Of a DNA stretch of 64,000 nt, positions 1 to 64,000 are shown piece after piece. The stretch comes from Candidatus Peribacteria bacterium. GTDB taxonomy: Bacteria > Patescibacteriota > Gracilibacteria > Peribacterales > Peribacteraceae. The stretch covers positions 128,001 to 192,000 of the forward strand of contig JBEPVF010000002.1 in the NCBI GenBank assembly GCA_041691135.1, written 5' to 3'. The notes beneath the pieces are model-generated. The model saw only the letters and a program-made list of their open reading frames with translations, was not told where the DNA came from and searched no databases. The position numbers were made by a program, and so were the translations under genes. Within the stretch, counting starts at the first letter, position 1; each line of letters starts with the position of its first letter.

Positions 1-1666
1 GACGTTCTTCGAAATGCTCGGCAACTGGAGTTTGGGAGATTATTTCAAAGCCGAACAAATCCCGTGGATGTTCGATTTTCTGACGACCTCGCTGGGACTC
101 GATGCAAAACGTTTGTACGTGACAGTGTTCCGCGGCAACGATGCGATTCCGCGCGATCAGGAATCGGTGGAACTTTGGCAGAGCGAGTTCAGCAAAGCTG
201 GCATCGATGCACAGGTCGTTGATTTTTCTGAGCGCGACGGCATGCAGAACGGACGCATCTTCTATTACGACGAGAAGAAGAACTGGTGGAGCCGCGCCGG
301 TGAACCGTCGAAGATGCCAGTAGGTGAGCCGGGCGGGCCGGACTCCGAGATGTTCTGGGACTTCGGCGCGCAGCTGCAATTGCATGAACATTCCGAATGG
401 AAGGATTCACCGTGCCATGTGAACTGCGACTGCGGACGGTTTTTGGAAATCGGGAACAATGTGTTCATGGAATATATGAAGACCGATACAGGTTTCGAAA
501 AACTCAAGCAGCGGAACGTTGACTTCGGCGGAGGATTGGAACGCATAGCGGCGGCGCTCAACGATAACCCGGATGTGTTCACAACCGACCTGTTTGCAAA
601 AATTCGCGGGGTGATTGAGAAATTGTCAGGCAAAACCTACGGCGAACAGGAAGAAGAGACGCGTGCGTTCCGCATCATCATGGATCATTTGCGCGGCGCC
701 ACATTACTGATCGGCGACGGCGCACCGCCCAGCAACCGCGACCAAGGCTATTTCACTCGTCGCATGCTTCGCCGTGCTATCCGTTTTGCCACTACGCTAG
801 GACTCCACGAAAACTTCTGCGTGACTGTCGCTGGCGCGGTGATCGACACATACATGCAATCCTACCCCGCTCTGTCCGCCCAGCGCGGCACGATTCTATC
901 GCTGGTGGACGCCGAAGAGACACAGTTCAGACTGACGCTGCAGAAAGGCGAAAAAGAATTGATGGAATACTTGGCGACCAATACGTCGATCGACGGCGCC
1001 AAAGTATTCTACTTCTACGAAACGTACGGCTTTCCGCGCGAGCTCACCGAAGAGTTGCTGGCCGAGCGGCACATCACCATCGACAAACCTGAACTCTTCG
1101 GCACAGCCAAGGGACAGCATCAGGATCTCAGTCGTACAGCAGCGGCGGGAAAATTCTCCGGCGGCCTCGCCGATCATTCAGCTGAGACGACGAAGCTGCA
1201 CACGGCCACGCATCTTCTGAATGCCGCATTGCATCAGGTGCTCGGCAATCATATATCGCAAAAAGGATCGAACATCACTGCCGAACGCCTGCGTTTCGAT
1301 TTCAATCATCCGGACAAGATGATGCCCGAGCAAATAAAGGAGGTCGAGCGTCTGGTGAACGAAGCCATCGATGCCGATCTGCCGGTGTCGTATCACCTGA
1401 CGACACCCGACGGCGCCAAGAACGAAGGAGCCATCGGCGTGTTTGATGACCGTTACGGAGCGGAAGTGAAGGTGTATGTGATGGGCTCGGACGAAAAACC
1501 GTTCAGCAAAGAAATCTGCGGCGGTCCGCATGTGGCACGTACAAAAATGCTCGGCCACCTCACGATTCAAAAAGAAGAAAGTTCTTCATCAGGAGTACGA
1601 CGGATCAAAGCAGTTGTAAGCGGCGGTCCGGCAGAGATTGAGGTGGCGAGAGAGGCTGCGATCTAG
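1..1666 (+). CDS. alaS: Alanine--tRNA ligase, 5'-truncated by the window edge; short form with editing domain and no C-Ala domain
   Basis: Frame open from base 2 (TFFEMLGNWSLGDYFK); motifs GEPGGPDSE, LEIGNNVFM, VDFGGGLER, editing HTATH and CGGPH, ends GVRRIKA. Confidence 0.97.
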   Translation, partial: TFFEMLGNWSLGDYFKAEQIPWMFDFLTTSLGLDAKRLYVTVFRGNDAIPRDQESVELWQSEFSKAGIDAQVVDFSERDGMQNGRIFYYDEKKNWWSRAGEPSKMPVGEPGGPDSEMFWDFGAQLQLHEHSEWKDSPCHVNCDCGRFLEIGNNVFMEYMKTDTGFEKLKQRNVDFGGGLERIAAALNDNPDVFTTDLFAKIRGVIEKLSGKTYGEQEEETRAFRIIMDHLRGATLLIGDGAPPSNRDQGYFTRRMLRRAIRFATTLGLHENFCVTVAGAVIDTYMQSYPALSAQRGTILSLVDAEETQFRLTLQKGEKELMEYLATNTSIDGAKVFYFYETYGFPRELTEELLAERHITIDKPELFGTAKGQHQDLSRTAAAGKFSGGLADHSAETTKLHTATHLLNAALHQVLGNHISQKGSNITAERLRFDFNHPDKMMPEQIKEVERLVNEAIDADLPVSYHLTTPDGAKNEGAIGVFDDRYGAEVKVYVMGSDEKPFSKEICGGPHVARTKMLGHLTIQKEESSSSGVRRIKAVVSGGPAEIEVAREAAI

Positions 1667-1686
1667 TATTCCATCCGCCGGTGCTT

Positions 1687-1779
1687 CCCTCACCCCGGCC
1701 CTCTCCCTCCGCCCCCTGTCGCTAAGGAAGATTTGGTCATTCGTTCGTGACTGAACACCACAGACCTGCAGGGAGAGGG
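1687..1779. repeat. REP-like element CCCTCACCCCGGCCCTCTCCC...GGGAGAGGG
   Basis: CCCTCTCCC (1699-1707) is the inverted repeat of GGGAGAGGG (1771-1779); resembles a widespread intergenic palindrome class. Confidence 0.6.
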
Positions 1780-1984
1780 AGGTGTATATGTTTTGTTTAC
1801 GCGAAGCCCCTTCACTACACCCAGGCGGCTAGAGGCTGCCAAGCCTCTTCGCACGTTCGCTATTCCAGGTAATAGTCCCTCCGCCTATGTGGTGGGGATA
1901 GGTGGTTACGAGCACTCCTGTCGCATGCCCATAGGCGCGACAGCAGGGCGAGGTGGGTCATAGGCGGTGCGTTTTTCTTTGGTA

Positions 1985-2015
1985 CTTTCTTTTGTCGCGG
2001 GGAGACAAAAGAAAG
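1985..2015. repeat. Intergenic hairpin CTTTCTTTTGTC-N7-GACAAAAGAAAG
   Basis: Perfect 12-bp stem preceded by TTTCTTTGGTAC, similar to a common small intergenic repeat class. Confidence 0.6.
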
Positions 2016-2121
2016 GACACCACTAGTGACTGGGAAGGTTCGTGCAGGCAAACATCTCAGCACCGCGCCGAGTTACGGCGCTCTGCGTGTGAAGGATGTG
2101 TTTGATCATCGCTCAGACACC

Positions 2122-2201
2122 GCAGCCGAGGACGGCTGCTGCTACGGGTGAGGGTGAAGGGTGAGCATACGCGGGTGTCCTTCGACTCCGCTCAGGATGA
2201 C
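2122..2201. repeat. Two further REP-like motifs (GCAGCCG-AGGA-CGGCTGC hairpin; TCCTTCGACTCCGCTCAGGATGAC)
   Basis: 7-bp stem hairpin at 2122-2139; 2178-2201 resembles the common TTCGACT(C/A)CGCTCAGGATGAC intergenic motif. Confidence 0.5.
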
Positions 2202-2327
2202 AGACCCGCTCTCAAGGTGGAAGTGAAGGGTATAGAAAGGTGAAGACATGGCGCTTTAGTGGAGATGAAACTAAAGAAGTGGAGGGCCCTTTGCACTTCT
2301 CCCTTCCTCCTTCTATCCTACCCTCAC

Positions 2328-3488
2328 ATGTCCCGCGCCGGATTTCTATTTGTGAGCGGCTTCGCATTTTTGTTTCCTCTGCTGACTCATGCGGAGCAGG
2401 CGACCACGTGGGATTTTCGCAATGCGAATGTCGACGGCAAATGGACAGTGACACAAACGATGACCGCCACACCACAAGCTGACGGTTTGCATCTGCATGC
2501 GAATGACGCCGGGAACATGACGCGCGAAATCGACAGAAACTCCCACATCGATGCGGTGCGCTTCATCACCAAGGCGTCTCAATCGACCGATGCATCGTTT
2601 GTCTGGCATACCGACGCCGTGCTGGGTGGAAATTTATTGAACCTTCGGACCGAAATTCAGGCCAGTGATACAGAATTGACAACGGAAGTGGATCCCAATT
2701 ACTACGCCGAGTGGGATCATCCCGATACATTGGGTATCGGTCTGCCGGCGGGAGCGGATATCACGCTGGTAGCCATGCAAACCGTGCACTGGAGCCCGCT
2801 CGAAAAACTCAGTGAGGCATGGAAGACATTCTGGACGTTCGATGCATTCAAGGCCTACACCATCAATTTTTTATGGGGCCCGCTGATCACCTTCAACCCC
2901 ATCGCACGCCATCAGCTGTACTACAGCGAACCGCCGCATGCGCAGTCGGCCAACCGATACTTTTATTATTTCTTCGCTATCGTCGCAATCATCACCGCCA
3001 TCCACTGGTTCGTGCGCGGTCGTCCGCGTCCGGCACGGAAATATATGATGGCATTGGTCGGAACATTTGCCGCACTGTGGTTGTTTTACGATATGCGCAT
3101 GGGCTTGGAAATTCTGGACTATGCGCGCTACGACTACAAAACGCTGTACGCGACCGATCCCGCCAACCGCGAATTCCGCAATTACAAGAATTTCTACGTG
3201 ATGGTGGACGCCATTCTGCCGCGCCTGATGCAGGAAAAAACATACGCCATTCTTGTCCCCGACCAAACGTCACTGCACGGCATGCTGCGTTACATGACGA
3301 TGCCGGTACTGCCGTACGAATCGAGTGAGGATCCCAAAGACGCCAAAGTGTGGGTGGTGTTCAAAATGCCGAACGTGAAAGTGGATGATCAGGGACATCT
3401 GACGGAAGACGGCAAAGTGCTCACCGCTCCGGGCCACGTCATTCAACAAATCGACGATTCCAGTTTCCTCTTCGAAATCTCCCCATGA
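2328..3488 (+). CDS. Hypothetical membrane protein with signal peptide
   Basis: ATG 2328 starts a signal-peptide-like segment (MSRAGFLFVSGFAFLFPLLTHA); two internal TM helices; stop overlaps the next start (ATGA). Confidence 0.8.
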   Translation: MSRAGFLFVSGFAFLFPLLTHAEQATTWDFRNANVDGKWTVTQTMTATPQADGLHLHANDAGNMTREIDRNSHIDAVRFITKASQSTDASFVWHTDAVLGGNLLNLRTEIQASDTELTTEVDPNYYAEWDHPDTLGIGLPAGADITLVAMQTVHWSPLEKLSEAWKTFWTFDAFKAYTINFLWGPLITFNPIARHQLYYSEPPHAQSANRYFYYFFAIVAIITAIHWFVRGRPRPARKYMMALVGTFAALWLFYDMRMGLEILDYARYDYKTLYATDPANREFRNYKNFYVMVDAILPRLMQEKTYAILVPDQTSLHGMLRYMTMPVLPYESSEDPKDAKVWVVFKMPNVKVDDQGHLTEDGKVLTAPGHVIQQIDDSSFLFEISP

Positions 3489-4888
3489 TCTTCCTCTATC
3501 TCCTACTAGGCATCGCACCGGCCACGCTCGCCGGGTGGCTGCTGGTGCGGCTCATCGAAGGCAATACGCTCGTCCTGCTGCGCGGTGAACGGTGGGTGCT
3601 CGGCTGTCTGCTCGGCATCACGCTAACGATGTTCGTATCGTTCATCGGCAGTGCCATGCTGGGCGTGCCGCTGTCGCGCGTGGGATTTTTGGCGATGCAG
3701 GCGGTGCTCCTCCTTATTCTGGGGACACTGTGGTGGTTCCTTCTCCGCAATAAAGAAGCACCGGTGCAACCGAAGCCGTCGCCATCCACGCTCCACGGCT
3801 GGAAGCTGTGGCTGATACTCGCATTGGCAACGTGGACGGTCGTCAAATTGTTTGCCAGTTTGTTTCTCCTCACCGCCACTCCCATCTATCTGGACGACAG
3901 CATCAATAACTGGAACTACCGCGGCAAGGCGTACTTCGTGAATCAGACATTCGTCCTCGACGTGCTGTCGCCGGGCGGTTCCTCGACAATGAAGTCACTG
4001 AGTTCGTACCCGCCGACCGTGCCGATGGCGAAAACATGGCTGGCGGATTTGATGGGTGAGTGGGACGAAGGCCTAATCAACAGCATCCACTTCGTGTGGT
4101 TTGCCTGCGCCGTGCTCCTCGTATTCTATGCCCTGCGCCGGCGGACGTCGCTCTTCTTATCACTGCTCGGCTGCTATGCACTCATCAGTCTGCCGCTGTA
4201 TTTGATTCAAGGATCGAACCCGTACGCCGATGTCTTTATGTCCGCCCATCTGATCGCCGCGGTCAGCCTGCTCGCATCGGCTCTGGCATCCGACACGCGA
4301 TTGGAAACGAAAACATTTCTGCGCCTGGGTGCACTGGCCTCCGGATTGCTGCTGTTCACCAAGAACGAAGCGTTGCTCCTCTACACGCCGCTTACATTGG
4401 GTCTGTTGGCACTGACACTCTTTGTTCAATCGCGCCGTCGCATTCTCCAAACGCAGGACATTATCGAAGCGGTCTGCGCCTATGCCATAGCACTGGTAGT
4501 GATCGGCGGACCGTGGATCGGCTACAAGTTCTTGCATGATCTGCCGTTCGGCAACGCCAAATCGGTTAGCGGTTTCGACGTGAAGTGGCAACCCTTCGTC
4601 TTCAGTGCGGTGATGGTCAACACCTTTTTTGAGGGCAACTGGCTCCTCTTCTTCCCGGGCATCATTCTACTGCTGCTCTGGCAATGGCGGGCGGCTTTCT
4701 CGCGGCGACTGCTGGTGCTCACCCTCTTCTTCCTGGGTGCCATCGGCGTGCAATACCTGCTGTTCCAGTTCACCTCGCTCTCCAACGAGGCGCTGTACCA
4801 AACCGGGTTAGCGCGAGGATTCACGCAGGTGCTGCCGATTGGAGTATTCTTGGCGATGATGTTGGTGCATGAATTTGAGGAAAAGTGA
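3485..4888 (+). CDS. Polytopic membrane protein, probable GT-C fold glycosyltransferase (PMT/ArnT-like)
   Basis: About 12 hydrophobic segments; DD in the first loop (YLDDSINNWNYRGK), YPP motif, YAD and TKNEA motifs. Confidence 0.65.
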   Translation: MIFLYLLLGIAPATLAGWLLVRLIEGNTLVLLRGERWVLGCLLGITLTMFVSFIGSAMLGVPLSRVGFLAMQAVLLLILGTLWWFLLRNKEAPVQPKPSPSTLHGWKLWLILALATWTVVKLFASLFLLTATPIYLDDSINNWNYRGKAYFVNQTFVLDVLSPGGSSTMKSLSSYPPTVPMAKTWLADLMGEWDEGLINSIHFVWFACAVLLVFYALRRRTSLFLSLLGCYALISLPLYLIQGSNPYADVFMSAHLIAAVSLLASALASDTRLETKTFLRLGALASGLLLFTKNEALLLYTPLTLGLLALTLFVQSRRRILQTQDIIEAVCAYAIALVVIGGPWIGYKFLHDLPFGNAKSVSGFDVKWQPFVFSAVMVNTFFEGNWLLFFPGIILLLLWQWRAAFSRRLLVLTLFFLGAIGVQYLLFQFTSLSNEALYQTGLARGFTQVLPIGVFLAMMLVHEFEEK

Positions 4889-4985
4889 CCGACGTGACCG
4901 GGGAAGTGGATGCAGAGAAAAATGAGAATCAGGTCCTGCTCTGCACATTGGCAACCCCCACCAACCCCGCTATCCTGTTCCGGTC

Positions 4986-6371
4986 ATGGCTTCGTACGCA
5001 GCATTCATCGGCCACCATCCCACCATCAGTTTGGCTGAGTTGAGTGCCGTCATTCCGGATTTTCAGATTCGCCGGCTGCTGGGGAAACAGGTCGTGGTGT
5101 TCGAGAGCTCGGCCGATCTGTCGCCGACTGATTTGAATTTATTGGGCGGGACGGTCGTCATTGCCCGCGGTCTCGATCCGCAACCAACCAACGCCGATGG
5201 CATTCCAAACGCACTGCTCGCCGCCGTGCAGGATGTAAAAGGGAAGATCGTCTTCGGCCTGCGCACGCAGGGACTGTCGCCGAAGAAAGTGAGCGAGCTG
5301 TATCGCAGCAGCAAAAAACTATTGAAGAAGTCCGGCCGGCCGGTGCGTTACGTGGGTTCCGAACTTTCGCCTGCCCCGTCCGTCGTACTGCACACCGAGG
5401 ATATGCTGTCGGGCAAACACGGCGCCGAAATCGTCGCGCTGACCGGCGAAGGTTTTTTCTGGATCGGCCGCACCATCGCCGCCCAGGACGTAGACGCCTA
5501 CACCAAGCGCGATATCAGCAAACCGGTGCGCGATACGACTGTAGGATTGCTGCCTCCCAAGCTCGCACAGATGCTGCTGAACCTTGGCCAGTGGGCCGCG
5601 CGCAGTGCCAATCCTGCATTGCCGGAAAAACTGACCGTGCTCGATCCGTTCTGCGGCACCGGCGTCATTCCACTGGAATGTCTGCTGCGCGGCTGGAGTG
5701 TTCTGGCTTCCGATTTGTCGCCCAAAGCAGTAGCCGGCAGCACCAAAAATATTGAATGGATCCGGAAGGAAGAAAAAATTCTGAAGAGCGAGGTACCGGC
5801 CACCGTATGGAAGCAAGACGCGCGCAAGCCGTTTGACTTCGCCAACGGCAAACCGTTCAAAGTGAAAGACCTGCCGCATATGGTCGTGACCGAAACGAGC
5901 CTCGGACCGCCGCTCACCAAACGGCCGCCGCTGAAAGATATTCAGCACCTGAAGTCCGAGAACGAACGACTGCAGATCGATTTTCTGACGAATATCGCCA
6001 GCAGTCTGCCCGGCGTACCGGTCGTCTGCACCTGGCCGGCGTGGTACTACAGCAAGGGGCCGATCTTCCTGGAGAAAGTGATCGCCGCCGCCGAAAAACT
6101 GGGTTTCGAACTCGTCCTGCCACCCGGCATCCAGAGTCCCGGTGACCGCCCGACTTTGCTGTACCGCCGTCCCGACCAGTTCGTCGGCCGCGAGATCGTC
6201 ATTCTTCGTCCGCGCGTCAAAGTTGCCAAGCCGGTAGCGCCGACGCCTGAGGTTCCTGCCAAAGTGGCAGTGAAACCGGTAAAGAATGCACCGGTTGCGG
6301 CAAAAAAGTCAGACAAGAAACCGGCAGCCAAACATCACAGTGCCTTTCATGCCAAGAAAAAGAGGAAATGA
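4986..6371 (+). CDS. SAM-dependent RNA methyltransferase (Trm11/UPF0020-like) with Lys/Pro/Ala-rich tail
   Basis: RDISKPVRD..GLLPPKLAQMLLNL and VLDPFCGTGVI SAM-binding motif. Confidence 0.8.
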   Translation: MASYAAFIGHHPTISLAELSAVIPDFQIRRLLGKQVVVFESSADLSPTDLNLLGGTVVIARGLDPQPTNADGIPNALLAAVQDVKGKIVFGLRTQGLSPKKVSELYRSSKKLLKKSGRPVRYVGSELSPAPSVVLHTEDMLSGKHGAEIVALTGEGFFWIGRTIAAQDVDAYTKRDISKPVRDTTVGLLPPKLAQMLLNLGQWAARSANPALPEKLTVLDPFCGTGVIPLECLLRGWSVLASDLSPKAVAGSTKNIEWIRKEEKILKSEVPATVWKQDARKPFDFANGKPFKVKDLPHMVVTETSLGPPLTKRPPLKDIQHLKSENERLQIDFLTNIASSLPGVPVVCTWPAWYYSKGPIFLEKVIAAAEKLGFELVLPPGIQSPGDRPTLLYRRPDQFVGREIVILRPRVKVAKPVAPTPEVPAKVAVKPVKNAPVAAKKSDKKPAAKHHSAFHAKKKRK

Positions 6372-6465
6372 AAAATTAAAGACCGAACACTGACTTTCGA
6401 TCGCTGGCCACTCTTTTTGTAATTCCCTCCTGCGCTCCGCGCCGCCATCATGCATACTGTTTGCC

Positions 6466-7077
6466 ATGACGGCACGACGTGCTCCACACACTGCACCCAA
6501 GCGAAACGCTCGCGCATCGTCGCGATTATTGTCAGGGAAAAAGCGCCTGCCGACGGTGGTTGGGCATACGATCATTATTCTGTTTTGCGTATGGCATATG
6601 GCAACCGTCGCGATCTACAGCATCCCCACCGATGGCAACGGTATCGCCCAAACCGTGCGATTCAAACTGCTACCGATCATCCGGCCCTATATCCTCACAC
6701 TGTCGCAGTGGCAACAGTGGAATCTGTTTTCCCCCAACCCGCTGCGTCGCGTGACGACCTTTCACCTCGACGTCCAACAGGGAACAACATGGGTGCCGCT
6801 GAAGAGCTTCGATCCGCGCCAGGAATCGGCATGGAACAAAGACACCTACATGCTGAAAGCGCTCATCACTTTCGACAGTAACGACGAACTCTACAACTCA
6901 TCGCTTCTGGCCCTCATGCGATCGTACTGTATCAGTGATCTGATTCCACAGGGCACCACTCTGCGTATGCGCCGCGATTACTACATCGTTCCGCACGACA
7001 AAGAACCGGTAAGCGAATGGCTCAAAGGTCCGCCAGCCAGCGAATCGAAACCCGATCTTCTGACCCGTTGTCCGTAA
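6466..7077 (+). CDS. Membrane-anchored partner of the HTTM protein (DUF5819/SdpA-like)
   Basis: N-terminal TM helix and QWQQWNLFSPNP motif; 2 nt upstream of the HTTM gene. Confidence 0.6.
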   Translation: MTARRAPHTAPKRNARASSRLLSGKKRLPTVVGHTIIILFCVWHMATVAIYSIPTDGNGIAQTVRFKLLPIIRPYILTLSQWQQWNLFSPNPLRRVTTFHLDVQQGTTWVPLKSFDPRQESAWNKDTYMLKALITFDSNDELYNSSLLALMRSYCISDLIPQGTTLRMRRDYYIVPHDKEPVSEWLKGPPASESKPDLLTRCP

Positions 7078-7079
7078 AC

Positions 7080-8396
7080 ATGCGACTCTTCCGCGCCATC
7101 GACGGCTTCTTTTTTCGCTCCGACAGCGCCACGAGTTTCGGCCTGATGCGCGCAGTGTGGGCGGCGGCGGTGTTCTTCACCATGCTCTTGCGATCGAATA
7201 ACATCACGCGCTTCTACAGCGAAACAGGCATGTTGCCCGCCGCCGTGCAACCGCTCATCCTGCGACAGGACCATCTGTTCGGCATCCTCCAGTGGGTATC
7301 CGATCCGCAAGGTGTGTTGGCGATCTATGTCATCCTGCTCCTCAGTTGTATCGTGATGTTCTTCGGCATCTATGCACGCGCTTCGACCATCATCAGCGTG
7401 CTGCTGTTCTTCTCGTTCAACGAACGCAATCCGCTGATCCTCGGCGGCGGTGACACCGTCCTGCGCGTCGTGGGACTGCTGCTCATCATCGCGCCGAGCA
7501 TCCATGCTTTTTCGCTGCCGCGTCTGGGCAAGCAGTGGCGTCTGTGGTCGAAGAAGCGCACGTTATTGCCGCCGCTCACCATGCCGGCATGGCCGCGCAT
7601 TCTATTGCTCTGGCAACTCATCGTCCTCTACAGCACATCGCTATGGGACAAGATGTACGGCGACATGTGGTGGCAGGGCACAGCCGTCGCCGCCACGCTG
7701 CATCAAGGACAATTCTCGCGCCTGCCGTGGGACTGGGTCACGCCGTTCGTCGTCCTCTCGGCGCCGCTCACTTGGGGTACCACCCTGTTCGAAGCAATGT
7801 GGCTTCTACTCCTGATCCCACGTCCCGTCGCGCGTTTTCTGCCGTGGAAATCCCCCGCCGCACTCAAGCGGCTGCTCATCATCGGCGGCATCATCTTCCA
7901 CGGATCGATCTTCCTGTTCATGGAAGTCGGTTCCTTCTCGGGCGCCATGTTCACGGCGTACATCGGACTGATCACCCAAGAGGACATCGAAGCAATTCGC
8001 CGCTGGTGGAACAGTCCGAAGAAAAAGCGAGAGCACTCGATAGCGATTCTGTACGACGGCCACTGCGGACTATGCCAGCGCAGTGTGTTCGCCATGCAGC
8101 TCTTCGATGCATTCCATCGGATCACACCAGTGGATTATCATAATCTGGCACAGCGGCAAAAAGTCGCACCTCATCTGCGACTACAGGATCTGGATCGGGC
8201 CATGCACATCAAATTATCCGATGGTCGCATGTACCGCGGCTTCGATGCCATGCGGGTGCTGACATGGCACCTGCCAGTTTTCTGGCTGGTCGCACCTTTC
8301 CTGTATATACCTGGCATCCCCCAGCTGGGCCGCCTCTTTTACGCCCGCATCGCTGCACGCCGAATCTTGTGTAAACACGGCGATTGCCGTTTTTAA
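7080..8396 (+). CDS. HTTM (vitamin K-dependent carboxylase-like) membrane protein fused to a DCC1-like (DUF393) thiol-disulfide domain
   Basis: ERNPLILGGGD, WQLIVLY..S..DK..G..WWQGTAV, FHGSIFLFM motifs; C-terminal LYDGHCGLC...GFDA. Confidence 0.8.
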   Translation: MRLFRAIDGFFFRSDSATSFGLMRAVWAAAVFFTMLLRSNNITRFYSETGMLPAAVQPLILRQDHLFGILQWVSDPQGVLAIYVILLLSCIVMFFGIYARASTIISVLLFFSFNERNPLILGGGDTVLRVVGLLLIIAPSIHAFSLPRLGKQWRLWSKKRTLLPPLTMPAWPRILLLWQLIVLYSTSLWDKMYGDMWWQGTAVAATLHQGQFSRLPWDWVTPFVVLSAPLTWGTTLFEAMWLLLLIPRPVARFLPWKSPAALKRLLIIGGIIFHGSIFLFMEVGSFSGAMFTAYIGLITQEDIEAIRRWWNSPKKKREHSIAILYDGHCGLCQRSVFAMQLFDAFHRITPVDYHNLAQRQKVAPHLRLQDLDRAMHIKLSDGRMYRGFDAMRVLTWHLPVFWLVAPFLYIPGIPQLGRLFYARIAARRILCKHGDCRF

Positions 8397-8397
8397 A

Positions 8398-8435
8398 GGT
8401 TTTCGTTGGTTCCTTCGGTTCCGTCGGTTTCCTTT
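8398..8435. repeat. Degenerate ~9-bp tandem repeat (GGTTCCTTC-like)
   Basis: ggttttcgtt/ggttccttc/ggttccgtc/ggtttcctt immediately after the HTTM stop codon. Confidence 0.45.
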
Positions 8436-8484
8436 TCAATAACCCTAGATCGACACTCCTTTTTCCGTATACTACCCCGGGCAT

Positions 8485-8559
8485 TCCCCTGTAGCTCAAT
8501 GGTAGAGCATCTCGCTGTTAACGAGAGGGTTACTGGTTCGAGTCCAGTCGGGGGAGCCA
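8485..8559 (+). tRNA. tRNA-Asn (GTT)
   Basis: Acceptor stem TCCCCTG/CGGGGGA, D-arm GCTC..GAGC, anticodon stem TCTCG/CGAGA with loop CT-GTT-AA, T-loop TTCGAGT, encoded CCA. Confidence 0.98.
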
Positions 8560-8581
8560 AACTTGATTTATATAAGATATA

Positions 8582-8609
8582 TTGATTAATAACAATTTAA
8601 GACTATAGT
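8582..8609 (+). promoter_or_regulatory. Sigma70-type promoter, leaderless start
   Basis: TTGATT-16-TATAGT, ATG 6 nt downstream. Confidence 0.55.
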
Positions 8610-8615
8610 ACTGCT

Positions 8616-11600
8616 ATGGCAGACAGTTTATTGATGCTTTTGAAGCAAACTGAGGCAGCCGAAGATAATGCGCTTTTGCAGAAGGTGAGAGCCATGAACA
8701 AGTGTGCAAAGGCTGATGCCGCAGTCGCAGGAGAGATTGCTTCTTTGGCGGAAAGATTACGTGATGCAATTGATGGAGGAAAAACTAGAAGTATTCAAAC
8801 TGCAATTGCTGAAATTAGAAAAGCAACAGAACAGATTATTTTAGCAGAATCTGATACTGGAAATCGCGAACCCGCTCTACCAAAACCAACAGAACAACAT
8901 CGAAGAGAAGCAATGGGATTTCCCCCTTTACCCGAACCGCCAGATTTAACCCCTGAAATGGCTCGAGCTTTTATAAAAGCTTGTAACGGAAAGTTAAAAT
9001 CTCCTGACTCTGAGCCCCGCATTGTAAGTGTCGGAAAATTAAAGTACGAAACTACAAAAACAGGATTTCTTAGTCTCGTTGGCCGTCATACTTTTGGAAA
9101 AAGTGGCTATTGCACTGCTGCTGTTCGCTATATAGAAATTATTGCAGAAGGCAAAACACATGTAGAGGCTAAACAACTTGCCGAGAAAGAAACTATCTTA
9201 AAGCCTTCTAAACTACCGAATCCGCCACATCTTACATCCGCAATGGCTCAAGCTCTTATAGCAACTTGTGATGGTAAATTAAGTTCAAAAGATGCAAAGC
9301 CACGAACTATTGTTATAGGTGAAAAAACATTCGAAGATAAAACACGAGCAATCATTATGCGAATTGGCTATAACGTTTTTGATGATATCAAAGCGTTTGC
9401 TCTTTCAATTCGCTACATTGAACTTTTGGCATCAGGTAAAAGTCATGCCGAGGCAAAGGCTATGACGAAAAAGGAGGACAATGCCATATTTCCAGTTCTC
9501 CCTAATCCACCAGATCTTACAGCTGCAATGGCCAAAGCCATTATTACAGCTCACGATGGAAAATTGCGCTCCTATGGCAGAGAGCCAAAAGTTATTTCTG
9601 TAGATGGACAAAAATATGAAGATAACCAAATGGCTTTAATTGGCCGTGTCAGTTACCACTTATTTGGAAAAGGTGGCATCAAATGGGGCCCTTCAATTCA
9701 TTATATTGAATTACTAGCGGAGGATAAATCACATGAAGAAGCTCACGATATAGTAATGGCTGACTCTATATCAGAAGAGACTGATCATCCGTCTTTGCCT
9801 AACCCTCCTTTATTTACAACGCAAATTGCAAAAAGTCTACTCACTGCTTGTAAGCGAGAATTAAGTTCAAAGGATTCAAAAAATCGAATAATTACTATTG
9901 GCCGTCAAAAATATCAAGATTCTGTGCGTTCAATATTGAGACGTATTGGATTAAATGTTTTCAATAACTTAAATGCTTTTACTTTATCGATCAGATATAT
10001 AGAGCTTATTGCCGAGGAGAAAACACATTTTGAAGCAAAACTGCTTGCAGAGACTGGAAATGAAGCCGAAGAAGATTATGAATTTGAACAACTTTCAAAG
10101 CTCAATCTAGGAGAGGTCATTTCCTTCTTTCGCTCTCAGGAAGGTGGCGATGCAAAATTAAAAATCTATCTCATGTTTGCACGTGGCTACAACGAAACTC
10201 AGGCAAATAAAATTGTGACTACTACCTTTAAAGCTTTGTATGGCTCAGGCTTGTACCGCAAAGAAGATGAATATCTCACATGGCCCGTCGATATGCCTCA
10301 GCCAAAACTATCTGTTGCTATTCCTCTTCAAACAGAAGGAACAACTATTACTCTGGCAGGTATTGCTCCTGAGTCTGAATGCGTTTTTATAAGTGGTCCT
10401 ATTAACTGTCGGAAGAAAATAGAGCCCGATGGTACGTTTAGTCTTCCTGTACCCTTGGCCATTGGCGAAACAAATGAGATTCGCATTATGAGCATTGATC
10501 GAACAAATAAGAGACGAAGTATGCAGAAAACTTTTGTCATCACTCAAGAAGGAGAAGTGGATGATACGGAAGAGCTCATTCGCTTACTAAGTGAACTGGG
10601 CGGACAATTGACGAAGCAAATACGCGAAGATCCGGGTAGACAGGAGTTCTTAGCCGAATGCATGGAACGGTTGCTCATTAAGAAGTTCAGCAAATCCTTT
10701 GAGGATGGTAAGCGATATACCCAAGAGCAACTTACAAAGGTCAAGCATCCTGAGCTGAAAAACATTATTCGGCGCGTTCTCGAGAACTTCCGCTGGATTG
10801 AAGAAATGAGTTTCCCGAATGTTCAAGAAGGTGAACTCATGTTCTTTCAAAAGTACTGCGTATATCGATTGCGCAAAGCGATCGATGATCCGCGTATGGA
10901 AGGTATCAATCTATGTAACGATCCGGGCCTCGGTAAGACACGCACAATCCTTGCAGCTGTTGCAGATCAAGATGCATCAATCTTCACGCACAACGCAGTG
11001 GTGAGCACGTGGAAAGAGGAAGCAGAAAAAGTATTGATCGATCCGGATCTGCTAGTTCTGAGAGATGATCATAAAGACAGGAAGAGACAGCTACGCGGCA
11101 GCCTTCATGAACGACGAGTAACAAATGTAGAGTTTTTGCGCAAAGTCGAAGACAAAGAAAGATTCGGATTAATCAGTTCTGATCAAACTGTTGTAGTGCA
11201 TGACGAAGCGCATAGTCGTAAGAATGAACATAGCGAGCAAAGCAAAGGAGCAAAAATGTTGCCTCACCGCTTTGTCATCAATGTGACCGCAACTCTTGCC
11301 CGTAATCCAACAGAATTGCGGCGCATGTTGCACACTGTTGATCCTGAAAGAAAAGAATTCAAATCCGATGAAGCATTCCGCAGAGCATTCCCTATGAGAG
11401 ACGCGCGGGCTGCCAGACAGTTAAAGTTAATCTTAGATCAATACACGATTCGTTTCCGTAAGCATGAAGTGTTGGAGGAAATTGATCCGAAGTTACCTTT
11501 AGAAGATCAACTACATCGCCTTCCACGCAAAGAACATATTTCGCCAAAAGTAATTGGTAACTTTGAGATGACCGAAGAGCAGGCGGATTCCATTTATCAA

Positions 11601-12587
11601 ATGTTCGTCAATTGGCCAGCATGGACCAAAAAGTATGGCAAATATATTCCGAAAGATGACGTGCATCAGGAAGATGGACTGCGCACCAATAGTAGAGAAG
11701 GGTTTGCGAAAATTCATGCCTATAGGCAAGTCATCAATAATCCAGGTTTCGCGGGCGTGCAAACAAATGAGGATCCAAAGGCATGGCAGATGCAACGGAT
11801 TGTTCGCAAGTGCTTTGTAGAAAATAGGAAGGTTGTGATCTTCTGTAAATATCAGGCGCAAGCAGAAAAGTATGCAGAGCTTTTCCGAAAATATAAGCCT
11901 GCTTTATACACAGGCCAAACGTCGAAAAAAGGAACTATCAGAAATCAAAGAACAGGAAAGCCAGCATGCTTTTCCAATGAGTTTGATGAAAACGGCTATC
12001 CCATCGAAGATGCGGAAGGCGCAGAAATGAGCCATTTGGATTATGAAAGGCGGACGTTCCAAAATGCTAATGAGCGTAAAATAATTATTGCTACATATTC
12101 GGCTGGATCCGTCGGAACCACTTTCACGGCAGGTAAGGTTATTATTTACGATGATCTCCCAACTGATTGTAAAGAAGACATTCAAGCTGAAGATCGTATT
12201 CACCGTATTGATCCAAATCGTCAGACTCACGCCACGGTTCAGTATTATCAAATGCAAAGCCGCTACCCAAGAAGTTTTCTTGAACGAATGAAAACCAAGT
12301 GGGTTCGACGCAACCGTGTCACTGGTACATGGGATGAATATAAAGGGAAATCCAGACCGAAGGATGACGATCTTAACAATCCTTGGTTCACTGCTCATGA
12401 AGCTTTTTTTGAGCAAGGAACGTATGACAAAGTTCAAAGTAGAAATCTAAAGGGGCAACGCACTATGTTCCACCTAATTAATGACGGGATTGCCGATGAA
12501 TCAACTCTCAGTGAAAATGATATTCAATTTAGCCTCTTCGCTGATGAAATTGAGAGAACTGGAACGCTAACGCCAAAGAAGAAATAG
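8616..12587 (+). CDS. SNF2-family ATPase/helicase with four N-terminal ~95-aa repeats and an Ig-like domain
   Basis: Motif I NDPGLGKT, II HDEAH, III TAT, IV KVVIFCKY, V ATYSAGSVGTTFT, VI QAEDRIHRI; repeats start at 8928, 9213, 9498, 9795. Confidence 0.88.
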   Translation: MADSLLMLLKQTEAAEDNALLQKVRAMNKCAKADAAVAGEIASLAERLRDAIDGGKTRSIQTAIAEIRKATEQIILAESDTGNREPALPKPTEQHRREAMGFPPLPEPPDLTPEMARAFIKACNGKLKSPDSEPRIVSVGKLKYETTKTGFLSLVGRHTFGKSGYCTAAVRYIEIIAEGKTHVEAKQLAEKETILKPSKLPNPPHLTSAMAQALIATCDGKLSSKDAKPRTIVIGEKTFEDKTRAIIMRIGYNVFDDIKAFALSIRYIELLASGKSHAEAKAMTKKEDNAIFPVLPNPPDLTAAMAKAIITAHDGKLRSYGREPKVISVDGQKYEDNQMALIGRVSYHLFGKGGIKWGPSIHYIELLAEDKSHEEAHDIVMADSISEETDHPSLPNPPLFTTQIAKSLLTACKRELSSKDSKNRIITIGRQKYQDSVRSILRRIGLNVFNNLNAFTLSIRYIELIAEEKTHFEAKLLAETGNEAEEDYEFEQLSKLNLGEVISFFRSQEGGDAKLKIYLMFARGYNETQANKIVTTTFKALYGSGLYRKEDEYLTWPVDMPQPKLSVAIPLQTEGTTITLAGIAPESECVFISGPINCRKKIEPDGTFSLPVPLAIGETNEIRIMSIDRTNKRRSMQKTFVITQEGEVDDTEELIRLLSELGGQLTKQIREDPGRQEFLAECMERLLIKKFSKSFEDGKRYTQEQLTKVKHPELKNIIRRVLENFRWIEEMSFPNVQEGELMFFQKYCVYRLRKAIDDPRMEGINLCNDPGLGKTRTILAAVADQDASIFTHNAVVSTWKEEAEKVLIDPDLLVLRDDHKDRKRQLRGSLHERRVTNVEFLRKVEDKERFGLISSDQTVVVHDEAHSRKNEHSEQSKGAKMLPHRFVINVTATLARNPTELRRMLHTVDPERKEFKSDEAFRRAFPMRDARAARQLKLILDQYTIRFRKHEVLEEIDPKLPLEDQLHRLPRKEHISPKVIGNFEMTEEQADSIYQMFVNWPAWTKKYGKYIPKDDVHQEDGLRTNSREGFAKIHAYRQVINNPGFAGVQTNEDPKAWQMQRIVRKCFVENRKVVIFCKYQAQAEKYAELFRKYKPALYTGQTSKKGTIRNQRTGKPACFSNEFDENGYPIEDAEGAEMSHLDYERRTFQNANERKIIIATYSAGSVGTTFTAGKVIIYDDLPTDCKEDIQAEDRIHRIDPNRQTHATVQYYQMQSRYPRSFLERMKTKWVRRNRVTGTWDEYKGKSRPKDDDLNNPWFTAHEAFFEQGTYDKVQSRNLKGQRTMFHLINDGIADESTLSENDIQFSLFADEIERTGTLTPKKK

Positions 12588-12745
12588 ATACGACTTCACC
12601 ATGGCACTCGCATGTCATTTTTAACAAAACCGATCAATCTACAATCGCTTAAAACCCCTTCTGAAAGAGAGAAAACGCCAGCTCCATCCGCCTCCAAGTA
12701 TCAGTAATCTCGGTTCGTACTTCGTACAGAGATGAGAGCCACTTA

Positions 12746-12773
12746 TTGACTTAATCAAAATTTAATTTAAAAT
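12746..12773 (+). promoter_or_regulatory. Sigma70-type promoter, near-leaderless start
   Basis: TTGACT-16-TAAAAT, ATG 8 nt downstream. Confidence 0.6.
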
Positions 12774-12781
12774 ATACAAAC

Positions 12782-15700
12782 ATGAAAAAAAATGTCCCTC
12801 CAGAAGGCAATTCAGAACCAATTCCTATTGAACAGGAATTACTTACTCCAGACTTTATCCATGCCATCGAAACGAGCACAGGGAAAAAAATTCAAGGAAT
12901 GACAACAGTTGATGCGACAAAATTTGAATTAATATTTGGAAGCGAGAAATTTGTGGATTCGGTTAGTAATTTTTTTCGTAGATTAGCTAGAAAACTTTTC
13001 TCTGATGGCAGCGCAGAAATGGCAAGAACATACTTAACACTTGTACGCGACGGTTTAGATCCAGCGATCGCTATTAAACAAATCCGTGAGCGACCTGAGA
13101 CGCATAGTACAAGAAAAGCAATTGAGAAAACCTTAAAAGGAAAAACAATACCTCCTGATCCTGCTTCATTTACGCCTAATGTCCTGCAGCAGGCCGAAGA
13201 TCAAATAGGCTTGTCCATAGCAGAAATAAGCGTAAGAGACAGCACTGAATTTACAGTCCAGATTGGCACTGCAATCTATACAGATAGGCCAAGTAGTCTC
13301 TTCCAAAGAATTGCAGGCGCTTTTTTTGAATCTCGCAAAGAATGTGCAAAAGCCAAGCACTATCTTGTTGAAAGAAAAAAAGGAAAGTCACATGAGGAAG
13401 CACTCGCCACAATTACAATTCAGGACCAGGAAAAGCCAAAGACCTTCCCAACAAATCCATCAGAAATAAGCGTGCCACTCATCATTGCTATCGAAGAAAG
13501 GTTGGGGAAGATTGAAAATATTAGAGTTGATGATACCACTGAGTTGGAAATTGTTTTAGAGGGACAAGTATATAAAGATAAATTTAATTTATTTTTGCAG
13601 AGGCTCTCGCGAAAGTTGTTTTCGACTCACCTTCAATTTGCTCGGACAAAACAATACTTGGTACTAATCAGAGATGGCCAAGCTCCAATAATAGAAACAG
13701 ATGCAAAGACAGGTCGTAGCGAAGCAGAACCGAAAAGAGGAATTCCTGTTGATAGCAAAGTATTTACTACACATTTTATTTCAGAACTTGAAATTGCAAT
13801 AGGTAAAACAATAGAAGATCTCGATGTAACAGATAACATAGATATTATTATCCGTATAGATGACGAACTGTGTACTGACAAAGTAAACAATTTCCTTTCG
13901 AGGATAAGCGCACAATTTTTTGGAGTGAGGACTCAAGGCCTAAAAGCCAAAAGATATTTGGTCCGCAGGAAAATGGGTGATTCTCATCAGGAAGCGTTGG
14001 AACAAGCTCAAACAGTCCTTCAACCTATTCCTATTACCCCAAACTTTATTTCAGTGGATCTTGTGCGCGCCATTGAAACAGTTTGTCAAAAATCTATTGA
14101 TGAAATGAGCAGTGAGGATAATGCCTATTTTATTGTCACCGTTGGAGCCCAAGAATACAAAGATACACCGATGAATATTTTTACTAGGATTGCCAGAAAG
14201 TTTTTCGGAAGTCAAGAAAGAGATAAAGGCAGAAAATATCTAAAATTTCGTAAAGAGGGCTTAGAGCACGATTTGGCCATTGAAGCTGCTACAAATAGCG
14301 ATGATGCCCACATAGAAATTGGACTTGAACGTTTAGAAAAATTGCAATTGGAGGATGCTATTGCCCTCTTTCAGAACGACCCTCTAAAACTGAGATTGTA
14401 CATTCAGTTCGCCCACCCAGAGCTTTCAGAAGAAGAAATAGATCGCCTCGTTATGCACTCGTTCCGGGGTCTTATCTGTGTAACCACCATAACAAAGGAA
14501 GAAGAATATCTGACCTATGATGTTAAATTACCAAAAATAAGAATTGAAGGGACTCCAGAAGAGACAATGGAAGAAGCTATCACTATTACAGGACGCGCAC
14601 CTAAGGCTGATGCCGTCTACATTGCAGGTGTGTGGAACAGGCGAGTGAAAGTTTCTGATGATGGAACTTTTAGCGTCCGTGTTCCTTTGAAAATCGGTCA
14701 AGAGAATGAAATTCGGATTATGGCCATTAATCGTGAAAAGAAAATTCGAAGTGATAGACATATTTTCATTGTTGAGCAGAAAGGAGAGCCGGATGATATA
14801 GAGGCTCTTATTCGCACACTTTGCGGACTCGGACGCGATACCCTCGCAGCAATCCGCCGCGACCCTGGACGACAAGAACTTCTCGTGGAATACACCGAGC
14901 AATTCCTTATCAAAAAATTCACTCACTCATTTAAGGAAGGAGTACGTTATGTAGAACAACTAATAAAACAGAATCCTACGCCAGCTATTCAATCTATCCT
15001 TCGAACAGTTCTTGCCAATTTTAGAAAAATTCAAACTGCCGAGTATCCCAACATCCGTCCAGAGAGCCCAATGTACTTCTTCCAAAAGTTCTGCGAGGCG
15101 CGGATACAGAAGGCGATCGACGCTGGAGAGCCAGGTATCATTCTCGCTAATGACCCTGGGCTTGGAAAAACCAGAAACGCATGGGCTGCCGTCGACCGCC
15201 ATAAGGCTCTTATTGTTGCACCTAATAGCGTTGTGAGTCCATGGGGCGAGGAAGCGGCTAAGTTTTTAAAGCGATCAGATATCCTCACGCTCCAGAACTT
15301 GCCCTATCCTGAACGAGAGGAACTATTGCGCACAAGCAATGCACGCCATCGGGTTACCAATATTGAATTCGTGCGAGACGTTGAGAATGATGAGCGCTTC
15401 AATCTCCTGTCAGATGAAGATACTGTTATTGTTCACGATGAAGCGCATAGTAGAACGAACCTCAAAAGCCAGCAGACAAGAGGCATGCGCAAGCTGCGAG
15501 GGAAGTTTCTATTACTTCTTACTGCAACACCCGCAAAGAACTCCAAGACATTCCGGCGCATGATGCACAGTGTAGAGCCGGATAATCCTGTTTATACAAA
15601 TGATGCCGCTTTTGAGCGAGCTTTCCCTACTCGAGATCCGCAAGCACTACGAACTCTTAGTCTCATTAAGAGGAAGAGAACCATTCGTTTCCGCAAGCAG

Positions 15701-16776
15701 GACGTGCTGGAAGAAATGGACGCCTCAAAGCCGCTTTCCGAACAACTCAACAGATTGCCAAGAAAAGAATTTGTACCGCCCCAAGAGCTAGGAGAGTTTA
15801 CGATGCATGAGCAACAAGCATGGGCAATTTATGAAATGTTCCTCAACTGGGACGAATGGTCAGAAAAATATAATAAGTACTCTTGCCGAAAGATGAAGTT
15901 GCCAGGGCGGATAAGCTACGCAAAGGCGATGGTTTTTCCAAGAAACATGCGCTTCGACAAATTGTAAATAATCCCGACTATATTGGTTTGCCAGAGTTAA
16001 AAGACAGGAAAGCAGCAGCAGCGAAGCGCGCAGTTAAAGAGTCGCTTAGCGAGAACAGGCCGGTTGTCATCTTTTGCAAATACAACGCACAGGCAAAAAA
16101 GTATGCTGAGATGTTCGCACAGTATAATCCTGCCATTTACACTGGTATGACAAGCGATGAAGGCGTGAAGCGCAATGAGCGCAGGAAACCTATTCGCTAT
16201 CGGAAGAATGAGGAGGGAGGTTGGGAATTTGATGAAAAAGGTTATCCAATTGAAGATCCAAAAGGTCAGCCGATGCTTGCGCTCGACTACGAACGTTTGA
16301 CCTTTCAGCATGCAGCAGATAGAAAAGTTATTATTGCAACCTACTCAGCTGGTGCAGTCGGCACCACGTTCACCAAAGGAAAAACCGTCATCGAAGATGA
16401 TCTAGCAGAAGATTGCATTGAGGAAATTCAGATGGAAGACAGAACGCACCGTATCGACCATGAGCATCAGACACATCACACTGTAAAGTATTATAAGATG
16501 ATAAGTAGGTATCCAAAAAAGTTTCTCGCAGAGATGGAAAGGCGATGGGTTCGCCGGACACCAAATGGTTGGTACGAAGAAGTATTTGATCGAGAGACTG
16601 CCGAAGAAGAAGGATTATCTACTGCTTTTGAAACATTTTTCGAACAGGGCACATACGACGAGGTGAAAATAAAAAACCTCCAAGTTCAAAGGCATATGTT
16701 TCACCTCGTGAATGATGGCATTGCCGATGATAATATTCTTAATGAGGGACAGCTGCCTTTCCAGGGAATTGACTAA
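12782..16776 (+). pseudogene. Second SNF2-family ATPase with five N-terminal repeats and an Ig-like domain; frameshift at ~15881 (real or assembly error)
   Basis: ORF 12782-15967 has NDPGLGKT, HDEAH, LTATP; ORF 15883-16776 has VVIFCKY, ATYSAGAVGTTFT, QMEDRTHRI; collinear with the first paralog across KYNKY|LPKDEV vs KYGKYIPKDDV. Confidence 0.85.
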
Positions 16777-16778
16777 GT

Positions 16779-17727
16779 ATGGCAACAAGAAAGATCCACC
16801 AGCGGGAAAAACCAAACGCAGATGCGGCGTCACTCATTCATACTTGGCTATCACAATATAATCAGGAAAATACACGCAAAGCATACGAAGCGGATTTTGC
16901 ACAGCTTGCAATATTTACTGGATACGTTGGAGACATGATGAATGGGATCCTTCAGATCACACCAAGCGAGGTCATTGCCTGGATTGACCATCTTAAAGAA
17001 TGTAAAACTTCAGAAGCTTCTATTGCACGAAAGCTTTCCTGCGTACGGTCTTTTTTGATCATGTCGTGAGAGCGGAGTCCGCGAAGTGAACCCGGCCAGT
17101 AGCCATTTCATCGAATGCTCCTATTCAAAGAAAGTCATTAAGACACAGGCAATGACAGCAGAGATGTGCAGAAAACTCCTCGATGCACCAAGCCTAGAAA
17201 CACCTATTGGCATTCGTGATCGAGCCATTATAGGAATGTTTGCCTATACGGCATGCAAACTCTCTGAGCTCATTGGTATGAACGTGGGTGATTACAAAAA
17301 GAAAGAAGAGTCACAGATCGCGATCCGTCGCACAGTCAATACTGAGCGAGAACGGTTAGTTGGATTACATGAAGAAGCAACTGGCAGGCTAGAAGAATGG
17401 ATTGATGTAGCAGACATCGGCTCTGATAAAAATGGCCCCCTCTTCCGACCGAGTGAACATTTCCGCCACGTGCACAAGGGATTTATTCGAAAGAGAATGT
17501 CACGCGTGCCACTTCTTCTTATGCTCAAGAAGTACGGCGGTGAAACCGGGGTGCCAAATATTACATCGCAAATGTTCCGTGTCTCTGCTTTGCAGATGGC
17601 AATGAAGCAAAATATCGATCTTCTTACATTGCAAGAATTTGCTGGTCATGCGGATGTGGATTCTACAGAATCGTATGTAAAAGATTCAGCGAGGAGAGAA
17701 AGTCCATCGAAGAAAATCCAGTATTAA
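16779..17727 (+). pseudogene. Tyrosine recombinase (XerC/D-like), frameshifted at ~17051-17076, with atypical catalytic residues
   Basis: N-terminal core-binding domain (NTRKAYEAD...ASIARKLSCVRSF), then NPA, RDRAII, GPLF, QMFR, QEFAGH..ST..Y. Confidence 0.85.
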
Positions 17728-17884
17728 AGTGCATTAGGCAATCATAGATCCTCGTATGAACTCAGGTTACGTAAAACGTACATTTTTTACAGCCAAATAC
17801 ACTGTCCGCAGATCTAGAAGGAGCCAGGGCGGGGAGCCAAAATTTGCTTATTAAAGCCCTTTGAAATATTTACCTACTCGGCTT

Positions 17885-18592
17885 TCAGAGTTCCTGTCTG
17901 CTTGTGCGATGGTTCTGCAGGGTAAACCCCGCTGCAATGAGCCAGAGAAAACCCGGAAAGCGTGTGAGTGGAATCAGCAAGGACACCTGTGGGAGAACAA
18001 GGCTCAAGGTACTCAATTCACCGATGACCGCCAATACTAAACCACACACGCAAAGCCACTTGGGCAGAAGGCGGTAGAACAATGCGGGGACCGAGATTCC
18101 CGCAATCAGAAGTCCAAGCGCAACAGTGTAGCCGGGACCACCCGTCGCAAAGATGAGAGAATAGAGTGCTTGCACGAGCGGAACGTCCGCTGCGATACCG
18201 GACCGGGCCAGCGACCACTGCACGAGCGCGGATACCATGAGCAGGAAGGAAGCGGCGAACCCGCCAAAGAGTGCGATATCAATACCGGCCGCACGCACAC
18301 CCTGAAAACGAAGACGGCTCGTCATGGTGGCCGTATAGATGCCAAGGGGGATTGCCGAGCCGAATTGGAAGAACGCATTGAGCATCGCTTGCGTAGCATG
18401 TGTATTAAAGTACGCAGCCATTGCTTCCGGCGGCTGAAACGGTGTAGGGAAACCTCCGCCCCCAAGCGTCACAAACGCAAGTCCTGCGAGGAACAGGATG
18501 GTAAAGACCGTCGCAACAAGGCCGGGGTTTGGACCGGCATGACGGGGACCAATGACCAGAGTGCCGGATTCGGTAGTATTTGATGGAGTCAT
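17885..18592 (-). CDS. Membrane protein (DUF4386-like)
   Basis: About six TM segments; divergent from the MarR gene. Confidence 0.7.
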   Translation of the reverse strand: MTPSNTTESGTLVIGPRHAGPNPGLVATVFTILFLAGLAFVTLGGGGFPTPFQPPEAMAAYFNTHATQAMLNAFFQFGSAIPLGIYTATMTSRLRFQGVRAAGIDIALFGGFAASFLLMVSALVQWSLARSGIAADVPLVQALYSLIFATGGPGYTVALGLLIAGISVPALFYRLLPKWLCVCGLVLAVIGELSTLSLVLPQVSLLIPLTRFPGFLWLIAAGFTLQNHRTSRQEL

Positions 18593-18608
18593 GTCTTTAC
18601 ATTAATTT

Positions 18609-18632
18609 TATTAATTGTTAATGTCAATAATA
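18609..18632. promoter_or_regulatory. Probable MarR operator between divergent genes
   Basis: AT-rich imperfect inverted repeat ATTG-N7-CAAT in a 40-bp divergent gap. Confidence 0.4.
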
Positions 18633-19127
18633 ATGAAGCACGAATCTACTAAATCCAATGTGGCTTTCCTTCTGGCACAAATCGGTGCACACGCAGCCGA
18701 ACGTTTTGCAAAACATCTCTCGCCGCTCGGTCTAACTCCTCCACTCGCTGGAATCCTGCGTATCCTTGGCCGCCAGCCTGGCATAACGCAGCAGGCGCTC
18801 GCAGACTTGCTTGGTATGTTCCCAAGTCGTCTCGTGCTGCTACTGGATGACTTGGAAAAGCGAGGATTGGTGGAACGTCATGCAAGACCGGACAATCGTC
18901 GTTCCTTCGCTTTGCGTCTTACAGCTGCAGGGATCAGCACGCTTGAAGCCATAGGTCGCGTCGCTCGACAGCACGAGCAGACGCTGTGTGCGGGTCTGAA
19001 TGAATCTGAGCGAGTTCAACTTCGGGAGTACCTTGAGAAAATTGCCGCCCATGAGAATATTCGTCCGGGTATTCACCCTGGTTATCGAAAGAATACTGAG
19101 AACCAAGCTCACAGGAAGCACTCATAG
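18633..19127 (+). CDS. MarR-family transcriptional regulator
   Basis: GITQQALAD...LLDDLEKRGLVER...DNRRSFALRLT winged-helix signature. Confidence 0.93.
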   Translation: MKHESTKSNVAFLLAQIGAHAAERFAKHLSPLGLTPPLAGILRILGRQPGITQQALADLLGMFPSRLVLLLDDLEKRGLVERHARPDNRRSFALRLTAAGISTLEAIGRVARQHEQTLCAGLNESERVQLREYLEKIAAHENIRPGIHPGYRKNTENQAHRKHS

Positions 19128-19332
19128 GAACTGACGCTTCCCAACTAGTCGAACTAGATGTTCTACTTTTGACTGAAAAAAAGACGAAAAGTAATCACTG
19201 TCGAGCAGAACGTTTTTAATAGTGTCGGATTCGGGGAGCCAGAATAAACTTCTGCCACAAACAAGTCAGGATTATAATTACTTACTCCCAGAACCTGCGT
19301 AGCCGCAGCCAAAGCATGGGTCGAGGAGCCAT

Positions 19333-19764
19333 TCACTTCTTTTCGTACGCCCCAGCTGTTCCGGGGTTTTTCTCCGCAGCTTTGATTACTTTCTTCAATA
19401 TCGCCACATTCAGATCGCTAATTTTTTTGAAACGAATACAGCTCTTGCCCACACTGACCTTGCCGAGTTCTTTTTTATGCGTCTCTGCGATGTACTTGCC
19501 ATCTTGTACCGCACACACATGCAAACTGATGTAGTCCTTTTGATTGACCAGACCGAGTACCGGCCATTCGAGTATTTCCTTCTTGGCATTCTTATACTGA
19601 AAGCTGCCGTAGCCCAGCATATTGTAAGCAAGATGCGATTTGAGCGAGGGAGCGGTCGTTTGAATCAGCTTGTGTAGAAATTCGATGGCCTCCCGTCGAT
19701 CATCCGGCAGCGATGCTATGTACTCTTTCACAGACTTCGTCTTGAGGGGTTTGAACATGTTCAT
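19333..19764 (-). CDS. DUF1801 (YdhG-like) protein, copy 1
   Basis: MLGYGSF.Y...WP..GL.NQK.YISL...LGK..VGKSCIRFKK; start ATG 19764 supported by the paralog. Confidence 0.88.
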   Translation of the reverse strand: MNMFKPLKTKSVKEYIASLPDDRREAIEFLHKLIQTTAPSLKSHLAYNMLGYGSFQYKNAKKEILEWPVLGLVNQKDYISLHVCAVQDGKYIAETHKKELGKVSVGKSCIRFKKISDLNVAILKKVIKAAEKNPGTAGAYEKK

Positions 19765-19878
19765 AGAACAAATTGTACCGGAGGGAAGTGTTCGAATACA
19801 TTCGAACTGCGATCGACAGTGCCATCGGGAATGCAGCTCGCAGTACTGTTGTGGAGAAGAATTAATCTCTATCAGAAT

Positions 19879-19905
19879 AAAAAAAGCCGCACGTGCGGCT
19901 TTTTT
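19879..19905. terminator. Bidirectional intrinsic terminator
   Basis: AAAAAAAGCCGCAC-GTGCGGCTTTTTT palindrome. Confidence 0.85.
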
Positions 19906-19921
19906 CCCTCTACTCAAATTG

Positions 19922-20476
19922 TTATTGAGCTGATGATGTTGCCGGTGCTGTCTGTATGGCGCCGGAAGTCGCAGCGTCATTGCCATCTTCCTTCTCGTTG
20001 GGATTGGCTTGGTCATTAACTTCGTTTGCATCGTCCTTGCCCTGCACTTCATTGGCATCGTTACCTTCATGTGGGCCACCTTGCCCGTCCTCCCAATTCT
20101 TGATCACTTTGCCGGTGACAGCATCAACAAGGACATCGTATTCCTTCCCTGTATTAGTGATCTCGATCTTGTAGGCGAGATTGCCATGCTCATTATTGAG
20201 CTTGTTCTCGTGAACCGTGCCCGGCTGTACCTGTATTGCTGCCTGTGCAGCTGCATCGGCAGAAATTTTGGCCTGCGACGGATCAACGGCTGCCTCCTGC
20301 GCATCAGGGACTTCTTTGTCCGGGCCGGTATTGTTGTCTTCAACTGTAGGTGCAGACTGCGTCGCGACGGATGTTGAAGATGTCGATGCGGCGCTCGACA
20401 TCTGGGCAAAGAACGGAACGGCCACGATAAGCGTGGATGCACCGGCTATTGCGCCAAGAAGGAATTTGTTCTTCAT
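19922..20476 (-). CDS. Secreted PepSY-domain protein with acidic tail
   Basis: Signal peptide MKNKFLLGAIAG...SSA; PepSY motif ISADAAAQAA...Y.IEI...VLVDAVTGKVI. Confidence 0.88.
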   Translation of the reverse strand: MKNKFLLGAIAGASTLIVAVPFFAQMSSAASTSSTSVATQSAPTVEDNNTGPDKEVPDAQEAAVDPSQAKISADAAAQAAIQVQPGTVHENKLNNEHGNLAYKIEITNTGKEYDVLVDAVTGKVIKNWEDGQGGPHEGNDANEVQGKDDANEVNDQANPNEKEDGNDAATSGAIQTAPATSSAQ

Positions 20477-20507
20477 AGGTAGATGGATGAAAAGAAGTAA
20501 GGCCACA

Positions 20508-20583
20508 ACCATACGACAGAATTCTTAAGAATCGGTTAAGATTGCCTTTATCTTCATAAAATCTTCATCTTCAGGAGTACACT
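20508..20583. promoter_or_regulatory. Divergent promoters with tandem TCTT(A/C)A-N5-TCTT(A/C)A boxes (OmpR/PhoB-type sites)
   Basis: Minus strand TCTTAA-N5-TCTTAA-N11-TATGGT (20541-20508); plus strand TCTTCA-N5-TCTTCA-N10-TACACT (20551-20583). Confidence 0.7.
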
Positions 20584-20590
20584 GTCTTAT

Positions 20591-21265
20591 ATGCGGGTGT
20601 TGATCATCGAAGATCACCAGAAGATTGCGGAATCGATCCAGAGAGGCCTTAAGGCCGAAGGGTTTGCGGTCGACTTTATCTGTGATGGAGTAGAGGGACA
20701 GAAGCAAATCGAACAGAAGCAGCATGTCTATGATCTGGTCATTCTTGACCGCATGTTGCCGGGCAAAGACGGTCTCCAGATGTGCAAAGAATTAAGAGAG
20801 GAAGGAATCGCAATTCCCATCCTCATGCTCACGGCAAAAGATACGATTGAAGATCGCGTCGATGGCCTCAACGGCGGCGCGGACGATTATCTCGTCAAGC
20901 CCTTCGCGTTCGACGAGCTGGTGGCGCGCGTGCGGACATTGCTGCGACGGCCAAAGGCAACCTTGCCGACAACATTGCAGGTACGAGACCTTGTTCTCGA
21001 CGCTTCCCAAAAAAGCGTACAGCGTGGATTAAGGAAGATCAGCCTGACACTCAAAGAGTTCGCACTGCTTGAATATCTTATGCGCCATCCGAATCAAGTT
21101 CTTACGCGCGAGCAAATCGTTCATCATGTGTGGGATACTGCTTTCGATCCGCTCAGCAATGTCATCGACGTCCATGTGAAGAATCTGCGATCAAAAATTC
21201 ACTCCAGCCATGATGAACCCCTTCTCGAAACCATCCGCGGCGTCGGCTACCTCCTCCGAGGATAA
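20591..21265 (+). CDS. OmpR/PhoB-family response regulator
   Basis: IIED, ILDRMLPG, MLTA, GADDYLVKPF, winged-helix C-terminus TIRGVGY. Confidence 0.97.
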   Translation: MRVLIIEDHQKIAESIQRGLKAEGFAVDFICDGVEGQKQIEQKQHVYDLVILDRMLPGKDGLQMCKELREEGIAIPILMLTAKDTIEDRVDGLNGGADDYLVKPFAFDELVARVRTLLRRPKATLPTTLQVRDLVLDASQKSVQRGLRKISLTLKEFALLEYLMRHPNQVLTREQIVHHVWDTAFDPLSNVIDVHVKNLRSKIHSSHDEPLLETIRGVGYLLRG

Positions 21266-22223
21266 GCTGTTTCTTTGGGCCAAATTAAAACTTTCAGCGC
21301 TCTACACGCTGTTCGTTATCCTGATCTTGGGAGCGCTGAGTACCCTTCTGTATTATGAGCTGGTTATCAACATCACCGATTCCTTCGGCGATCAGCTTTC
21401 GGTTGGATCTCCGCAAGAACACGCACTTCAGGAAACGCTCGAACGATTGCGCATGAGCATCGTTATGACGGATGTCGTCACCATTCTTATTGTTGTCTTC
21501 CTCAGTTATTTCTTTGCACGGTATACGCTGCGACCGATCAGAAAATCGTTGGAGGTGCAGAGGAGATTCGCAGCCGACGCCTCGCATGAACTTCGCACCC
21601 CTCTCACCGTCATGAAAACTGAACTGGAAGTGGCATTGCGCGATGCTTCTCTCAAGCCAAAAGAAATGCAGTCCGTATTCCGCAGTACATTAGAAGAAGT
21701 GGAACACATGTCCCAGCTGACGGAGCAGCTTCTCTTCCTTTCCCGCATCGATGCGCCATCTCATGCAGTTCTGACTTCGGTGAACCTCTCCATTCTTACG
21801 GAACGGATCGCATCGAAAATGAAAAAGATTGCGGATGAAAAAGGTTTGAAACTTACTTCCTCCATTGAACCAAACGTACATATTTGGGGTCACATGCATG
21901 ATCTGGAGCGCATGCTCTATAACCTCATCCAGAATGCCGTCGCCTATACCAAAAACGGCTCGATTCAAGTTCTGCTCAAGCGTTCCGGAGCTGACGTATT
22001 GCTCTCCATTCACGATACCGGTGTCGGCATTTCGGCTGAACATTTGCCTCACATCTTTGATCGTTTTTACAAAGTCGATGCCGCACGCGACACCCAGAAA
22101 GGAGGCGCGGGTTTGGGCTTGGCTATCACGAAAGAAATCGTAGAGCGGCACGGAGGACACATCGCGGTGAGAAGCGAACTGGCAAGGGGCACGCAATTCA
22201 CACTTCGCTTTACGGCTGCGTAG
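21210..22223 (+). CDS. Sensor histidine kinase with short extracytoplasmic loop
   Basis: Two TM helices about 30 aa apart; H-box ASHELRTPL, N-box NLIQNA, DTGVG, FDRFY, GAGLGL. Confidence 0.95.
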   Translation: MMNPFSKPSAASATSSEDKLFLWAKLKLSALYTLFVILILGALSTLLYYELVINITDSFGDQLSVGSPQEHALQETLERLRMSIVMTDVVTILIVVFLSYFFARYTLRPIRKSLEVQRRFAADASHELRTPLTVMKTELEVALRDASLKPKEMQSVFRSTLEEVEHMSQLTEQLLFLSRIDAPSHAVLTSVNLSILTERIASKMKKIADEKGLKLTSSIEPNVHIWGHMHDLERMLYNLIQNAVAYTKNGSIQVLLKRSGADVLLSIHDTGVGISAEHLPHIFDRFYKVDAARDTQKGGAGLGLAITKEIVERHGGHIAVRSELARGTQFTLRFTAA

Positions 22224-22232
22224 AAGAAATTT

Positions 22233-22266
22233 TCTTCATCGATTCTTCATGTTCGCCATGCATGAT
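22233..22266 (+). promoter_or_regulatory. Direct-repeat box plus -10 element for the COG4705 operon
   Basis: TCTTCA-N5-TCTTCA-N11-CATGAT. Confidence 0.65.
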
Positions 22267-22296
22267 ACGATACATAGTTCCCATCCAAGATTCCGT

Positions 22297-23508
22297 ATGC
22301 AACTTTCGATAAAAAACCGCGAGATGCTCAATAAAGTCCCTGAAGTTACCCTGTGGTTCTGGATCATCAAGATCCTCTGCACGACCGTGGGCGAGACGGC
22401 GGCGGATTTCCTCAACGTGAATTTGAATTTCGGTCTCACGGGTACTTCCATCGTTACGGGCATCCTGCTCGCGATTGCGTTCATCTTCCAATTCAGGGCA
22501 AAAAAGTACGTTCCGTGGATCTACTGGCTCGCCGTCGCCCTCGTGAGCATCTTCGGTACGCTTGTGACTGACAACCTGACGGATGCGATGGGTGTGCCGC
22601 TGGAGTTCAGCACCATCCTGTTCAGCGTCCTTCTCGCGATGACCTTCCTGATCTGGTACCTGAACGAGAAAACACTGGCGATCCATTCCATTTTCACGAC
22701 GCGCAGAGAGACGTTCTACTGGCTCACGATTCTCTTCACCTTTGCACTCGGTACGGCTTCCGGAGATCTCTATGCCGAAGGTCTTGGTCTCGGCTATCTC
22801 ATGACCGGTCTCATCGTTGCGACGTTCATTCTCATTTTTGCAATCGGCTGGAAATTGGGCCTTCACTCTGTGCTCTCGTTCTGGCTCATCTACATCCTCA
22901 CCCGTCCCCTTGGGGCTTCGATTGGCGACTTGCTTACACAACCGGGCAGTCATGGCGGACTGGGACTCGGGGCAACGACGACGAGCGTGATTTTCTGCGG
23001 CGGGATTTTCCTCATTGTGCTCTACCTTTCGATCACGAAGCGCGACGTCATCACCAACCCGGGGGAGTACAAAGCTGAACTGAAAGAACACGGCGGCTTG
23101 GGACAGACAGTGGTGGTGGTTGCGCTGATGGTCCTTGCAGGCGGCATCGGCTACCACGACCGCAAACTGGCATTGCAAATGCCTGTGCCACTAGCGACTG
23201 CATCCGGTACGGGAACGGCTCAGCAAGCTGCTGCTCCGGCGCTTAGCGATTTCTCAAGTTTCAAAACGATCACACAGGACACGCTTGATCTGCTGAATGC
23301 AGGAAAGCAATCAGAAGCGACCACGCGCATCGGCGATCTGGAATATGCCTGGGATCAAGGTGAAGCCAGATTAAAACCGAGAGACACGGCGACGTGGACG
23401 AAGATCGATGGCAAGATCGATACCGTACTGCGCTCTCTCCGGGCGGTGAATCCGGACTTGGCGAGTGAGAAGACTGCACTGCAGGCGTTGCTCGCTGTTC
23501 TCAAGTGA
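22297..23508 (+). CDS. COG4705/DUF347 membrane protein with C-terminal soluble helical domain
   Basis: KVPEVTLWFWIIKILCTTVGET, FALGTA.GD, LTRPLGAS.GD...GGLGLG. Confidence 0.9.
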   Translation: MQLSIKNREMLNKVPEVTLWFWIIKILCTTVGETAADFLNVNLNFGLTGTSIVTGILLAIAFIFQFRAKKYVPWIYWLAVALVSIFGTLVTDNLTDAMGVPLEFSTILFSVLLAMTFLIWYLNEKTLAIHSIFTTRRETFYWLTILFTFALGTASGDLYAEGLGLGYLMTGLIVATFILIFAIGWKLGLHSVLSFWLIYILTRPLGASIGDLLTQPGSHGGLGLGATTTSVIFCGGIFLIVLYLSITKRDVITNPGEYKAELKEHGGLGQTVVVVALMVLAGGIGYHDRKLALQMPVPLATASGTGTAQQAAAPALSDFSSFKTITQDTLDLLNAGKQSEATTRIGDLEYAWDQGEARLKPRDTATWTKIDGKIDTVLRSLRAVNPDLASEKTALQALLAVLK

Positions 23509-23519
23509 GAGAACGCCCT

Positions 23520-24284
23520 ATGAATGCACTTCATGCAGAGCGCAGGCTCGGACAGATGGCGGTGAAAGTGCCGGCAGTGACGGCGCTGTTCTGGATTATC
23601 AAAGTTCTGACAACAGGCATGGGCGAGACCACTTCCGATTATCTGGCCCACACGATCAACCCGCTTGTCGCTGTCGTCATCGGAGGTATTGCACTGCTGA
23701 TTGCATTAGCACTGCAGTTCTCCGTTCGTCGGTACATTCCATGGGTATACTGGCTTGCCGTGCTTATGGTAAGTGTCTTCGGCACGATGGCCGCCGATAT
23801 CTTGCATGTGGGCTTCGGCATTCCGTATATCATTTCCGCGCTCTTCTTCGCGATACTGCTCGGCTCGATTTTTATCGCATGGCACAGAAACGAGAAAACC
23901 CTCTCCATCCACAGCATCTACACCTTCCGCAGGGAGATATTCTATTGGGCGACCGTGCTCGTCACCTTTGCGCTCGGCACAGCAACAGGCGATCTGACCG
24001 CATCAACGCTGCACTTTGGTTACTTCGCATCCGGTCTGATCTTCGCTGTCATCATTGCCATTCCAGCAGTTGGCTATTATAAATTCGGAATGAACGAGAT
24101 TCTGACATTCTGGTTTGCCTACATCATCACGCGGCCGCTGGGAGCCTCATTCGCGGATTGGATGGGTGTGTCACTGCGGCGTGGCGGCCTTGGGCTTGGC
24201 ACTGGCTCTGTGAGCCTGAGTATCTTTGTCTTGATTCTCTTCTTCGTAACATACTTGAGCATGACAGAGAAAAAATCTTCCTGA
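23520..24284 (+). CDS. COG4705/DUF347 membrane protein
   Basis: KVPAVTALFWIIKVLTTGMGET, FALGTATGD, ITRPLGASFAD. Confidence 0.9.
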   Translation: MNALHAERRLGQMAVKVPAVTALFWIIKVLTTGMGETTSDYLAHTINPLVAVVIGGIALLIALALQFSVRRYIPWVYWLAVLMVSVFGTMAADILHVGFGIPYIISALFFAILLGSIFIAWHRNEKTLSIHSIYTFRREIFYWATVLVTFALGTATGDLTASTLHFGYFASGLIFAVIIAIPAVGYYKFGMNEILTFWFAYIITRPLGASFADWMGVSLRRGGLGLGTGSVSLSIFVLILFFVTYLSMTEKKSS

Positions 24285-24406
24285 AATTTTCTGCAGGATT
24301 ATTTCCAAATAAACGATCCATATTATGTTTCAACATCGCTTTTTTGGCAACTGAGTGTGTAGATTGATGCTTCTGGCATTCAATTGAGCCTGATAGGATT
24401 ACTATC

Positions 24407-27400
24407 ATGTTTCTTTCTGCCAAAAGAAAATTAAACGGACGGACACTGCTTTCAGCAGTTGCAACAATCTCATTGTTAGTCATTGCACCTGCGTATGCAG
24501 CAGCACCAAGCGCCGGTGGAAATACAACGGTCGTAAAACCTTCTGACGAAACTGCCGTGAGCGTAACTGAAGACGCTGTGCAGCCGGAATCCGCAAATAT
24601 TCGTCTCATCGTTTCTACATTGAGTGACTCGGATGGCGGAACACCCAGCAAAATCCGCATTCTTTCGGTAACAGGTGGAACGCTATGGGACAGTGGCGGT
24701 GGCACTATCACCCTTGGCGCGGCAGGCACGGAACTCAGTCTCTCAAGCGGCAAAGTGGATCTCCGATTCCGACCAACATCAAACCGCGATACCAATGCAA
24801 GTTTTCAGTACGTCGTCGTGGACGTGCAGGACGAGTCTATTAACTCCAGTGCCTCGACTGCAACCATTCCCATTACGGCAGTGAACGATGCGCCAATTAT
24901 GCAGACTGTTAGCGGCGACAACGGGACTGGTCTTGCTGCAACGTACTACATCAGTAGCTGGGATTTAACGGGTACGACGTACAACCGCATCGACTCGACG
25001 ATCAACTTCGGTAACAACTTCAATGTTCCCGGCTACAATGCCGATAACTTCAGCGCACGTTGGACGGGACAGGTGAAAGCGCCTATCACCGGCAATATCA
25101 CCTTCAGCACCGTGAGCGACGATGGCGTGCGTTTGTGGATCAATGACAACTTGGTCATCGATAACTGGACCGTGCACGGCGATACGACCGACACCGCTTC
25201 TCCTATTACGATGACAGGAGGAACAAAGTACAACGTGAAGATGGAATTCTACGAACGTGGTGGCGGTGAAACAGCCAGTTTGCGGTGGGCCTATACGGGT
25301 CAGAGCACAGTGGTCATTCCGCAGGCATCCCTCTTCCCTGCAACGAGCCGTCCCACGCTCACCTACGTGAACGGATCGGCCTCGGCGATCATTGATGACG
25401 CTATCACGATTTCCGATGTCGACAATACGACCGCTTCGAGCGGGTCAGTCGTTATCAGCAGCGGGTACACCAGCGGTGAGGATTCGCTGCTATTCACAAA
25501 TCAAAATGGCATCACAGGTTCGTACAGCGCAGGCACGTTAATCCTGACAGGTACGACCTCCATGGCCAACTATCAAACTGCCCTGCGCTCCGTGCGCTAC
25601 GCCAACAGCAATGCTTCTCCTGATACCACAACACGTACGATAAAATTCAAGATGAACGACGGACATGATGACAGCAACTTTACTTTTCGCAATATCGGCT
25701 TCACGGCTACGAATACGGCGCCGGTCATTACAGCAGGCACTAGTACTGGCGTGACCATGGATGAGAACTCGAGTCCGACTGCATTCTCGCTTACCCTCAG
25801 CGCCACCGACGCAGAAAATCAAAGTATCATATGGAGCATTTCGGGTGCGGCATCTCACGGAACAGCTTCTGCGAGCGGTGCGGGCGACAGTATGGCGATT
25901 AGCTACGCGCCGAATACAAATTACTTCGGCTCCGACAGTTTTATCGTGCAAGCTTCCGATGGTTCCTCAACTGATACGATCACGGTGAACGTGACGATTA
26001 CCGACCGCACTCCTCCTACTCTCAGTTCCATTGCAACGTCTTCTGTTACCGCTAGCGGAGCGACTATCACTTGGACCTCGAATGTGAATGCGTCGACCAA
26101 AGTGAATTACGGTCTGAATACATCATATGGAACAAACACCACAGAAACAGATACTTCTTCTCGCGTCACTTCACATACAAAATCACTGAGCGGACTGCTT
26201 GCATGCACCCAATACCACTACGCCGTTATTTCTACAGATAGTAGTTCGAATACTGCAACGTCGAGCGATAAGATTTTTACCACCGCAGGCTGTCGGGGTG
26301 ATGCGACAATTAAAGCAGGAACCGGCACGAGCATTATTTACAATGCGTTGGGCTCTACAGGAAGTATTATACTCTCCGGCACGGGAAGATCTCTAAGTCT
26401 TAGTGTGCCATCCGGTTACGTTGCTTCGAATGTAACCTGTCCTACGGGAGTGAACTTCCAGCTGAAAGAATTGGCAGCCAGCAACGTCGAAAGTGCATTA
26501 GGCAGTCCTTCGGGTCGCAACACGATCGTCAGTGCACATGATCTGTCTGCGTATTGTCCGGATTCCACACGCGTCACATCGTTCGATAAATCACTAACAG
26601 TCACCTTTACCTATGCCGATTCCGACATTTCGGGCTTGGTGGAATCATCGTTGAGTGTCTACCGCTATGGCTCGGACTCGACTGCATGGGACGAACTGAC
26701 GTGTTCGCAAGATATGTCAGCAAATACACTGACATGCAGTACGACACACTTCTCGTCTTTTGGTTTGTTCGGTACACCGACATCATCTTCGGATACGACC
26801 AGTACAACTTCAACAAGCAATAGAAGCGGAGGGTGTCGCGGTAGCGGCTGCGGAGATCTTCTCCTCACGAATCCACTGGCATATCGGCGAGCGAGCATGC
26901 CCTCCGTACAGACTACAACAGGCAACACTCCTCTCGCTGCTCCCTGTGCCACAGATACTGTACCCGGCAAGAAGGGACTCCTGTGGATGTCGGTCGGAAG
27001 TCACTCCGTTCTTTTTTCCGACGTTCCCCTGTCGGCATGGTTCGCTTGCCCGGTGCATCGGGTGATCGAGAAAGAAATTTTTTCGGGTTATATGGACGGG
27101 AATGGAAATCCAACCGGTCTCTATGGACCGGCGGACCCGATCTCCTTGGGACAACTGGCGAAAGTGGCAGTAAAACTGGCAGGGAAGCAAGTAGTGACTA
27201 CCCAAATGATCGGTCAGGAATGGGCGCTGCCTTATATGCAAGAAGCTGAGAAAATGGGACTCTCTGCATTCTTGAATAAAATAGATGAAGGTATGCCTGC
27301 CACTCGTGGAGCAGTAGTGCAGACAATCCTAGAAGCGCTCAAAATTCCCCTGCAAGATGCGGCTCTCCCCTACTCCGACGTTCCGACAGGTTCGATGTAT

Positions 27401-27538
27401 GCGAAGGCGATTGGTACAGCTACGAAGCTTGGGATTGTAAATGGTGATGCAGAACAAAATACTTTCCGTCCGAATGCGCCGATCAACCGGGCCGAAGTTG
27501 CAAAGATGATCGTATTGGCACTGGAGATCGAACGATAA
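24407..27538 (+). CDS. Surface protein: cadherin/Ig-like, PA14, Fn3-like and C-terminal SLH domains
   Basis: Signal peptide; VNDAP; PA14 motif DNFSARWTG..SDDGVRLWI..EFYERGG; TTHFSSFGL; SLH FSDVP..W, FRPNAPINRAEVAK. Confidence 0.85.
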   Translation: MFLSAKRKLNGRTLLSAVATISLLVIAPAYAAAPSAGGNTTVVKPSDETAVSVTEDAVQPESANIRLIVSTLSDSDGGTPSKIRILSVTGGTLWDSGGGTITLGAAGTELSLSSGKVDLRFRPTSNRDTNASFQYVVVDVQDESINSSASTATIPITAVNDAPIMQTVSGDNGTGLAATYYISSWDLTGTTYNRIDSTINFGNNFNVPGYNADNFSARWTGQVKAPITGNITFSTVSDDGVRLWINDNLVIDNWTVHGDTTDTASPITMTGGTKYNVKMEFYERGGGETASLRWAYTGQSTVVIPQASLFPATSRPTLTYVNGSASAIIDDAITISDVDNTTASSGSVVISSGYTSGEDSLLFTNQNGITGSYSAGTLILTGTTSMANYQTALRSVRYANSNASPDTTTRTIKFKMNDGHDDSNFTFRNIGFTATNTAPVITAGTSTGVTMDENSSPTAFSLTLSATDAENQSIIWSISGAASHGTASASGAGDSMAISYAPNTNYFGSDSFIVQASDGSSTDTITVNVTITDRTPPTLSSIATSSVTASGATITWTSNVNASTKVNYGLNTSYGTNTTETDTSSRVTSHTKSLSGLLACTQYHYAVISTDSSSNTATSSDKIFTTAGCRGDATIKAGTGTSIIYNALGSTGSIILSGTGRSLSLSVPSGYVASNVTCPTGVNFQLKELAASNVESALGSPSGRNTIVSAHDLSAYCPDSTRVTSFDKSLTVTFTYADSDISGLVESSLSVYRYGSDSTAWDELTCSQDMSANTLTCSTTHFSSFGLFGTPTSSSDTTSTTSTSNRSGGCRGSGCGDLLLTNPLAYRRASMPSVQTTTGNTPLAAPCATDTVPGKKGLLWMSVGSHSVLFSDVPLSAWFACPVHRVIEKEIFSGYMDGNGNPTGLYGPADPISLGQLAKVAVKLAGKQVVTTQMIGQEWALPYMQEAEKMGLSAFLNKIDEGMPATRGAVVQTILEALKIPLQDAALPYSDVPTGSMYAKAIGTATKLGIVNGDAEQNTFRPNAPINRAEVAKMIVLALEIER

Positions 27539-27602
27539 TATTTCCATACACTCGAACCACCTGACCACGTCGAAGCAATCAGATGTAATTGGGTGTGTAA
27601 CT

Positions 27603-28166
27603 TTAAACTTTTAACGAACCGCGGAACCCCCGAGCGGCGTAATAAGAATCTGCACCGTTGTGATACATGAAGACAGTATCGTAGCGACGATCGCAAAACA
27701 CAGCGCCCCCGAGTTTCCTGATATCAGAAGGTGTCTTCACCCAGCTTGATGACTTTGTATCGAATTCTTCAAGTTCCTGTAGCGCTCGATACTCCTCTTC
27801 CGAAAGCAGATCGATACCCATGGCAGCTGCCACATCCAGAGCACTGTCTTTTGGTTTATGTTCTTTTCTCGCCTCCAGCGCTTGACGATCGTAACAAAGA
27901 CTCCTGCGTCCTTTCGGACTTTCTTCTGAACAATCAGTGAAAATGTATTCGCCCGTCTTTTTGTCGTGACCAATAACATCGGGCTCGCCGCCGGTTTCTT
28001 CCATTTGGCTGAGTGACCACAGTTTTTTCTTGTTAGCTTCCAACTTCATTTGCACTTTCGCCCACAAAAGACCCTTATGACGGTTCATGTGTTTCTCAAA
28101 ACGAGCTTTCAATGCTCTAAGTAATTCTTGGTGCTGCTTCGACGACAACTCCTTTTTAGTGCTCAT
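27603..28166 (-). CDS. DUF4256 family protein
   Basis: METGGEPDV-like segment, ESPKGRRSLCYD, C-terminal YHNGADSYYAARGFRG. Confidence 0.88.
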   Translation of the reverse strand: MSTKKELSSKQHQELLRALKARFEKHMNRHKGLLWAKVQMKLEANKKKLWSLSQMEETGGEPDVIGHDKKTGEYIFTDCSEESPKGRRSLCYDRQALEARKEHKPKDSALDVAAAMGIDLLSEEEYRALQELEEFDTKSSSWVKTPSDIRKLGGAVFCDRRYDTVFMYHNGADSYYAARGFRGSLKV

Positions 28167-28226
28167 ATTTTTATACTATCTCTGTTAAACAGCTGTGTTA
28201 AGCACAAAGTTAACAAGTATTTCTGC

Positions 28227-28334
28227 GGGAGAACAATTTTTTGCGATTGCCACTACGATACTGTTTTTTTGTATCACAACGGTGCGGATTCTTATTATGC
28301 CGCTCGGGGGTTCCGCGGTTTGCTGAGGGTCTGA
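28227..28334 (+). pseudogene. Inverted 3' remnant of a second DUF4256 gene
   Basis: 87/108 nt identical by hand alignment to the reverse complement of 27603-27710; encodes FCDCHYDTVFLYHNGADSYYAARGFRGLLRV*. Confidence 0.85.
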
Positions 28335-28391
28335 TTATCGCGGTGGCAGGTTCGTACTGTACCTTTAATTTCAGGAAAATCTTTAGTAGTG

Positions 28392-28432
28392 GGGCCGCCC
28401 ACTTCTCCCGAGGGAGAAGTATTGGGCAGCCC
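28392..28432 (-). terminator. Long GC-rich hairpin downstream of the small ORF
   Basis: GGGC(C)GCCC-ACTTCTCCC-GA-GGGAGAAGT-ATT-GGGC(A)GCCC; no clear U-tract. Confidence 0.45.
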
Positions 28433-28457
28433 GGTTTCATTTCAGGCGATAACGGCA

Positions 28458-28658
28458 TCAGCGCCGTTCTCGCCTTTCGTGTTCCTTAATGGCGGCGTAC
28501 ACGCCGCCGTTGCTGGCCCCATTAGCGGGGATGGTCCCGCTGGAGCCGTTTGGTCCGGCGAAGCGGACAGACCCATTTCCATCCTGCTGATATGTACGAC
28601 CGCTGCTGCTGTCGTACCACCAGCCCTGACGGCCGCCCTGACTTCCTCGGGTTTCCAT
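28458..28658 (-). CDS. Small Gly/Ser-rich hypothetical protein (66 aa)
   Basis: METRGSQGGRQGWWYD...KEHERRERR; GGAG 8 nt before the ATG; upstream TTGACA promoter (28788-28783); downstream hairpin. Confidence 0.55.
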   Translation of the reverse strand: METRGSQGGRQGWWYDSSSGRTYQQDGNGSVRFAGPNGSSGTIPANGASNGGVYAAIKEHERRERR

Positions 28659-28836
28659 GATCGAGACTCCGACGGTGAAAGTACATCCCCAGTACACTGG
28701 AGATGGCAACTGCGTGACCTGTCACGCAGCCAGGCCAAGCGTGGCCTAAATGCATGATTATTATTAATATAATTGTTTTTTATGTCAATACTTGGAGAAA
28801 TTTGACATTAATAACAAATTAATTTTTAATTCGCCC

Positions 28837-29910
28837 ATGCCTGAAGCCACTCCTCCACATACAACTCTTCTCTATTTTGAGGGTAATGCCACTGACATTC
28901 TTAACGATGCATTCCCCGACGAAGAAAATCGCACCCGAGCGTTTCGCGACCGGCTGATGTTTATTATCAACACGTATGCTTCACAGAATGATCAGGCTGG
29001 TCCTCAGTTGGCAGACCTCGTGGAATCACTTCCCTACAATAAAGAATTTGGCCACCAAGATGCACTGATCGCTCTGCAGATTTTACGAGAGACGAATGAA
29101 GCATTATATGAACTACTCGAGGATGATGAAGAATTTAAAGCCTCACTCCGAGGTTCGACAGATGATCCTGACGTAGACCGTGAAGTACGAGCTAGCGCAC
29201 GTGAGTTCAGTGACCATCATGATTTGTCGGGTAAGGATGCGATTGGTCGCGAGGCACGTGCGGCGGGAGATATGATCAATGATCGCGCAATCAGTGATAG
29301 TTTTTATGACGGCAAGTCCGCTAGAGGAGTGGAAGAGGATATTCATACATCTCATCGGGACGGCATTGGCGAATCAGTAACTGCTGACGTTCTTACCTAC
29401 GATGGAACATCGCCAGGTCCAGCATCAACCAACACTGCAGCAGAAAAATTAGGAGCAGATCAATCGCCTGTATCAACTTCAACACCGGAACCGCCGGATG
29501 CAGCCACGCGTCTCTTCGGAGAAAAGCCACGGCGAATCACTGTCGACACCCCTAAGTTCACGGGCAAGAACCCCGGTACTGTTTTTCGTGAAGCCATTGA
29601 TTGGCTTGCCAAAAATCTTATCGCCATTGCCAGCGGTACCTCTTCACAAGATAAGTTTCCCCGCATCGCTCCTATCATTGATGTAAAGTCAGGCGAAAAG
29701 TATTCCACTACCAGAGATGAATTGATGGATCTGGTGGAGGAAATACGATCTCGTTTCGGACGATTACGCTCTCCGTCGGGTGGCACGGATGTTCATGATC
29801 TCCTTATAAATTTCGATCCCAATAATCCAGCAGGTGCAATGGATATATTAAGAGGTCTGCTTGGAGGAGTAAAAAGAGAACACGATGGTGAGGGATGGAA
29901 GAATGCATGA
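28837..29910 (+). CDS. Hypothetical acidic protein
   Basis: 357-codon ORF; TTGACA-17-TTTAAT promoter (28802-28830) 6 nt before the ATG. Confidence 0.75.
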   Translation: MPEATPPHTTLLYFEGNATDILNDAFPDEENRTRAFRDRLMFIINTYASQNDQAGPQLADLVESLPYNKEFGHQDALIALQILRETNEALYELLEDDEEFKASLRGSTDDPDVDREVRASAREFSDHHDLSGKDAIGREARAAGDMINDRAISDSFYDGKSARGVEEDIHTSHRDGIGESVTADVLTYDGTSPGPASTNTAAEKLGADQSPVSTSTPEPPDAATRLFGEKPRRITVDTPKFTGKNPGTVFREAIDWLAKNLIAIASGTSSQDKFPRIAPIIDVKSGEKYSTTRDELMDLVEEIRSRFGRLRSPSGGTDVHDLLINFDPNNPAGAMDILRGLLGGVKREHDGEGWKNA

Positions 29911-29912
29911 GC

Positions 29913-30347
29913 CTATTTTTTCCTTGCTGCCAGCCCATCCAATCCCGGCTTTTTCTCCGCAATTTTGAGGATTTTTTTGAGGATATCCAAATTCAGATCA
30001 TCCAATTTCTTAAAGCTGATGCAACTCTTGCCCACACTCACGTTCCCAAGCTCCTCCTTATACGTTTCCGCAAGGTACTGGCCATCCACAACGGCACAGA
30101 CATACAGACTGATGTAATTCTTTTGATTGGCGAGTCCGATTGTGTGCCATTGCAGTATCTCTTTCTTGTTGTTCTTGTACGGAAAAGAACCGTAGCCGAG
30201 CATGTTGGCCGCAAAGTGGGCCTTCAACGTGGGAGCTGCCTTCTGGATGAAGGCATGCAAAAATTCCAAGATTTCCCGACGCTCGGGCGTAGCAGCTTGC
30301 AGATACTCGTCCACTGTCTTCGCCTTTGTGGGCTTGAACATGTTCAT
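29913..30347 (-). CDS. DUF1801 protein, copy 2
   Basis: Full-length paralog of 19333-19764 (MNMFKP...VGKSCI.FKK). Confidence 0.88.
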   Translation of the reverse strand: MNMFKPTKAKTVDEYLQAATPERREILEFLHAFIQKAAPTLKAHFAANMLGYGSFPYKNNKKEILQWHTIGLANQKNYISLYVCAVVDGQYLAETYKEELGNVSVGKSCISFKKLDDLNLDILKKILKIAEKKPGLDGLAARKK

Positions 30348-30456
30348 AGACGTATTCTATCAGAACATCATTCTGGGTTGCATTCGAATAACTTGGATTA
30401 AGCCGAGCCATCCGTATTCATACGCAATACAACTATTCTTGTTATAGAATGCAGGT

Positions 30457-30732
30457 ATGAATCTTGACCAATGGAAATAGCAATTGGAACAGGACGGTTT
30501 TACCAATGTACACGTGTGTCCTATTCCACCGAATCAGGACTTGCCGGAACACACGCATGACAAGCACACAGTCCATATCATTCTCGATGGAGAATTGACC
30601 ATCATCGGTGCAGAGGGAACGTACACTGACAAGCTCGGCGATCGCGTGGAGTTTCCGGCTGGGACTGTGCACAAAGCGCGAGGTGCGACGGATACGGGAA
30701 CGACGATTATTGGGGTGAAGGGAGGGGCATAG
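30457..30732 (+). pseudogene. Small cupin protein with in-frame TAG at codon 8 (or shortened start at TTG 30484)
   Basis: MNLDQWK*QLEQDGF...PEHTH...HIILDGEL...FPAGTVH cupin motifs. Confidence 0.7.
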
Positions 30733-30875
30733 ATTTAGCGACTACTTTAAACGCATGAAGCCAAATCGAGTCATTTTTCGTCACTACTCACGGTACTCAC
30801 ACCGTAACTAAGATAACCAAAGCCATTAAATTCGGTTATTGTTGACAAAATATTAAATGTTATTAAATTATAAAT

Positions 30876-32516
30876 ATGTTCAGCACTGAATATATCGCTT
30901 CCAACATCGGTTTTGCTGATTATCTTCTACGTCAACCCAAGATTAATGCCAGTGCTATAAAAAAGGCAGAGCAAGAAGCTGATCGTGGCAGGCATACAGC
31001 TGGTACCGCCGCTTTTTTTCGTCACTCAATGGCTCAGACAATAGATCAGTCACGTCCACGTTTTCGAAGTGCCTTCGATGCAGCAGTAAAAAATACACCT
31101 ATCGTGGTTGATGATAAAAATCGCTATACTCAGGAGATGGATACATTGAGCAACATTCTATTGGATGAGTTGTCTGTTGGTCGCAGGTTTTCAGCCATAC
31201 CCAATGAAGTTAATGAAATACATAACGTGACACACGAACTTGATCAAAATATTGAAGGGCATCTTCAGCAATCAGATGCCCTACAGGGTGACCGACCCGC
31301 AGAAATCGTACATCTTCTTTGGGATACGCAAATGACCCTTAGCATCCTATTAGGATTGGAAGCACGTGCTGCTGCCGGTGTTTCTATGAAAGGCAGAATG
31401 GTGGGTCTTCCCGTTCTTCTGTTGAACAATGTTTCGAAATCAATTGCCGCCCTCCAATTACGCCGTCTTCTGCGCAAGATCCCAAAGCTTGCTTTTGCAG
31501 TCGAGGATTTTGAAAAAAATCAGTACCGCGTACCTGGCATTCTTCCAGAAAAAGTGGACATTATGTTGGAGGAGGCAAAAAAAGCAAAAGGTCGTCTTAC
31601 AGTCGGAGCGGTTGATGCCAAATCCCATCTGCTCCTTGGGAAGGCATTGGAATTGACTGCAGGTACTTGTTGGGAAAACACAATCGGCGAACTACCCGAT
31701 GGAGAAATGGGCCTGATATCATCAAAGCCAATGGGAGATTTTGTTTACAGCTATCAGAGGTCAGATCAGCAGACGTTGAGAGAAATGGTAGAAATTGATA
31801 CGGATCATACTACTAAGTTATCGACGGATGATTCAGAACCATTTCCTATGTTCATAAGTAGCAAGGGTAACCTGTGCATTATAGAGAGTTGCCAGTTTGC
31901 GGGGCTCTCTCCTGAACTATTACCGGACAATTCAGTAAAGCAAATGAAAGATATCCTAGAAGGTTCGCGTTCAGGGATCATACGACTTATGCAAGCTCAA
32001 CCACTCATCAGAAAAAATCTCGCATCACTCGGCAGACCTGTAGCAAGAATCGTGGACAGAGACACTCACTATATAGTAATCGACAAGAAATACTCTGATT
32101 TGGCTGAAGGCTTGCTCATGGATATTCGGCACCGCGATAAAGACAAAGGCCCTTTCATGGATGGTTTTTTAGTGGGCAAAAGCAAGCCATTATCTAAATC
32201 TGAAAACGCTCCACTGCCCTTAGAGCCAGAAGCAATGACCATTCGGGATTTGCTAAGTGAAACTGAAAGGGGTCATCTACTTTTTTCTGAATTAGTGGTG
32301 TTACTCGCTCAGCTTGGCATTGAAAAAGAGACGGGGAAAGGCAGTCATACAAAATACACCAATCCGGTTGCGGATAGATTCTGCATTCTCTCGAATCGCT
32401 ATACACGTACTCATAATACTGAGATTCCAATTGGAATAGTAAGAGATAGCCTTGAAGATTTACATCTTTCTGAAGAGCAAATGAAAATGTTGGAATCAGC
32501 TTTAGAAAAATTGTAG
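30876..32516 (+). CDS. Hypothetical protein with C-terminal HicA-like mRNA interferase domain
   Basis: C-terminus ELVVLLAQLGIEKETGKGSHTKYTNP...EIPIGIVRDSL; TTGACA promoter at 30842. Confidence 0.65.
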   Translation: MFSTEYIASNIGFADYLLRQPKINASAIKKAEQEADRGRHTAGTAAFFRHSMAQTIDQSRPRFRSAFDAAVKNTPIVVDDKNRYTQEMDTLSNILLDELSVGRRFSAIPNEVNEIHNVTHELDQNIEGHLQQSDALQGDRPAEIVHLLWDTQMTLSILLGLEARAAAGVSMKGRMVGLPVLLLNNVSKSIAALQLRRLLRKIPKLAFAVEDFEKNQYRVPGILPEKVDIMLEEAKKAKGRLTVGAVDAKSHLLLGKALELTAGTCWENTIGELPDGEMGLISSKPMGDFVYSYQRSDQQTLREMVEIDTDHTTKLSTDDSEPFPMFISSKGNLCIIESCQFAGLSPELLPDNSVKQMKDILEGSRSGIIRLMQAQPLIRKNLASLGRPVARIVDRDTHYIVIDKKYSDLAEGLLMDIRHRDKDKGPFMDGFLVGKSKPLSKSENAPLPLEPEAMTIRDLLSETERGHLLFSELVVLLAQLGIEKETGKGSHTKYTNPVADRFCILSNRYTRTHNTEIPIGIVRDSLEDLHLSEEQMKMLESALEKL

Positions 32517-32552
32517 TCGGACAGGAACCGAATTATGTTATAGATTTGAATC

Positions 32553-33059
32553 ATGGATGCCCTATCGATTCTAGAACTGGCAGAGATCCGTAAAGCACTC
32601 GTGCAAATCTTTGCGTTCACGTTGGAGCTTCAAAAAAGTAACCCCTTGGCTTGCTATATAAAGGCGCCCCAAATTCCTTCTATATTTTCAGAGTCGCTGA
32701 CGGTTCACCTCTTGCGAAGAGGACTGATATTGCCTGAACTACAAGCAGCCACATTTACTATCGGAGGCATTGCTGATGTAACTGGAATCCAAGATAAAGT
32801 ACTGACTAAAATTGAGGTAAAGGCAACCGGAGACAAAGGCTTTCAACGTCTTGGCATTAAAGACCTGCAGGCTGATTATCTCGTATGGATACATTTTAAT
32901 TTATTTTTTAAGGGTCAAGCACATGAACCTATGACAGTATGGACGGTTGCGAAGCCAGCAAGATTTTTCCAAAAACCAGGAATACTGACGATGAAGAACT
33001 TCAAATTAAAGGCTGCTGCTCTGCAAGAACATTCTATTGCATTCGACGACTTACATTAA
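32553..33059 (+). CDS. Putative PD-(D/E)XK restriction-like nuclease
   Basis: FSE helix, ADV...KIEVKATG, ADYLVW. Confidence 0.6.
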   Translation: MDALSILELAEIRKALVQIFAFTLELQKSNPLACYIKAPQIPSIFSESLTVHLLRRGLILPELQAATFTIGGIADVTGIQDKVLTKIEVKATGDKGFQRLGIKDLQADYLVWIHFNLFFKGQAHEPMTVWTVAKPARFFQKPGILTMKNFKLKAAALQEHSIAFDDLH

Positions 33060-33060
33060 C

Positions 33061-33087
33061 AAAAGGGGCCGCTCTCGCAGCCCCTTT
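33061..33087. terminator. Intrinsic terminator between convergent genes
   Basis: AAAAGGGGC-N-GCCCCTTT. Confidence 0.7.
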
Positions 33088-33125
33088 CTATTCCCTTGCC
33101 GATGATGTTTTGTTGCGGGATCACA

Positions 33126-33554
33126 TTATTGACCCTTGGGACCGCCTGGCCCCGATTCGATCTTGGTCACATTGAAGGCGCTATCAAACTTCACCGTCAC
33201 ATGTGAACCGTCCGCTTTGGTCATGTGCGCTTCGTAGGCATCGCCTTCGGCGTCAGTCTCGACGCGGTCGACGGTGCCGCCGGGGACTGCCACAAGGGCA
33301 GCAGCAGTTACCTTGGACGCATTGTCTCCCGTCAGTAACTCTTCCTTCGTGCCGTTCGCTCCGACGTGTCCGCCTTGGTGAGGATCGAATTGAGTATCTG
33401 CAACATCCGTATCCGGATCTGCCTGGCTCACTTGCGCCTGTGAGGTGGTGGCGGAGCTGACTTGCTGTGCGCTGGATATCTGGGCGAGGAGTGGAATCGC
33501 AAGTACCATGCTGGACATGCCGGCGATGGCGCCGATCGTGAATTTGTTCTTCAT
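33126..33554 (-). CDS. Secreted PepSY-like protein
   Basis: MKNKFTIGAIAG signal peptide; AAALVAVPGGTVDRVETD...YEAHMTKADG..VTVKFD. Confidence 0.8.
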   Translation of the reverse strand: MKNKFTIGAIAGMSSMVLAIPLLAQISSAQQVSSATTSQAQVSQADPDTDVADTQFDPHQGGHVGANGTKEELLTGDNASKVTAAALVAVPGGTVDRVETDAEGDAYEAHMTKADGSHVTVKFDSAFNVTKIESGPGGPKGQ

Positions 33555-33678
33555 AGAATGAGGTGGTAAGAAGTAAAAAAGAAGTAAACGTTGTCGCGAC
33601 AATTGCCACTATATGTACGTGGCATTAAGACTCGGATAACGTCGCTGCCACTTTCACAACGTTGTACTATTGATCGAC

Positions 33679-34482
33679 ATGATTCGCCTCCTCCAGCCTT
33701 CTGATCGGCAATTGATCCTCGACTATGTCTATGCAGCTGAAAAGGAGAACATGTTCATCATCGGCAGCTTCAACCGGCCTGAGCCGTTTGAAAACAACGT
33801 GTATCTCGGTAGTTTTACGAACGATCTGCTGGTAGGACTTGGAACATTTTTCAAGCGTTTCGGCAGCCTCGTTGTTCATGCGCATGATGAAGAGGTCCTC
33901 AGAAATGTGACGAACTATTTCGGCGAACGAAAAGTGCCGATTGAATTTGTTCCAGCCTTTAAGAAGTATGCCACTCCAACGATCGAAGCACTTCGGCACT
34001 TCGGCTATGAGCCAACCGAGATCGCGGATCAAACAGTTTTTCTGCTGACATCAGATTCCTTCACCGATCACTCCGATGAATCGACGGCGTTGGCAACGGA
34101 ACAGGACATCGATGAAATCATCCGTCTGCAATGGGCAGCTGATGAAGAAGATCCGCATCAGGAAATTACAGAAAAGGATCGGCGGCAAATCCTGATCGAC
34201 TCGGAATTCATCACGAAACTCGACGGCAAGATCATCTCGAGCGCCAATGTTCAGGGTGTCTCGGAGCACTACATTCAGATCGGCGGCGTCGCAACCCATC
34301 CAGACTATCAAGGCAAAGGATATGCCAAACGAACAGTGAGTGCCGTCTGTCGATACTGGATGGCCAGAGGAAAGCACGTCCTGCTTTTCTGCCGGAATGA
34401 AAATGTGGCTGCGCTCAAGGTCTATGCCGCACTAGGCTTTCAGTCCATCGATGAATTTGTCATTGGTGTCTATAATGTGTAA
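33679..34482 (+). CDS. GNAT acetyltransferase (two-domain, FR47-like)
   Basis: IGGVATHPDYQGKGYA...N.AALKVYAALGF. Confidence 0.9.
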   Translation: MIRLLQPSDRQLILDYVYAAEKENMFIIGSFNRPEPFENNVYLGSFTNDLLVGLGTFFKRFGSLVVHAHDEEVLRNVTNYFGERKVPIEFVPAFKKYATPTIEALRHFGYEPTEIADQTVFLLTSDSFTDHSDESTALATEQDIDEIIRLQWAADEEDPHQEITEKDRRQILIDSEFITKLDGKIISSANVQGVSEHYIQIGGVATHPDYQGKGYAKRTVSAVCRYWMARGKHVLLFCRNENVAALKVYAALGFQSIDEFVIGVYNV

Positions 34483-34655
34483 TTAACGAAAACCCTGCTT
34501 TTTCCTTTAAGGAATGGGACAATCGCCTACTTTTTTTACTCTAATTGACTGTTGAATGGCTTCAGGATCAGTTGTGGGCTGGTAAGGGATTGAGCCAAAT
34601 TTCAGCCATTAGTCGTAATATTGACTAATTCATAAAAATTAGTTAAAAAATACGT

Positions 34656-36206
34656 GTGTCCGAAGACCAAAGCGCTGATGAAAGGCAATACTTTGAGAAC
34701 CTTGCGACAAATTGTCGTGCTCAATCAGTAACAGTACCTCACACTCAAACTAGTAAGCGACTTGCCAAACTTGATGACCATCAAGTGGAAGCGATGGAAA
34801 AAATTGCTGAAGCTGTAGAAGGAGGAATTGAAAGACAACAAAATACAATCCGTGGCTTAATCACACATTGTTGCGGCTCAGGTAAAACTTGGGTTCAGAC
34901 CAATCTTGCAATTGCCTCAGCTCTTGCTCGTAAGAATTCAGACAATCAAAACGGAAAGGATATTCTTGTCGGAACAGAACGATCTTCCATCCTTCAACTC
35001 GAAGACTATTGCAATAATGCAGGTCTAGATACAGGCGTATGGGGCGCTGGCAGGCGCATGTTAGACCGACCAACTTTAGTGACCACTATTCAAGCGCTTC
35101 AGGTAAATCAAAGAGATCTCAATCGACTTTTTGGAAACAACATACACTTGCTTGTCGGTGACGAAGCAGATTTGTATTTAAGCGGACCTCGTTCAGAAGT
35201 GATCAAGCAAGTTCCCGCCAAAGTAAAAGTTGGCTTCACGGGAACACCCGATTTGCCCGACGGGAGACACGCGAGTGAGGTATGGGGTGAAGTTCTAAGT
35301 ACACTCTCTTTGCGCGATGGAATTTTAAAAAGCAAAAACGTTCCACCATATTACTATCTCTATGGAGCAAACATCGATGAGTCTTCTTTCAAAATGCGAG
35401 GCGATGACTACGATCCAAGTACTGTCGCAGCTGCACTTGCACAAGTAGAAATCTGGAACGCACTTCCTGATCTATATGATCGCCTCGTACCCATTGGTCG
35501 GCGCAAGGAGTTACCGACGCTGATGTATTTGCCAAATGTTGATCTTGTTCGTTCCGTGACTGAGGAATTACGGAGGCGACACGGTGATAAATTGGATATT
35601 CGCTACTGGTCAGGTGATGATACCTCTTCGAGTGAGCTCAAGGATGATATAGAAGACTACGATAATGGTAACGTGCACATTCTGGGATTATGTGAGATGG
35701 GCGGAAGAAGTTTAAATTTCGTAAATGCCCGAATCCTCTTCGATTGTTATCCAACTCAGTCTAAACGCAAGTACGAGCAACGAGTGGCAAGAGTAATGAG
35801 GCGTATTTGGCCAGGCTCAGAGTTACATAACCGTGGCATTAGAAAAGAAGGATGCACTATTATTCAAATAGTTCCCACACGTCGCCAGGGTAGCCATTAC
35901 TTTCGCCCGGTAACCCTACCCGATATCTTAGGTGAAGATACTTGGATAGATGTAAAAAAAGGACAACCCTTGCTGGCAGGACAGCGTAATCACGATGACT
36001 CCAATGGCGCTCCTATCTTGCAAGATATTATTGATTTACGTGAGCAAATCCAAGCGCAGAACCCTGACTATTCACTCCAGCTCATTCAAGAATTAGACGT
36101 ACTACGAGAACTACGTACACGTGGAAATCTGCCGCGAGCAGATCTCGACGGAGGACGTTTTTACTTAGGCCGAAAATATGTCCGCAGAGGATCTCCCACT
36201 GAATAA
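34656..36206 (+). CDS. SF2 DEAD/DEAH helicase (ResIII-like)
   Basis: HQ Q-motif, CGSGKT, TTIQAL, GDEAD, FTGTP, GRSLN, EQRVARVMR. Confidence 0.85.
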   Translation: MSEDQSADERQYFENLATNCRAQSVTVPHTQTSKRLAKLDDHQVEAMEKIAEAVEGGIERQQNTIRGLITHCCGSGKTWVQTNLAIASALARKNSDNQNGKDILVGTERSSILQLEDYCNNAGLDTGVWGAGRRMLDRPTLVTTIQALQVNQRDLNRLFGNNIHLLVGDEADLYLSGPRSEVIKQVPAKVKVGFTGTPDLPDGRHASEVWGEVLSTLSLRDGILKSKNVPPYYYLYGANIDESSFKMRGDDYDPSTVAAALAQVEIWNALPDLYDRLVPIGRRKELPTLMYLPNVDLVRSVTEELRRRHGDKLDIRYWSGDDTSSSELKDDIEDYDNGNVHILGLCEMGGRSLNFVNARILFDCYPTQSKRKYEQRVARVMRRIWPGSELHNRGIRKEGCTIIQIVPTRRQGSHYFRPVTLPDILGEDTWIDVKKGQPLLAGQRNHDDSNGAPILQDIIDLREQIQAQNPDYSLQLIQELDVLRELRTRGNLPRADLDGGRFYLGRKYVRRGSPTE

Positions 36207-37671
36207 CGACGGCGATAAGGAGCGATGGGGCATTCCAGAAGGATGGAGTGAGGTCTTGAATTTACCTGTAAAAACTATTAAAGATCGAATGGAAATTTCA
36301 GAAGGCGATCAACACTTGGACGGAAACGGCAGAATGAGAATCTTCTATGCTGAATCGTATGTGCGCGAGCAACTTAAAGATGTCTTGGAAATGTCAATAG
36401 CACAAAGAGGAGGAGGTTTCATGCGAAAAGGCGAATTACATGGCCACAAAAAATTTTGGTCAGACTATTTAGAAGAAAGTTTCAAAATGGAAAAGGGCTG
36501 TATATCAATACTACTAAATCAATATGGAGAAGGCGTCACTGGTATAACTCATGCTGGCACCATAAGAGATGAGGCATATTTTCCTGAGAGCCAAGTAATG
36601 AATATTGTGGAAGCAATTCCTATGGCCGATAAAGAAAAATGCCTAAGACAAGGAGATAATTACTATTGGACAATCCACAGTAGTCCTGATGACTATCGTG
36701 ATAGATTTGATTTTCAATATGACGAAATTGTCATTGCAAAATCTCCATCAGGCAAAGCTAGAATTTATTATCTCGAGGAAGCTGTAGAGCGCGTTAAAGG
36801 ATACAATCCGCACAAATTCGAGGAGGAGATGCTTCTAGCTACAGAAAGACGTATCAAAATGAACGAAGCAGAACGTCTTGCTCCACAATTCGACTTAAAA
36901 AGACAGTATATGCGCTGTGATAGAAAGACTGTTGAATCAATGACAATCACCGAAGCTAATAATATAGAATCTATGGTTGCAATTGCAATAGATACTCATC
37001 CTACATCAGCAGACTTTTTAACTTTTCGAAACAGTATACTGCGCTTTAGAATTGGATCTTGGCAAAGATTTGCAAAAGTATTTGGCTACAATGGTGATCC
37101 AAATGAGGATTTCATACTTCGTCTAAAAATTGCAGAAAGGATATATGGAAAAGAAGATCCATTTGTTATTACAAAAACATTAGAAACTTATGAGCTTCTG
37201 AAGTACCCCCATGAAGAGTTGGGTGAAGTTGCACTTCAATGGGCAGATGATATAAGAGCAAAGGCGGTAAACTCTGAAATATGGTTCAATTGCGCGGAGC
37301 AATTGGCTAAGAAACATTACAGGATTAGTGATACTGCTCTTCACAAATTTGCAAAGAGAGTGGGCTATTCAGCAGGACGACTTAAACACCCTGAGGTGAG
37401 AATGATAATTGGATTTATCCTCTATGGAACTAATGATCAGTTCTTATTTTCGCGCATAGAGCAATATGAGTCGCTAAACCTTCTGATTAGAGGAAGATTT
37501 TTTAATGTGCCTAAGAAAGATCCAGAAATAAGGCACGATGCTACTGGAGAAATCATCGACCCTTCTGCTGATTTCGTAATTAGTCCATTTGCCCCCGAAT
37601 CACAGAAAGCTCCATTTTGGCTTAAACAACTTCGACAAAGACTAATTGACTCTAAAACTGCACAAGAATAA
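36178..37671 (+). CDS. Hypothetical protein with two kinds of internal repeats
   Basis: Overlaps the helicase by 29 nt; (F/Y)..ES.V-like motif x3 and FAK..GY...R..I...YG..D.F x2. Confidence 0.75.
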   Translation: MSAEDLPLNNDGDKERWGIPEGWSEVLNLPVKTIKDRMEISEGDQHLDGNGRMRIFYAESYVREQLKDVLEMSIAQRGGGFMRKGELHGHKKFWSDYLEESFKMEKGCISILLNQYGEGVTGITHAGTIRDEAYFPESQVMNIVEAIPMADKEKCLRQGDNYYWTIHSSPDDYRDRFDFQYDEIVIAKSPSGKARIYYLEEAVERVKGYNPHKFEEEMLLATERRIKMNEAERLAPQFDLKRQYMRCDRKTVESMTITEANNIESMVAIAIDTHPTSADFLTFRNSILRFRIGSWQRFAKVFGYNGDPNEDFILRLKIAERIYGKEDPFVITKTLETYELLKYPHEELGEVALQWADDIRAKAVNSEIWFNCAEQLAKKHYRISDTALHKFAKRVGYSAGRLKHPEVRMIIGFILYGTNDQFLFSRIEQYESLNLLIRGRFFNVPKKDPEIRHDATGEIIDPSADFVISPFAPESQKAPFWLKQLRQRLIDSKTAQE

Positions 37672-37701
37672 CGTTCCCCTTAATCCTTCCCCTCCTCCCT
37701 T

Positions 37702-38127
37702 ATGGATTTCTCCAACATCAATCTCCTTGCCGTCCTCGTCGCAGCCATCGCTGCCTTTGTGATCGGCTTCCTGTGGCACGGGCCGCTCTTCGGCAAACAG
37801 TGGATGGCGATGATGAACATTCCTCAGTCGGAAGTGGATGCTATGCAGGCCAAGGGCATGGGACCGATGGTGCCCAGTATGATCGCCGCGCTGGTGCAGC
37901 AGATCATCACCGCATTCGTCATGGCACACCTCGCCAACGCACTCGCAATCACCGATGCCACAGCCGCCGTGCTGTTTGCCGTCTTGATCTGGCTCGGCTT
38001 CTTCGCAACGACGATGCTCAATGCCGTGCTGTGGGAGAAGAGAAAGATGAATCTGTATCTGTTCAACATCACCTACCATCTCGTCTCGCTCATCGTTGTC
38101 GCACTGATCGTGGTGCTGTGGCGCTGA
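37702..38127 (+). CDS. DUF1761 membrane protein
   Basis: INLLAVLVAAI..F.IGFLW.GPLFGK.W signature, four TM segments. Confidence 0.88.
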   Translation: MDFSNINLLAVLVAAIAAFVIGFLWHGPLFGKQWMAMMNIPQSEVDAMQAKGMGPMVPSMIAALVQQIITAFVMAHLANALAITDATAAVLFAVLIWLGFFATTMLNAVLWEKRKMNLYLFNITYHLVSLIVVALIVVLWR

Positions 38128-38151
38128 ACATTGGAATCATTTCACTCAAAT

Positions 38152-38182
38152 AAAAAGGAGCTGCCCTGCAGCTCCTTTTTTT
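38152..38182. terminator. Bidirectional intrinsic terminator
   Basis: AAAAAGGAGCTGC-CCT-GCAGCTCCTTTTTTT. Confidence 0.85.
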
Positions 38183-38219
38183 CCCTTTCCCTCTGATGTC
38201 ATCGATTCGCATACCTCGA

Positions 38220-38963
38220 CTACTGAGCCGAGGAAGTCTGATTTGTTGCAGTCCCCTTCGACGGACGCGTTGGGAGCGTCACGCCTTTTTCGGCTGCGAT
38301 TTGCTGAATCGTCTTACCGCTGTCGAGTGCCGTTTGGAGTTCTGCCTCCGTCATACCGAGTTTCTGCGCGAGCATATCGTTACGCGGACCGTGTCTGAAA
38401 CCCATTGGAGATGCCGGTAATGTCACGCCTTTTTCCGTGGCGATTTGCTGGATAGTCTTTCCCCCGGCGAGCGCCGCTTTAAGTTCCGTCTCGGTCATAC
38501 CGAGTTTCGCAGCGAGCTCAGCCGAATTCGGACCATCATGTCCCGAGCCACCGCGGCCGCCGAAGCCGAATGGCATCATGGCGGACTTCAGGCCGGCATT
38601 CGCCGTGATCGCATTTTGAACGGTCGCACGCTCGGCTTGATCGGCTGTCTTAACAGCCGCTTCGCGTTGCGTTTCATCGGTGATAGATGCGGCCGCTGTG
38701 AGTGCGGCTATATGCGTTTGGGCAACGTTTTTCTGGATCGTGACCATAGCATCGATGTTCGCAAGGAATGCATTATCTCTGGCAATGAGGTCTTGAACGC
38801 TCTGTTGCGTCGAACCGGGAATCACGCGTGGAGAAAATGCTGTGTTGGTCGCACCGGACTCCGTTGGGGCCGAAGCGGCACTGGATACCTGGGCAATGAT
38901 CGGCACTGCGAGTGCCAGTGAGGACATACCGGCGATGACGCCGAGTGTGAATTTATTCTTCAT
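38220..38963 (-). CDS. Secreted protein with two LA.KLGMTE.EL..AL..GKTIQQIA.EKGV repeats
   Basis: MKNKFTLGVIAG signal peptide; duplicated ~35-aa C-terminal unit. Confidence 0.8.
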   Translation of the reverse strand: MKNKFTLGVIAGMSSLALAVPIIAQVSSAASAPTESGATNTAFSPRVIPGSTQQSVQDLIARDNAFLANIDAMVTIQKNVAQTHIAALTAAASITDETQREAAVKTADQAERATVQNAITANAGLKSAMMPFGFGGRGGSGHDGPNSAELAAKLGMTETELKAALAGGKTIQQIATEKGVTLPASPMGFRHGPRNDMLAQKLGMTEAELQTALDSGKTIQQIAAEKGVTLPTRPSKGTATNQTSSAQ

Positions 38964-39325
38964 AGAATGAGGTGGTAAGAAGTAAAAAAGTAAATCTTGT
39001 CGCGACAATTGCCACTATAAGGACGTGACATTAAGACAGGCATAAATATTTCTATTACTTTGACTAGATATTTCTCACCACCTTTTATTCACTCCCTCAG
39101 CAATAAATGTATGTGAAACAAAATACTTGACAAAAATTTACATAGAGAGTTTAATCAGACTAACACGAAAAGGCCCGACATCATCACTTTGCCCACCCCA
39201 ACTGCCGCTTCCATTAGCCCCCGGCGGCGCTTTCTTTGCATATACCACATTCACCGGCCACATCATCGGCACAGTTGTACCTGTTCTTTTACATATCGGA
39301 ATAGCAGTAATTTCCCCCTATTTTT

Positions 39326-40024
39326 ATGAACCGCATTTCTTCCCCTAGCGAAGGCAGTCCTACACCAGAATCATCACCGCGCATCGGATTCGATAGCCCT
39401 GATTTGAATAAGCCATTGCCACCATCGATCCAAAATATCATTCGTGGCAAAACAAAGCATATTCTCGACAATCCGGAGTCCAAGAAGGATGAACCGACCC
39501 CAAATGAACCGCCAAGCTTCCCGATCGATACCATCGATGGATCGTCCGGCACCCAGCGACCGCCGAAGCAACCTGCTTCTATATCTCCTGATTCACAGGC
39601 ACAAACACCAAGCGAATCTCTTCGCGATCGCGAGCCTCCCATGCCAACCATTCGTCCGACAGACAAAGAAGCTACGCCTTACTCATACGATAGTTGGAAA
39701 GTGGAAAGTGATCGCCGACGTGAGGAATGGCGAGCAGCATCGTATCAACGGCAACAGCAATTTCTGGACGAATCCGATAAGAGGCATCAGGAATTCATGG
39801 CAGAAGTAGAGCGAGACCACCAGGAATTTCTACTGTTGATTCAAGACACTAATGCGGAATTCATACGCTGGGTCATAGAAACACACCAGGAGTTCATGCG
39901 ATGGTGTGACGAGTCTCACAGTCAATTCATGATGACATCTCAGATGCAGATGGACGCATTCCATATGCATTTGCAGCAAGACGCTCTCACCGGCGCAACC
40001 GCACCAAGCGTATCCGCTGAATAA
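39326..40024 (+). CDS. Hypothetical protein: Pro-rich disordered N-terminus plus helical HQEF repeats
   Basis: 232-aa ORF; TTGACA-17-TTTAAT promoter at 39127-39155. Confidence 0.7.
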   Translation: MNRISSPSEGSPTPESSPRIGFDSPDLNKPLPPSIQNIIRGKTKHILDNPESKKDEPTPNEPPSFPIDTIDGSSGTQRPPKQPASISPDSQAQTPSESLRDREPPMPTIRPTDKEATPYSYDSWKVESDRRREEWRAASYQRQQQFLDESDKRHQEFMAEVERDHQEFLLLIQDTNAEFIRWVIETHQEFMRWCDESHSQFMMTSQMQMDAFHMHLQQDALTGATAPSVSAE

Positions 40025-40045
40025 TCTCTTTTCCCCCTCTTAATT

Positions 40046-40621
40046 ATGGTCGCTCTTCCCGCACAGCCATCGCGCGAGCCAGAGAAACAACCATCGCTTA
40101 TTCTGTCACCCTCCGACTTGAGCAGGGCACCTGACAATAGTCTCGACGATATCGATTTCACTAATAGTGTATACGCCGGGATCGCTCAGTTGCTCGAACA
40201 ACTTGCCATTGTGGAACGACGAATGGAAGCACAGCCGCAAACGCAAGATGGGCAAGAGTCACACGATATTTCTGCAGACGTGGTAGACGAGAAGCACCGG
40301 ACTCGTCAGCGTCTGCATGATATTTTTCTACGGGATCACGACTATGCAAACGGACCCCAAATGGTTCTGATGCCGTCCGATGTGTATGCGCATCCCCTGT
40401 CTCACAACAAGCTGCGTTTTCGCGATACCACCTTGAAGGAAATCGCTCGCTATATTGATACGATCGCCACCTACGAAAAGGAGTTGGAATCGCATCTGAC
40501 AAATCGTGACTCGCTGGATAAACTCGAGAGACAAGCGATGATTGCAAGTACGCTCGGTCACTTGAAAAGTCACAAGGATCACCTGACCAAAATATTGACG
40601 GGTTTTTTTGATCGACGGTGA
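40046..40621 (+). CDS. Hypothetical helical protein
   Basis: 191-aa ORF 21 nt after the previous gene, followed by a hairpin. Confidence 0.65.
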   Translation: MVALPAQPSREPEKQPSLILSPSDLSRAPDNSLDDIDFTNSVYAGIAQLLEQLAIVERRMEAQPQTQDGQESHDISADVVDEKHRTRQRLHDIFLRDHDYANGPQMVLMPSDVYAHPLSHNKLRFRDTTLKEIARYIDTIATYEKELESHLTNRDSLDKLERQAMIASTLGHLKSHKDHLTKILTGFFDRR

Positions 40622-40636
40622 ATGGCTACGGCTTCC

Positions 40637-40664
40637 GCCCCGTCCCCCACAAAGGGGACGGGGC
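40637..40664. repeat. GC-rich hairpin GCCCCGTCCCC-N6-GGGGACGGGGC
   Basis: Perfect 11-bp stem, no U-tract. Confidence 0.6.
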
Positions 40665-40945
40665 TCAGCTACAACAATCTCAGACAACAACTATTCTGAT
40701 CATGACATGCAATGGTGGTGACCTGACGACTATCGGGCTGCACCGTAATACGGGAACGGCAAGTAATAGGCGAACTCTTTACGAGAAACTTCTGACTCTG
40801 TCGCCTGTTCAGGAGAATGAATGGACATGGGAGAGGGCGCATTCTAGATTTTTTCTCGCGGGTAGCAAGAAAATCGAACACAACATTCCCTGTGACGTTT
40901 ATCAGACCATCGATTTTTTACGAGATCAGAAGCTTACAATTGGCT

Positions 40946-43900
40946 TTAGCGCAGATACGCACGTACCACCCATCCCTGATGCCAACTATAGCGCACTTCT
41001 GCCCAGTCGCCGCGTATCGATAGCAATTCGACGACAGTGTCAGGATCAAAAGACGTGAGCGCAGGGGAATCGAGCGATGGTTCCACATGGAGCTTCAAAG
41101 ACGCCGTCGTCGTGAGCATTTGTCCACCGGGAGCTGCGGGTAAAACAGACCCTGCCGAATGCATCGTTGCAGTATCAAGTGGCGTCGCGTGCGTCACTGG
41201 CGGAAGAGCCGCGAGTGCGTTCATGACGTAGAGACTGATGACTTTGCTGACCTCGGCACGATTGATGGCATCATCCGGACGGAACGTGGTGGCATTGCCA
41301 TCTCCTTTAACAAACCCCAGCGCTACAGCCGTAAGAACTGCACGGAAGTGCGGATGCGATGCGGGAAGATCCGAAAACGTATTCTGCGCGGGTGATGGCA
41401 AAGCCTCGGATGGGATCAAAGAGAGGAGCATCGCTACCACTTCCGCACGCGTAGCCGGACGAGCGAGATTCTCCGGTAAAGACAGACCTAAAGATGCAGC
41501 TTGTTCTCGGTAGGGAGCTGTCCAATCTTCCACGGAAGAACGCGCCGGCGAATGACCGGTGGCTTCGAGAACCATCTTGAGGGATTCGGCAACCGTCACG
41601 TTGTCCGCCGGCTTGAACAGACCGGTCGGCGTTCCATCGGCATTCGCATACCCGGAAACGATCCCTTTCTCCGCCAACAGTGCGACATAGTCGGCGAACC
41701 AACTCTGTGGCGGCACATCAGTAAAGGAAGGCGCCGAGGGTGCGGGAGCCGCTGGGTGTGATGGACTGTCGGGCGTGGATGGCGAAGGCGCGGAAGGTGT
41801 GGGACCAGAAGGAGTCGTCGTATTTGAACCCCTGCTGCCACCTCTACTACCACCACCTCCGCCACCTGATGTCGTTGTCGTACTAGAACTCCCGTTTACC
41901 AGCTGGGATAACACCGACGATGTCGATGTCAGCCAATTAGTATTGCCATTGTATGTGGCGGTAAGACTCTGTGTACCCGCCTCGAAGCCGGAGACAGTAA
42001 CCGAACCGGAACCATGGCCCAGAGTGACCGTCCCAAGCGTCGCGATCCCATTAAGAAAGGTGACCGTACCAGTAGCAGTGGACGGTGTGACCGTCGCCGT
42101 GAATGTGACGGATTGATTGACGATGGACGGATTGGGAGACGAGCCCAGCGAAAGGGCTGTGGTACCAGAGCCAACGGTCTGCGTCAGAGTAGAGGAAGTA
42201 CTGGTCGCGTAGATGACATTGCCAGCATATACAGCGCTGAGTGAATGCGTTCCAGTGGTGAATGAGGAGACACTCAGTGTTCCGGATCCCTGGCTGAGCG
42301 TTGCCGACCCGAGCGAGCTAACGCCGTCGTAGAACGTGACGCTACCGGTGGCACTGGATGGCGAGATCGTCGCAGTGAGCGTGGTGCTTGATCCGAATCC
42401 CGAAGGATTCACGGACGAGGTGAGCGTGGTAGTGCTCGGACTGAGTACTTCGTATATCACGCTCGTCGAACCAGTATCGGTAAAGGTCAGCCGACCGGAC
42501 CCATTGGTAGTGGTGGTGGTGAGTGCGGATCCGTTCTTCTTGATCTGATACGTCGTCGACGCCGCCAGGTTGCCGATGGTGTGCGTCACGGACGGAGTGA
42601 CGCCCAGAATGGTCTCAGTCCATTTTTTGTAATACGGAGCTAACGTATTCCACGTAGACATGACGACGGTACCGTACTTGGCATAATTACCGACAGTGAA
42701 GCCCGCCGCGGGCGCGATCGCTAAGTCAGAGCTTTTCCCGACAGCAGCAGTGGCATTGCGATACTTGCCGTTCTTGTACACCGTCAGTGAGCCGCTTGCG
42801 TCGACTTGGTCCGTCGCCATCACATACGGCGGCTGGTACTCAAGTGCGCCGAAATCCGCCGCACCGTACAACGGATTGCCCAGCAGATCGACGGTGAAGG
42901 ACGTGCCAGTACCGGTGTCGATAACCGGCGAGTTGTAGGGTAGCGTGTAATCATACGTGCTCACATCGGTGAACAACGGATCGGAAGTGAGACTATGCGT
43001 GTCAAAGCCCAGTGCCTGCCATTGGGCAAATGTTTTGTATACTGCATCGTAATAGGCGCTATTTCCGGCGGTCGTTCGATAGATGGTATTGTAATCACTG
43101 GTAAAACCGGCTTGGGACGTGGTGTCATCGAACGTTATCAGGGAAGAGACCGCGCCTTTGGTTTCCAAAATATTATTGCGCAGCATCGCACCAGAGCCGT
43201 ACTGGCCTGCATTATTGATTGAAATATTTATGAGATCGAAGGATGAATAGCCCGTCGTCGCATCGGCATAGATCGTGTTGTTGGTTACTGCCAGATTCGC
43301 CGTACCTTTGATGCGAACGCCGGTGAAACCTTTGTTGTTGATAAGCTTGTTGTAGAAAACGCCGCCACTCGTGTTCGACCCGCCTATTGATTTCATGACG
43401 ATGCCATACCCTTCGCCATTGACCGTATTGTATTGCACGATACCGTTGTAATTATGGCCGAACAGAATGCCGTGCGTTGTAACTTGAGTGTTAAGAGAAG
43501 TATTGTAGTAATACGGACCGTAAATGGTATTTCCCTGGATGATTCCACCATTATATTTCGTGTCACCCGCGGTGCTATTGTCTCTGCCGAGAGTGATACC
43601 AATACCGCCCCACGAACGAGATCTGATGGTGTTATTGAGGATGCGCGGCACCCCGCCTCCTCCGCCTTGCGATGTCACATTGATACCGTTTAAGGATCCA
43701 GTACCAGTCGTATCAAGCGTGTTCCCCTGAACTACGGGGGAAAACTGGTCCGCGATGTACATAAGACCGTTGGTATTAGCGGTGACCCCCGTCGTCTGCA
43801 TAGTAATCGTGTTGCCACTAAGCGTTGTTCCCCATGTTCCGGCATCCACTTGGATGGGACTTCCAGCCGTCGTAGGTACGTTGATGCTCATCGTATTATT

Positions 43901-44863
43901 CTGAAACAGAAGTGTGCCGGACGCCGAGCCAGTGGCGAGCAACATCGGATTGGGTGAGCCGCTGTTAACGGTAAACGTATTGTTCGCGATGGTGAAGGAA
44001 CCGGACGACGTAAGATACACACCGTAACTCGTCGAGGTGACAGCATTATTTGTGAAGGTTACTGAGTTTCTTCCGGCGACGCGCAGAGCCGCAGCAGCAG
44101 TCGTGAACGTATTATTACGAATGGTATACACACCGTGGCCAACACTCGTGATGTTGATGGCGTGAGTGGTATTGGCGGTAACAGTATTATTCGAGAAGAT
44201 GATGCCGGTCTCCGCAGTTGCTGCGGTATATTCGTACGCCGAGAAAGAAGTGCCAGTAAGCGTGAATGTCGACCCGCTCACTGTAAGATTCGTGTTGCCG
44301 CCTGATTTAATACCTTCGCCCGCAGCAGTAGTAAATGTACTGCTCAGAATTGTGATTCCCGAATTGGTGTTCCCAGTAAGGATCAGATCAGCGGTGGAAT
44401 CCTTAAACGTACAACGAGTGAACGTTTTTTTGGTCGTGCCGGAAGCAAGATTCGCCGCCTTTGTTTTTGTCGTTTCGGCATCGAATGTGAAACCGGTGAA
44501 GGAGGCAGTGTTGGTACCGGAGACGTTGAGCACGGTTGTAGCCGACGCATTGCTTTTGACAATCACCGTTCCGGATGCTGTCCACGATATGCCTTTGGTA
44601 ACGTTCCATGCGTGCTGCACCGAATCGTTCTCGGTGTAACTTCCTGAATTGACTACGACCAAATCGCCGGTGGTAGCGCCGGTCTCCGCCCGTTGTAAGG
44701 ATCGCCACGGCGAACCGATGGAGCCAACGTTCGCATTATTTCCAGATGTGCTCACATAATACGTGGCTGCGGAGGCAGTATTTACCCCAAAAAAGAAGCT
44801 GCCGCCGGCAGCGCCGAGCAACAGACCGAGAGACAAGAACGTTGCTTTCCAATAATTTTTCAT
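40946..44863 (-). CDS. Large surface protein: pectin-lyase-like beta-helix, Ig-like repeats, SLH domains, C-terminal SH3-like domain
   Basis: Signal peptide; YYVSTSGN...PWRSLQ; many I.NNT repeats; DPLF...Y.L..NSP.IDTG; G.H.L.A.Y.G Ig repeats; FTDVP..WF, FRPDDAINRAEV; GDWAEV...GWV. Confidence 0.88.
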   Translation of the reverse strand: MKNYWKATFLSLGLLLGAAGGSFFFGVNTASAATYYVSTSGNNANVGSIGSPWRSLQRAETGATTGDLVVVNSGSYTENDSVQHAWNVTKGISWTASGTVIVKSNASATTVLNVSGTNTASFTGFTFDAETTKTKAANLASGTTKKTFTRCTFKDSTADLILTGNTNSGITILSSTFTTAAGEGIKSGGNTNLTVSGSTFTLTGTSFSAYEYTAATAETGIIFSNNTVTANTTHAINITSVGHGVYTIRNNTFTTAAAALRVAGRNSVTFTNNAVTSTSYGVYLTSSGSFTIANNTFTVNSGSPNPMLLATGSASGTLLFQNNTMSINVPTTAGSPIQVDAGTWGTTLSGNTITMQTTGVTANTNGLMYIADQFSPVVQGNTLDTTGTGSLNGINVTSQGGGGGVPRILNNTIRSRSWGGIGITLGRDNSTAGDTKYNGGIIQGNTIYGPYYYNTSLNTQVTTHGILFGHNYNGIVQYNTVNGEGYGIVMKSIGGSNTSGGVFYNKLINNKGFTGVRIKGTANLAVTNNTIYADATTGYSSFDLINISINNAGQYGSGAMLRNNILETKGAVSSLITFDDTTSQAGFTSDYNTIYRTTAGNSAYYDAVYKTFAQWQALGFDTHSLTSDPLFTDVSTYDYTLPYNSPVIDTGTGTSFTVDLLGNPLYGAADFGALEYQPPYVMATDQVDASGSLTVYKNGKYRNATAAVGKSSDLAIAPAAGFTVGNYAKYGTVVMSTWNTLAPYYKKWTETILGVTPSVTHTIGNLAASTTYQIKKNGSALTTTTTNGSGRLTFTDTGSTSVIYEVLSPSTTTLTSSVNPSGFGSSTTLTATISPSSATGSVTFYDGVSSLGSATLSQGSGTLSVSSFTTGTHSLSAVYAGNVIYATSTSSTLTQTVGSGTTALSLGSSPNPSIVNQSVTFTATVTPSTATGTVTFLNGIATLGTVTLGHGSGSVTVSGFEAGTQSLTATYNGNTNWLTSTSSVLSQLVNGSSSTTTTSGGGGGGSRGGSRGSNTTTPSGPTPSAPSPSTPDSPSHPAAPAPSAPSFTDVPPQSWFADYVALLAEKGIVSGYANADGTPTGLFKPADNVTVAESLKMVLEATGHSPARSSVEDWTAPYREQAASLGLSLPENLARPATRAEVVAMLLSLIPSEALPSPAQNTFSDLPASHPHFRAVLTAVALGFVKGDGNATTFRPDDAINRAEVSKVISLYVMNALAALPPVTHATPLDTATMHSAGSVLPAAPGGQMLTTTASLKLHVEPSLDSPALTSFDPDTVVELLSIRGDWAEVRYSWHQGWVVRAYLR

Positions 44864-45100
44864 ACGGCAATCATTGAAGAGCAATTTGCACCGAATGACA
44901 AGCGCACACACCTGCATATAGATGACGAGTTCACTTCGAACGCATATGTCTGATGATTGGAGAAAAAATCACCTCGACTCATTCCAATGTTATTGTCAAA
45001 AAATATGATATATATTCAATGCACTGATACTCGCTGCAAATACTCGTGCATATCTAAGGCCACTCACCCCGCGCCTTTAGACACAGGATGAGTGACTATT

Positions 45101-48100
45101 TTACTGAACATTGAATTGCAGCCGATGACAGTTGGCAACGCGGGTTACTACGTCGAGCGACTGCAGCGTATCCGAACCGTTGTACAATGCCGTGATCGTC
45201 TGTGTGCCATTGCCGAGCGCACCCGTGGTCAGGCTGCCGGAACCGTGACCGAGCGGCACCGAGGCAAGCGCAACATCATTATTGAAGAATTGTACGCTTC
45301 CAGTTGCAGATGACGGTGTAACAGTGGCGAAAAGGAACACCGATTGACTAGGAATCACCACTGTCGGGACGCAGACGGACGTATATGTCGGCGCAACGCT
45401 CACCGACTGCAGGAATTCGGCTGATGTACTGGAGGGATACGTCGCATTGCCGGCATACACCGCCGTGAGGGAGTGCGTTCCCGAGCTGAGTGTGACGCTG
45501 AGCGAGCCGGTGCCGTGATTAAGTATGGCAGTGCCAAGAGACGTGATGCCATCGTAGAAAGTAACCGTCCCGGTCGCAGTCGCGGGCAGAACCGAAGTCG
45601 TGAGCACAATCGTGGATCCGGAAGCAGCCGGATTGGAACTCGATGTCAGATTCACCGATGTCGCCGCAAGAATTTCGTACTGCACGTTCGTTGATCCGGT
45701 ATCAGTGAAGCTGATTTTTCCCGCGCCATCGGATTGAACCGATGCCAGAAGAATACCGTTGCGCTGAATCTTGTACGGTGTATTGATCGCCAGATCGCCG
45801 ACAGTATGCGTGACCGAAGAATTGACACCGGCAACTGCCTCGGTCCACTTCTTATAATAATTGCCGGTCTTGTTCCAGTTGGCGATAGCCAGAGTTGCAT
45901 ACGTCCCGTACGTCGACGGAACGTAACCGCCTGCCGGTGTGATCAGGAAATTGACGGACGTCCCGCTTGGTGCCGCAGTGTTGCGGAACTTTCCACTCGT
46001 GTAGATGCCTATATTGCCAGTCATATCCACAGGATCGGTTCCCATCGTGTAGGGCGGCTGGTATTCGAAGGCACCGATGTCGGCAGATCCATGAACGGAA
46101 TTGCCGATTATATCGCGCGTGAAGGATCCGCCGGAACCGGCATCGATGGCGGGAGAGTTGTAGAGGAGCGAGTAGTCGTTGGAAGCAATGCTGGTGAAGA
46201 GCGGATCGGTTGTGATGCTGTGCGTGTCGTAGCCCGCCGCCTGCCATTGGGCCAAGGTATAGTTGGTGGTAGAGGAAGATGCCACGTTGCCGTTCGTCAT
46301 ACGATACAGAACGTTGTAATCGCTGCTGAAGCCCGACTGCGATGTCACATCAGGGAAGCCAACGAGGCCATAGGCCGTACCCTTTCCAACCATAATATTG
46401 TTTCGCAACATGGCACCCGATCCATATTGACCGGCATTATTGATAGAGATACTGAAGGCCGTGAAGTTTGGATAGCCGATACTCGCATCGGCATAGATCG
46501 TATTATTGGTGGCCTTCACATTCTGCACACCCTTGATACGTATAGCGGTTTGTCCCTTGGTGTTGATGATCGTATTGTAAAAGACTCCTCCGCTCGTATA
46601 CGGCAAGCCCACGCCTTTGATGACGACGCCGTACCCTTCACCGTAAATCGTATTGTACTGCACGATTCCGTTGTAGCTGTGACCGTAAAGAATCGCATGC
46701 GTATTCACCTGGGAACTCAGCAAAGGATTGTAGTAATACGGTCCATAGATGATGTTTCCTTGAACCAGACCGCCGTTCACTTTTTCATTGCCGGGACTGG
46801 TGTAGTCCGCACCGACGGTGATAGCCGTGCCGTTCCATGCATGGGACTTAAAGATGTTATTGAGAATTTTTGGATTCCTGGCATCCCTGCCGCTGGAAGT
46901 CACATAAATATCCGTCACCGAGCCGGTACCGGTCGTTTCGATCGTGTTGTTCTGGATCAACGGTGCCACCTGATCGGCAAGATAGATGAGACCGGTCGGC
47001 ACGGAAGTAGCTGCATTCGTTTGCATCGTCATCGTATTGCCATCGATCGTCGTACCGAACGTGCCGGAATCGATGGAGATGATCGGCAACGCTGAGACCG
47101 GTACGTTTACATTGAACGTATTATTTTTGATGAGAATCGTTCCGGTACTGGTAGCCGCACCTGCATAGAACAAGCCGGAAGGCGTGCCGCTGTTCAGATT
47201 GAAGGTATTGTTGGTCATAATGAACGCACCCGATGCGGTGAGGTACAGACCTTGTTTTGCCGTATTGATCGTATTGTTCGTCATGGTGAACGAATTCCTG
47301 CCCGAGACGCGCAGTGCGACGCTCGCCGTCGTGATCGTATTGTTATTGAACGTGTAATTGTTGCGTGCTGGACTGGTGATATTGACCGCATAGTTCGGGC
47401 CGATCGTGATCGTGTTATTGGTGAAAGTTGCCGTCTCCTGGGCTGATGTTCCGCGGTACTCATACGCCGAGTAGCCGGTGGCGCCAGAGGTGACAAAGGT
47501 CGAACCGCTCACCGTCAGATTCGTGAAGCCGCCGGACTCGATGCCTTGACCGATCAGATACGTAAAGGTGCTGCCGAGAATCGTGATATCCGTTGCCGGA
47601 CCGGCACCGGTAAACACTTGAACCGTACCGTTTTTGAAGGTGCAGCCGATGAATTTTTTCGTTCGTGAGCCGGATGCAAGGTACACGGCTTGCGTCTTGC
47701 TTTCGCCATCGAATGTGAACCCTGTGAACGTCATCGGATTGGTGCCGGAGATATATACGGCCGTATTCGCAGCCGCATTGCCCTTGACGATCACGACGCC
47801 CTGCGCGACCCAGTTAATGCCTTTGGCGATATTCCACGTGTGACGAGACGGATCATTTTCGACGTAGGTACCGGCGGCAACAAAGACGGTATCTCCGTTA
47901 GCGGCCAGCGTTTCCGCCTTCTGCAGAGTCAACCATGGTGTGGCATTGGAACCGTTGTTGCTGTCGCTCCCGATCGGACTGACGTAGTAGGTGATTCCGG
48001 CGGCGAAGACGACGCGCGAGACAAAAAAGAACGCGCCGGCCAGAATACACACGGCGAGTAACAGACCTGACGAAAATAATTTGACGTTTTTGAGGGGTGT

Positions 48101-48106
48101 ATTCAT
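45101..48106 (-). CDS. Paralogous beta-helix/Ig surface protein lacking SLH; 3' end looks degraded
   Basis: Collinear with 40946-44863 (e.g. ISINNAGQYGSGAMLRNNI); similarity breaks after YNGSDTLQS. Confidence 0.85.
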   Translation of the reverse strand: MNTPLKNVKLFSSGLLLAVCILAGAFFFVSRVVFAAGITYYVSPIGSDSNNGSNATPWLTLQKAETLAANGDTVFVAAGTYVENDPSRHTWNIAKGINWVAQGVVIVKGNAAANTAVYISGTNPMTFTGFTFDGESKTQAVYLASGSRTKKFIGCTFKNGTVQVFTGAGPATDITILGSTFTYLIGQGIESGGFTNLTVSGSTFVTSGATGYSAYEYRGTSAQETATFTNNTITIGPNYAVNITSPARNNYTFNNNTITTASVALRVSGRNSFTMTNNTINTAKQGLYLTASGAFIMTNNTFNLNSGTPSGLFYAGAATSTGTILIKNNTFNVNVPVSALPIISIDSGTFGTTIDGNTMTMQTNAATSVPTGLIYLADQVAPLIQNNTIETTGTGSVTDIYVTSSGRDARNPKILNNIFKSHAWNGTAITVGADYTSPGNEKVNGGLVQGNIIYGPYYYNPLLSSQVNTHAILYGHSYNGIVQYNTIYGEGYGVVIKGVGLPYTSGGVFYNTIINTKGQTAIRIKGVQNVKATNNTIYADASIGYPNFTAFSISINNAGQYGSGAMLRNNIMVGKGTAYGLVGFPDVTSQSGFSSDYNVLYRMTNGNVASSSTTNYTLAQWQAAGYDTHSITTDPLFTSIASNDYSLLYNSPAIDAGSGGSFTRDIIGNSVHGSADIGAFEYQPPYTMGTDPVDMTGNIGIYTSGKFRNTAAPSGTSVNFLITPAGGYVPSTYGTYATLAIANWNKTGNYYKKWTEAVAGVNSSVTHTVGDLAINTPYKIQRNGILLASVQSDGAGKISFTDTGSTNVQYEILAATSVNLTSSSNPAASGSTIVLTTSVLPATATGTVTFYDGITSLGTAILNHGTGSLSVTLSSGTHSLTAVYAGNATYPSSTSAEFLQSVSVAPTYTSVCVPTVVIPSQSVFLFATVTPSSATGSVQFFNNDVALASVPLGHGSGSLTTGALGNGTQTITALYNGSDTLQSLDVVTRVANCHRLQFNVQ

Positions 48107-48271
48107 ATGAAAGATATTCAATCGTAATAAACCTTTGACATCAAGAGAAAGGCGTTTTCACGTAAAAAATGTCTGAGTGTTCACAGAGCACCGACACTTT
48201 TAGCAAAAAATATTTTGTGCACGGCACATCGGCGCAGTGCCATCACCGCGCCGATGCTGAATCTAAAAAAT

Positions 48272-48667
48272 TTAATACGGCGTAGCCAACGTCAGCGTCC
48301 CACGCATCTTGTGCCAACAAGTATACGACGCTGCTAATAGCACAATGCAAACGAGTGGGAAGATCGCCATACCGAAACCATTGACGATCCAATTGGCCAA
48401 GGCAGCGGAGAAGAAATCGATGAAGAAGCCAACGTAGGTCCACTCTTTAATGCGTGGCGGAATCATCGGAAGCACCAGGGTGAAGCCGCCGATGATTTTG
48501 GCAATTGTGAGTTCGATACGGAAATAATCCGGGAAGCCGAGTTGTTTGATGGCATCGATAGCCATCTGCGCATTAAAGAAAAGGAGCGCCGGCAGAGAGA
48601 TGCCGATTACAATAAGGAGTGTGGCGATCCAGTAGAGGATCTTGATCTTACGCGAGCTGGCGGCCAT
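48272..48667 (-). CDS. DoxX-like family membrane protein
   Basis: YWIAT...LGFPDYF...AKI.G...KEWTYVGF. Confidence 0.88.
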   Translation of the reverse strand: MAASSRKIKILYWIATLLIVIGISLPALLFFNAQMAIDAIKQLGFPDYFRIELTIAKIIGGFTLVLPMIPPRIKEWTYVGFFIDFFSAALANWIVNGFGMAIFPLVCIVLLAASYTCWHKMRGTLTLATPY

Positions 48668-48706
48668 GGTGAGGGGAGATGAAAAAATTGGGAGGGGAAT
48701 GGAAAA

Positions 48707-49216
48707 TTATTTAGTGGCTGCGAGATATTCATCAAGCTGTTCCCACGTTCCCTGGAATCCCTGCTTCATCGACTCGCGTCCTTGTTCGAAGGCCTTCATT
48801 TCTTCTTCCGACGCGTTGATCGGTCCGCCACGAAGCGTAACCGTCGTCTTGCCTTCGTGTTCTTCCAGCGACAGGTGGTTAAGTACTTCGAGCGGCCATA
48901 TGGCAATGAACGGATTACGGGTGATGCCGCCAGCCGCATCCGAGAATGAATTCACGAACACCATGCTTTCCTGCGGATTGATCTCGCGATACGTGAACTT
49001 GCCCCACATCTCCATACCGTCGGGCGAGCGCATGCAGTAGTGGAACACGCCGCCCGGACGCAGATCCAATTTGATGTCACCCATCTTAAAACCTTTGGGC
49101 CCCCACCACTGTGCCAGGCTGTCGGCTTCGGTGAACGCTTTCCAGACCAGAGAGCGTGGCGCATCGAACGTGCGGCTGATGTCAAATTCTTTCGAAGTAG
49201 TGGTATCGGCGGCCAT
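48707..49216 (-). CDS. SRPBCC/AHSA1 domain protein
   Basis: RTFDAPRSLVWKAFT...WWGPKGF...DLRPGG. Confidence 0.92.
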   Translation of the reverse strand: MAADTTTSKEFDISRTFDAPRSLVWKAFTEADSLAQWWGPKGFKMGDIKLDLRPGGVFHYCMRSPDGMEMWGKFTYREINPQESMVFVNSFSDAAGGITRNPFIAIWPLEVLNHLSLEEHEGKTTVTLRGGPINASEEEMKAFEQGRESMKQGFQGTWEQLDEYLAATK

Positions 49217-49255
49217 GAGAGAAGGGGGAAGTAATGAAAGAAATAATTTCCACTG

Positions 49256-49711
49256 TTACGCCTGCAAAAGATCGGCGAGTTTGTCGAGACTCTGGTTCCA
49301 GCCTTCCTTCTGTCCTTTGGCCGCTTCGGCTGCCGGACCGGTCGCTCTCTTCATCACCGCCGTCACCGTCAGAACCGTTTTGCCGTTTTCTTCGGCAAAC
49401 GTAATGGTGTTGAGCGCTTCGAGTTGCGGATTCCCCTCTTCATCTTCGAAGGCAGTGGAGCTGAAGACGAGGCGTTCGGGTTCGACGACTTCGTGAAACA
49501 TCCCTCCCATCGGCGACACCGTCACTCCATCAGGCCAGGTCATATCAACACGAATGGCATTATTCGGTTTTGCATTCCATTCGCATACCGGATTGGTGAA
49601 TCCCTTGGGACCCCACCATTTGGCAATCTGCTCGGGATCGGTCCACGCTTTCCAGACGACTGAACGCGGAGCATCGAAAGTACGGGTGATGACAAGTGTG
49701 TCATTGGTCAT
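49256..49711 (-). CDS. SRPBCC/AHSA1 domain protein
   Basis: RTFDAPRSVVWKAWTDPE..WWGP...GWNQSLDKL. Confidence 0.92.
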   Translation of the reverse strand: MTNDTLVITRTFDAPRSVVWKAWTDPEQIAKWWGPKGFTNPVCEWNAKPNNAIRVDMTWPDGVTVSPMGGMFHEVVEPERLVFSSTAFEDEEGNPQLEALNTITFAEENGKTVLTVTAVMKRATGPAAEAAKGQKEGWNQSLDKLADLLQA

Positions 49712-49747
49712 GATGATAAAAAGGAAAATGGATAGAAGAAGAAAAAA

Positions 49748-50074
49748 TTACTGAAGAGTTTTCAAATATTTTTCGAGTGAATCGAGACGGTCGTCCCACA
49801 ACTTCTGATACTCGGTCAGAAAATCTGCGGCAGCGACCACCGCCTGTGGCGCCATCTTCACCATCTGTTCCTTCCCCTGCCGGCGCTTGATCACCAGTTT
49901 CGCCCGCTCCAGCACCTGCAAGTGTTTGGAAATTGCTGCGAAGGTCAGCTTGTACGCTTTACTGATATCGCTGATCGACAGCTCTTTTTGCGCCACCCGT
50001 CGCAGAATGTCGCGACGCGTAGGATCGGCCAGGGATCCAAAGACCAGATCAAGATTGAGAGTAAGTTCAACCAT
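49748..50074 (-). CDS. ArsR/SmtB-family regulator
   Basis: FGSLADPTRRDIL...AISKHLQVLERAKLV...G. Confidence 0.93.
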   Translation of the reverse strand: MVELTLNLDLVFGSLADPTRRDILRRVAQKELSISDISKAYKLTFAAISKHLQVLERAKLVIKRRQGKEQMVKMAPQAVVAAADFLTEYQKLWDDRLDSLEKYLKTLQ

Positions 50075-50201
50075 TTGGTTGAATGATAGTTTGTACTCCC
50101 TGCGCCGTCAAATGTTTTTATTTCTTTCATAAAAATCCTTCATAGACCGTACCCAAACAAAAAATTTGACTACGTCTCGCCCCCCTCTACAGTACCCGCC
50201 T

Positions 50202-50429
50202 ATGGCTCGTGAAAAACCTCCCATCAAGATATCATCTGCTACCGAGCGTGAATTTGGTACCACACCTGTCGGAGCAACTCGTGGCGAAAGAATTAACGCA
50301 TCGCGTGGTCCTAATTATTGCCATCATGAATGGGTAACGCCTCAGATTAAAGATGTCGGTTACGAAGTATACAATCTATGTAAACACTGTCTTATGCCTC
50401 AGGATCTGCCAAAGGAAAAAAGTAAATAA
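50202..50429 (+). CDS. Small protein with possible Zn-binding motif
   Basis: CHHEW...CKHC; TTGACT-16-TACAGT promoter just upstream. Confidence 0.55.
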   Translation: MAREKPPIKISSATEREFGTTPVGATRGERINASRGPNYCHHEWVTPQIKDVGYEVYNLCKHCLMPQDLPKEKSK

Positions 50430-50438
50430 TGGAATTAT

Positions 50439-50975
50439 TCACCCTACGATCTTCATAATCGTATTCCAGTTCCTCGTCGTCACATTTTTGCCGAACTCCT
50501 TCTCTATTATTTTCATCGCATCGGGCGTGTGGACATCCGGCGAAAGCGTGAGGACGCTGCAGATGTCTTTTCCACGCACTTGCAGAATCTCGAAACTCTT
50601 GTCGGGCGAGACATAGGGGATCTTGAGTTTGCTCGCAGGCTTTTCCGGCAGCAGGGAAATATACAGCCGTACCTGCGGCGTCACGCGGATTTTTTTGAAT
50701 GGTTCGCCATCGGCCAAATCTTTGAGTTCATCGACCGTTCGTACGATAACGCTGATGTGACGATCATATTTTTTTTCTAACTGCTGCTCGATTGTTTTTG
50801 ACGCAACTTTTTTTGCCGCATCGAACAGTACGTTACCACTGGCGAGAAGCGTCTTCACATTCGTAAATCCCATCGACTCGAATGCCTGCTTCAAATCAGA
50901 CATCTTGATTAAGTTGTTCCCACCGACGTTGATACCACGGAGAAAAGCAGCATGCGGAATATGAGCCTTATTCAT
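50439..50975 (-). CDS. DUF1697 family protein
   Basis: FLRGINVGG...M.DL...GF.NV.T..ASGNV and TTRNWNT. Confidence 0.92.
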   Translation of the reverse strand: MNKAHIPHAAFLRGINVGGNNLIKMSDLKQAFESMGFTNVKTLLASGNVLFDAAKKVASKTIEQQLEKKYDRHISVIVRTVDELKDLADGEPFKKIRVTPQVRLYISLLPEKPASKLKIPYVSPDKSFEILQVRGKDICSVLTLSPDVHTPDAMKIIEKEFGKNVTTRNWNTIMKIVG

Positions 50976-50997
50976 GCGCGAATTATACGCCATACGG

Positions 50998-51198
50998 CTA
51001 CCACTCCGTTACCTCATTGTCGATCACCGTATTGCTGACGCCACCTCCGTTGCCGATCGGCGCATTGATCGTGTTTCCCTGAATGATGTTGCCGCTGGAT
51101 CCGCCGTACGTCCGGATCGAAATGGCACCGGCTGGAACATGGATTTTATTCTCGGTACAGATTGTATTACTCCCTTCTAAGAAGATACCGATTCTCAA
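50998..51198 (-). pseudogene. Possible fragment of a beta-helix repeat protein
   Basis: GIFLEGSN...GNIIQGNTI...NTVIDN pattern in only 66 codons. Confidence 0.4.
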
Positions 51199-51274
51199 TG
51201 ATCCTGAACTACAAAAAATGTCTAATCAAAGCCAAAAAAGTTGAGCAGCGCTCAAGCGAAGAAAATCAATGCTG

Positions 51275-53839
51275 TTACCGAATTCGATACTCCACCACAT
51301 GTGAATAAGAGGCGAAGAAGATGGAGTTTCCCCACAGCGCAAATCCACCGGTGACTCCCGGCGCATACGTTGCTTTCAGACTCACCTGGTAGGTTGCCGG
51401 GTCGATAGTGAAGATACCTCCTGACGTAAGACCGTAAAAAAGTCCGTCCGGTCCCAGAGCGATTGAGTTGATGAGAATAGTAAATGGAACGTCTGCTGTG
51501 TGTATTACCGTTTTTGTCTGCGGGTCGAAGACGAAAAATGTTGTTCCTGCAAAACCAATGATGTGTCCGTCCGGCGTCGTGGCAAGATCGGTAATGCTGA
51601 TCTGATGTGGGACGGGAAGAACATCGAAAGTCAGCTGATGATTGATCGGATCCCAGCCGAATAAATGGGCGCCCGTCGCCGTGGATACGCTTCCACCTCC
51701 GCCACGCACGTCTGTTCCCCCGACTATCAGCGTATTCAAAGCGGTTAACGAGATAACACTCTGATTAGGAATCACCTGAGTGGCGCTCGTCTCCTTTTGG
51801 GTTTGTGGATCGATTTCGGTCAGGTAACCGCCAAGCTTCCCATACTCTGGCACCGACCCAACAAATATTCTGTCACTTGCCGCGATCATGGCCATGGGAC
51901 GCCAGGTATGCGTTGTCACCTCCGGAAGGACAGGAAGAATGTAAGGGTTGGAATCCGCTTTGCTACCCGGCGCATAAGATAGAGACGGATCATAGGCTAG
52001 CATATTCGCCAGAGCGCTATAGGAAGCGATATAGAGAAATTTATTGTAGGTCAAAAAAGAATACGTTTCCCCGGCTCCGATTGGGCTCACATCCGTATCA
52101 ATACGCACTCCTCCGCTGCCGGTTGCAGAGGGGTCAAAGCGCACGAGATTCATGGGCAATTCTGAACTGCCATAGATCTTATTATCCGGACCCCAGACTA
52201 AGCGAAAAACAATTAAATCCTTTCCTGGATACGCGTAGGAATGTGTGACATCGCCGTTTGTAGCGGTATGAAGGACGATTTTTCCGTCGACAGTACTCTT
52301 GATCCTTCTTCCATCCTGTAGCAAAACCGCCGGATGCTGCAGAGTGTTTGGGACACTACTTGTTGCGACGGGTATTGCATTCCAACCGTTAAGGTGCAGC
52401 CAATAGACACTGCCTGTCGACGTGCCCACACTTGCGTACACGCTGCCGTCAGGGCCTTGCGTTTCATGGATGTTAAACGTTGCTATTTTGGAGGTATCAG
52501 TCAGGAGTTCGCGATGCTCCCCCGTCGCGATATTATACGCAACGAGATTCGTATGTACGCTGCCGACGGTTGTATACACAAAACTGCCGCTGTCGGCTGC
52601 GATGAACCGCGCATACGATTCCGTTGCGCTCATTCTGCCCAAGTCTTCGAGCTTATTCGCAACGGGGTCGTAGCGGACCAGCTTGGCATTCGGATAGGTG
52701 CAACCGTAGATCTTCCCGTCAGGACCGGCTGTCAGCTGCCATATGTATGCTTCAGTCGTACTCGGTCGTCCTATGTATTCAAGCTTCTTCGCTACCGGAT
52801 CGATACGGTACAATTCGGCTTTTCCGACCGTGCCGATATAGATTTTATGATCCGACCCGACCGTCATCGCCCATGCGCCAGCTGCGTTAGAATTCGGAAA
52901 AGTATAGACGTCATAATTGCCTGTATCCGGATCGATAGACACGACATCACCGATAGACCCTTCGTAATAATAACTCACGTATAAACGCTCAGAATCGGGC
53001 GTCGGCCCGGGTCCGATGATCTGTGCCAGTGTGCCACCTTTGCCTTTGTAGTCGCCAATATCGGTGAAGCTGCCGGCCGGCCTGTCTGGTAACTGTGGCG
53101 GCGGAATTTTACATTCCATAGTGCAAATTTCTGAGCCGCTCCCATTGAGCGATCCTGCATCGCACTCTTCTGTGCCCGCCTTCCATCCATCGCCGCAAAC
53201 GGGAGCCGGATGAAGATTGATGGTTGCCTGTGGATCGTTGATGATGAGCACATACAGTGCAGACGGTTCCAGAAGAACACCACCACTGCCATCATCTGTC
53301 GAATGGAAATGCATGCCATTTCTCTCTTCAAAAGTGATCAGTCCGTTCCCATGAGCGGAATCTTCGCCTCGCGCTTTGGTCGACGCAAAAAATTTGCCAC
53401 TTGGGAATTTCTGGAGAAAAGAAGATGCTCCTCTGTGCTGAATTTCCTGCGTCGCATTCGCATCCGAATATTGATAACCGAAATAATTGGTGTGCTGACC
53501 AAAGGCAACGTCAAACGGAATAGCTGTGAAGGTACTGGGCGTGTGCACTAAATACATTTTGTTGGCGACGAGTGTCTGCGTGTCTTGATCCGAAAAATCT
53601 ACACTGATGACATCCACTCCTCCGGAGGTACCAACTTTGGTGAGGGAGCCGGTAAGCCATGGATTCTGCGCCGAGCGCAAAGAGACCGAATTTTTCGACC
53701 AAAAAAAGGTCAACAATACAGCAATACAAAATACGATGACTACCGCGATGACTGAGCGCTTAAAGGAGGATGCATGGAGCATCGAACGGGGTGTTGGTAT
53801 GAATCTGGACAGTATACAGGAAAACAGTGATTTTTTCAA
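51275..53839 (-). CDS. Membrane-anchored beta-propeller protein with a Myxococcus-type Cys-rich repeat
   Basis: N-terminal TM; VCGDG...EECDAG...C...C; repeated GPDGKIYG...YDP blades; start codon uncertain (TTG). Confidence 0.8.
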   Translation of the reverse strand: MKKSLFSCILSRFIPTPRSMLHASSFKRSVIAVVIVFCIAVLLTFFWSKNSVSLRSAQNPWLTGSLTKVGTSGGVDVISVDFSDQDTQTLVANKMYLVHTPSTFTAIPFDVAFGQHTNYFGYQYSDANATQEIQHRGASSFLQKFPSGKFFASTKARGEDSAHGNGLITFEERNGMHFHSTDDGSGGVLLEPSALYVLIINDPQATINLHPAPVCGDGWKAGTEECDAGSLNGSGSEICTMECKIPPPQLPDRPAGSFTDIGDYKGKGGTLAQIIGPGPTPDSERLYVSYYYEGSIGDVVSIDPDTGNYDVYTFPNSNAAGAWAMTVGSDHKIYIGTVGKAELYRIDPVAKKLEYIGRPSTTEAYIWQLTAGPDGKIYGCTYPNAKLVRYDPVANKLEDLGRMSATESYARFIAADSGSFVYTTVGSVHTNLVAYNIATGEHRELLTDTSKIATFNIHETQGPDGSVYASVGTSTGSVYWLHLNGWNAIPVATSSVPNTLQHPAVLLQDGRRIKSTVDGKIVLHTATNGDVTHSYAYPGKDLIVFRLVWGPDNKIYGSSELPMNLVRFDPSATGSGGVRIDTDVSPIGAGETYSFLTYNKFLYIASYSALANMLAYDPSLSYAPGSKADSNPYILPVLPEVTTHTWRPMAMIAASDRIFVGSVPEYGKLGGYLTEIDPQTQKETSATQVIPNQSVISLTALNTLIVGGTDVRGGGGSVSTATGAHLFGWDPINHQLTFDVLPVPHQISITDLATTPDGHIIGFAGTTFFVFDPQTKTVIHTADVPFTILINSIALGPDGLFYGLTSGGIFTIDPATYQVSLKATYAPGVTGGFALWGNSIFFASYSHVVEYRIR

Positions 53840-53916
53840 TCATCCTGACACTGATAAAATGGCTTTCCATAGCCTAAAATAAGCAAAATTAGCTCTGAGT
53901 TAAGACCGTTCTGTGC

Positions 53917-54510
53917 CTATGTCTGCGACCGCGCTGCTTTGAGCGCCTTGGCCCACCATACCAGCTGCGTGAGCATCTTGGTCGCATGATCATGAAGACC
54001 GGCTTCGGTCTCGGCATTCCATTGGGCTTTGCCTGATGCGATAGGAGACATCACGCTGCCCGGAATGTGAATAGCATTGCGAATGGGTGCCATCTGCAAT
54101 TCGACAGCCGTTTGGCGCAATTGCTCCACCGCCCGCGCACCGCCGACGCTGCCATAACTCACGAAACCGACTGTCTTGTTATTCCACTCGCCGTAGATCG
54201 AGTCGAGCGCGTTCTTGAGCACACCGGACGGACCGTGATTATATTCCGGTGATACAATGACGTACGCATCTGCCTCACCGATTTTTTTCGCCCACGCGTT
54301 GACGACATCGTGTCCGTAGTTGCCGTCCTTCACCATCGACGGAGGCATCGGCTGATCGAAAAACGGCAGCTGATAATCACGCAGATCCAAAAGTTCCGCC
54401 TCGATGCCATCAAGCTTTTTTACCTCCTCGAAAATCCAATGCGCCGGTTTGTCGCCGAACCTGTTTGGTCGCGTGCTGCCGATGATGATCTTGAAGTGGA
54501 GAGGTGTCAT
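53917..54510 (-). CDS. NADPH-dependent FMN reductase
   Basis: IIGSTRPNR, SPEYNHG.SGVLKNALD, SYGSVGGARA. Confidence 0.95.
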   Translation of the reverse strand: MTPLHFKIIIGSTRPNRFGDKPAHWIFEEVKKLDGIEAELLDLRDYQLPFFDQPMPPSMVKDGNYGHDVVNAWAKKIGEADAYVIVSPEYNHGPSGVLKNALDSIYGEWNNKTVGFVSYGSVGGARAVEQLRQTAVELQMAPIRNAIHIPGSVMSPIASGKAQWNAETEAGLHDHATKMLTQLVWWAKALKAARSQT

Positions 54511-54614
54511 AGACGATTAGTGTAGCAGGAGCAGAACCGCGACAGTGGAGATGACAATTTTGACGGATGAATCAATGACAAACTTACTGTTTTCTGTTAG
54601 CTTAATCGTCTCGC

Positions 54615-55490
54615 ATGACAGTCACGGACAATACTCCACTGGCAGTTGATCTCCTCGCTCCGACTCTCCGCATGGGAAGTGTCGCATTGAACGTACGAGA
54701 TATGACCGAGATGAAGAAGTTCTACACCGAGGTAATCGGAATGGCTGTGTTGCACGAAAACGGCTTGGTTGTGACCCTCGGCATCCGAGGAACACCGCTC
54801 GTCGTGCTCCATCACACCGTTGATCTTCCGGAAACATCCACCGAAGAGGCGGGGCTCTACCATCTGGCCATTCTGTTTTCGTCGCGCAGCGAACTGGCGC
54901 ACACAGTTGAACGCGTGCTGGAGCAAGCGCCGCATCTCTATTCCGGTTCGGCGGATCACCTGGTGAGCGAAGCATTCTATTTATCTGACGCCGAAGGCAA
55001 CGGCATCGAACTCTACTACGATCGCGATCCGACTACGTGGCAGTGGCAGAACGGACTCGTGCAGATGGATGCGATTTACATGTCGCCGCAAGAGTACATT
55101 CGACAATACAAAGATGAGCAATCTGCTGACGGTACGGTGACGATGGGTCACGTGCATTTGAAAATCGGCAACATCGAACAGGCGCATGTGTTTTATATCG
55201 ACACCATCGGCTTCAATCTGAGTGCCTGGTTGCCACATGCGCTTTTTGCATCGGTGAATCGGTACCATCATCATCTGGGCATGAACACCTGGAATAGCCG
55301 CGATACCGGAAAGCGCGGCGACACGCTGGGACTCAGACATTTTGAAATTATTCTGCCCCGGAAGGAACGCCTGACTGCATTGAAGGATCGCCTCGGTGCG
55401 GCGGCCATTGCGACCGACGAGTCTGGTGATGGGTTGTGTTTTGCGGACCCGTGGAATAATCGAATAGTCGCGACAGTGCACAACGACTGA
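54615..55490 (+). CDS. VOC family dioxygenase (CatE-like)
   Basis: GLYHLAIL, ADHLVSEAFYL.D.EGNGIELY.DR, GHVHL, YHHHLG.NTW. Confidence 0.92.
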   Translation: MTVTDNTPLAVDLLAPTLRMGSVALNVRDMTEMKKFYTEVIGMAVLHENGLVVTLGIRGTPLVVLHHTVDLPETSTEEAGLYHLAILFSSRSELAHTVERVLEQAPHLYSGSADHLVSEAFYLSDAEGNGIELYYDRDPTTWQWQNGLVQMDAIYMSPQEYIRQYKDEQSADGTVTMGHVHLKIGNIEQAHVFYIDTIGFNLSAWLPHALFASVNRYHHHLGMNTWNSRDTGKRGDTLGLRHFEIILPRKERLTALKDRLGAAAIATDESGDGLCFADPWNNRIVATVHND

Positions 55491-55512
55491 GTCTGCTGGT
55501 ACTCTTGTGTCT

Positions 55513-56082
55513 ATGAATCCCTCCCGACTCGAAGCCTTCAGTGACGGCGTGATCGCCGTCATTATCACCATAATGGTGTTGGAAATAAAAATGCCACACG
55601 GCGCCGATATTCTGGCACTGCAGCCGTTGGTTCCGGCGTTCTTCGGTTACGTTCTCAGTTTCGTCATCATCGGCATCTATTGGAACAACCACCACCACTT
55701 GCTCCACGCGGCCAAGCACATCGATGGCCGGATCATGTGGGCCAACTTGCATCTGCTTTTTTGGCTCTCATTACTGCCTTTTTTGACCGGCTGGCTGGGC
55801 GAATATCCGGCCGCACCATGGCCGACAATGCTCTACGGAGTCGGGTTACTACTGTGTGCTATTTCCTACACCTTGCTTCAAACATCCATCGTCGCGTTAC
55901 ATGGCAAAGATTCCGACCTTGCAAAAGCATTGGGTGGCGACTTGAAGGGAAAGCTCTCGATCATTCTGTACGCGACGGCAATCATATTGGCTTTTTCACT
56001 GCCGTGGATATCGTATGTACTGTACGTTGCGGTCGCGCTGATGTGGTTCATTCCCGACCGGCGCATAGAGAACCAGGGATAA
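55513..56082 (+). CDS. TMEM175 (DUF1211) potassium channel
   Basis: RLEAFSDGVIAVIITIMVLE, YW.NHHH. Confidence 0.95.
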   Translation: MNPSRLEAFSDGVIAVIITIMVLEIKMPHGADILALQPLVPAFFGYVLSFVIIGIYWNNHHHLLHAAKHIDGRIMWANLHLLFWLSLLPFLTGWLGEYPAAPWPTMLYGVGLLLCAISYTLLQTSIVALHGKDSDLAKALGGDLKGKLSIILYATAIILAFSLPWISYVLYVAVALMWFIPDRRIENQG

Positions 56083-56090
56083 TGAATGGC

Positions 56091-56672
56091 CTACGGATGC
56101 AGCACCTCACTTTTCGCAAGCATTTCGACAAACATCTTGATCCGCTTTTCGCGCGTTTCGGGTTTTTTTGCCGTCTGTAAACGATAGACGATTGCATACA
56201 GATTCTGCTTGTTGAGTGTCTCGAAAAACGATTTCGCTTTTTTATTCTTTTCCAGCACCTTCAAAAAATCCGCCGGGATCTCCATGGTGCTATGCGAATC
56301 GTAGGCGCGTTGCCAGCGGCCGTCTTTTTTTGCCAATGTCACTTCTTGCAGCCCTGATGCCTGCATTCGCCCGACTTTGATCAGTCGCTGCACATGCTGT
56401 GTATTGCGCTTCGACCAAGCGCTCTTGGCACGCCGCGGCGTGAAGCGTTGCAGCCACGATGCATCGTCATACGGCTGCTTCTGTCCATCGATCCAGCCGT
56501 AACACAACGCCACATCGAGTGCTTCGTCGTAGGTGACGGATCGCTCGCCGGAATTCTTTTTACTCAGTCGCAGCCACAAACCTTTCTCTTTTTCATAATG
56601 CGCCGCCAGCCACTTTTCCCACGCGGCAGACGTGGCGAAGTGGCGGATGGGAAGATCGGTGGGATGAGCCAT
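56091..56672 (-). CDS. YdeI/OmpD-associated family protein
   Basis: ALCYGWIDG...FTPRR..S.WS..N...AKKPETREKRI. Confidence 0.93.
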   Translation of the reverse strand: MAHPTDLPIRHFATSAAWEKWLAAHYEKEKGLWLRLSKKNSGERSVTYDEALDVALCYGWIDGQKQPYDDASWLQRFTPRRAKSAWSKRNTQHVQRLIKVGRMQASGLQEVTLAKKDGRWQRAYDSHSTMEIPADFLKVLEKNKKAKSFFETLNKQNLYAIVYRLQTAKKPETREKRIKMFVEMLAKSEVLHP

Positions 56673-56814
56673 AGAGATAGAGTGTACATTGTTGATAATG
56701 AACAATTATTGTATACAAAATTCAAAAGAAGATCTTTGTCCTTCTCAATAGCGAAATATACCGATCATCCTGCACATTTCTATACGCTTTTACCGACCTG
56801 TGTTTAGCTATGGT

Positions 56815-58635
56815 ATGGCCAGCATTTCTTTTCGGGAAAGCGACACCATTTTGGACAATCAATTTCTGGAGTACGCCCAAGGAGGACCATCGTGCCTGTC
56901 AGAAGTTATCGACCGTTATCAACGAGAAATAATCGCAAGTATCAGAAATACAACAAGGGACTACAGCGTCGCGGAAGACATAGCGCAGGATGTTTTCTTT
57001 TTTTTACATCAACAACCGGAAACATATCGGGGACCTCATCTTAAACCATGGCTCCATCATATTGCGCACCAAAGAGCAGTCCATTATATGGTGCAGAAAA
57101 AAAGACGAAGGCAAGTGCGACCTGAAGATATAGAGCGATGGCATGCACGCGGCAGAGCCACATTGGCTCCGTACACACACTGTGACGAAGGCAATATTCC
57201 ATTTGAAATGGTCATCGATAATCGTGAGCCTGAACCCTACGACGCATTGATGCGGAATGATTATCAAATGATCATTCAGGAAGTCCTCCAAACCACTTCG
57301 ACTATTCAGCGCGAAATTTTTCAGCTCTATTACACTGGAAATTTTACACATCCCGAAATTGCAGAACGTGTGGACGCGTCTGTCAACGGAGTAAGAAGTA
57401 CTATATTCAGAACATCTGAACGCATACGAAAACTCATTGCAGATCGAGAAAGTGAAAAGGGGGAATTCACTTATACGGATGCTACTGATGCGGAACTATC
57501 CATGGATGACGTGGCACGAGATTGTATCCAACTAGAAACGATCTCGAAAGGAACAGCGCGTCAACGCCGCTATAGGGCAAGAATAACTGCATCAGCAGAT
57601 GCGGCTAACAACAATTCCATAGGTGAAGATGTTCCGCGTTTTAAGAAAATACCAAAATGGATGGCGGCTCTTACAGAAGAAAGTGCTACCCAGCTGTATA
57701 ATGTTCTTACTGACAAACCTTCCAAAGCCAAACTTCGCGCTTTCTTCAAACAACTTCTGGCACCGGGTGAAAATAGGAAGGAAGAAAAATTAGCTCGAAC
57801 CACTTTAAATCAAGCAGATGGCGTGCAAGCCCAACTGATCCAATTCATTCACGATCTGGGTAATTCCGAACGTGTTCTCGGTAAATTTGTTCAATCACCG
57901 AATCTCCTTAGGGCCAGAGAACAGCAAGAAATTATAATTCCCAATTTGAACACGCTTATTGTTTCGCACTTCAAACAATATCCCAAGCTGGAGTCGGAAC
58001 GCACATTATTGGATATCGGTGCATGGGACGGCCGCTTAACAAGTAGTCTTCGTGATTATTTCGGTGCTATGTATGCCGTCGAACCGAACCCACAGCGCTT
58101 CGGTGAGATGCTCAAACGAAGGACTCCAAAATTGATTCCCATACAAGCAACCGCACAACGATTGATGGAAATGGATGATATTCCTTCTCCTGATGTTATC
58201 CTCATGAGTCATTTGCTGTACTTTTTCCAAGATGAAAAAGATGACGAGCTCCTCAATTGGGCCGTAGAAAAACTTCCCCGCAAAGGACTTCTACTCACCG
58301 TCCTCAATGATCTGGTGCCAGACGGAGCAACAAGGGCGCATTTACGACGTGAGTTACACGGACGAGAGCGGAATCCGTGGCCATCGCGATACTCGGAATA
58401 TCTACAGCGCAAAGGCATGTCTGTCTCCGTAATGCGACCGAGTCTTCGATGTACAAGTACGACACCCGAAGGACTTGAGGCCACACGTGATCTCATGCGC
58501 TTTATGCTTCCGCGCGAATCGCAAGGTGAAGAATCACTGGAACAGTATGTGCAACGGTATGTCGCGAATAGAAATGGCGTTGGTCAGCATCAATTCACCC
58601 ACACGTTATACATCATGGCGGCACGCAAACAGTAG
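56815..58635 (+). CDS. ECF-like sigma70 factor fused to a class I SAM-dependent methyltransferase
   Basis: Region 2 AEDIAQDVF...WLHHIA; region 4 REIFQL...THPEIAE...GVRSTIFR; C-terminal LLDIGAWDG, AVEPN, DVILMSHLLY. Confidence 0.8.
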   Translation: MASISFRESDTILDNQFLEYAQGGPSCLSEVIDRYQREIIASIRNTTRDYSVAEDIAQDVFFFLHQQPETYRGPHLKPWLHHIAHQRAVHYMVQKKRRRQVRPEDIERWHARGRATLAPYTHCDEGNIPFEMVIDNREPEPYDALMRNDYQMIIQEVLQTTSTIQREIFQLYYTGNFTHPEIAERVDASVNGVRSTIFRTSERIRKLIADRESEKGEFTYTDATDAELSMDDVARDCIQLETISKGTARQRRYRARITASADAANNNSIGEDVPRFKKIPKWMAALTEESATQLYNVLTDKPSKAKLRAFFKQLLAPGENRKEEKLARTTLNQADGVQAQLIQFIHDLGNSERVLGKFVQSPNLLRAREQQEIIIPNLNTLIVSHFKQYPKLESERTLLDIGAWDGRLTSSLRDYFGAMYAVEPNPQRFGEMLKRRTPKLIPIQATAQRLMEMDDIPSPDVILMSHLLYFFQDEKDDELLNWAVEKLPRKGLLLTVLNDLVPDGATRAHLRRELHGRERNPWPSRYSEYLQRKGMSVSVMRPSLRCTSTTPEGLEATRDLMRFMLPRESQGEESLEQYVQRYVANRNGVGQHQFTHTLYIMAARKQ

Positions 58636-58647
58636 ATTGAAACGTGA

Positions 58648-59013
58648 TCACTTCTTCCGCTGTGCCCGCCACCGTTCTTCCATTCTGCCGATATGATCGT
58701 GATCGAAACCGAAGTAGTGGGCGATCTCGTGCCACAGAGTTTCGCGGACGAGTGACGGTATTTCTTCGGGTGATCGGGCCACACGTTCGATGGATGCGCG
58801 GTACAACGTGATCTTGTCCGGCGGTTTGCCGTTAAAATCACGACCCCACGTGGTAAGGGGGACACCTTCGTACAGTCCCAGCAGAATCCCCTTCCGATGC
58901 GGCGGCGGGTCTTCTTCGATTGCAATCAATACATCGCTTAATTTTTCGCGAAGCTGATCCGGTAGCGCATCGACTGTGTCTTTCACAATCGCTTCGTAGG
59001 TCTGATGATCCAT
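58648..59013 (-). CDS. Minimal zincin metallopeptidase (Zincin_1)
   Basis: LLGLYEGVPL...PDKITLYR...HEIAHYFG. Confidence 0.92.
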   Translation of the reverse strand: MDHQTYEAIVKDTVDALPDQLREKLSDVLIAIEEDPPPHRKGILLGLYEGVPLTTWGRDFNGKPPDKITLYRASIERVARSPEEIPSLVRETLWHEIAHYFGFDHDHIGRMEERWRAQRKK

Positions 59014-59063
59014 GCGCCCAGACTACACCGCAACGAGCGCGACCGAAAATTGTTGCCATACTT

Positions 59064-61472
59064 TTACTGCCGGGTCAGCTCATGTTCTTGGACACCCGGA
59101 TAATAGTAACTAAGGATTTGTTCGGCCGTTTTTCCCTCGTTCGCCTGACCGGCGGCTCCGCAACCGGACATGCCCACGCCATGGCCTTGCATCGACATGC
59201 CGGTACACCACGGATCGGGTTTGCTGGCGAAGACATCGGCATTCGGAAAATTCTTCCAGTTCGCTTCCTGTGGGGACCGTGTGCGACCATCGTCACTGGA
59301 GAAGTACGGCGGTTTGATGATGTCGCCCTTCGTCATCAAAACTTGATTGGCCGTACTGGTCACCGCCTTCACCCACTGCGGATTCTTGGTTTCGAATGAT
59401 GCGCCCGCATACTTCTGGAACGAATCGGGACTGTCCGAACCGTCGTACGGTTGGCCGGGAAATTTGCGATTGTGCTGGTCGAGGTAGTACGCCGCATAAC
59501 TGCGCGCCGCGACGGCGAAGGCCCGTTGTTTCTCGTACGGTTCGCTATCGGGCTCTTCGCCCAGACCGAGCAGGTATCGATCGAGCGGCAGTTCGTTGAT
59601 TAGAGCCAATTTTCCATCAATGACGCGGCATTCCAGCACGCCGCGAAATTGGTTCTCTCCACGCGGAAAGGCCGACACTTTGGTGAACACGTCGCCGGGA
59701 TTGATGCGCACGATTCCTTTGGCGATCTCCTGCCCGTCACGTTCGGCACGACAATCGGTATCGCTCATCGAGAGCAGAAGATCGCCCGCCGGCAGTTGCA
59801 CGCTATTCACATACGTGTCGTGTGGGATTCCCACCGTCAGGCTCCCCTTGGCGAAAGTCGCCTCGTTGCGCAGCAAACGGATGCGGATGGTCGGTCCGTA
59901 ATACGGCGCCTGTGCGGCTGCCGTCTCCGCCGCGGCGAGCGGCTTACTCAGTTCTCGCTGCAGCCGGTGCTCGCCCACTTTGGTACTGACGACGTGCGCG
60001 GGAGTTCCGCCGACATGGACGGCGTACAGAATGCTGCCCACCTTCAGCTGATACTCGCCGGCATCGGGCGGCAGTTGCACTCGCAAGTGCAGCGCAACGG
60101 ATGCGTTGGCGCTCAGCGGCGCAGGTAAAAGCAAATCGTTGACCAGACGTGTGGACAGAAATTCCGTCGCTTGCCACACCTGGAAACGCGGATCTGACGC
60201 CTTGATCGAACCGATCTTCGTGCGTTGTGCCAGCGCCATATTGCTCGCCTGAAACTGAAAGTCGAGTTGCACGATATCGCCGGGATGCCCGGTTACATCC
60301 GCGCTCGGATAGATGAAAATTCCGTTCGTGCCGATGGCGATGGAACGCGGTTGTTTTTCGGCGGAAGACGACACATCGATTGCGGCCGGCGGCGGAGGCG
60401 GGAAGCGCACATCAGCCGACACTTTTCCGGTCCGCGCATTATCGCGAATCTGATCGAGCACGCCCCGCACATAATAACCCGGACAACGAGTGCCCATCAG
60501 ATCGCCATGACCGACAACGGGAGGCATGTCGCGACCGTGGAAGGTAACATTTTTTGTCAGATCCACGCTGTACTTCTGACTGAGGGTAACCAGCAATGAC
60601 TGCAGACTGTGGATCTGTTCCTGCGTCGGTTTTTCGGTATCGGTATTGCCCATCAACGCGATGCCCATCGTGCCGACGTTGTAACAGAAGGCATGCCCGC
60701 CCACGACGTCGTCACCGCCCTGGCGTCCCTCGTATATCTGACCGTCTTCGTCGACCACATAGTTGTAGCCGATATCTCCCCATCCGCGGCTCTTGGCATG
60801 GTATTGGTAAATCGCCCGCATGCGTTCCACCGCACTGCGCGTTTCGCCGGTCACCTGATCGGCCGTGTGATGGATTACAAATAATTTAATCGACGGTGAA
60901 TACTGGATCGGCCAACTGTACGGTTTTCCATCGGGTGCTGTGCTCACCGTTTTCGTCACTGTGAATTCATCCGGATAGTTTTTCTGCAGCTGAGCGCAAT
61001 TGACCGTGCGTGACGGAACCTGGTCACTGCGCATCACCGCGTTCAACTCGGCTTCGGTGACGATCTTATCGCCGATGGTGAGACTCTCGTCGGCACCCCA
61101 GTCGCTACGCGAGAGAATATGCGGCGGACCGGGATCATCGGTGGAGGCCGTCGTGTAGTGCACCGGATCGTGCGAGACACGGATGGGATGCAATTGATCG
61201 TCGACGCTCGCACCGCGGATCCGCACCAGCGAAACGGACTCCTTGAACATGACGAGCGTGGACTCCGTCACAGTCGGATCTTCCTCATCACGCTCTACCG
61301 TGTACCACGGCGACCACTGGGTGCCTTCCCAGGCACTCACATCAGCACTCGTCGCCGACGAAACAAATCCGATGCTGAGCGCATCGATCGGCTGATCGAA
61401 CCGATACTGTTGCATGGCAGGCGCCGACGCCGTCAGGAGCAGCAGACTGCCGAAAAGAAACCACGATCGCAT
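59064..61472 (-). CDS. Secreted PGRP-like N-acetylmuramoyl-L-alanine amidase fused to a SpoIID/LytB domain
   Basis: SR.DWGADE, VIHHTA, GWGDIGYN, EGR.GG, GGHA, GH.D...T.CPG; INELPLDRYL, AVAARSY, GHGVGMS..GA...A. Confidence 0.9.
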   Translation of the reverse strand: MRSWFLFGSLLLLTASAPAMQQYRFDQPIDALSIGFVSSATSADVSAWEGTQWSPWYTVERDEEDPTVTESTLVMFKESVSLVRIRGASVDDQLHPIRVSHDPVHYTTASTDDPGPPHILSRSDWGADESLTIGDKIVTEAELNAVMRSDQVPSRTVNCAQLQKNYPDEFTVTKTVSTAPDGKPYSWPIQYSPSIKLFVIHHTADQVTGETRSAVERMRAIYQYHAKSRGWGDIGYNYVVDEDGQIYEGRQGGDDVVGGHAFCYNVGTMGIALMGNTDTEKPTQEQIHSLQSLLVTLSQKYSVDLTKNVTFHGRDMPPVVGHGDLMGTRCPGYYVRGVLDQIRDNARTGKVSADVRFPPPPPAAIDVSSSAEKQPRSIAIGTNGIFIYPSADVTGHPGDIVQLDFQFQASNMALAQRTKIGSIKASDPRFQVWQATEFLSTRLVNDLLLPAPLSANASVALHLRVQLPPDAGEYQLKVGSILYAVHVGGTPAHVVSTKVGEHRLQRELSKPLAAAETAAAQAPYYGPTIRIRLLRNEATFAKGSLTVGIPHDTYVNSVQLPAGDLLLSMSDTDCRAERDGQEIAKGIVRINPGDVFTKVSAFPRGENQFRGVLECRVIDGKLALINELPLDRYLLGLGEEPDSEPYEKQRAFAVAARSYAAYYLDQHNRKFPGQPYDGSDSPDSFQKYAGASFETKNPQWVKAVTSTANQVLMTKGDIIKPPYFSSDDGRTRSPQEANWKNFPNADVFASKPDPWCTGMSMQGHGVGMSGCGAAGQANEGKTAEQILSYYYPGVQEHELTRQ

Positions 61473-61542
61473 CAGCCGCATTTTACATGGCAACGCGCGA
61501 GCTGCTAATGACAACCCGCCCGACCGGAGTATGCTGAACAAC

Positions 61543-62079
61543 ATGCGGCACGGATTCTCCCTGGCGCTGTCGGCGAGCATCATTCTTACACTCGTAGGAT
61601 GCAGCAGTCCGCGCATCGACAATACCGCCGGTTGGCCGACGTTTCAGTCCGATGACTTCGGTTTTAACGTACTGATGCCCGGTACTCCGCAAAAAATATC
61701 CCGGGAAGTGCCGAGCGCCACCCCCGGCGTGACGATTCCCATCTTCGTGTTCACCACCACGGAATCAGGCGGTCCCAACTATGATGTGACGGTGACCGTT
61801 CTGCCGCGCGCGTTCAATACGGTCGACGCGCAGTCGGTACTGGCCAATGCACTCGACGGTCTGAAGCAGGCTTACTCGGGCAGCACCATCACCCAAAAAA
61901 TATTCAGCGCGCACGAAAAGAAGCCGTCGCTCGATTTCGTCTTATCATTGCCCGCTTCCCGCTCGGTGCGCGGCATGATGATCAGCGTCGATCATCAGAT
62001 CTACCAAGTGACCATCACCGGTGACGTCGCGAATAACAATCATGATGCGCTCTTCTTGCAGTCATTCCATCTGCTGTAA
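61543..62079 (+). CDS. Putative lipoprotein (PsbP/DcrB-like fold)
   Basis: Lipobox LVGC; W..F.S...GF.V.MP; ends FLQSF. Confidence 0.7.
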   Translation: MRHGFSLALSASIILTLVGCSSPRIDNTAGWPTFQSDDFGFNVLMPGTPQKISREVPSATPGVTIPIFVFTTTESGGPNYDVTVTVLPRAFNTVDAQSVLANALDGLKQAYSGSTITQKIFSAHEKKPSLDFVLSLPASRSVRGMMISVDHQIYQVTITGDVANNNHDALFLQSFHLL

Positions 62080-62082
62080 TTC

Positions 62083-62769
62083 TTAGGCAGCATGTGCCAG
62101 TGCCTCAGCTACAGAATGGTGCTGGTGAGAAGCCGTAAACTCAAGGATATCCTCATGTGCATGGTCATCGTGAGCATGCGTATCATGTGAGGCTTCCTCT
62201 GAAATATATCTCTCTTCACCAAGAGCGAAACGGTCACGAACCAAGGGATCGATGTCTGTATCGCTTGGGTCACCCATTCCTTTCTGAGCATGGCCGTTAT
62301 GATAGAATGTTGTTTTTGCTTCATGACTTACGGCGAACCAAAGATCTGTATACTCAGGCGCTGCTGCATGCTCAAGAACATGCATAGCACCATCTCTAAA
62401 AGTATCTACATTCTTACAATTAACGATAAGCGTGTCCCATTTGTCCACATCGCCCAAATTTGAGGGATGATCGCCATGACCTTCACCACCATGATCACTC
62501 TCATTCACAGCATGAACAATGGCATGTTTAATTTCGAGAGCAACTGCTGCCGTCATCACTTCGACCTGAGGAATAACCTCCAAGCGCGTCTCGCCGTAGG
62601 TACGTAACCAGAACTTTCCTGTTTTGAAGGTTTGTGTCGCTTCACTCGTTCCATCGTCGCCATGTCCATGGCCACCTCCTTTGGTAGAACCATTGGCTTC
62701 GCCAGCAGGCTGTTCGATGGAGGCAACTCCTCCAGGGTACGGATCATGATGAAGTTCGGCGGTAGTCAT
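62083..62769 (-). CDS. His-rich protein with a possible divergent STAS domain
   Basis: TTGACG-17-TTTAAT promoter (62831-62803); LIVNCKNVDTFRDGAMHVL; several His clusters. Confidence 0.6.
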   Translation of the reverse strand: MTTAELHHDPYPGGVASIEQPAGEANGSTKGGGHGHGDDGTSEATQTFKTGKFWLRTYGETRLEVIPQVEVMTAAVALEIKHAIVHAVNESDHGGEGHGDHPSNLGDVDKWDTLIVNCKNVDTFRDGAMHVLEHAAAPEYTDLWFAVSHEAKTTFYHNGHAQKGMGDPSDTDIDPLVRDRFALGEERYISEEASHDTHAHDDHAHEDILEFTASHQHHSVAEALAHAA

Positions 62770-63138
62770 AGTTGGGGATGCATAAAACAGTAAACGGGGC
62801 AAATTAAAGTTCCTCGCGGCTCCTACGTCAAGAGAATTTTTTTGTCAAATTTGTCGATATGGCTGCTTATACATCACTTTAAATCGAATTTGGGCAGTAC
62901 GGGGCCGAGAGGGGCAAAATTTTATAACGAGCCAAAAAGGCGATTTGAGGGTGAAAACCAAAAAAATCTTCTGCGGCAGGCCGTCGGTCGCCGAAAGTGG
63001 AACTGCTCCAGATACTTTTCTCCGTTCATGAAAGATATGTCGTGAAAAAAATTCTTTTTCCGTCCGACATCTGGCAGGATCTACTACTTCAACCGTCTCT
63101 TAATTCACCCTTAAGCTCTTCTCCGACATACTCTCGTC

Positions 63139-63825
63139 ATGATCAATGTATTCAAGAAGATCTGGCCGCTGCTGATCGGACTCACTCTGCTGATCGGCGT
63201 GTCGTACCTGGCGCAAACGCACTACGATCAGATGCGCGCGCTGCTGAATCAGAATGCATCGAGTACCAACATGTTGCTGTACGTGGGCATCGGTATCGCC
63301 ACGGTTATCATTCCGTTCGGCAGTCTCATTCCTTTTATTCCCATTGCCGTCCTGCTCTGGGGATGGCCTACTACAGCCATTCTTACGCTGGTTGCGTGGG
63401 TACTGGGTGCACAATTGCTGTTCGAATTTTCGCGCTTCGTCGGCAAGCCGTTCATGATGAAAATCATTCCGACATCGCAACTCGACACGATCGCAACGCT
63501 CGTGCAGGGTGATGGATTGCTGCATGCGATCTTTATCCGCATGGTCGTCCACGCCGACATCGTCAGTTACGCCTTCGGCATGTTCACCGATATCAACCGC
63601 TGGAAATTTTTGCTCGTCACCATCATAGGCGTAGGACCGGGCGCCGTGTTGTACGCCTACTTCGGCAGTCTGCCGATTGTCTACCAGATAGGAATGGCTC
63701 TCGCCGGCATTATTGCTTTTGCAGTGTACTGGTCGATAGGAGAACGGCGGGAGAGGATCGCGGAGTTGATGCAGTCGCGCTTGGCGCGAAAAAACACCCC
63801 GGCTCGAAGCATGATTCTCCGTTGA
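63139..63825 (+). CDS. DedA/VTT (SNARE-associated) membrane protein
   Basis: GWP..A...W..GA...F..SR..G; IRMV..ADIVSYAFG...F...T..G..PG. Confidence 0.85.
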   Translation: MINVFKKIWPLLIGLTLLIGVSYLAQTHYDQMRALLNQNASSTNMLLYVGIGIATVIIPFGSLIPFIPIAVLLWGWPTTAILTLVAWVLGAQLLFEFSRFVGKPFMMKIIPTSQLDTIATLVQGDGLLHAIFIRMVVHADIVSYAFGMFTDINRWKFLLVTIIGVGPGAVLYAYFGSLPIVYQIGMALAGIIAFAVYWSIGERRERIAELMQSRLARKNTPARSMILR

Positions 63826-63830
63826 TCTTG

Positions 63831-64000
63831 CTACATGACTTTTCCGCTCTGGTCAGCGACGATATCACTCAACGATTTTGTCAGTTCCGCCGTCACGACC
63901 AACCGTTTGTCGTAACTGTGCGCATCGCGGTTCCACAGGCCGTTGCAGGTGATCAGTTGTAATTGCGCGCCGCTCGCCGTGCCGAAAACTTGCCGGAGAG
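63831..64000 (-). CDS. Class F sortase, C-terminal part (5' end outside the window)
   Basis: Reverse strand reads VFGTASGAQLQLITCNGLWNRDAHSYDKRLVVTA...VM*. Confidence 0.85.
   Translation of the reverse strand, partial: LRQVFGTASGAQLQLITCNGLWNRDAHSYDKRLVVTAELTKSLSDIVADQSGKVM

Follow-up and report, generated by a model that had tools for sequence, protein, structure and literature searches.

A decaying tRNA-Asn islet in a Peribacteria genome carries two predicted Snf2-type ATPases with exchangeable repeat arrays and the remains of an integrase

The window, by which we mean the whole 64,000-nt stretch of DNA analyzed here, contains three co-oriented genes between a tRNA-Asn gene and a step in GC content. 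Two of them, P1 and P2, encode proteins in which an N-terminal repeat array precedes a predicted Snf2-type ATPase, and the third encodes a tyrosine recombinase (Table 1). The three genes form a foreign, low-GC islet of ~9.3 kb integrated at the 3' end of the tRNA-Asn gene, which lies directly upstream of P1 and was overlooked in the initial annotation. The 11-mer GGGGAGCCAAA occurs exactly twice in the 64 kb (at 8551 and 17831), compared with an expectation of 0.03, and none of 100 shuffled sequences contained two or more copies; the score of a local alignment between the right repeat and the tRNA-Asn end was equalled by 4 of 2000 shuffles. GC content is 0.40–0.45 within the islet vs 0.50–0.58 in the flanks, and the region combines the hallmarks of a genomic island, with a tRNA and a repeat of its 3' end at opposite ends, an integrase inside and a deviant composition. 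Because the direct repeat comprises only 11 bp, the island appears old or eroded. The shortness of the attR repeat is also an observation that speaks against reading the region as an islet. In two genomes of the same genus, the order of a DCC1-like gene followed by tRNA-Asn is maintained, and the 3.3 kb and 0.7 kb of sequence available behind the tRNA contain neither an SNF2 gene nor the right-flank synteny that would mark the exact empty site.

Table 1. Coordinates of the features of the islet in the window
Feature	Position	Strand	Remarks
tRNA-Asn (GTT)	8485..8559	+	ARAGORN; Rfam tRNA 71 bits; islet integrated at its 3' end (attL)
11-bp direct repeat GGGGAGCCAAA, left copy	8551..8561	+	End of tRNA-Asn
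P1, intact array-SNF2 protein of 1,323 aa	8616..12587	+	ORF; Pfam SNF2-rel_dom, Helicase_C, ResIII
P1 array, four ~95-aa type-A repeats (residues 104–489)	8925..10082	+
P1 helical linker, Ig-like beta-sandwich (about 10344–10547) and helical bundle	10083..10850	+	Start of the family-conserved core
P1 predicted Snf2-type ATPase, two RecA-like lobes, motifs I–VI, conserved C-terminal helices	10848..12584	+
P1–P2 spacer	12588..12781	+	Terminator-like hairpin with T-run, conserved block, promoter-like site (12746–12773, 10/12)
P2 first ORF (1,061 aa), five type-A repeats (12782–14323), linker, Ig-like domain, ATPase lobe 1	12782..15967	+
P2 frameshift, approximate site	15881..15882	+	Inside the conserved KY-[IL]-PKD stretch
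P2 second ORF (297 aa), ATPase lobe 2 and C-terminal region	15883..16776	+	53% identical to P1 residues 1011–1305
Recombinase N-terminal fragment, SAM-like core-binding domain	16779..17069	+	Pfam Phage_int_SAM_1 8.2e-9
Recombinase catalytic-domain fragment, other frame	17086..17727	+	Pfam Phage_integrase 1.7e-17
11-bp direct repeat GGGGAGCCAAA, right copy (attR remnant)	17831..17841	+	104 nt past the recombinase stop, at the GC step

P1, for which the protein collection contains 46 relatives, is built from a leader, four ~95-aa repeats, a helical linker, an Ig-like sandwich and the ATPase, in this order, and family conservation begins at about residue 490. The AlphaFold2 (AF2) model of residues 490–1323 has a pLDDT of 86.2, with strands at model residues 88–155; Glucodextran_B is matched by P2 (3.9e-6) as well as by the proteins P0002 and P0022. 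Motifs I, II and VI of P1 are intact (GLGKT, DEAH and QAEDRxHRID), with G771, K774, T775, D863, E864 and H866 invariant across the family and Q1190, R1194 and R1197 nearly so. P1 scores 38.1 bits for SNF2-rel_dom (cut-off 24.9) and 33.7 bits for Helicase_C (cut-off 23.5), and P2 scores 39.3 bits for the former and, in its second ORF, 30.5 bits for the latter. A Foldseek search with the P1 core model returned ISW1 (E 8.7e-21) and INO80 (TM 0.74–0.75, rmsd 4–5 Å), with a probability of 1.00 and a TM score to the target of 0.73–0.75 for INO80, ISW1 and SNF2h. The superposition of both RecA-like lobes, with the insertions specific to Snf2 enzymes, on solved Snf2 motors, together with two Pfam scores above the gathering thresholds, assigns the core to the predicted motors of the Snf2 family and identifies it, at the level of the model, as a Snf2-type dsDNA translocase motor. 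The suggested resemblance to SMARCAL1-type enzymes was not seen, the best 50 fold matches being ISWI and INO80 proteins, DDM1, ALC1, Mot1, CSB, Sso1653, ZorD and others. P1 belongs to no NCBIfam family, and in PHROGs the core matched only a generic DNA helicase and neither array had a match. Neither Pfam nor the fold search detected a methylase, PLD or nuclease domain in the islet proteins, in agreement with the initial annotation; nor was any characterized system matched over the full length in Pfam, PADLOC, NCBIfam and PHROGs.

The two genes had been described as paralogs of ~1,320 aa with the same architecture. The architecture and the co-orientation hold, but P2 is split by a frameshift. 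Its first ORF departs from the family frame past residue 1033, and in the alignment with P1 the last residue of this frame ends at 15880 and the other frame picks up at 15883. An alternative genetic code joining the broken frames was considered and rejected, as the first ORF of P2 ends at a TAA and the frames differ. The two proteins share 46–56% identity in the core vs ~20–25% in the arrays, which contain four repeats in P1 and five in P2, confirming the reported conservation of the ATPase halves, divergence of the arrays and difference in copy number. On the tree, a quick IQ-TREE reconstruction with SH-aLRT support that excludes row P0048 because of its short coverage, P1 and P2 do not group as sisters, and none of 42 other loci has a second full copy, which argues against the tandem arrangement as a feature of a system.

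The recombinase begins with an ATG at 16779, 2 nt past the TAA stop of P2 (16774–16776), exactly as annotated. Its SAM-like N-domain and catalytic domain, and a match to XerD (1a0p, 6.3e-9), indicate a tyrosine recombinase of the Xer/integrase type. Three catalytic residues are changed (Arg-I to Lys, the catalytic Lys to Arg, His-II to Gln) and Arg-II, His-III and Tyr are retained, which bears out the earlier description of an altered enzyme, except that the gene is also frameshifted. The R, K and H are kept in all 12 aligned relatives, and the losses are private to the frameshifted islet copy, which has neither an intact frame nor the full catalytic set (R-K-H-R-H/W-Y). The recombinase is the islet's own Xer-like tyrosine integrase and, judged from these changes, now dead, rather than a working partner of the motors. 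A second (Logan) assembly at ~19x shows both frameshifts, that of P2 and that of the integrase, with 0 differences; this assembly is independent but its reads are not, as the run is probably the source sample, and the frameshifts rest on the reads of one sample. With P2 frameshifted, the integrase frameshifted and lacking three catalytic residues, and attR reduced to 11 bp, the islet is decaying.

Over 165 nt, the spacer between P1 and P2 shares 73% identity with a spacer of a same-genus genome, and contig C3 of the same assembly contains two partial copies of it. Two explanations of the spacer were discarded. As a displaced tRNA end marking the boundary of stacked cassettes, it gives an alignment of suggestive appearance with a score reached by 1210 of 2000 shuffles; as a structured RNA, it has z = +1.24 and no match in Rfam. 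The proposal that each gene has its own promoter did not stand, since it relies on consensus matches only and the region contains 14 promoter-like sites vs 17.1 ± 4.3 in shuffled sequences. No RNA dataset was listed as containing the region.

The type-A unit of the arrays comprises ~90–95 aa and is predicted to fold into a helix, a beta-hairpin and three helices (pLDDT 94.6). Fold searches, for which a two-repeat model served as query, gave best E values of 0.37 against the PDB and 0.15 against BFVD, and the type-A profile reached at best 0.042 against PDB sequences, none of which constitutes a match; the ESM Atlas gave no usable match, and no Pfam family, HNH_repeat included, matches the repeat. 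It was found in 44 of 1.84 billion representative proteins. The type-A repeat is a previously unseen, confidently predicted fold with no relative detectable in these searches. Family arrays contain between 1 and 10 type-A copies. Of 52 family proteins, 21 have type A and 18 have type B, which is the homing-endonuclease-associated Pfam HNH_repeat (43.8 bits vs a cut-off of 26 in P0011); other members have HTH-like arrays, and a distant subfamily has its arrays encoded in neighboring genes of their own. The cores of the proteins P0019 and P0020 share 86% identity over 846 aa, but their N-terminal arrays are unrelated, and P1 (type A) and P0002 (type B) are sisters on the tree. From these comparisons, the array appears to be swapped as a whole at a fixed junction, in line with the modular translocase with a swappable array originally envisaged, in which copy number varies and the repeat type switches between closely related motors. 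Of seven proteins examined outside the family, five join type A to a different SF2 scaffold, namely SNF2 with a methyltransferase (two proteins), SNF2, ResIII/DEAD with the array at the C-terminus, and a helicase into which the array is inserted. In homogenised arrays, the entropy is 0.3–0.6 bit in helices 1, 3 and 4 and 0.9–1.9 bit in the hairpin, helix 2 and the adjoining loops, indicating a conserved scaffold with a hypervariable face. Array net charge ranges from +86 to −13, with values of −5 for P2 and −13 for P0042. We infer that the array is an exchangeable targeting or specificity module that binds DNA. The acidic array of P2 and the lack of a structural or sequence relative of the type-A repeat are observations against an array that reads DNA.

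In the order, the SNF2 core is present in 22 of 200 genomes (16 of the 151 of high quality), in 17 of 84 genera and in none of the four other genomes of the genus. It occupies one place per genome, with the exception of G000, which has the tandem pair, and G046, with two short fragments on different contigs. Record labels place 32 of 43 loci in Peregrinibacteria or Peribacteria; the array-SNF2 family is rare and, by these labels, restricted to Peribacteria, which is consistent with the anticipated confinement to CPR bacteria. Neither a second full copy nor a similar recombinase within 10 kb was found at the other 42 family loci (L001–L042; L043 is a generic SNF2 match only). At these loci the SNF2 gene has only unrelated housekeeping genes around it and is often located beside a tRNA, and no Pfam family is common to more than 3 of the 116 flanking ORFs, i.e. 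there are no conserved neighbors. In the window and in 5 of 43 loci, no more than 230 nt separate the SNF2 gene from the 3' end of a tRNA or tmRNA, always with the gene on the 3' side. Among 32 loci compared, the GC content of the gene is lower than that of its flanks by at least 3 points in 16 and higher in 2. At locus L017, tRNA-Ala and a 45–57-nt copy of the 3' part of this tRNA enclose only the SNF2 gene, with no integrase. The family is accessory and mobile. A search of 50,697 phage records gave no family member, only 11 records with generic SNF2 matches of at most 26% identity and 52% coverage; IMG/VR gave none either, its best match having 28% identity over the motifs only. The accessible portions of the literature on CPR/Peribacteria Snf2 proteins and such repeats contain no description of the array-SNF2 family that we could find; one report mentions SWI2/SNF2 ATPases in CPR generically (10.64898/2026.07.13.738296).

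Taken together, we consider it rather probable that the locus is a decaying tRNA-Asn islet carrying two non-sister, array-guided Snf2 ATPases and its own integrase, and that each ATPase is an array-anchored translocase with a role in conflict. With the hypervariable face of its repeats, the array would hold the protein at a particular DNA sequence or at a feature bound to DNA. The motor, tethered in this way, would then spend ATP on pumping the adjacent duplex DNA, leading to loop extrusion or to the stripping of bound proteins, and would bring no nuclease or methylase of its own. The biological role is probably genetic conflict, either defense or competition between mobile elements, with the gene acting as a single-gene module that may spread as minimal tRNA-targeting islets. 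Several observations speak against the conflict role: the protein has no nuclease or other effector, unlike most known helicase-based defense systems; the neighbors of the homologs are housekeeping rather than defense genes; the PADLOC matches are weak and confined to helicase motifs; and neither the phage records nor IMG/VR yielded a member.

A different arrangement, in which both SNF2 paralogs and the altered recombinase constitute one functional system, with the recombinase perhaps a non-catalytic DNA-binding subunit, would fit the tight co-oriented packing at the 2-nt junction, the three retained catalytic residues and a C-terminal ORF that is still open over 213 codons. We disfavor it as highly improbable, given that the other family loci lack a second full copy and, within 10 kb, a similar recombinase, that Phage_integrase is absent from the families matched by at least 2 of the 116 neighbors, and that the gene is frameshifted with catalytic changes not found in its relatives. 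The coupling of SNF2 to the recombinase put forward initially is unsupported because the SNF2 gene stands alone in 42 related loci, and the att-like repeat and the tRNA account for the recombinase as an integrase. Also disfavored, and hardly credible in view of the distribution, is an ordinary Peribacteria housekeeping remodeler or transcription factor (RapA-like) located near tRNAs by chance. It would agree with the housekeeping neighbors in other genomes and with a single gene devoid of partners, but not with the patchy occurrence in the order, the absence from congeners and of synteny, the deviant GC content of half of the loci compared, the att repeats that bound the gene in the window and at L017, or the unrelated N-termini carried by near-identical cores.

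The remaining alternatives concern what the array recognizes. The arrays may bind proteins or another non-nucleic-acid ligand, such as phage proteins or a host-cell partner, in which case they would serve as sensors or adaptors for recruiting or activating the motor. Protein-binding repeats just as typically combine a constant scaffold with a hypervariable surface, and acidic arrays, the Ig-like domain and the lack of a fold relative among DNA-binding domains would all suit such a function; nevertheless, HNH_repeat or HTH-like arrays take the same position in sister proteins, type A is joined to nucleic-acid motors in most of the non-family proteins examined, and the size of the arrays, which reach 18 near-regular units, hints at a ligand that is a polymer, which makes a protein-binding array unlikely. 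For a TALE-like effector that a CPR cell delivers into its host, where the array would find host DNA and the motor perturb it, one can cite the TAL-like repeat logic, the restriction by record labels to episymbiotic-type CPR lineages and the patchy, mobile distribution; this seems improbable, as the islet showed neither a secretion signal nor genes for secretion. Beyond the array-anchored translocase that we prefer, we tentatively entertain, with more doubt than conviction, a wider proposal in which the type-A unit is a new programmable nucleic-acid-recognition repeat, with a three-helix scaffold and a variable face of hairpin and helix 2, each unit reading a short DNA segment. It would be used by Peribacteria and a few further uncultivated lineages to aim SF2 motors (Snf2, Snf2-methyltransferase, ResIII), interchangeably with HNH- or HTH-type arrays, following a TALE-like logic and spreading as single-gene tRNA islets.

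If the arrays read DNA, they would represent a new modular recognition fold beside zinc fingers, TALEs and PUF/PPR proteins, one already coupled to a motor and, in relatives, also to a methyltransferase, and CPR bacteria with minimal genomes would be trading single-gene, sequence-targeted translocases on tiny tRNA islets. Even otherwise, a swapped targeting module, a predicted fold with no relative and the rarity of the repeat are useful for annotation and targeted experiments. The negative outcome matters as well, in that the recombinase appears to be a dead integrase and no part of a new system.

In comparison with known systems, the array-SNF2 family shares the two-lobe ATPase fold and the motifs with Snf2 translocases (ISWI, INO80, DDM1, ALC1, Mot1, CSB and archaeal Sso1653), but is only 13–20% identical to solved Snf2 motors and has no nucleosome-related accessory domain; instead, it has its own linker, Ig-like domain, C-terminal extension and N-terminal repeat array. 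A bacterial SNF2 motor on accessory DNA is also reminiscent of ZorD, DrmD and DpdE, and the ZorD apo structure ranks 24th among the fold matches. Yet PADLOC matches to defense SNF2 proteins span only ~200–260 motor residues (E 1e-9 to 1e-11). For Zorya, the ZorD match covers the motor only, and ZorA, ZorB, ZorC and the C-terminal nuclease domain are absent from the islet; for DISARM, the DrmD match is partial (3.5e-5), and DrmA, DrmB, DrmC/E and DrmMI are absent from the islet and from the 116 homolog neighbors; for Dpd, DpdE matches with 1e-9 to 6e-11 over ~200 residues, and the dpdA–K partners of 7-deazaguanine modification are absent. The surroundings of the homologs likewise contain none of the Zorya, DISARM or Dpd partner genes and no nuclease domain. 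Membership in a known defense system was rejected on these weak, partial matches and the lack of partner genes.

Type I and Type ISP restriction enzymes hold their site with a specificity module while an SF2 motor reels in DNA. The array-SNF2 proteins resemble them in the proposed mechanism only, as they have no methyltransferase, HsdS-type target-recognition domain or nuclease. The repeat of TAL effectors is a two-helix unit of 33–35 aa with a variable di-residue. The likeness to the type-A arrays lies in tandem, sometimes near-identical repeats of variable copy number that vary in few positions on one face; the type-A unit differs in its length, its beta-hairpin, its unrelated predicted fold and its fusion to a motor. 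HNH_repeat (PF18780) arrays are found in sister proteins exactly where the window proteins carry type A. As an element, the islet resembles tRNA islets and cis-mobilisable elements (CIMEs) in its insertion at a tRNA 3' end, the direct repeat of the tRNA end, the distal tyrosine integrase and the deviant GC content, with an integrase-less version at L017, and it differs from them in its unusually small size and in a cargo of one or two genes from a single family.

Three co-oriented genes directly follow the tRNA-Asn gene, encoding the array-SNF2 protein P1, its paralogue P2 and a tyrosine recombinase. The GC content of this three-gene stretch is 40–45%, compared with 50–58% in the flanks; a second low-GC stretch of the window has 0.43–0.47 against ~0.50–0.55. 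The initial annotation was partly confirmed: P1 is intact, but P2, which had been described as a single ~1,320-aa ORF, is split over two frames. A Logan contig from the only public run containing the stretch, which is probably the source sample of the window, is identical to it over 15500–17500 at ~19x. As this second assembly is identical, the frameshifts are not one assembler's artefact, with a single read set underlying both.

Features of the tRNA-Asn region and related sites (positions in the window)
Feature	Position	Remark
tRNA-Asn(GTT)	8485-8559	sole tRNA of the window
Left 11-mer copy	8551-8561	ends the tRNA
P1	8616-12587	intact ORF, 1,323 aa
P1-P2 spacer	12588-12781	
P2 first ORF	12782-15967	1,061 aa; alignment to P1 reaches P1 residue 1010
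P2 second ORF	15883-16776	297 aa, other frame; 53% identical to P1 1011-1305
Recombinase SAM-like domain	16779-17069	8.2e-9
Recombinase catalytic domain	17086-17727	1.7e-17; frame differs from SAM-like part
Right 11-mer copy (attR)	17831-17841	
Islet as read here	8551-17841	
Third, weaker tRNA-end motif copy	19232-19245	
Second low-GC stretch	30001-38000	

The AF2 model of P1 residues 490–1323, based on 50 aligned sequences (pLDDT 86.2, pTM 0.86), comprises, in order, helices, a seven-strand sandwich (model residues 88–155), a helical bundle, a two-lobe ATPase and C-terminal helices. The sandwich corresponds to the Pfam Glucodextran_B match in P2 and in the family proteins P0002 and P0022. Foldseek matched the motor to ISW1, INO80, DDM1, ALC1, Mot1, CSB, Sso1653 and ZorD, with E values of 1e-17 to 1e-20 and target TM scores reaching 0.75, and the family shows little or no variation at the residues of Walker A, DEAH and motif VI. 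Neither the Pfam nor the Foldseek results contain a nuclease or methylase domain, in line with the initial annotation. The subclade of the family proteins P0019 and P0020 has DEGH for DEAH, APGTGKT in Walker A and QAEGRIRRID in motif VI, within motors that are otherwise well conserved.

Comparison of the family members shows that whole arrays, made of different kinds of repeat, have been exchanged in front of this Snf2-type motor, at a junction fixed near residue 490. The ~95-aa repeat (type A), present four times in P1 (residues 104–489) and five times in P2, is found in 21 of 52 family proteins in 1–10 copies, and a ~60-aa repeat (type B) in 18 of 52 in 1–7 copies, while further members carry other repeat types, HTH-like in appearance. 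Type B corresponds to Pfam HNH_repeat in P0011 (43.8 bits, cut-off 26); for P0038, the ESM Atlas gave HTH_23 and HTH_17 clusters at 0.84–0.87, which we take as a lead only. In the core tree, a quick maximum-likelihood tree of 51 rows with one dropped, the repeat types are intermixed inside well-supported shallow clades. The cores of P0019 and P0020 are 86% identical over 846 residues without a gap, and their upstream ~395 and ~353 residues have no mutual similarity; such unrelated arrays on closely similar cores support, and extend, the earlier proposal of a modular translocase with a swappable array. The proteins of a distant subfamily (L025, L028 and L033) have a short N-terminus, and the next two genes encode stand-alone arrays of a ~70-aa repeat, for which Pfam gave no match.

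To describe the type-A repeat, we modeled repeats 2–3 of P1 with AF2, using 46 aligned repeat pairs from the window and 11 loci (pLDDT 94.6). The unit consists of a helix, a beta-hairpin and three helices. Foldseek yielded no fold relative (best E 0.37 in the PDB and 0.15 in BFVD), the type-A profile found no relative among PDB sequences (E 0.042), and neither the ESM Atlas nor Pfam returned a match; the fold appears to be undescribed in the literature searched. In homogenized arrays (P0008 and the L003 protein), the entropy per column is 0.3–0.6 bit in helices 1, 3 and 4, and 0.9–1.9 bit in the hairpin, helix 2 and the loops that precede the hairpin and follow helix 2; P0042 is another protein with a homogenized array. 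The profile retrieved 44 proteins among 1.84 billion representatives and none across 400 other genomes sampled over the phylum. Four of 34 additional type-A proteins possess the array-SNF2 family core. A domain scan of 7 of the 30 proteins without it identified five fusions of type A to other SF2 scaffolds: SNF2, Helicase_C and Methyltransf_11 (two proteins), SNF2 (one), ResIII/DEAD with a C-terminal array (one), and ResIII and Helicase_C with the array inserted between them (one). Another type-A protein is made up of 18 repeats and nothing else.

Searching with P1 residues 500–1323 at E ≤ 1e-100 gave 48 proteins of 753–1,739 aa, including both window ORFs; the few labelled ones are assigned to Peregrinibacteria/Peribacteraceae, apart from one partial Gracilibacteria protein and one 'Bacteroidales'. 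With one genome per species, 32 of 43 loci are labelled Peregrinibacteria or Peribacteria, and the remainder Micrarchaeota (3), Omnitrophica, Elusimicrobiota, Bacteroidales, Altimarinota or unclassified, plus one weak generic match (L043, to SNF2 only), which was left out of the 42-locus neighbour comparison. The labels of the MAG contigs assigned to Micrarchaeota, Bacteroidales, Omnitrophica and Elusimicrobiota (L022–L024, L027, L035 and L038) could reflect either mis-binning or transfer beyond Peribacteria. Giant ORFs of 3,378 aa (L031) and 4,242 aa (L035) also contain the family core, at ~30% identity. Of 200 genomes belonging to the window's order, 22 possess the core, counting that of the window itself; they include 16 of the 151 of high quality, represent 17 of the 84 genera, and include none of the four other genomes of the genus. 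The core occupies a single place in all but two of the 22: G046, with two short fragments on different contigs, and the window's own genome, whose only core copies are the tandem P1 and P2. In the tree, P1 groups with P0002, P0003 and P0004 (SH-aLRT 100) and P2 with P0014 and P0059 (89), with starred branches between, indicating that the tandem pair is not a local duplication.

The surroundings of these genes vary. ORF clustering across loci revealed no neighbour family in more than four loci, the commonest Pfam family among 116 flanking ORFs (two per side) occurs three times, and the flanking ORFs are of the housekeeping kind (LysRS, L1, S9, MutS, TrmD and similar). In 16 of 32 loci, the SNF2 gene has a GC content lower than that of the flanks by 3 points or more, and in 2 it is higher. 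In the window and at L016, L017, L022, L030 and L041, the distance from the gene to a tRNA or tmRNA 3' end is at most 230 nt, and the gene is always on the tRNA's 3' side. At L017 (8821–12645), a lone 1,120-aa SNF2 gene is located between tRNA-Ala and a 45–57-nt copy of the tRNA 3' part, with no integrase or recombinase between the repeats. These distributions show array-SNF2 genes to be accessory and carried on small tRNA islets. At L006 (9702–9877), the last ~33 nt of tRNA-Thr and downstream bases are repeated 81 nt on, 1.4 kb from the SNF2 gene and on the side facing away from it, which may be the scar of another insertion.

In the window, the 11-mer GGGGAGCCAAA at the tRNA end recurs only once in 64 kb, at the return to higher GC 104 nt past the recombinase stop. 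A count of 0.03 is expected by chance, and none of 100 shuffles held two copies; the local alignment of the tRNA end with the spacer holding the right copy was matched by 4 of 2000 shuffles. We read the interval bounded by these copies as an eroded tRNA-integrating islet holding only P1, P2 and its own integrase. The DCC1-like gene upstream of the islet, followed by tRNA-Asn, is conserved in two same-genus genomes, with other genes or the contig end behind the tRNA; the window's right flank was not found in the 3.3 kb and 0.7 kb of sequence available there. The DCC1-like orthologue in a same-genus genome (L113, G152:C42:8812–10140) has one in-frame TAG. The weaker motif copy CGGGGAGCCAGAAT, 1.4 kb beyond attR and after membrane-protein and MarR genes, could mark an older islet boundary.

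The recombinase was aligned to XerD (1a0p) and its 12 nearest relatives (26–40% identity), of which the labelled ones are from Planctomycetes-type and other non-CPR bacteria. Arg-I is replaced by Lys, the catalytic Lys by Arg and His-II by Gln, at positions where all 12 relatives have R, K and H, and Arg-II, His-III and Tyr are retained. Because the substitutions are private and accompanied by a frameshift, they indicate decay, not a conserved 'altered' enzyme; judged from its sequence, the protein is a dead integrase, and the islet in this window is decaying. Two other tyrosine recombinase genes are present in the same genome, one scoring 151 bits. At the other 42 family loci, tblastn detected neither a window-like recombinase nor a second full-length copy within 10 kb. 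With a decayed integrase that has no counterpart at those loci, the suggestion that motors and recombinase form one system was rejected.

The P1–P2 spacer represents a ~160-nt intergenic module that recurs in the genus and consists of a T-run hairpin, a conserved block and then a promoter-like site. It shares 73% identity with a HIT/HAD intergenic spacer (L116, 4383–4544), which in a same-genus genome is found 1.8 kb behind tRNA-Asn. On contig C3 of the window's own genome, one ORF has a partial copy on either side (L118, ~470–640 and ~1495–1650). An Rfam search of the spacer gave no match, and no stable fold was found either. The spacer resembles the tRNA end no more than expected by chance, and a displaced tRNA end or cassette boundary was not confirmed.

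With respect to function, we infer that the array is a targeting module and that its ligand would be DNA, considering that it takes the same position as homing-endonuclease-type and HTH-type repeats, is fused to nucleic-acid motors in five of seven examined non-family proteins, and is long and regular. Counting against DNA as the ligand are the array charge, ranging from +86 to −13, and the structural models, where nothing favours DNA binding. A Snf2 motor tethered in this way would drive DNA past its point of anchorage, with loop formation or the removal of proteins as the outcome. A role in defence or in rivalry between elements is our guess, based on mobility and diversification; a conventional defence system is disfavoured by the lack of an effector domain, defence neighbours and phage-borne copies. 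Compared with known systems, the array-SNF2 protein is a known kind of enzyme that is new as a variant.
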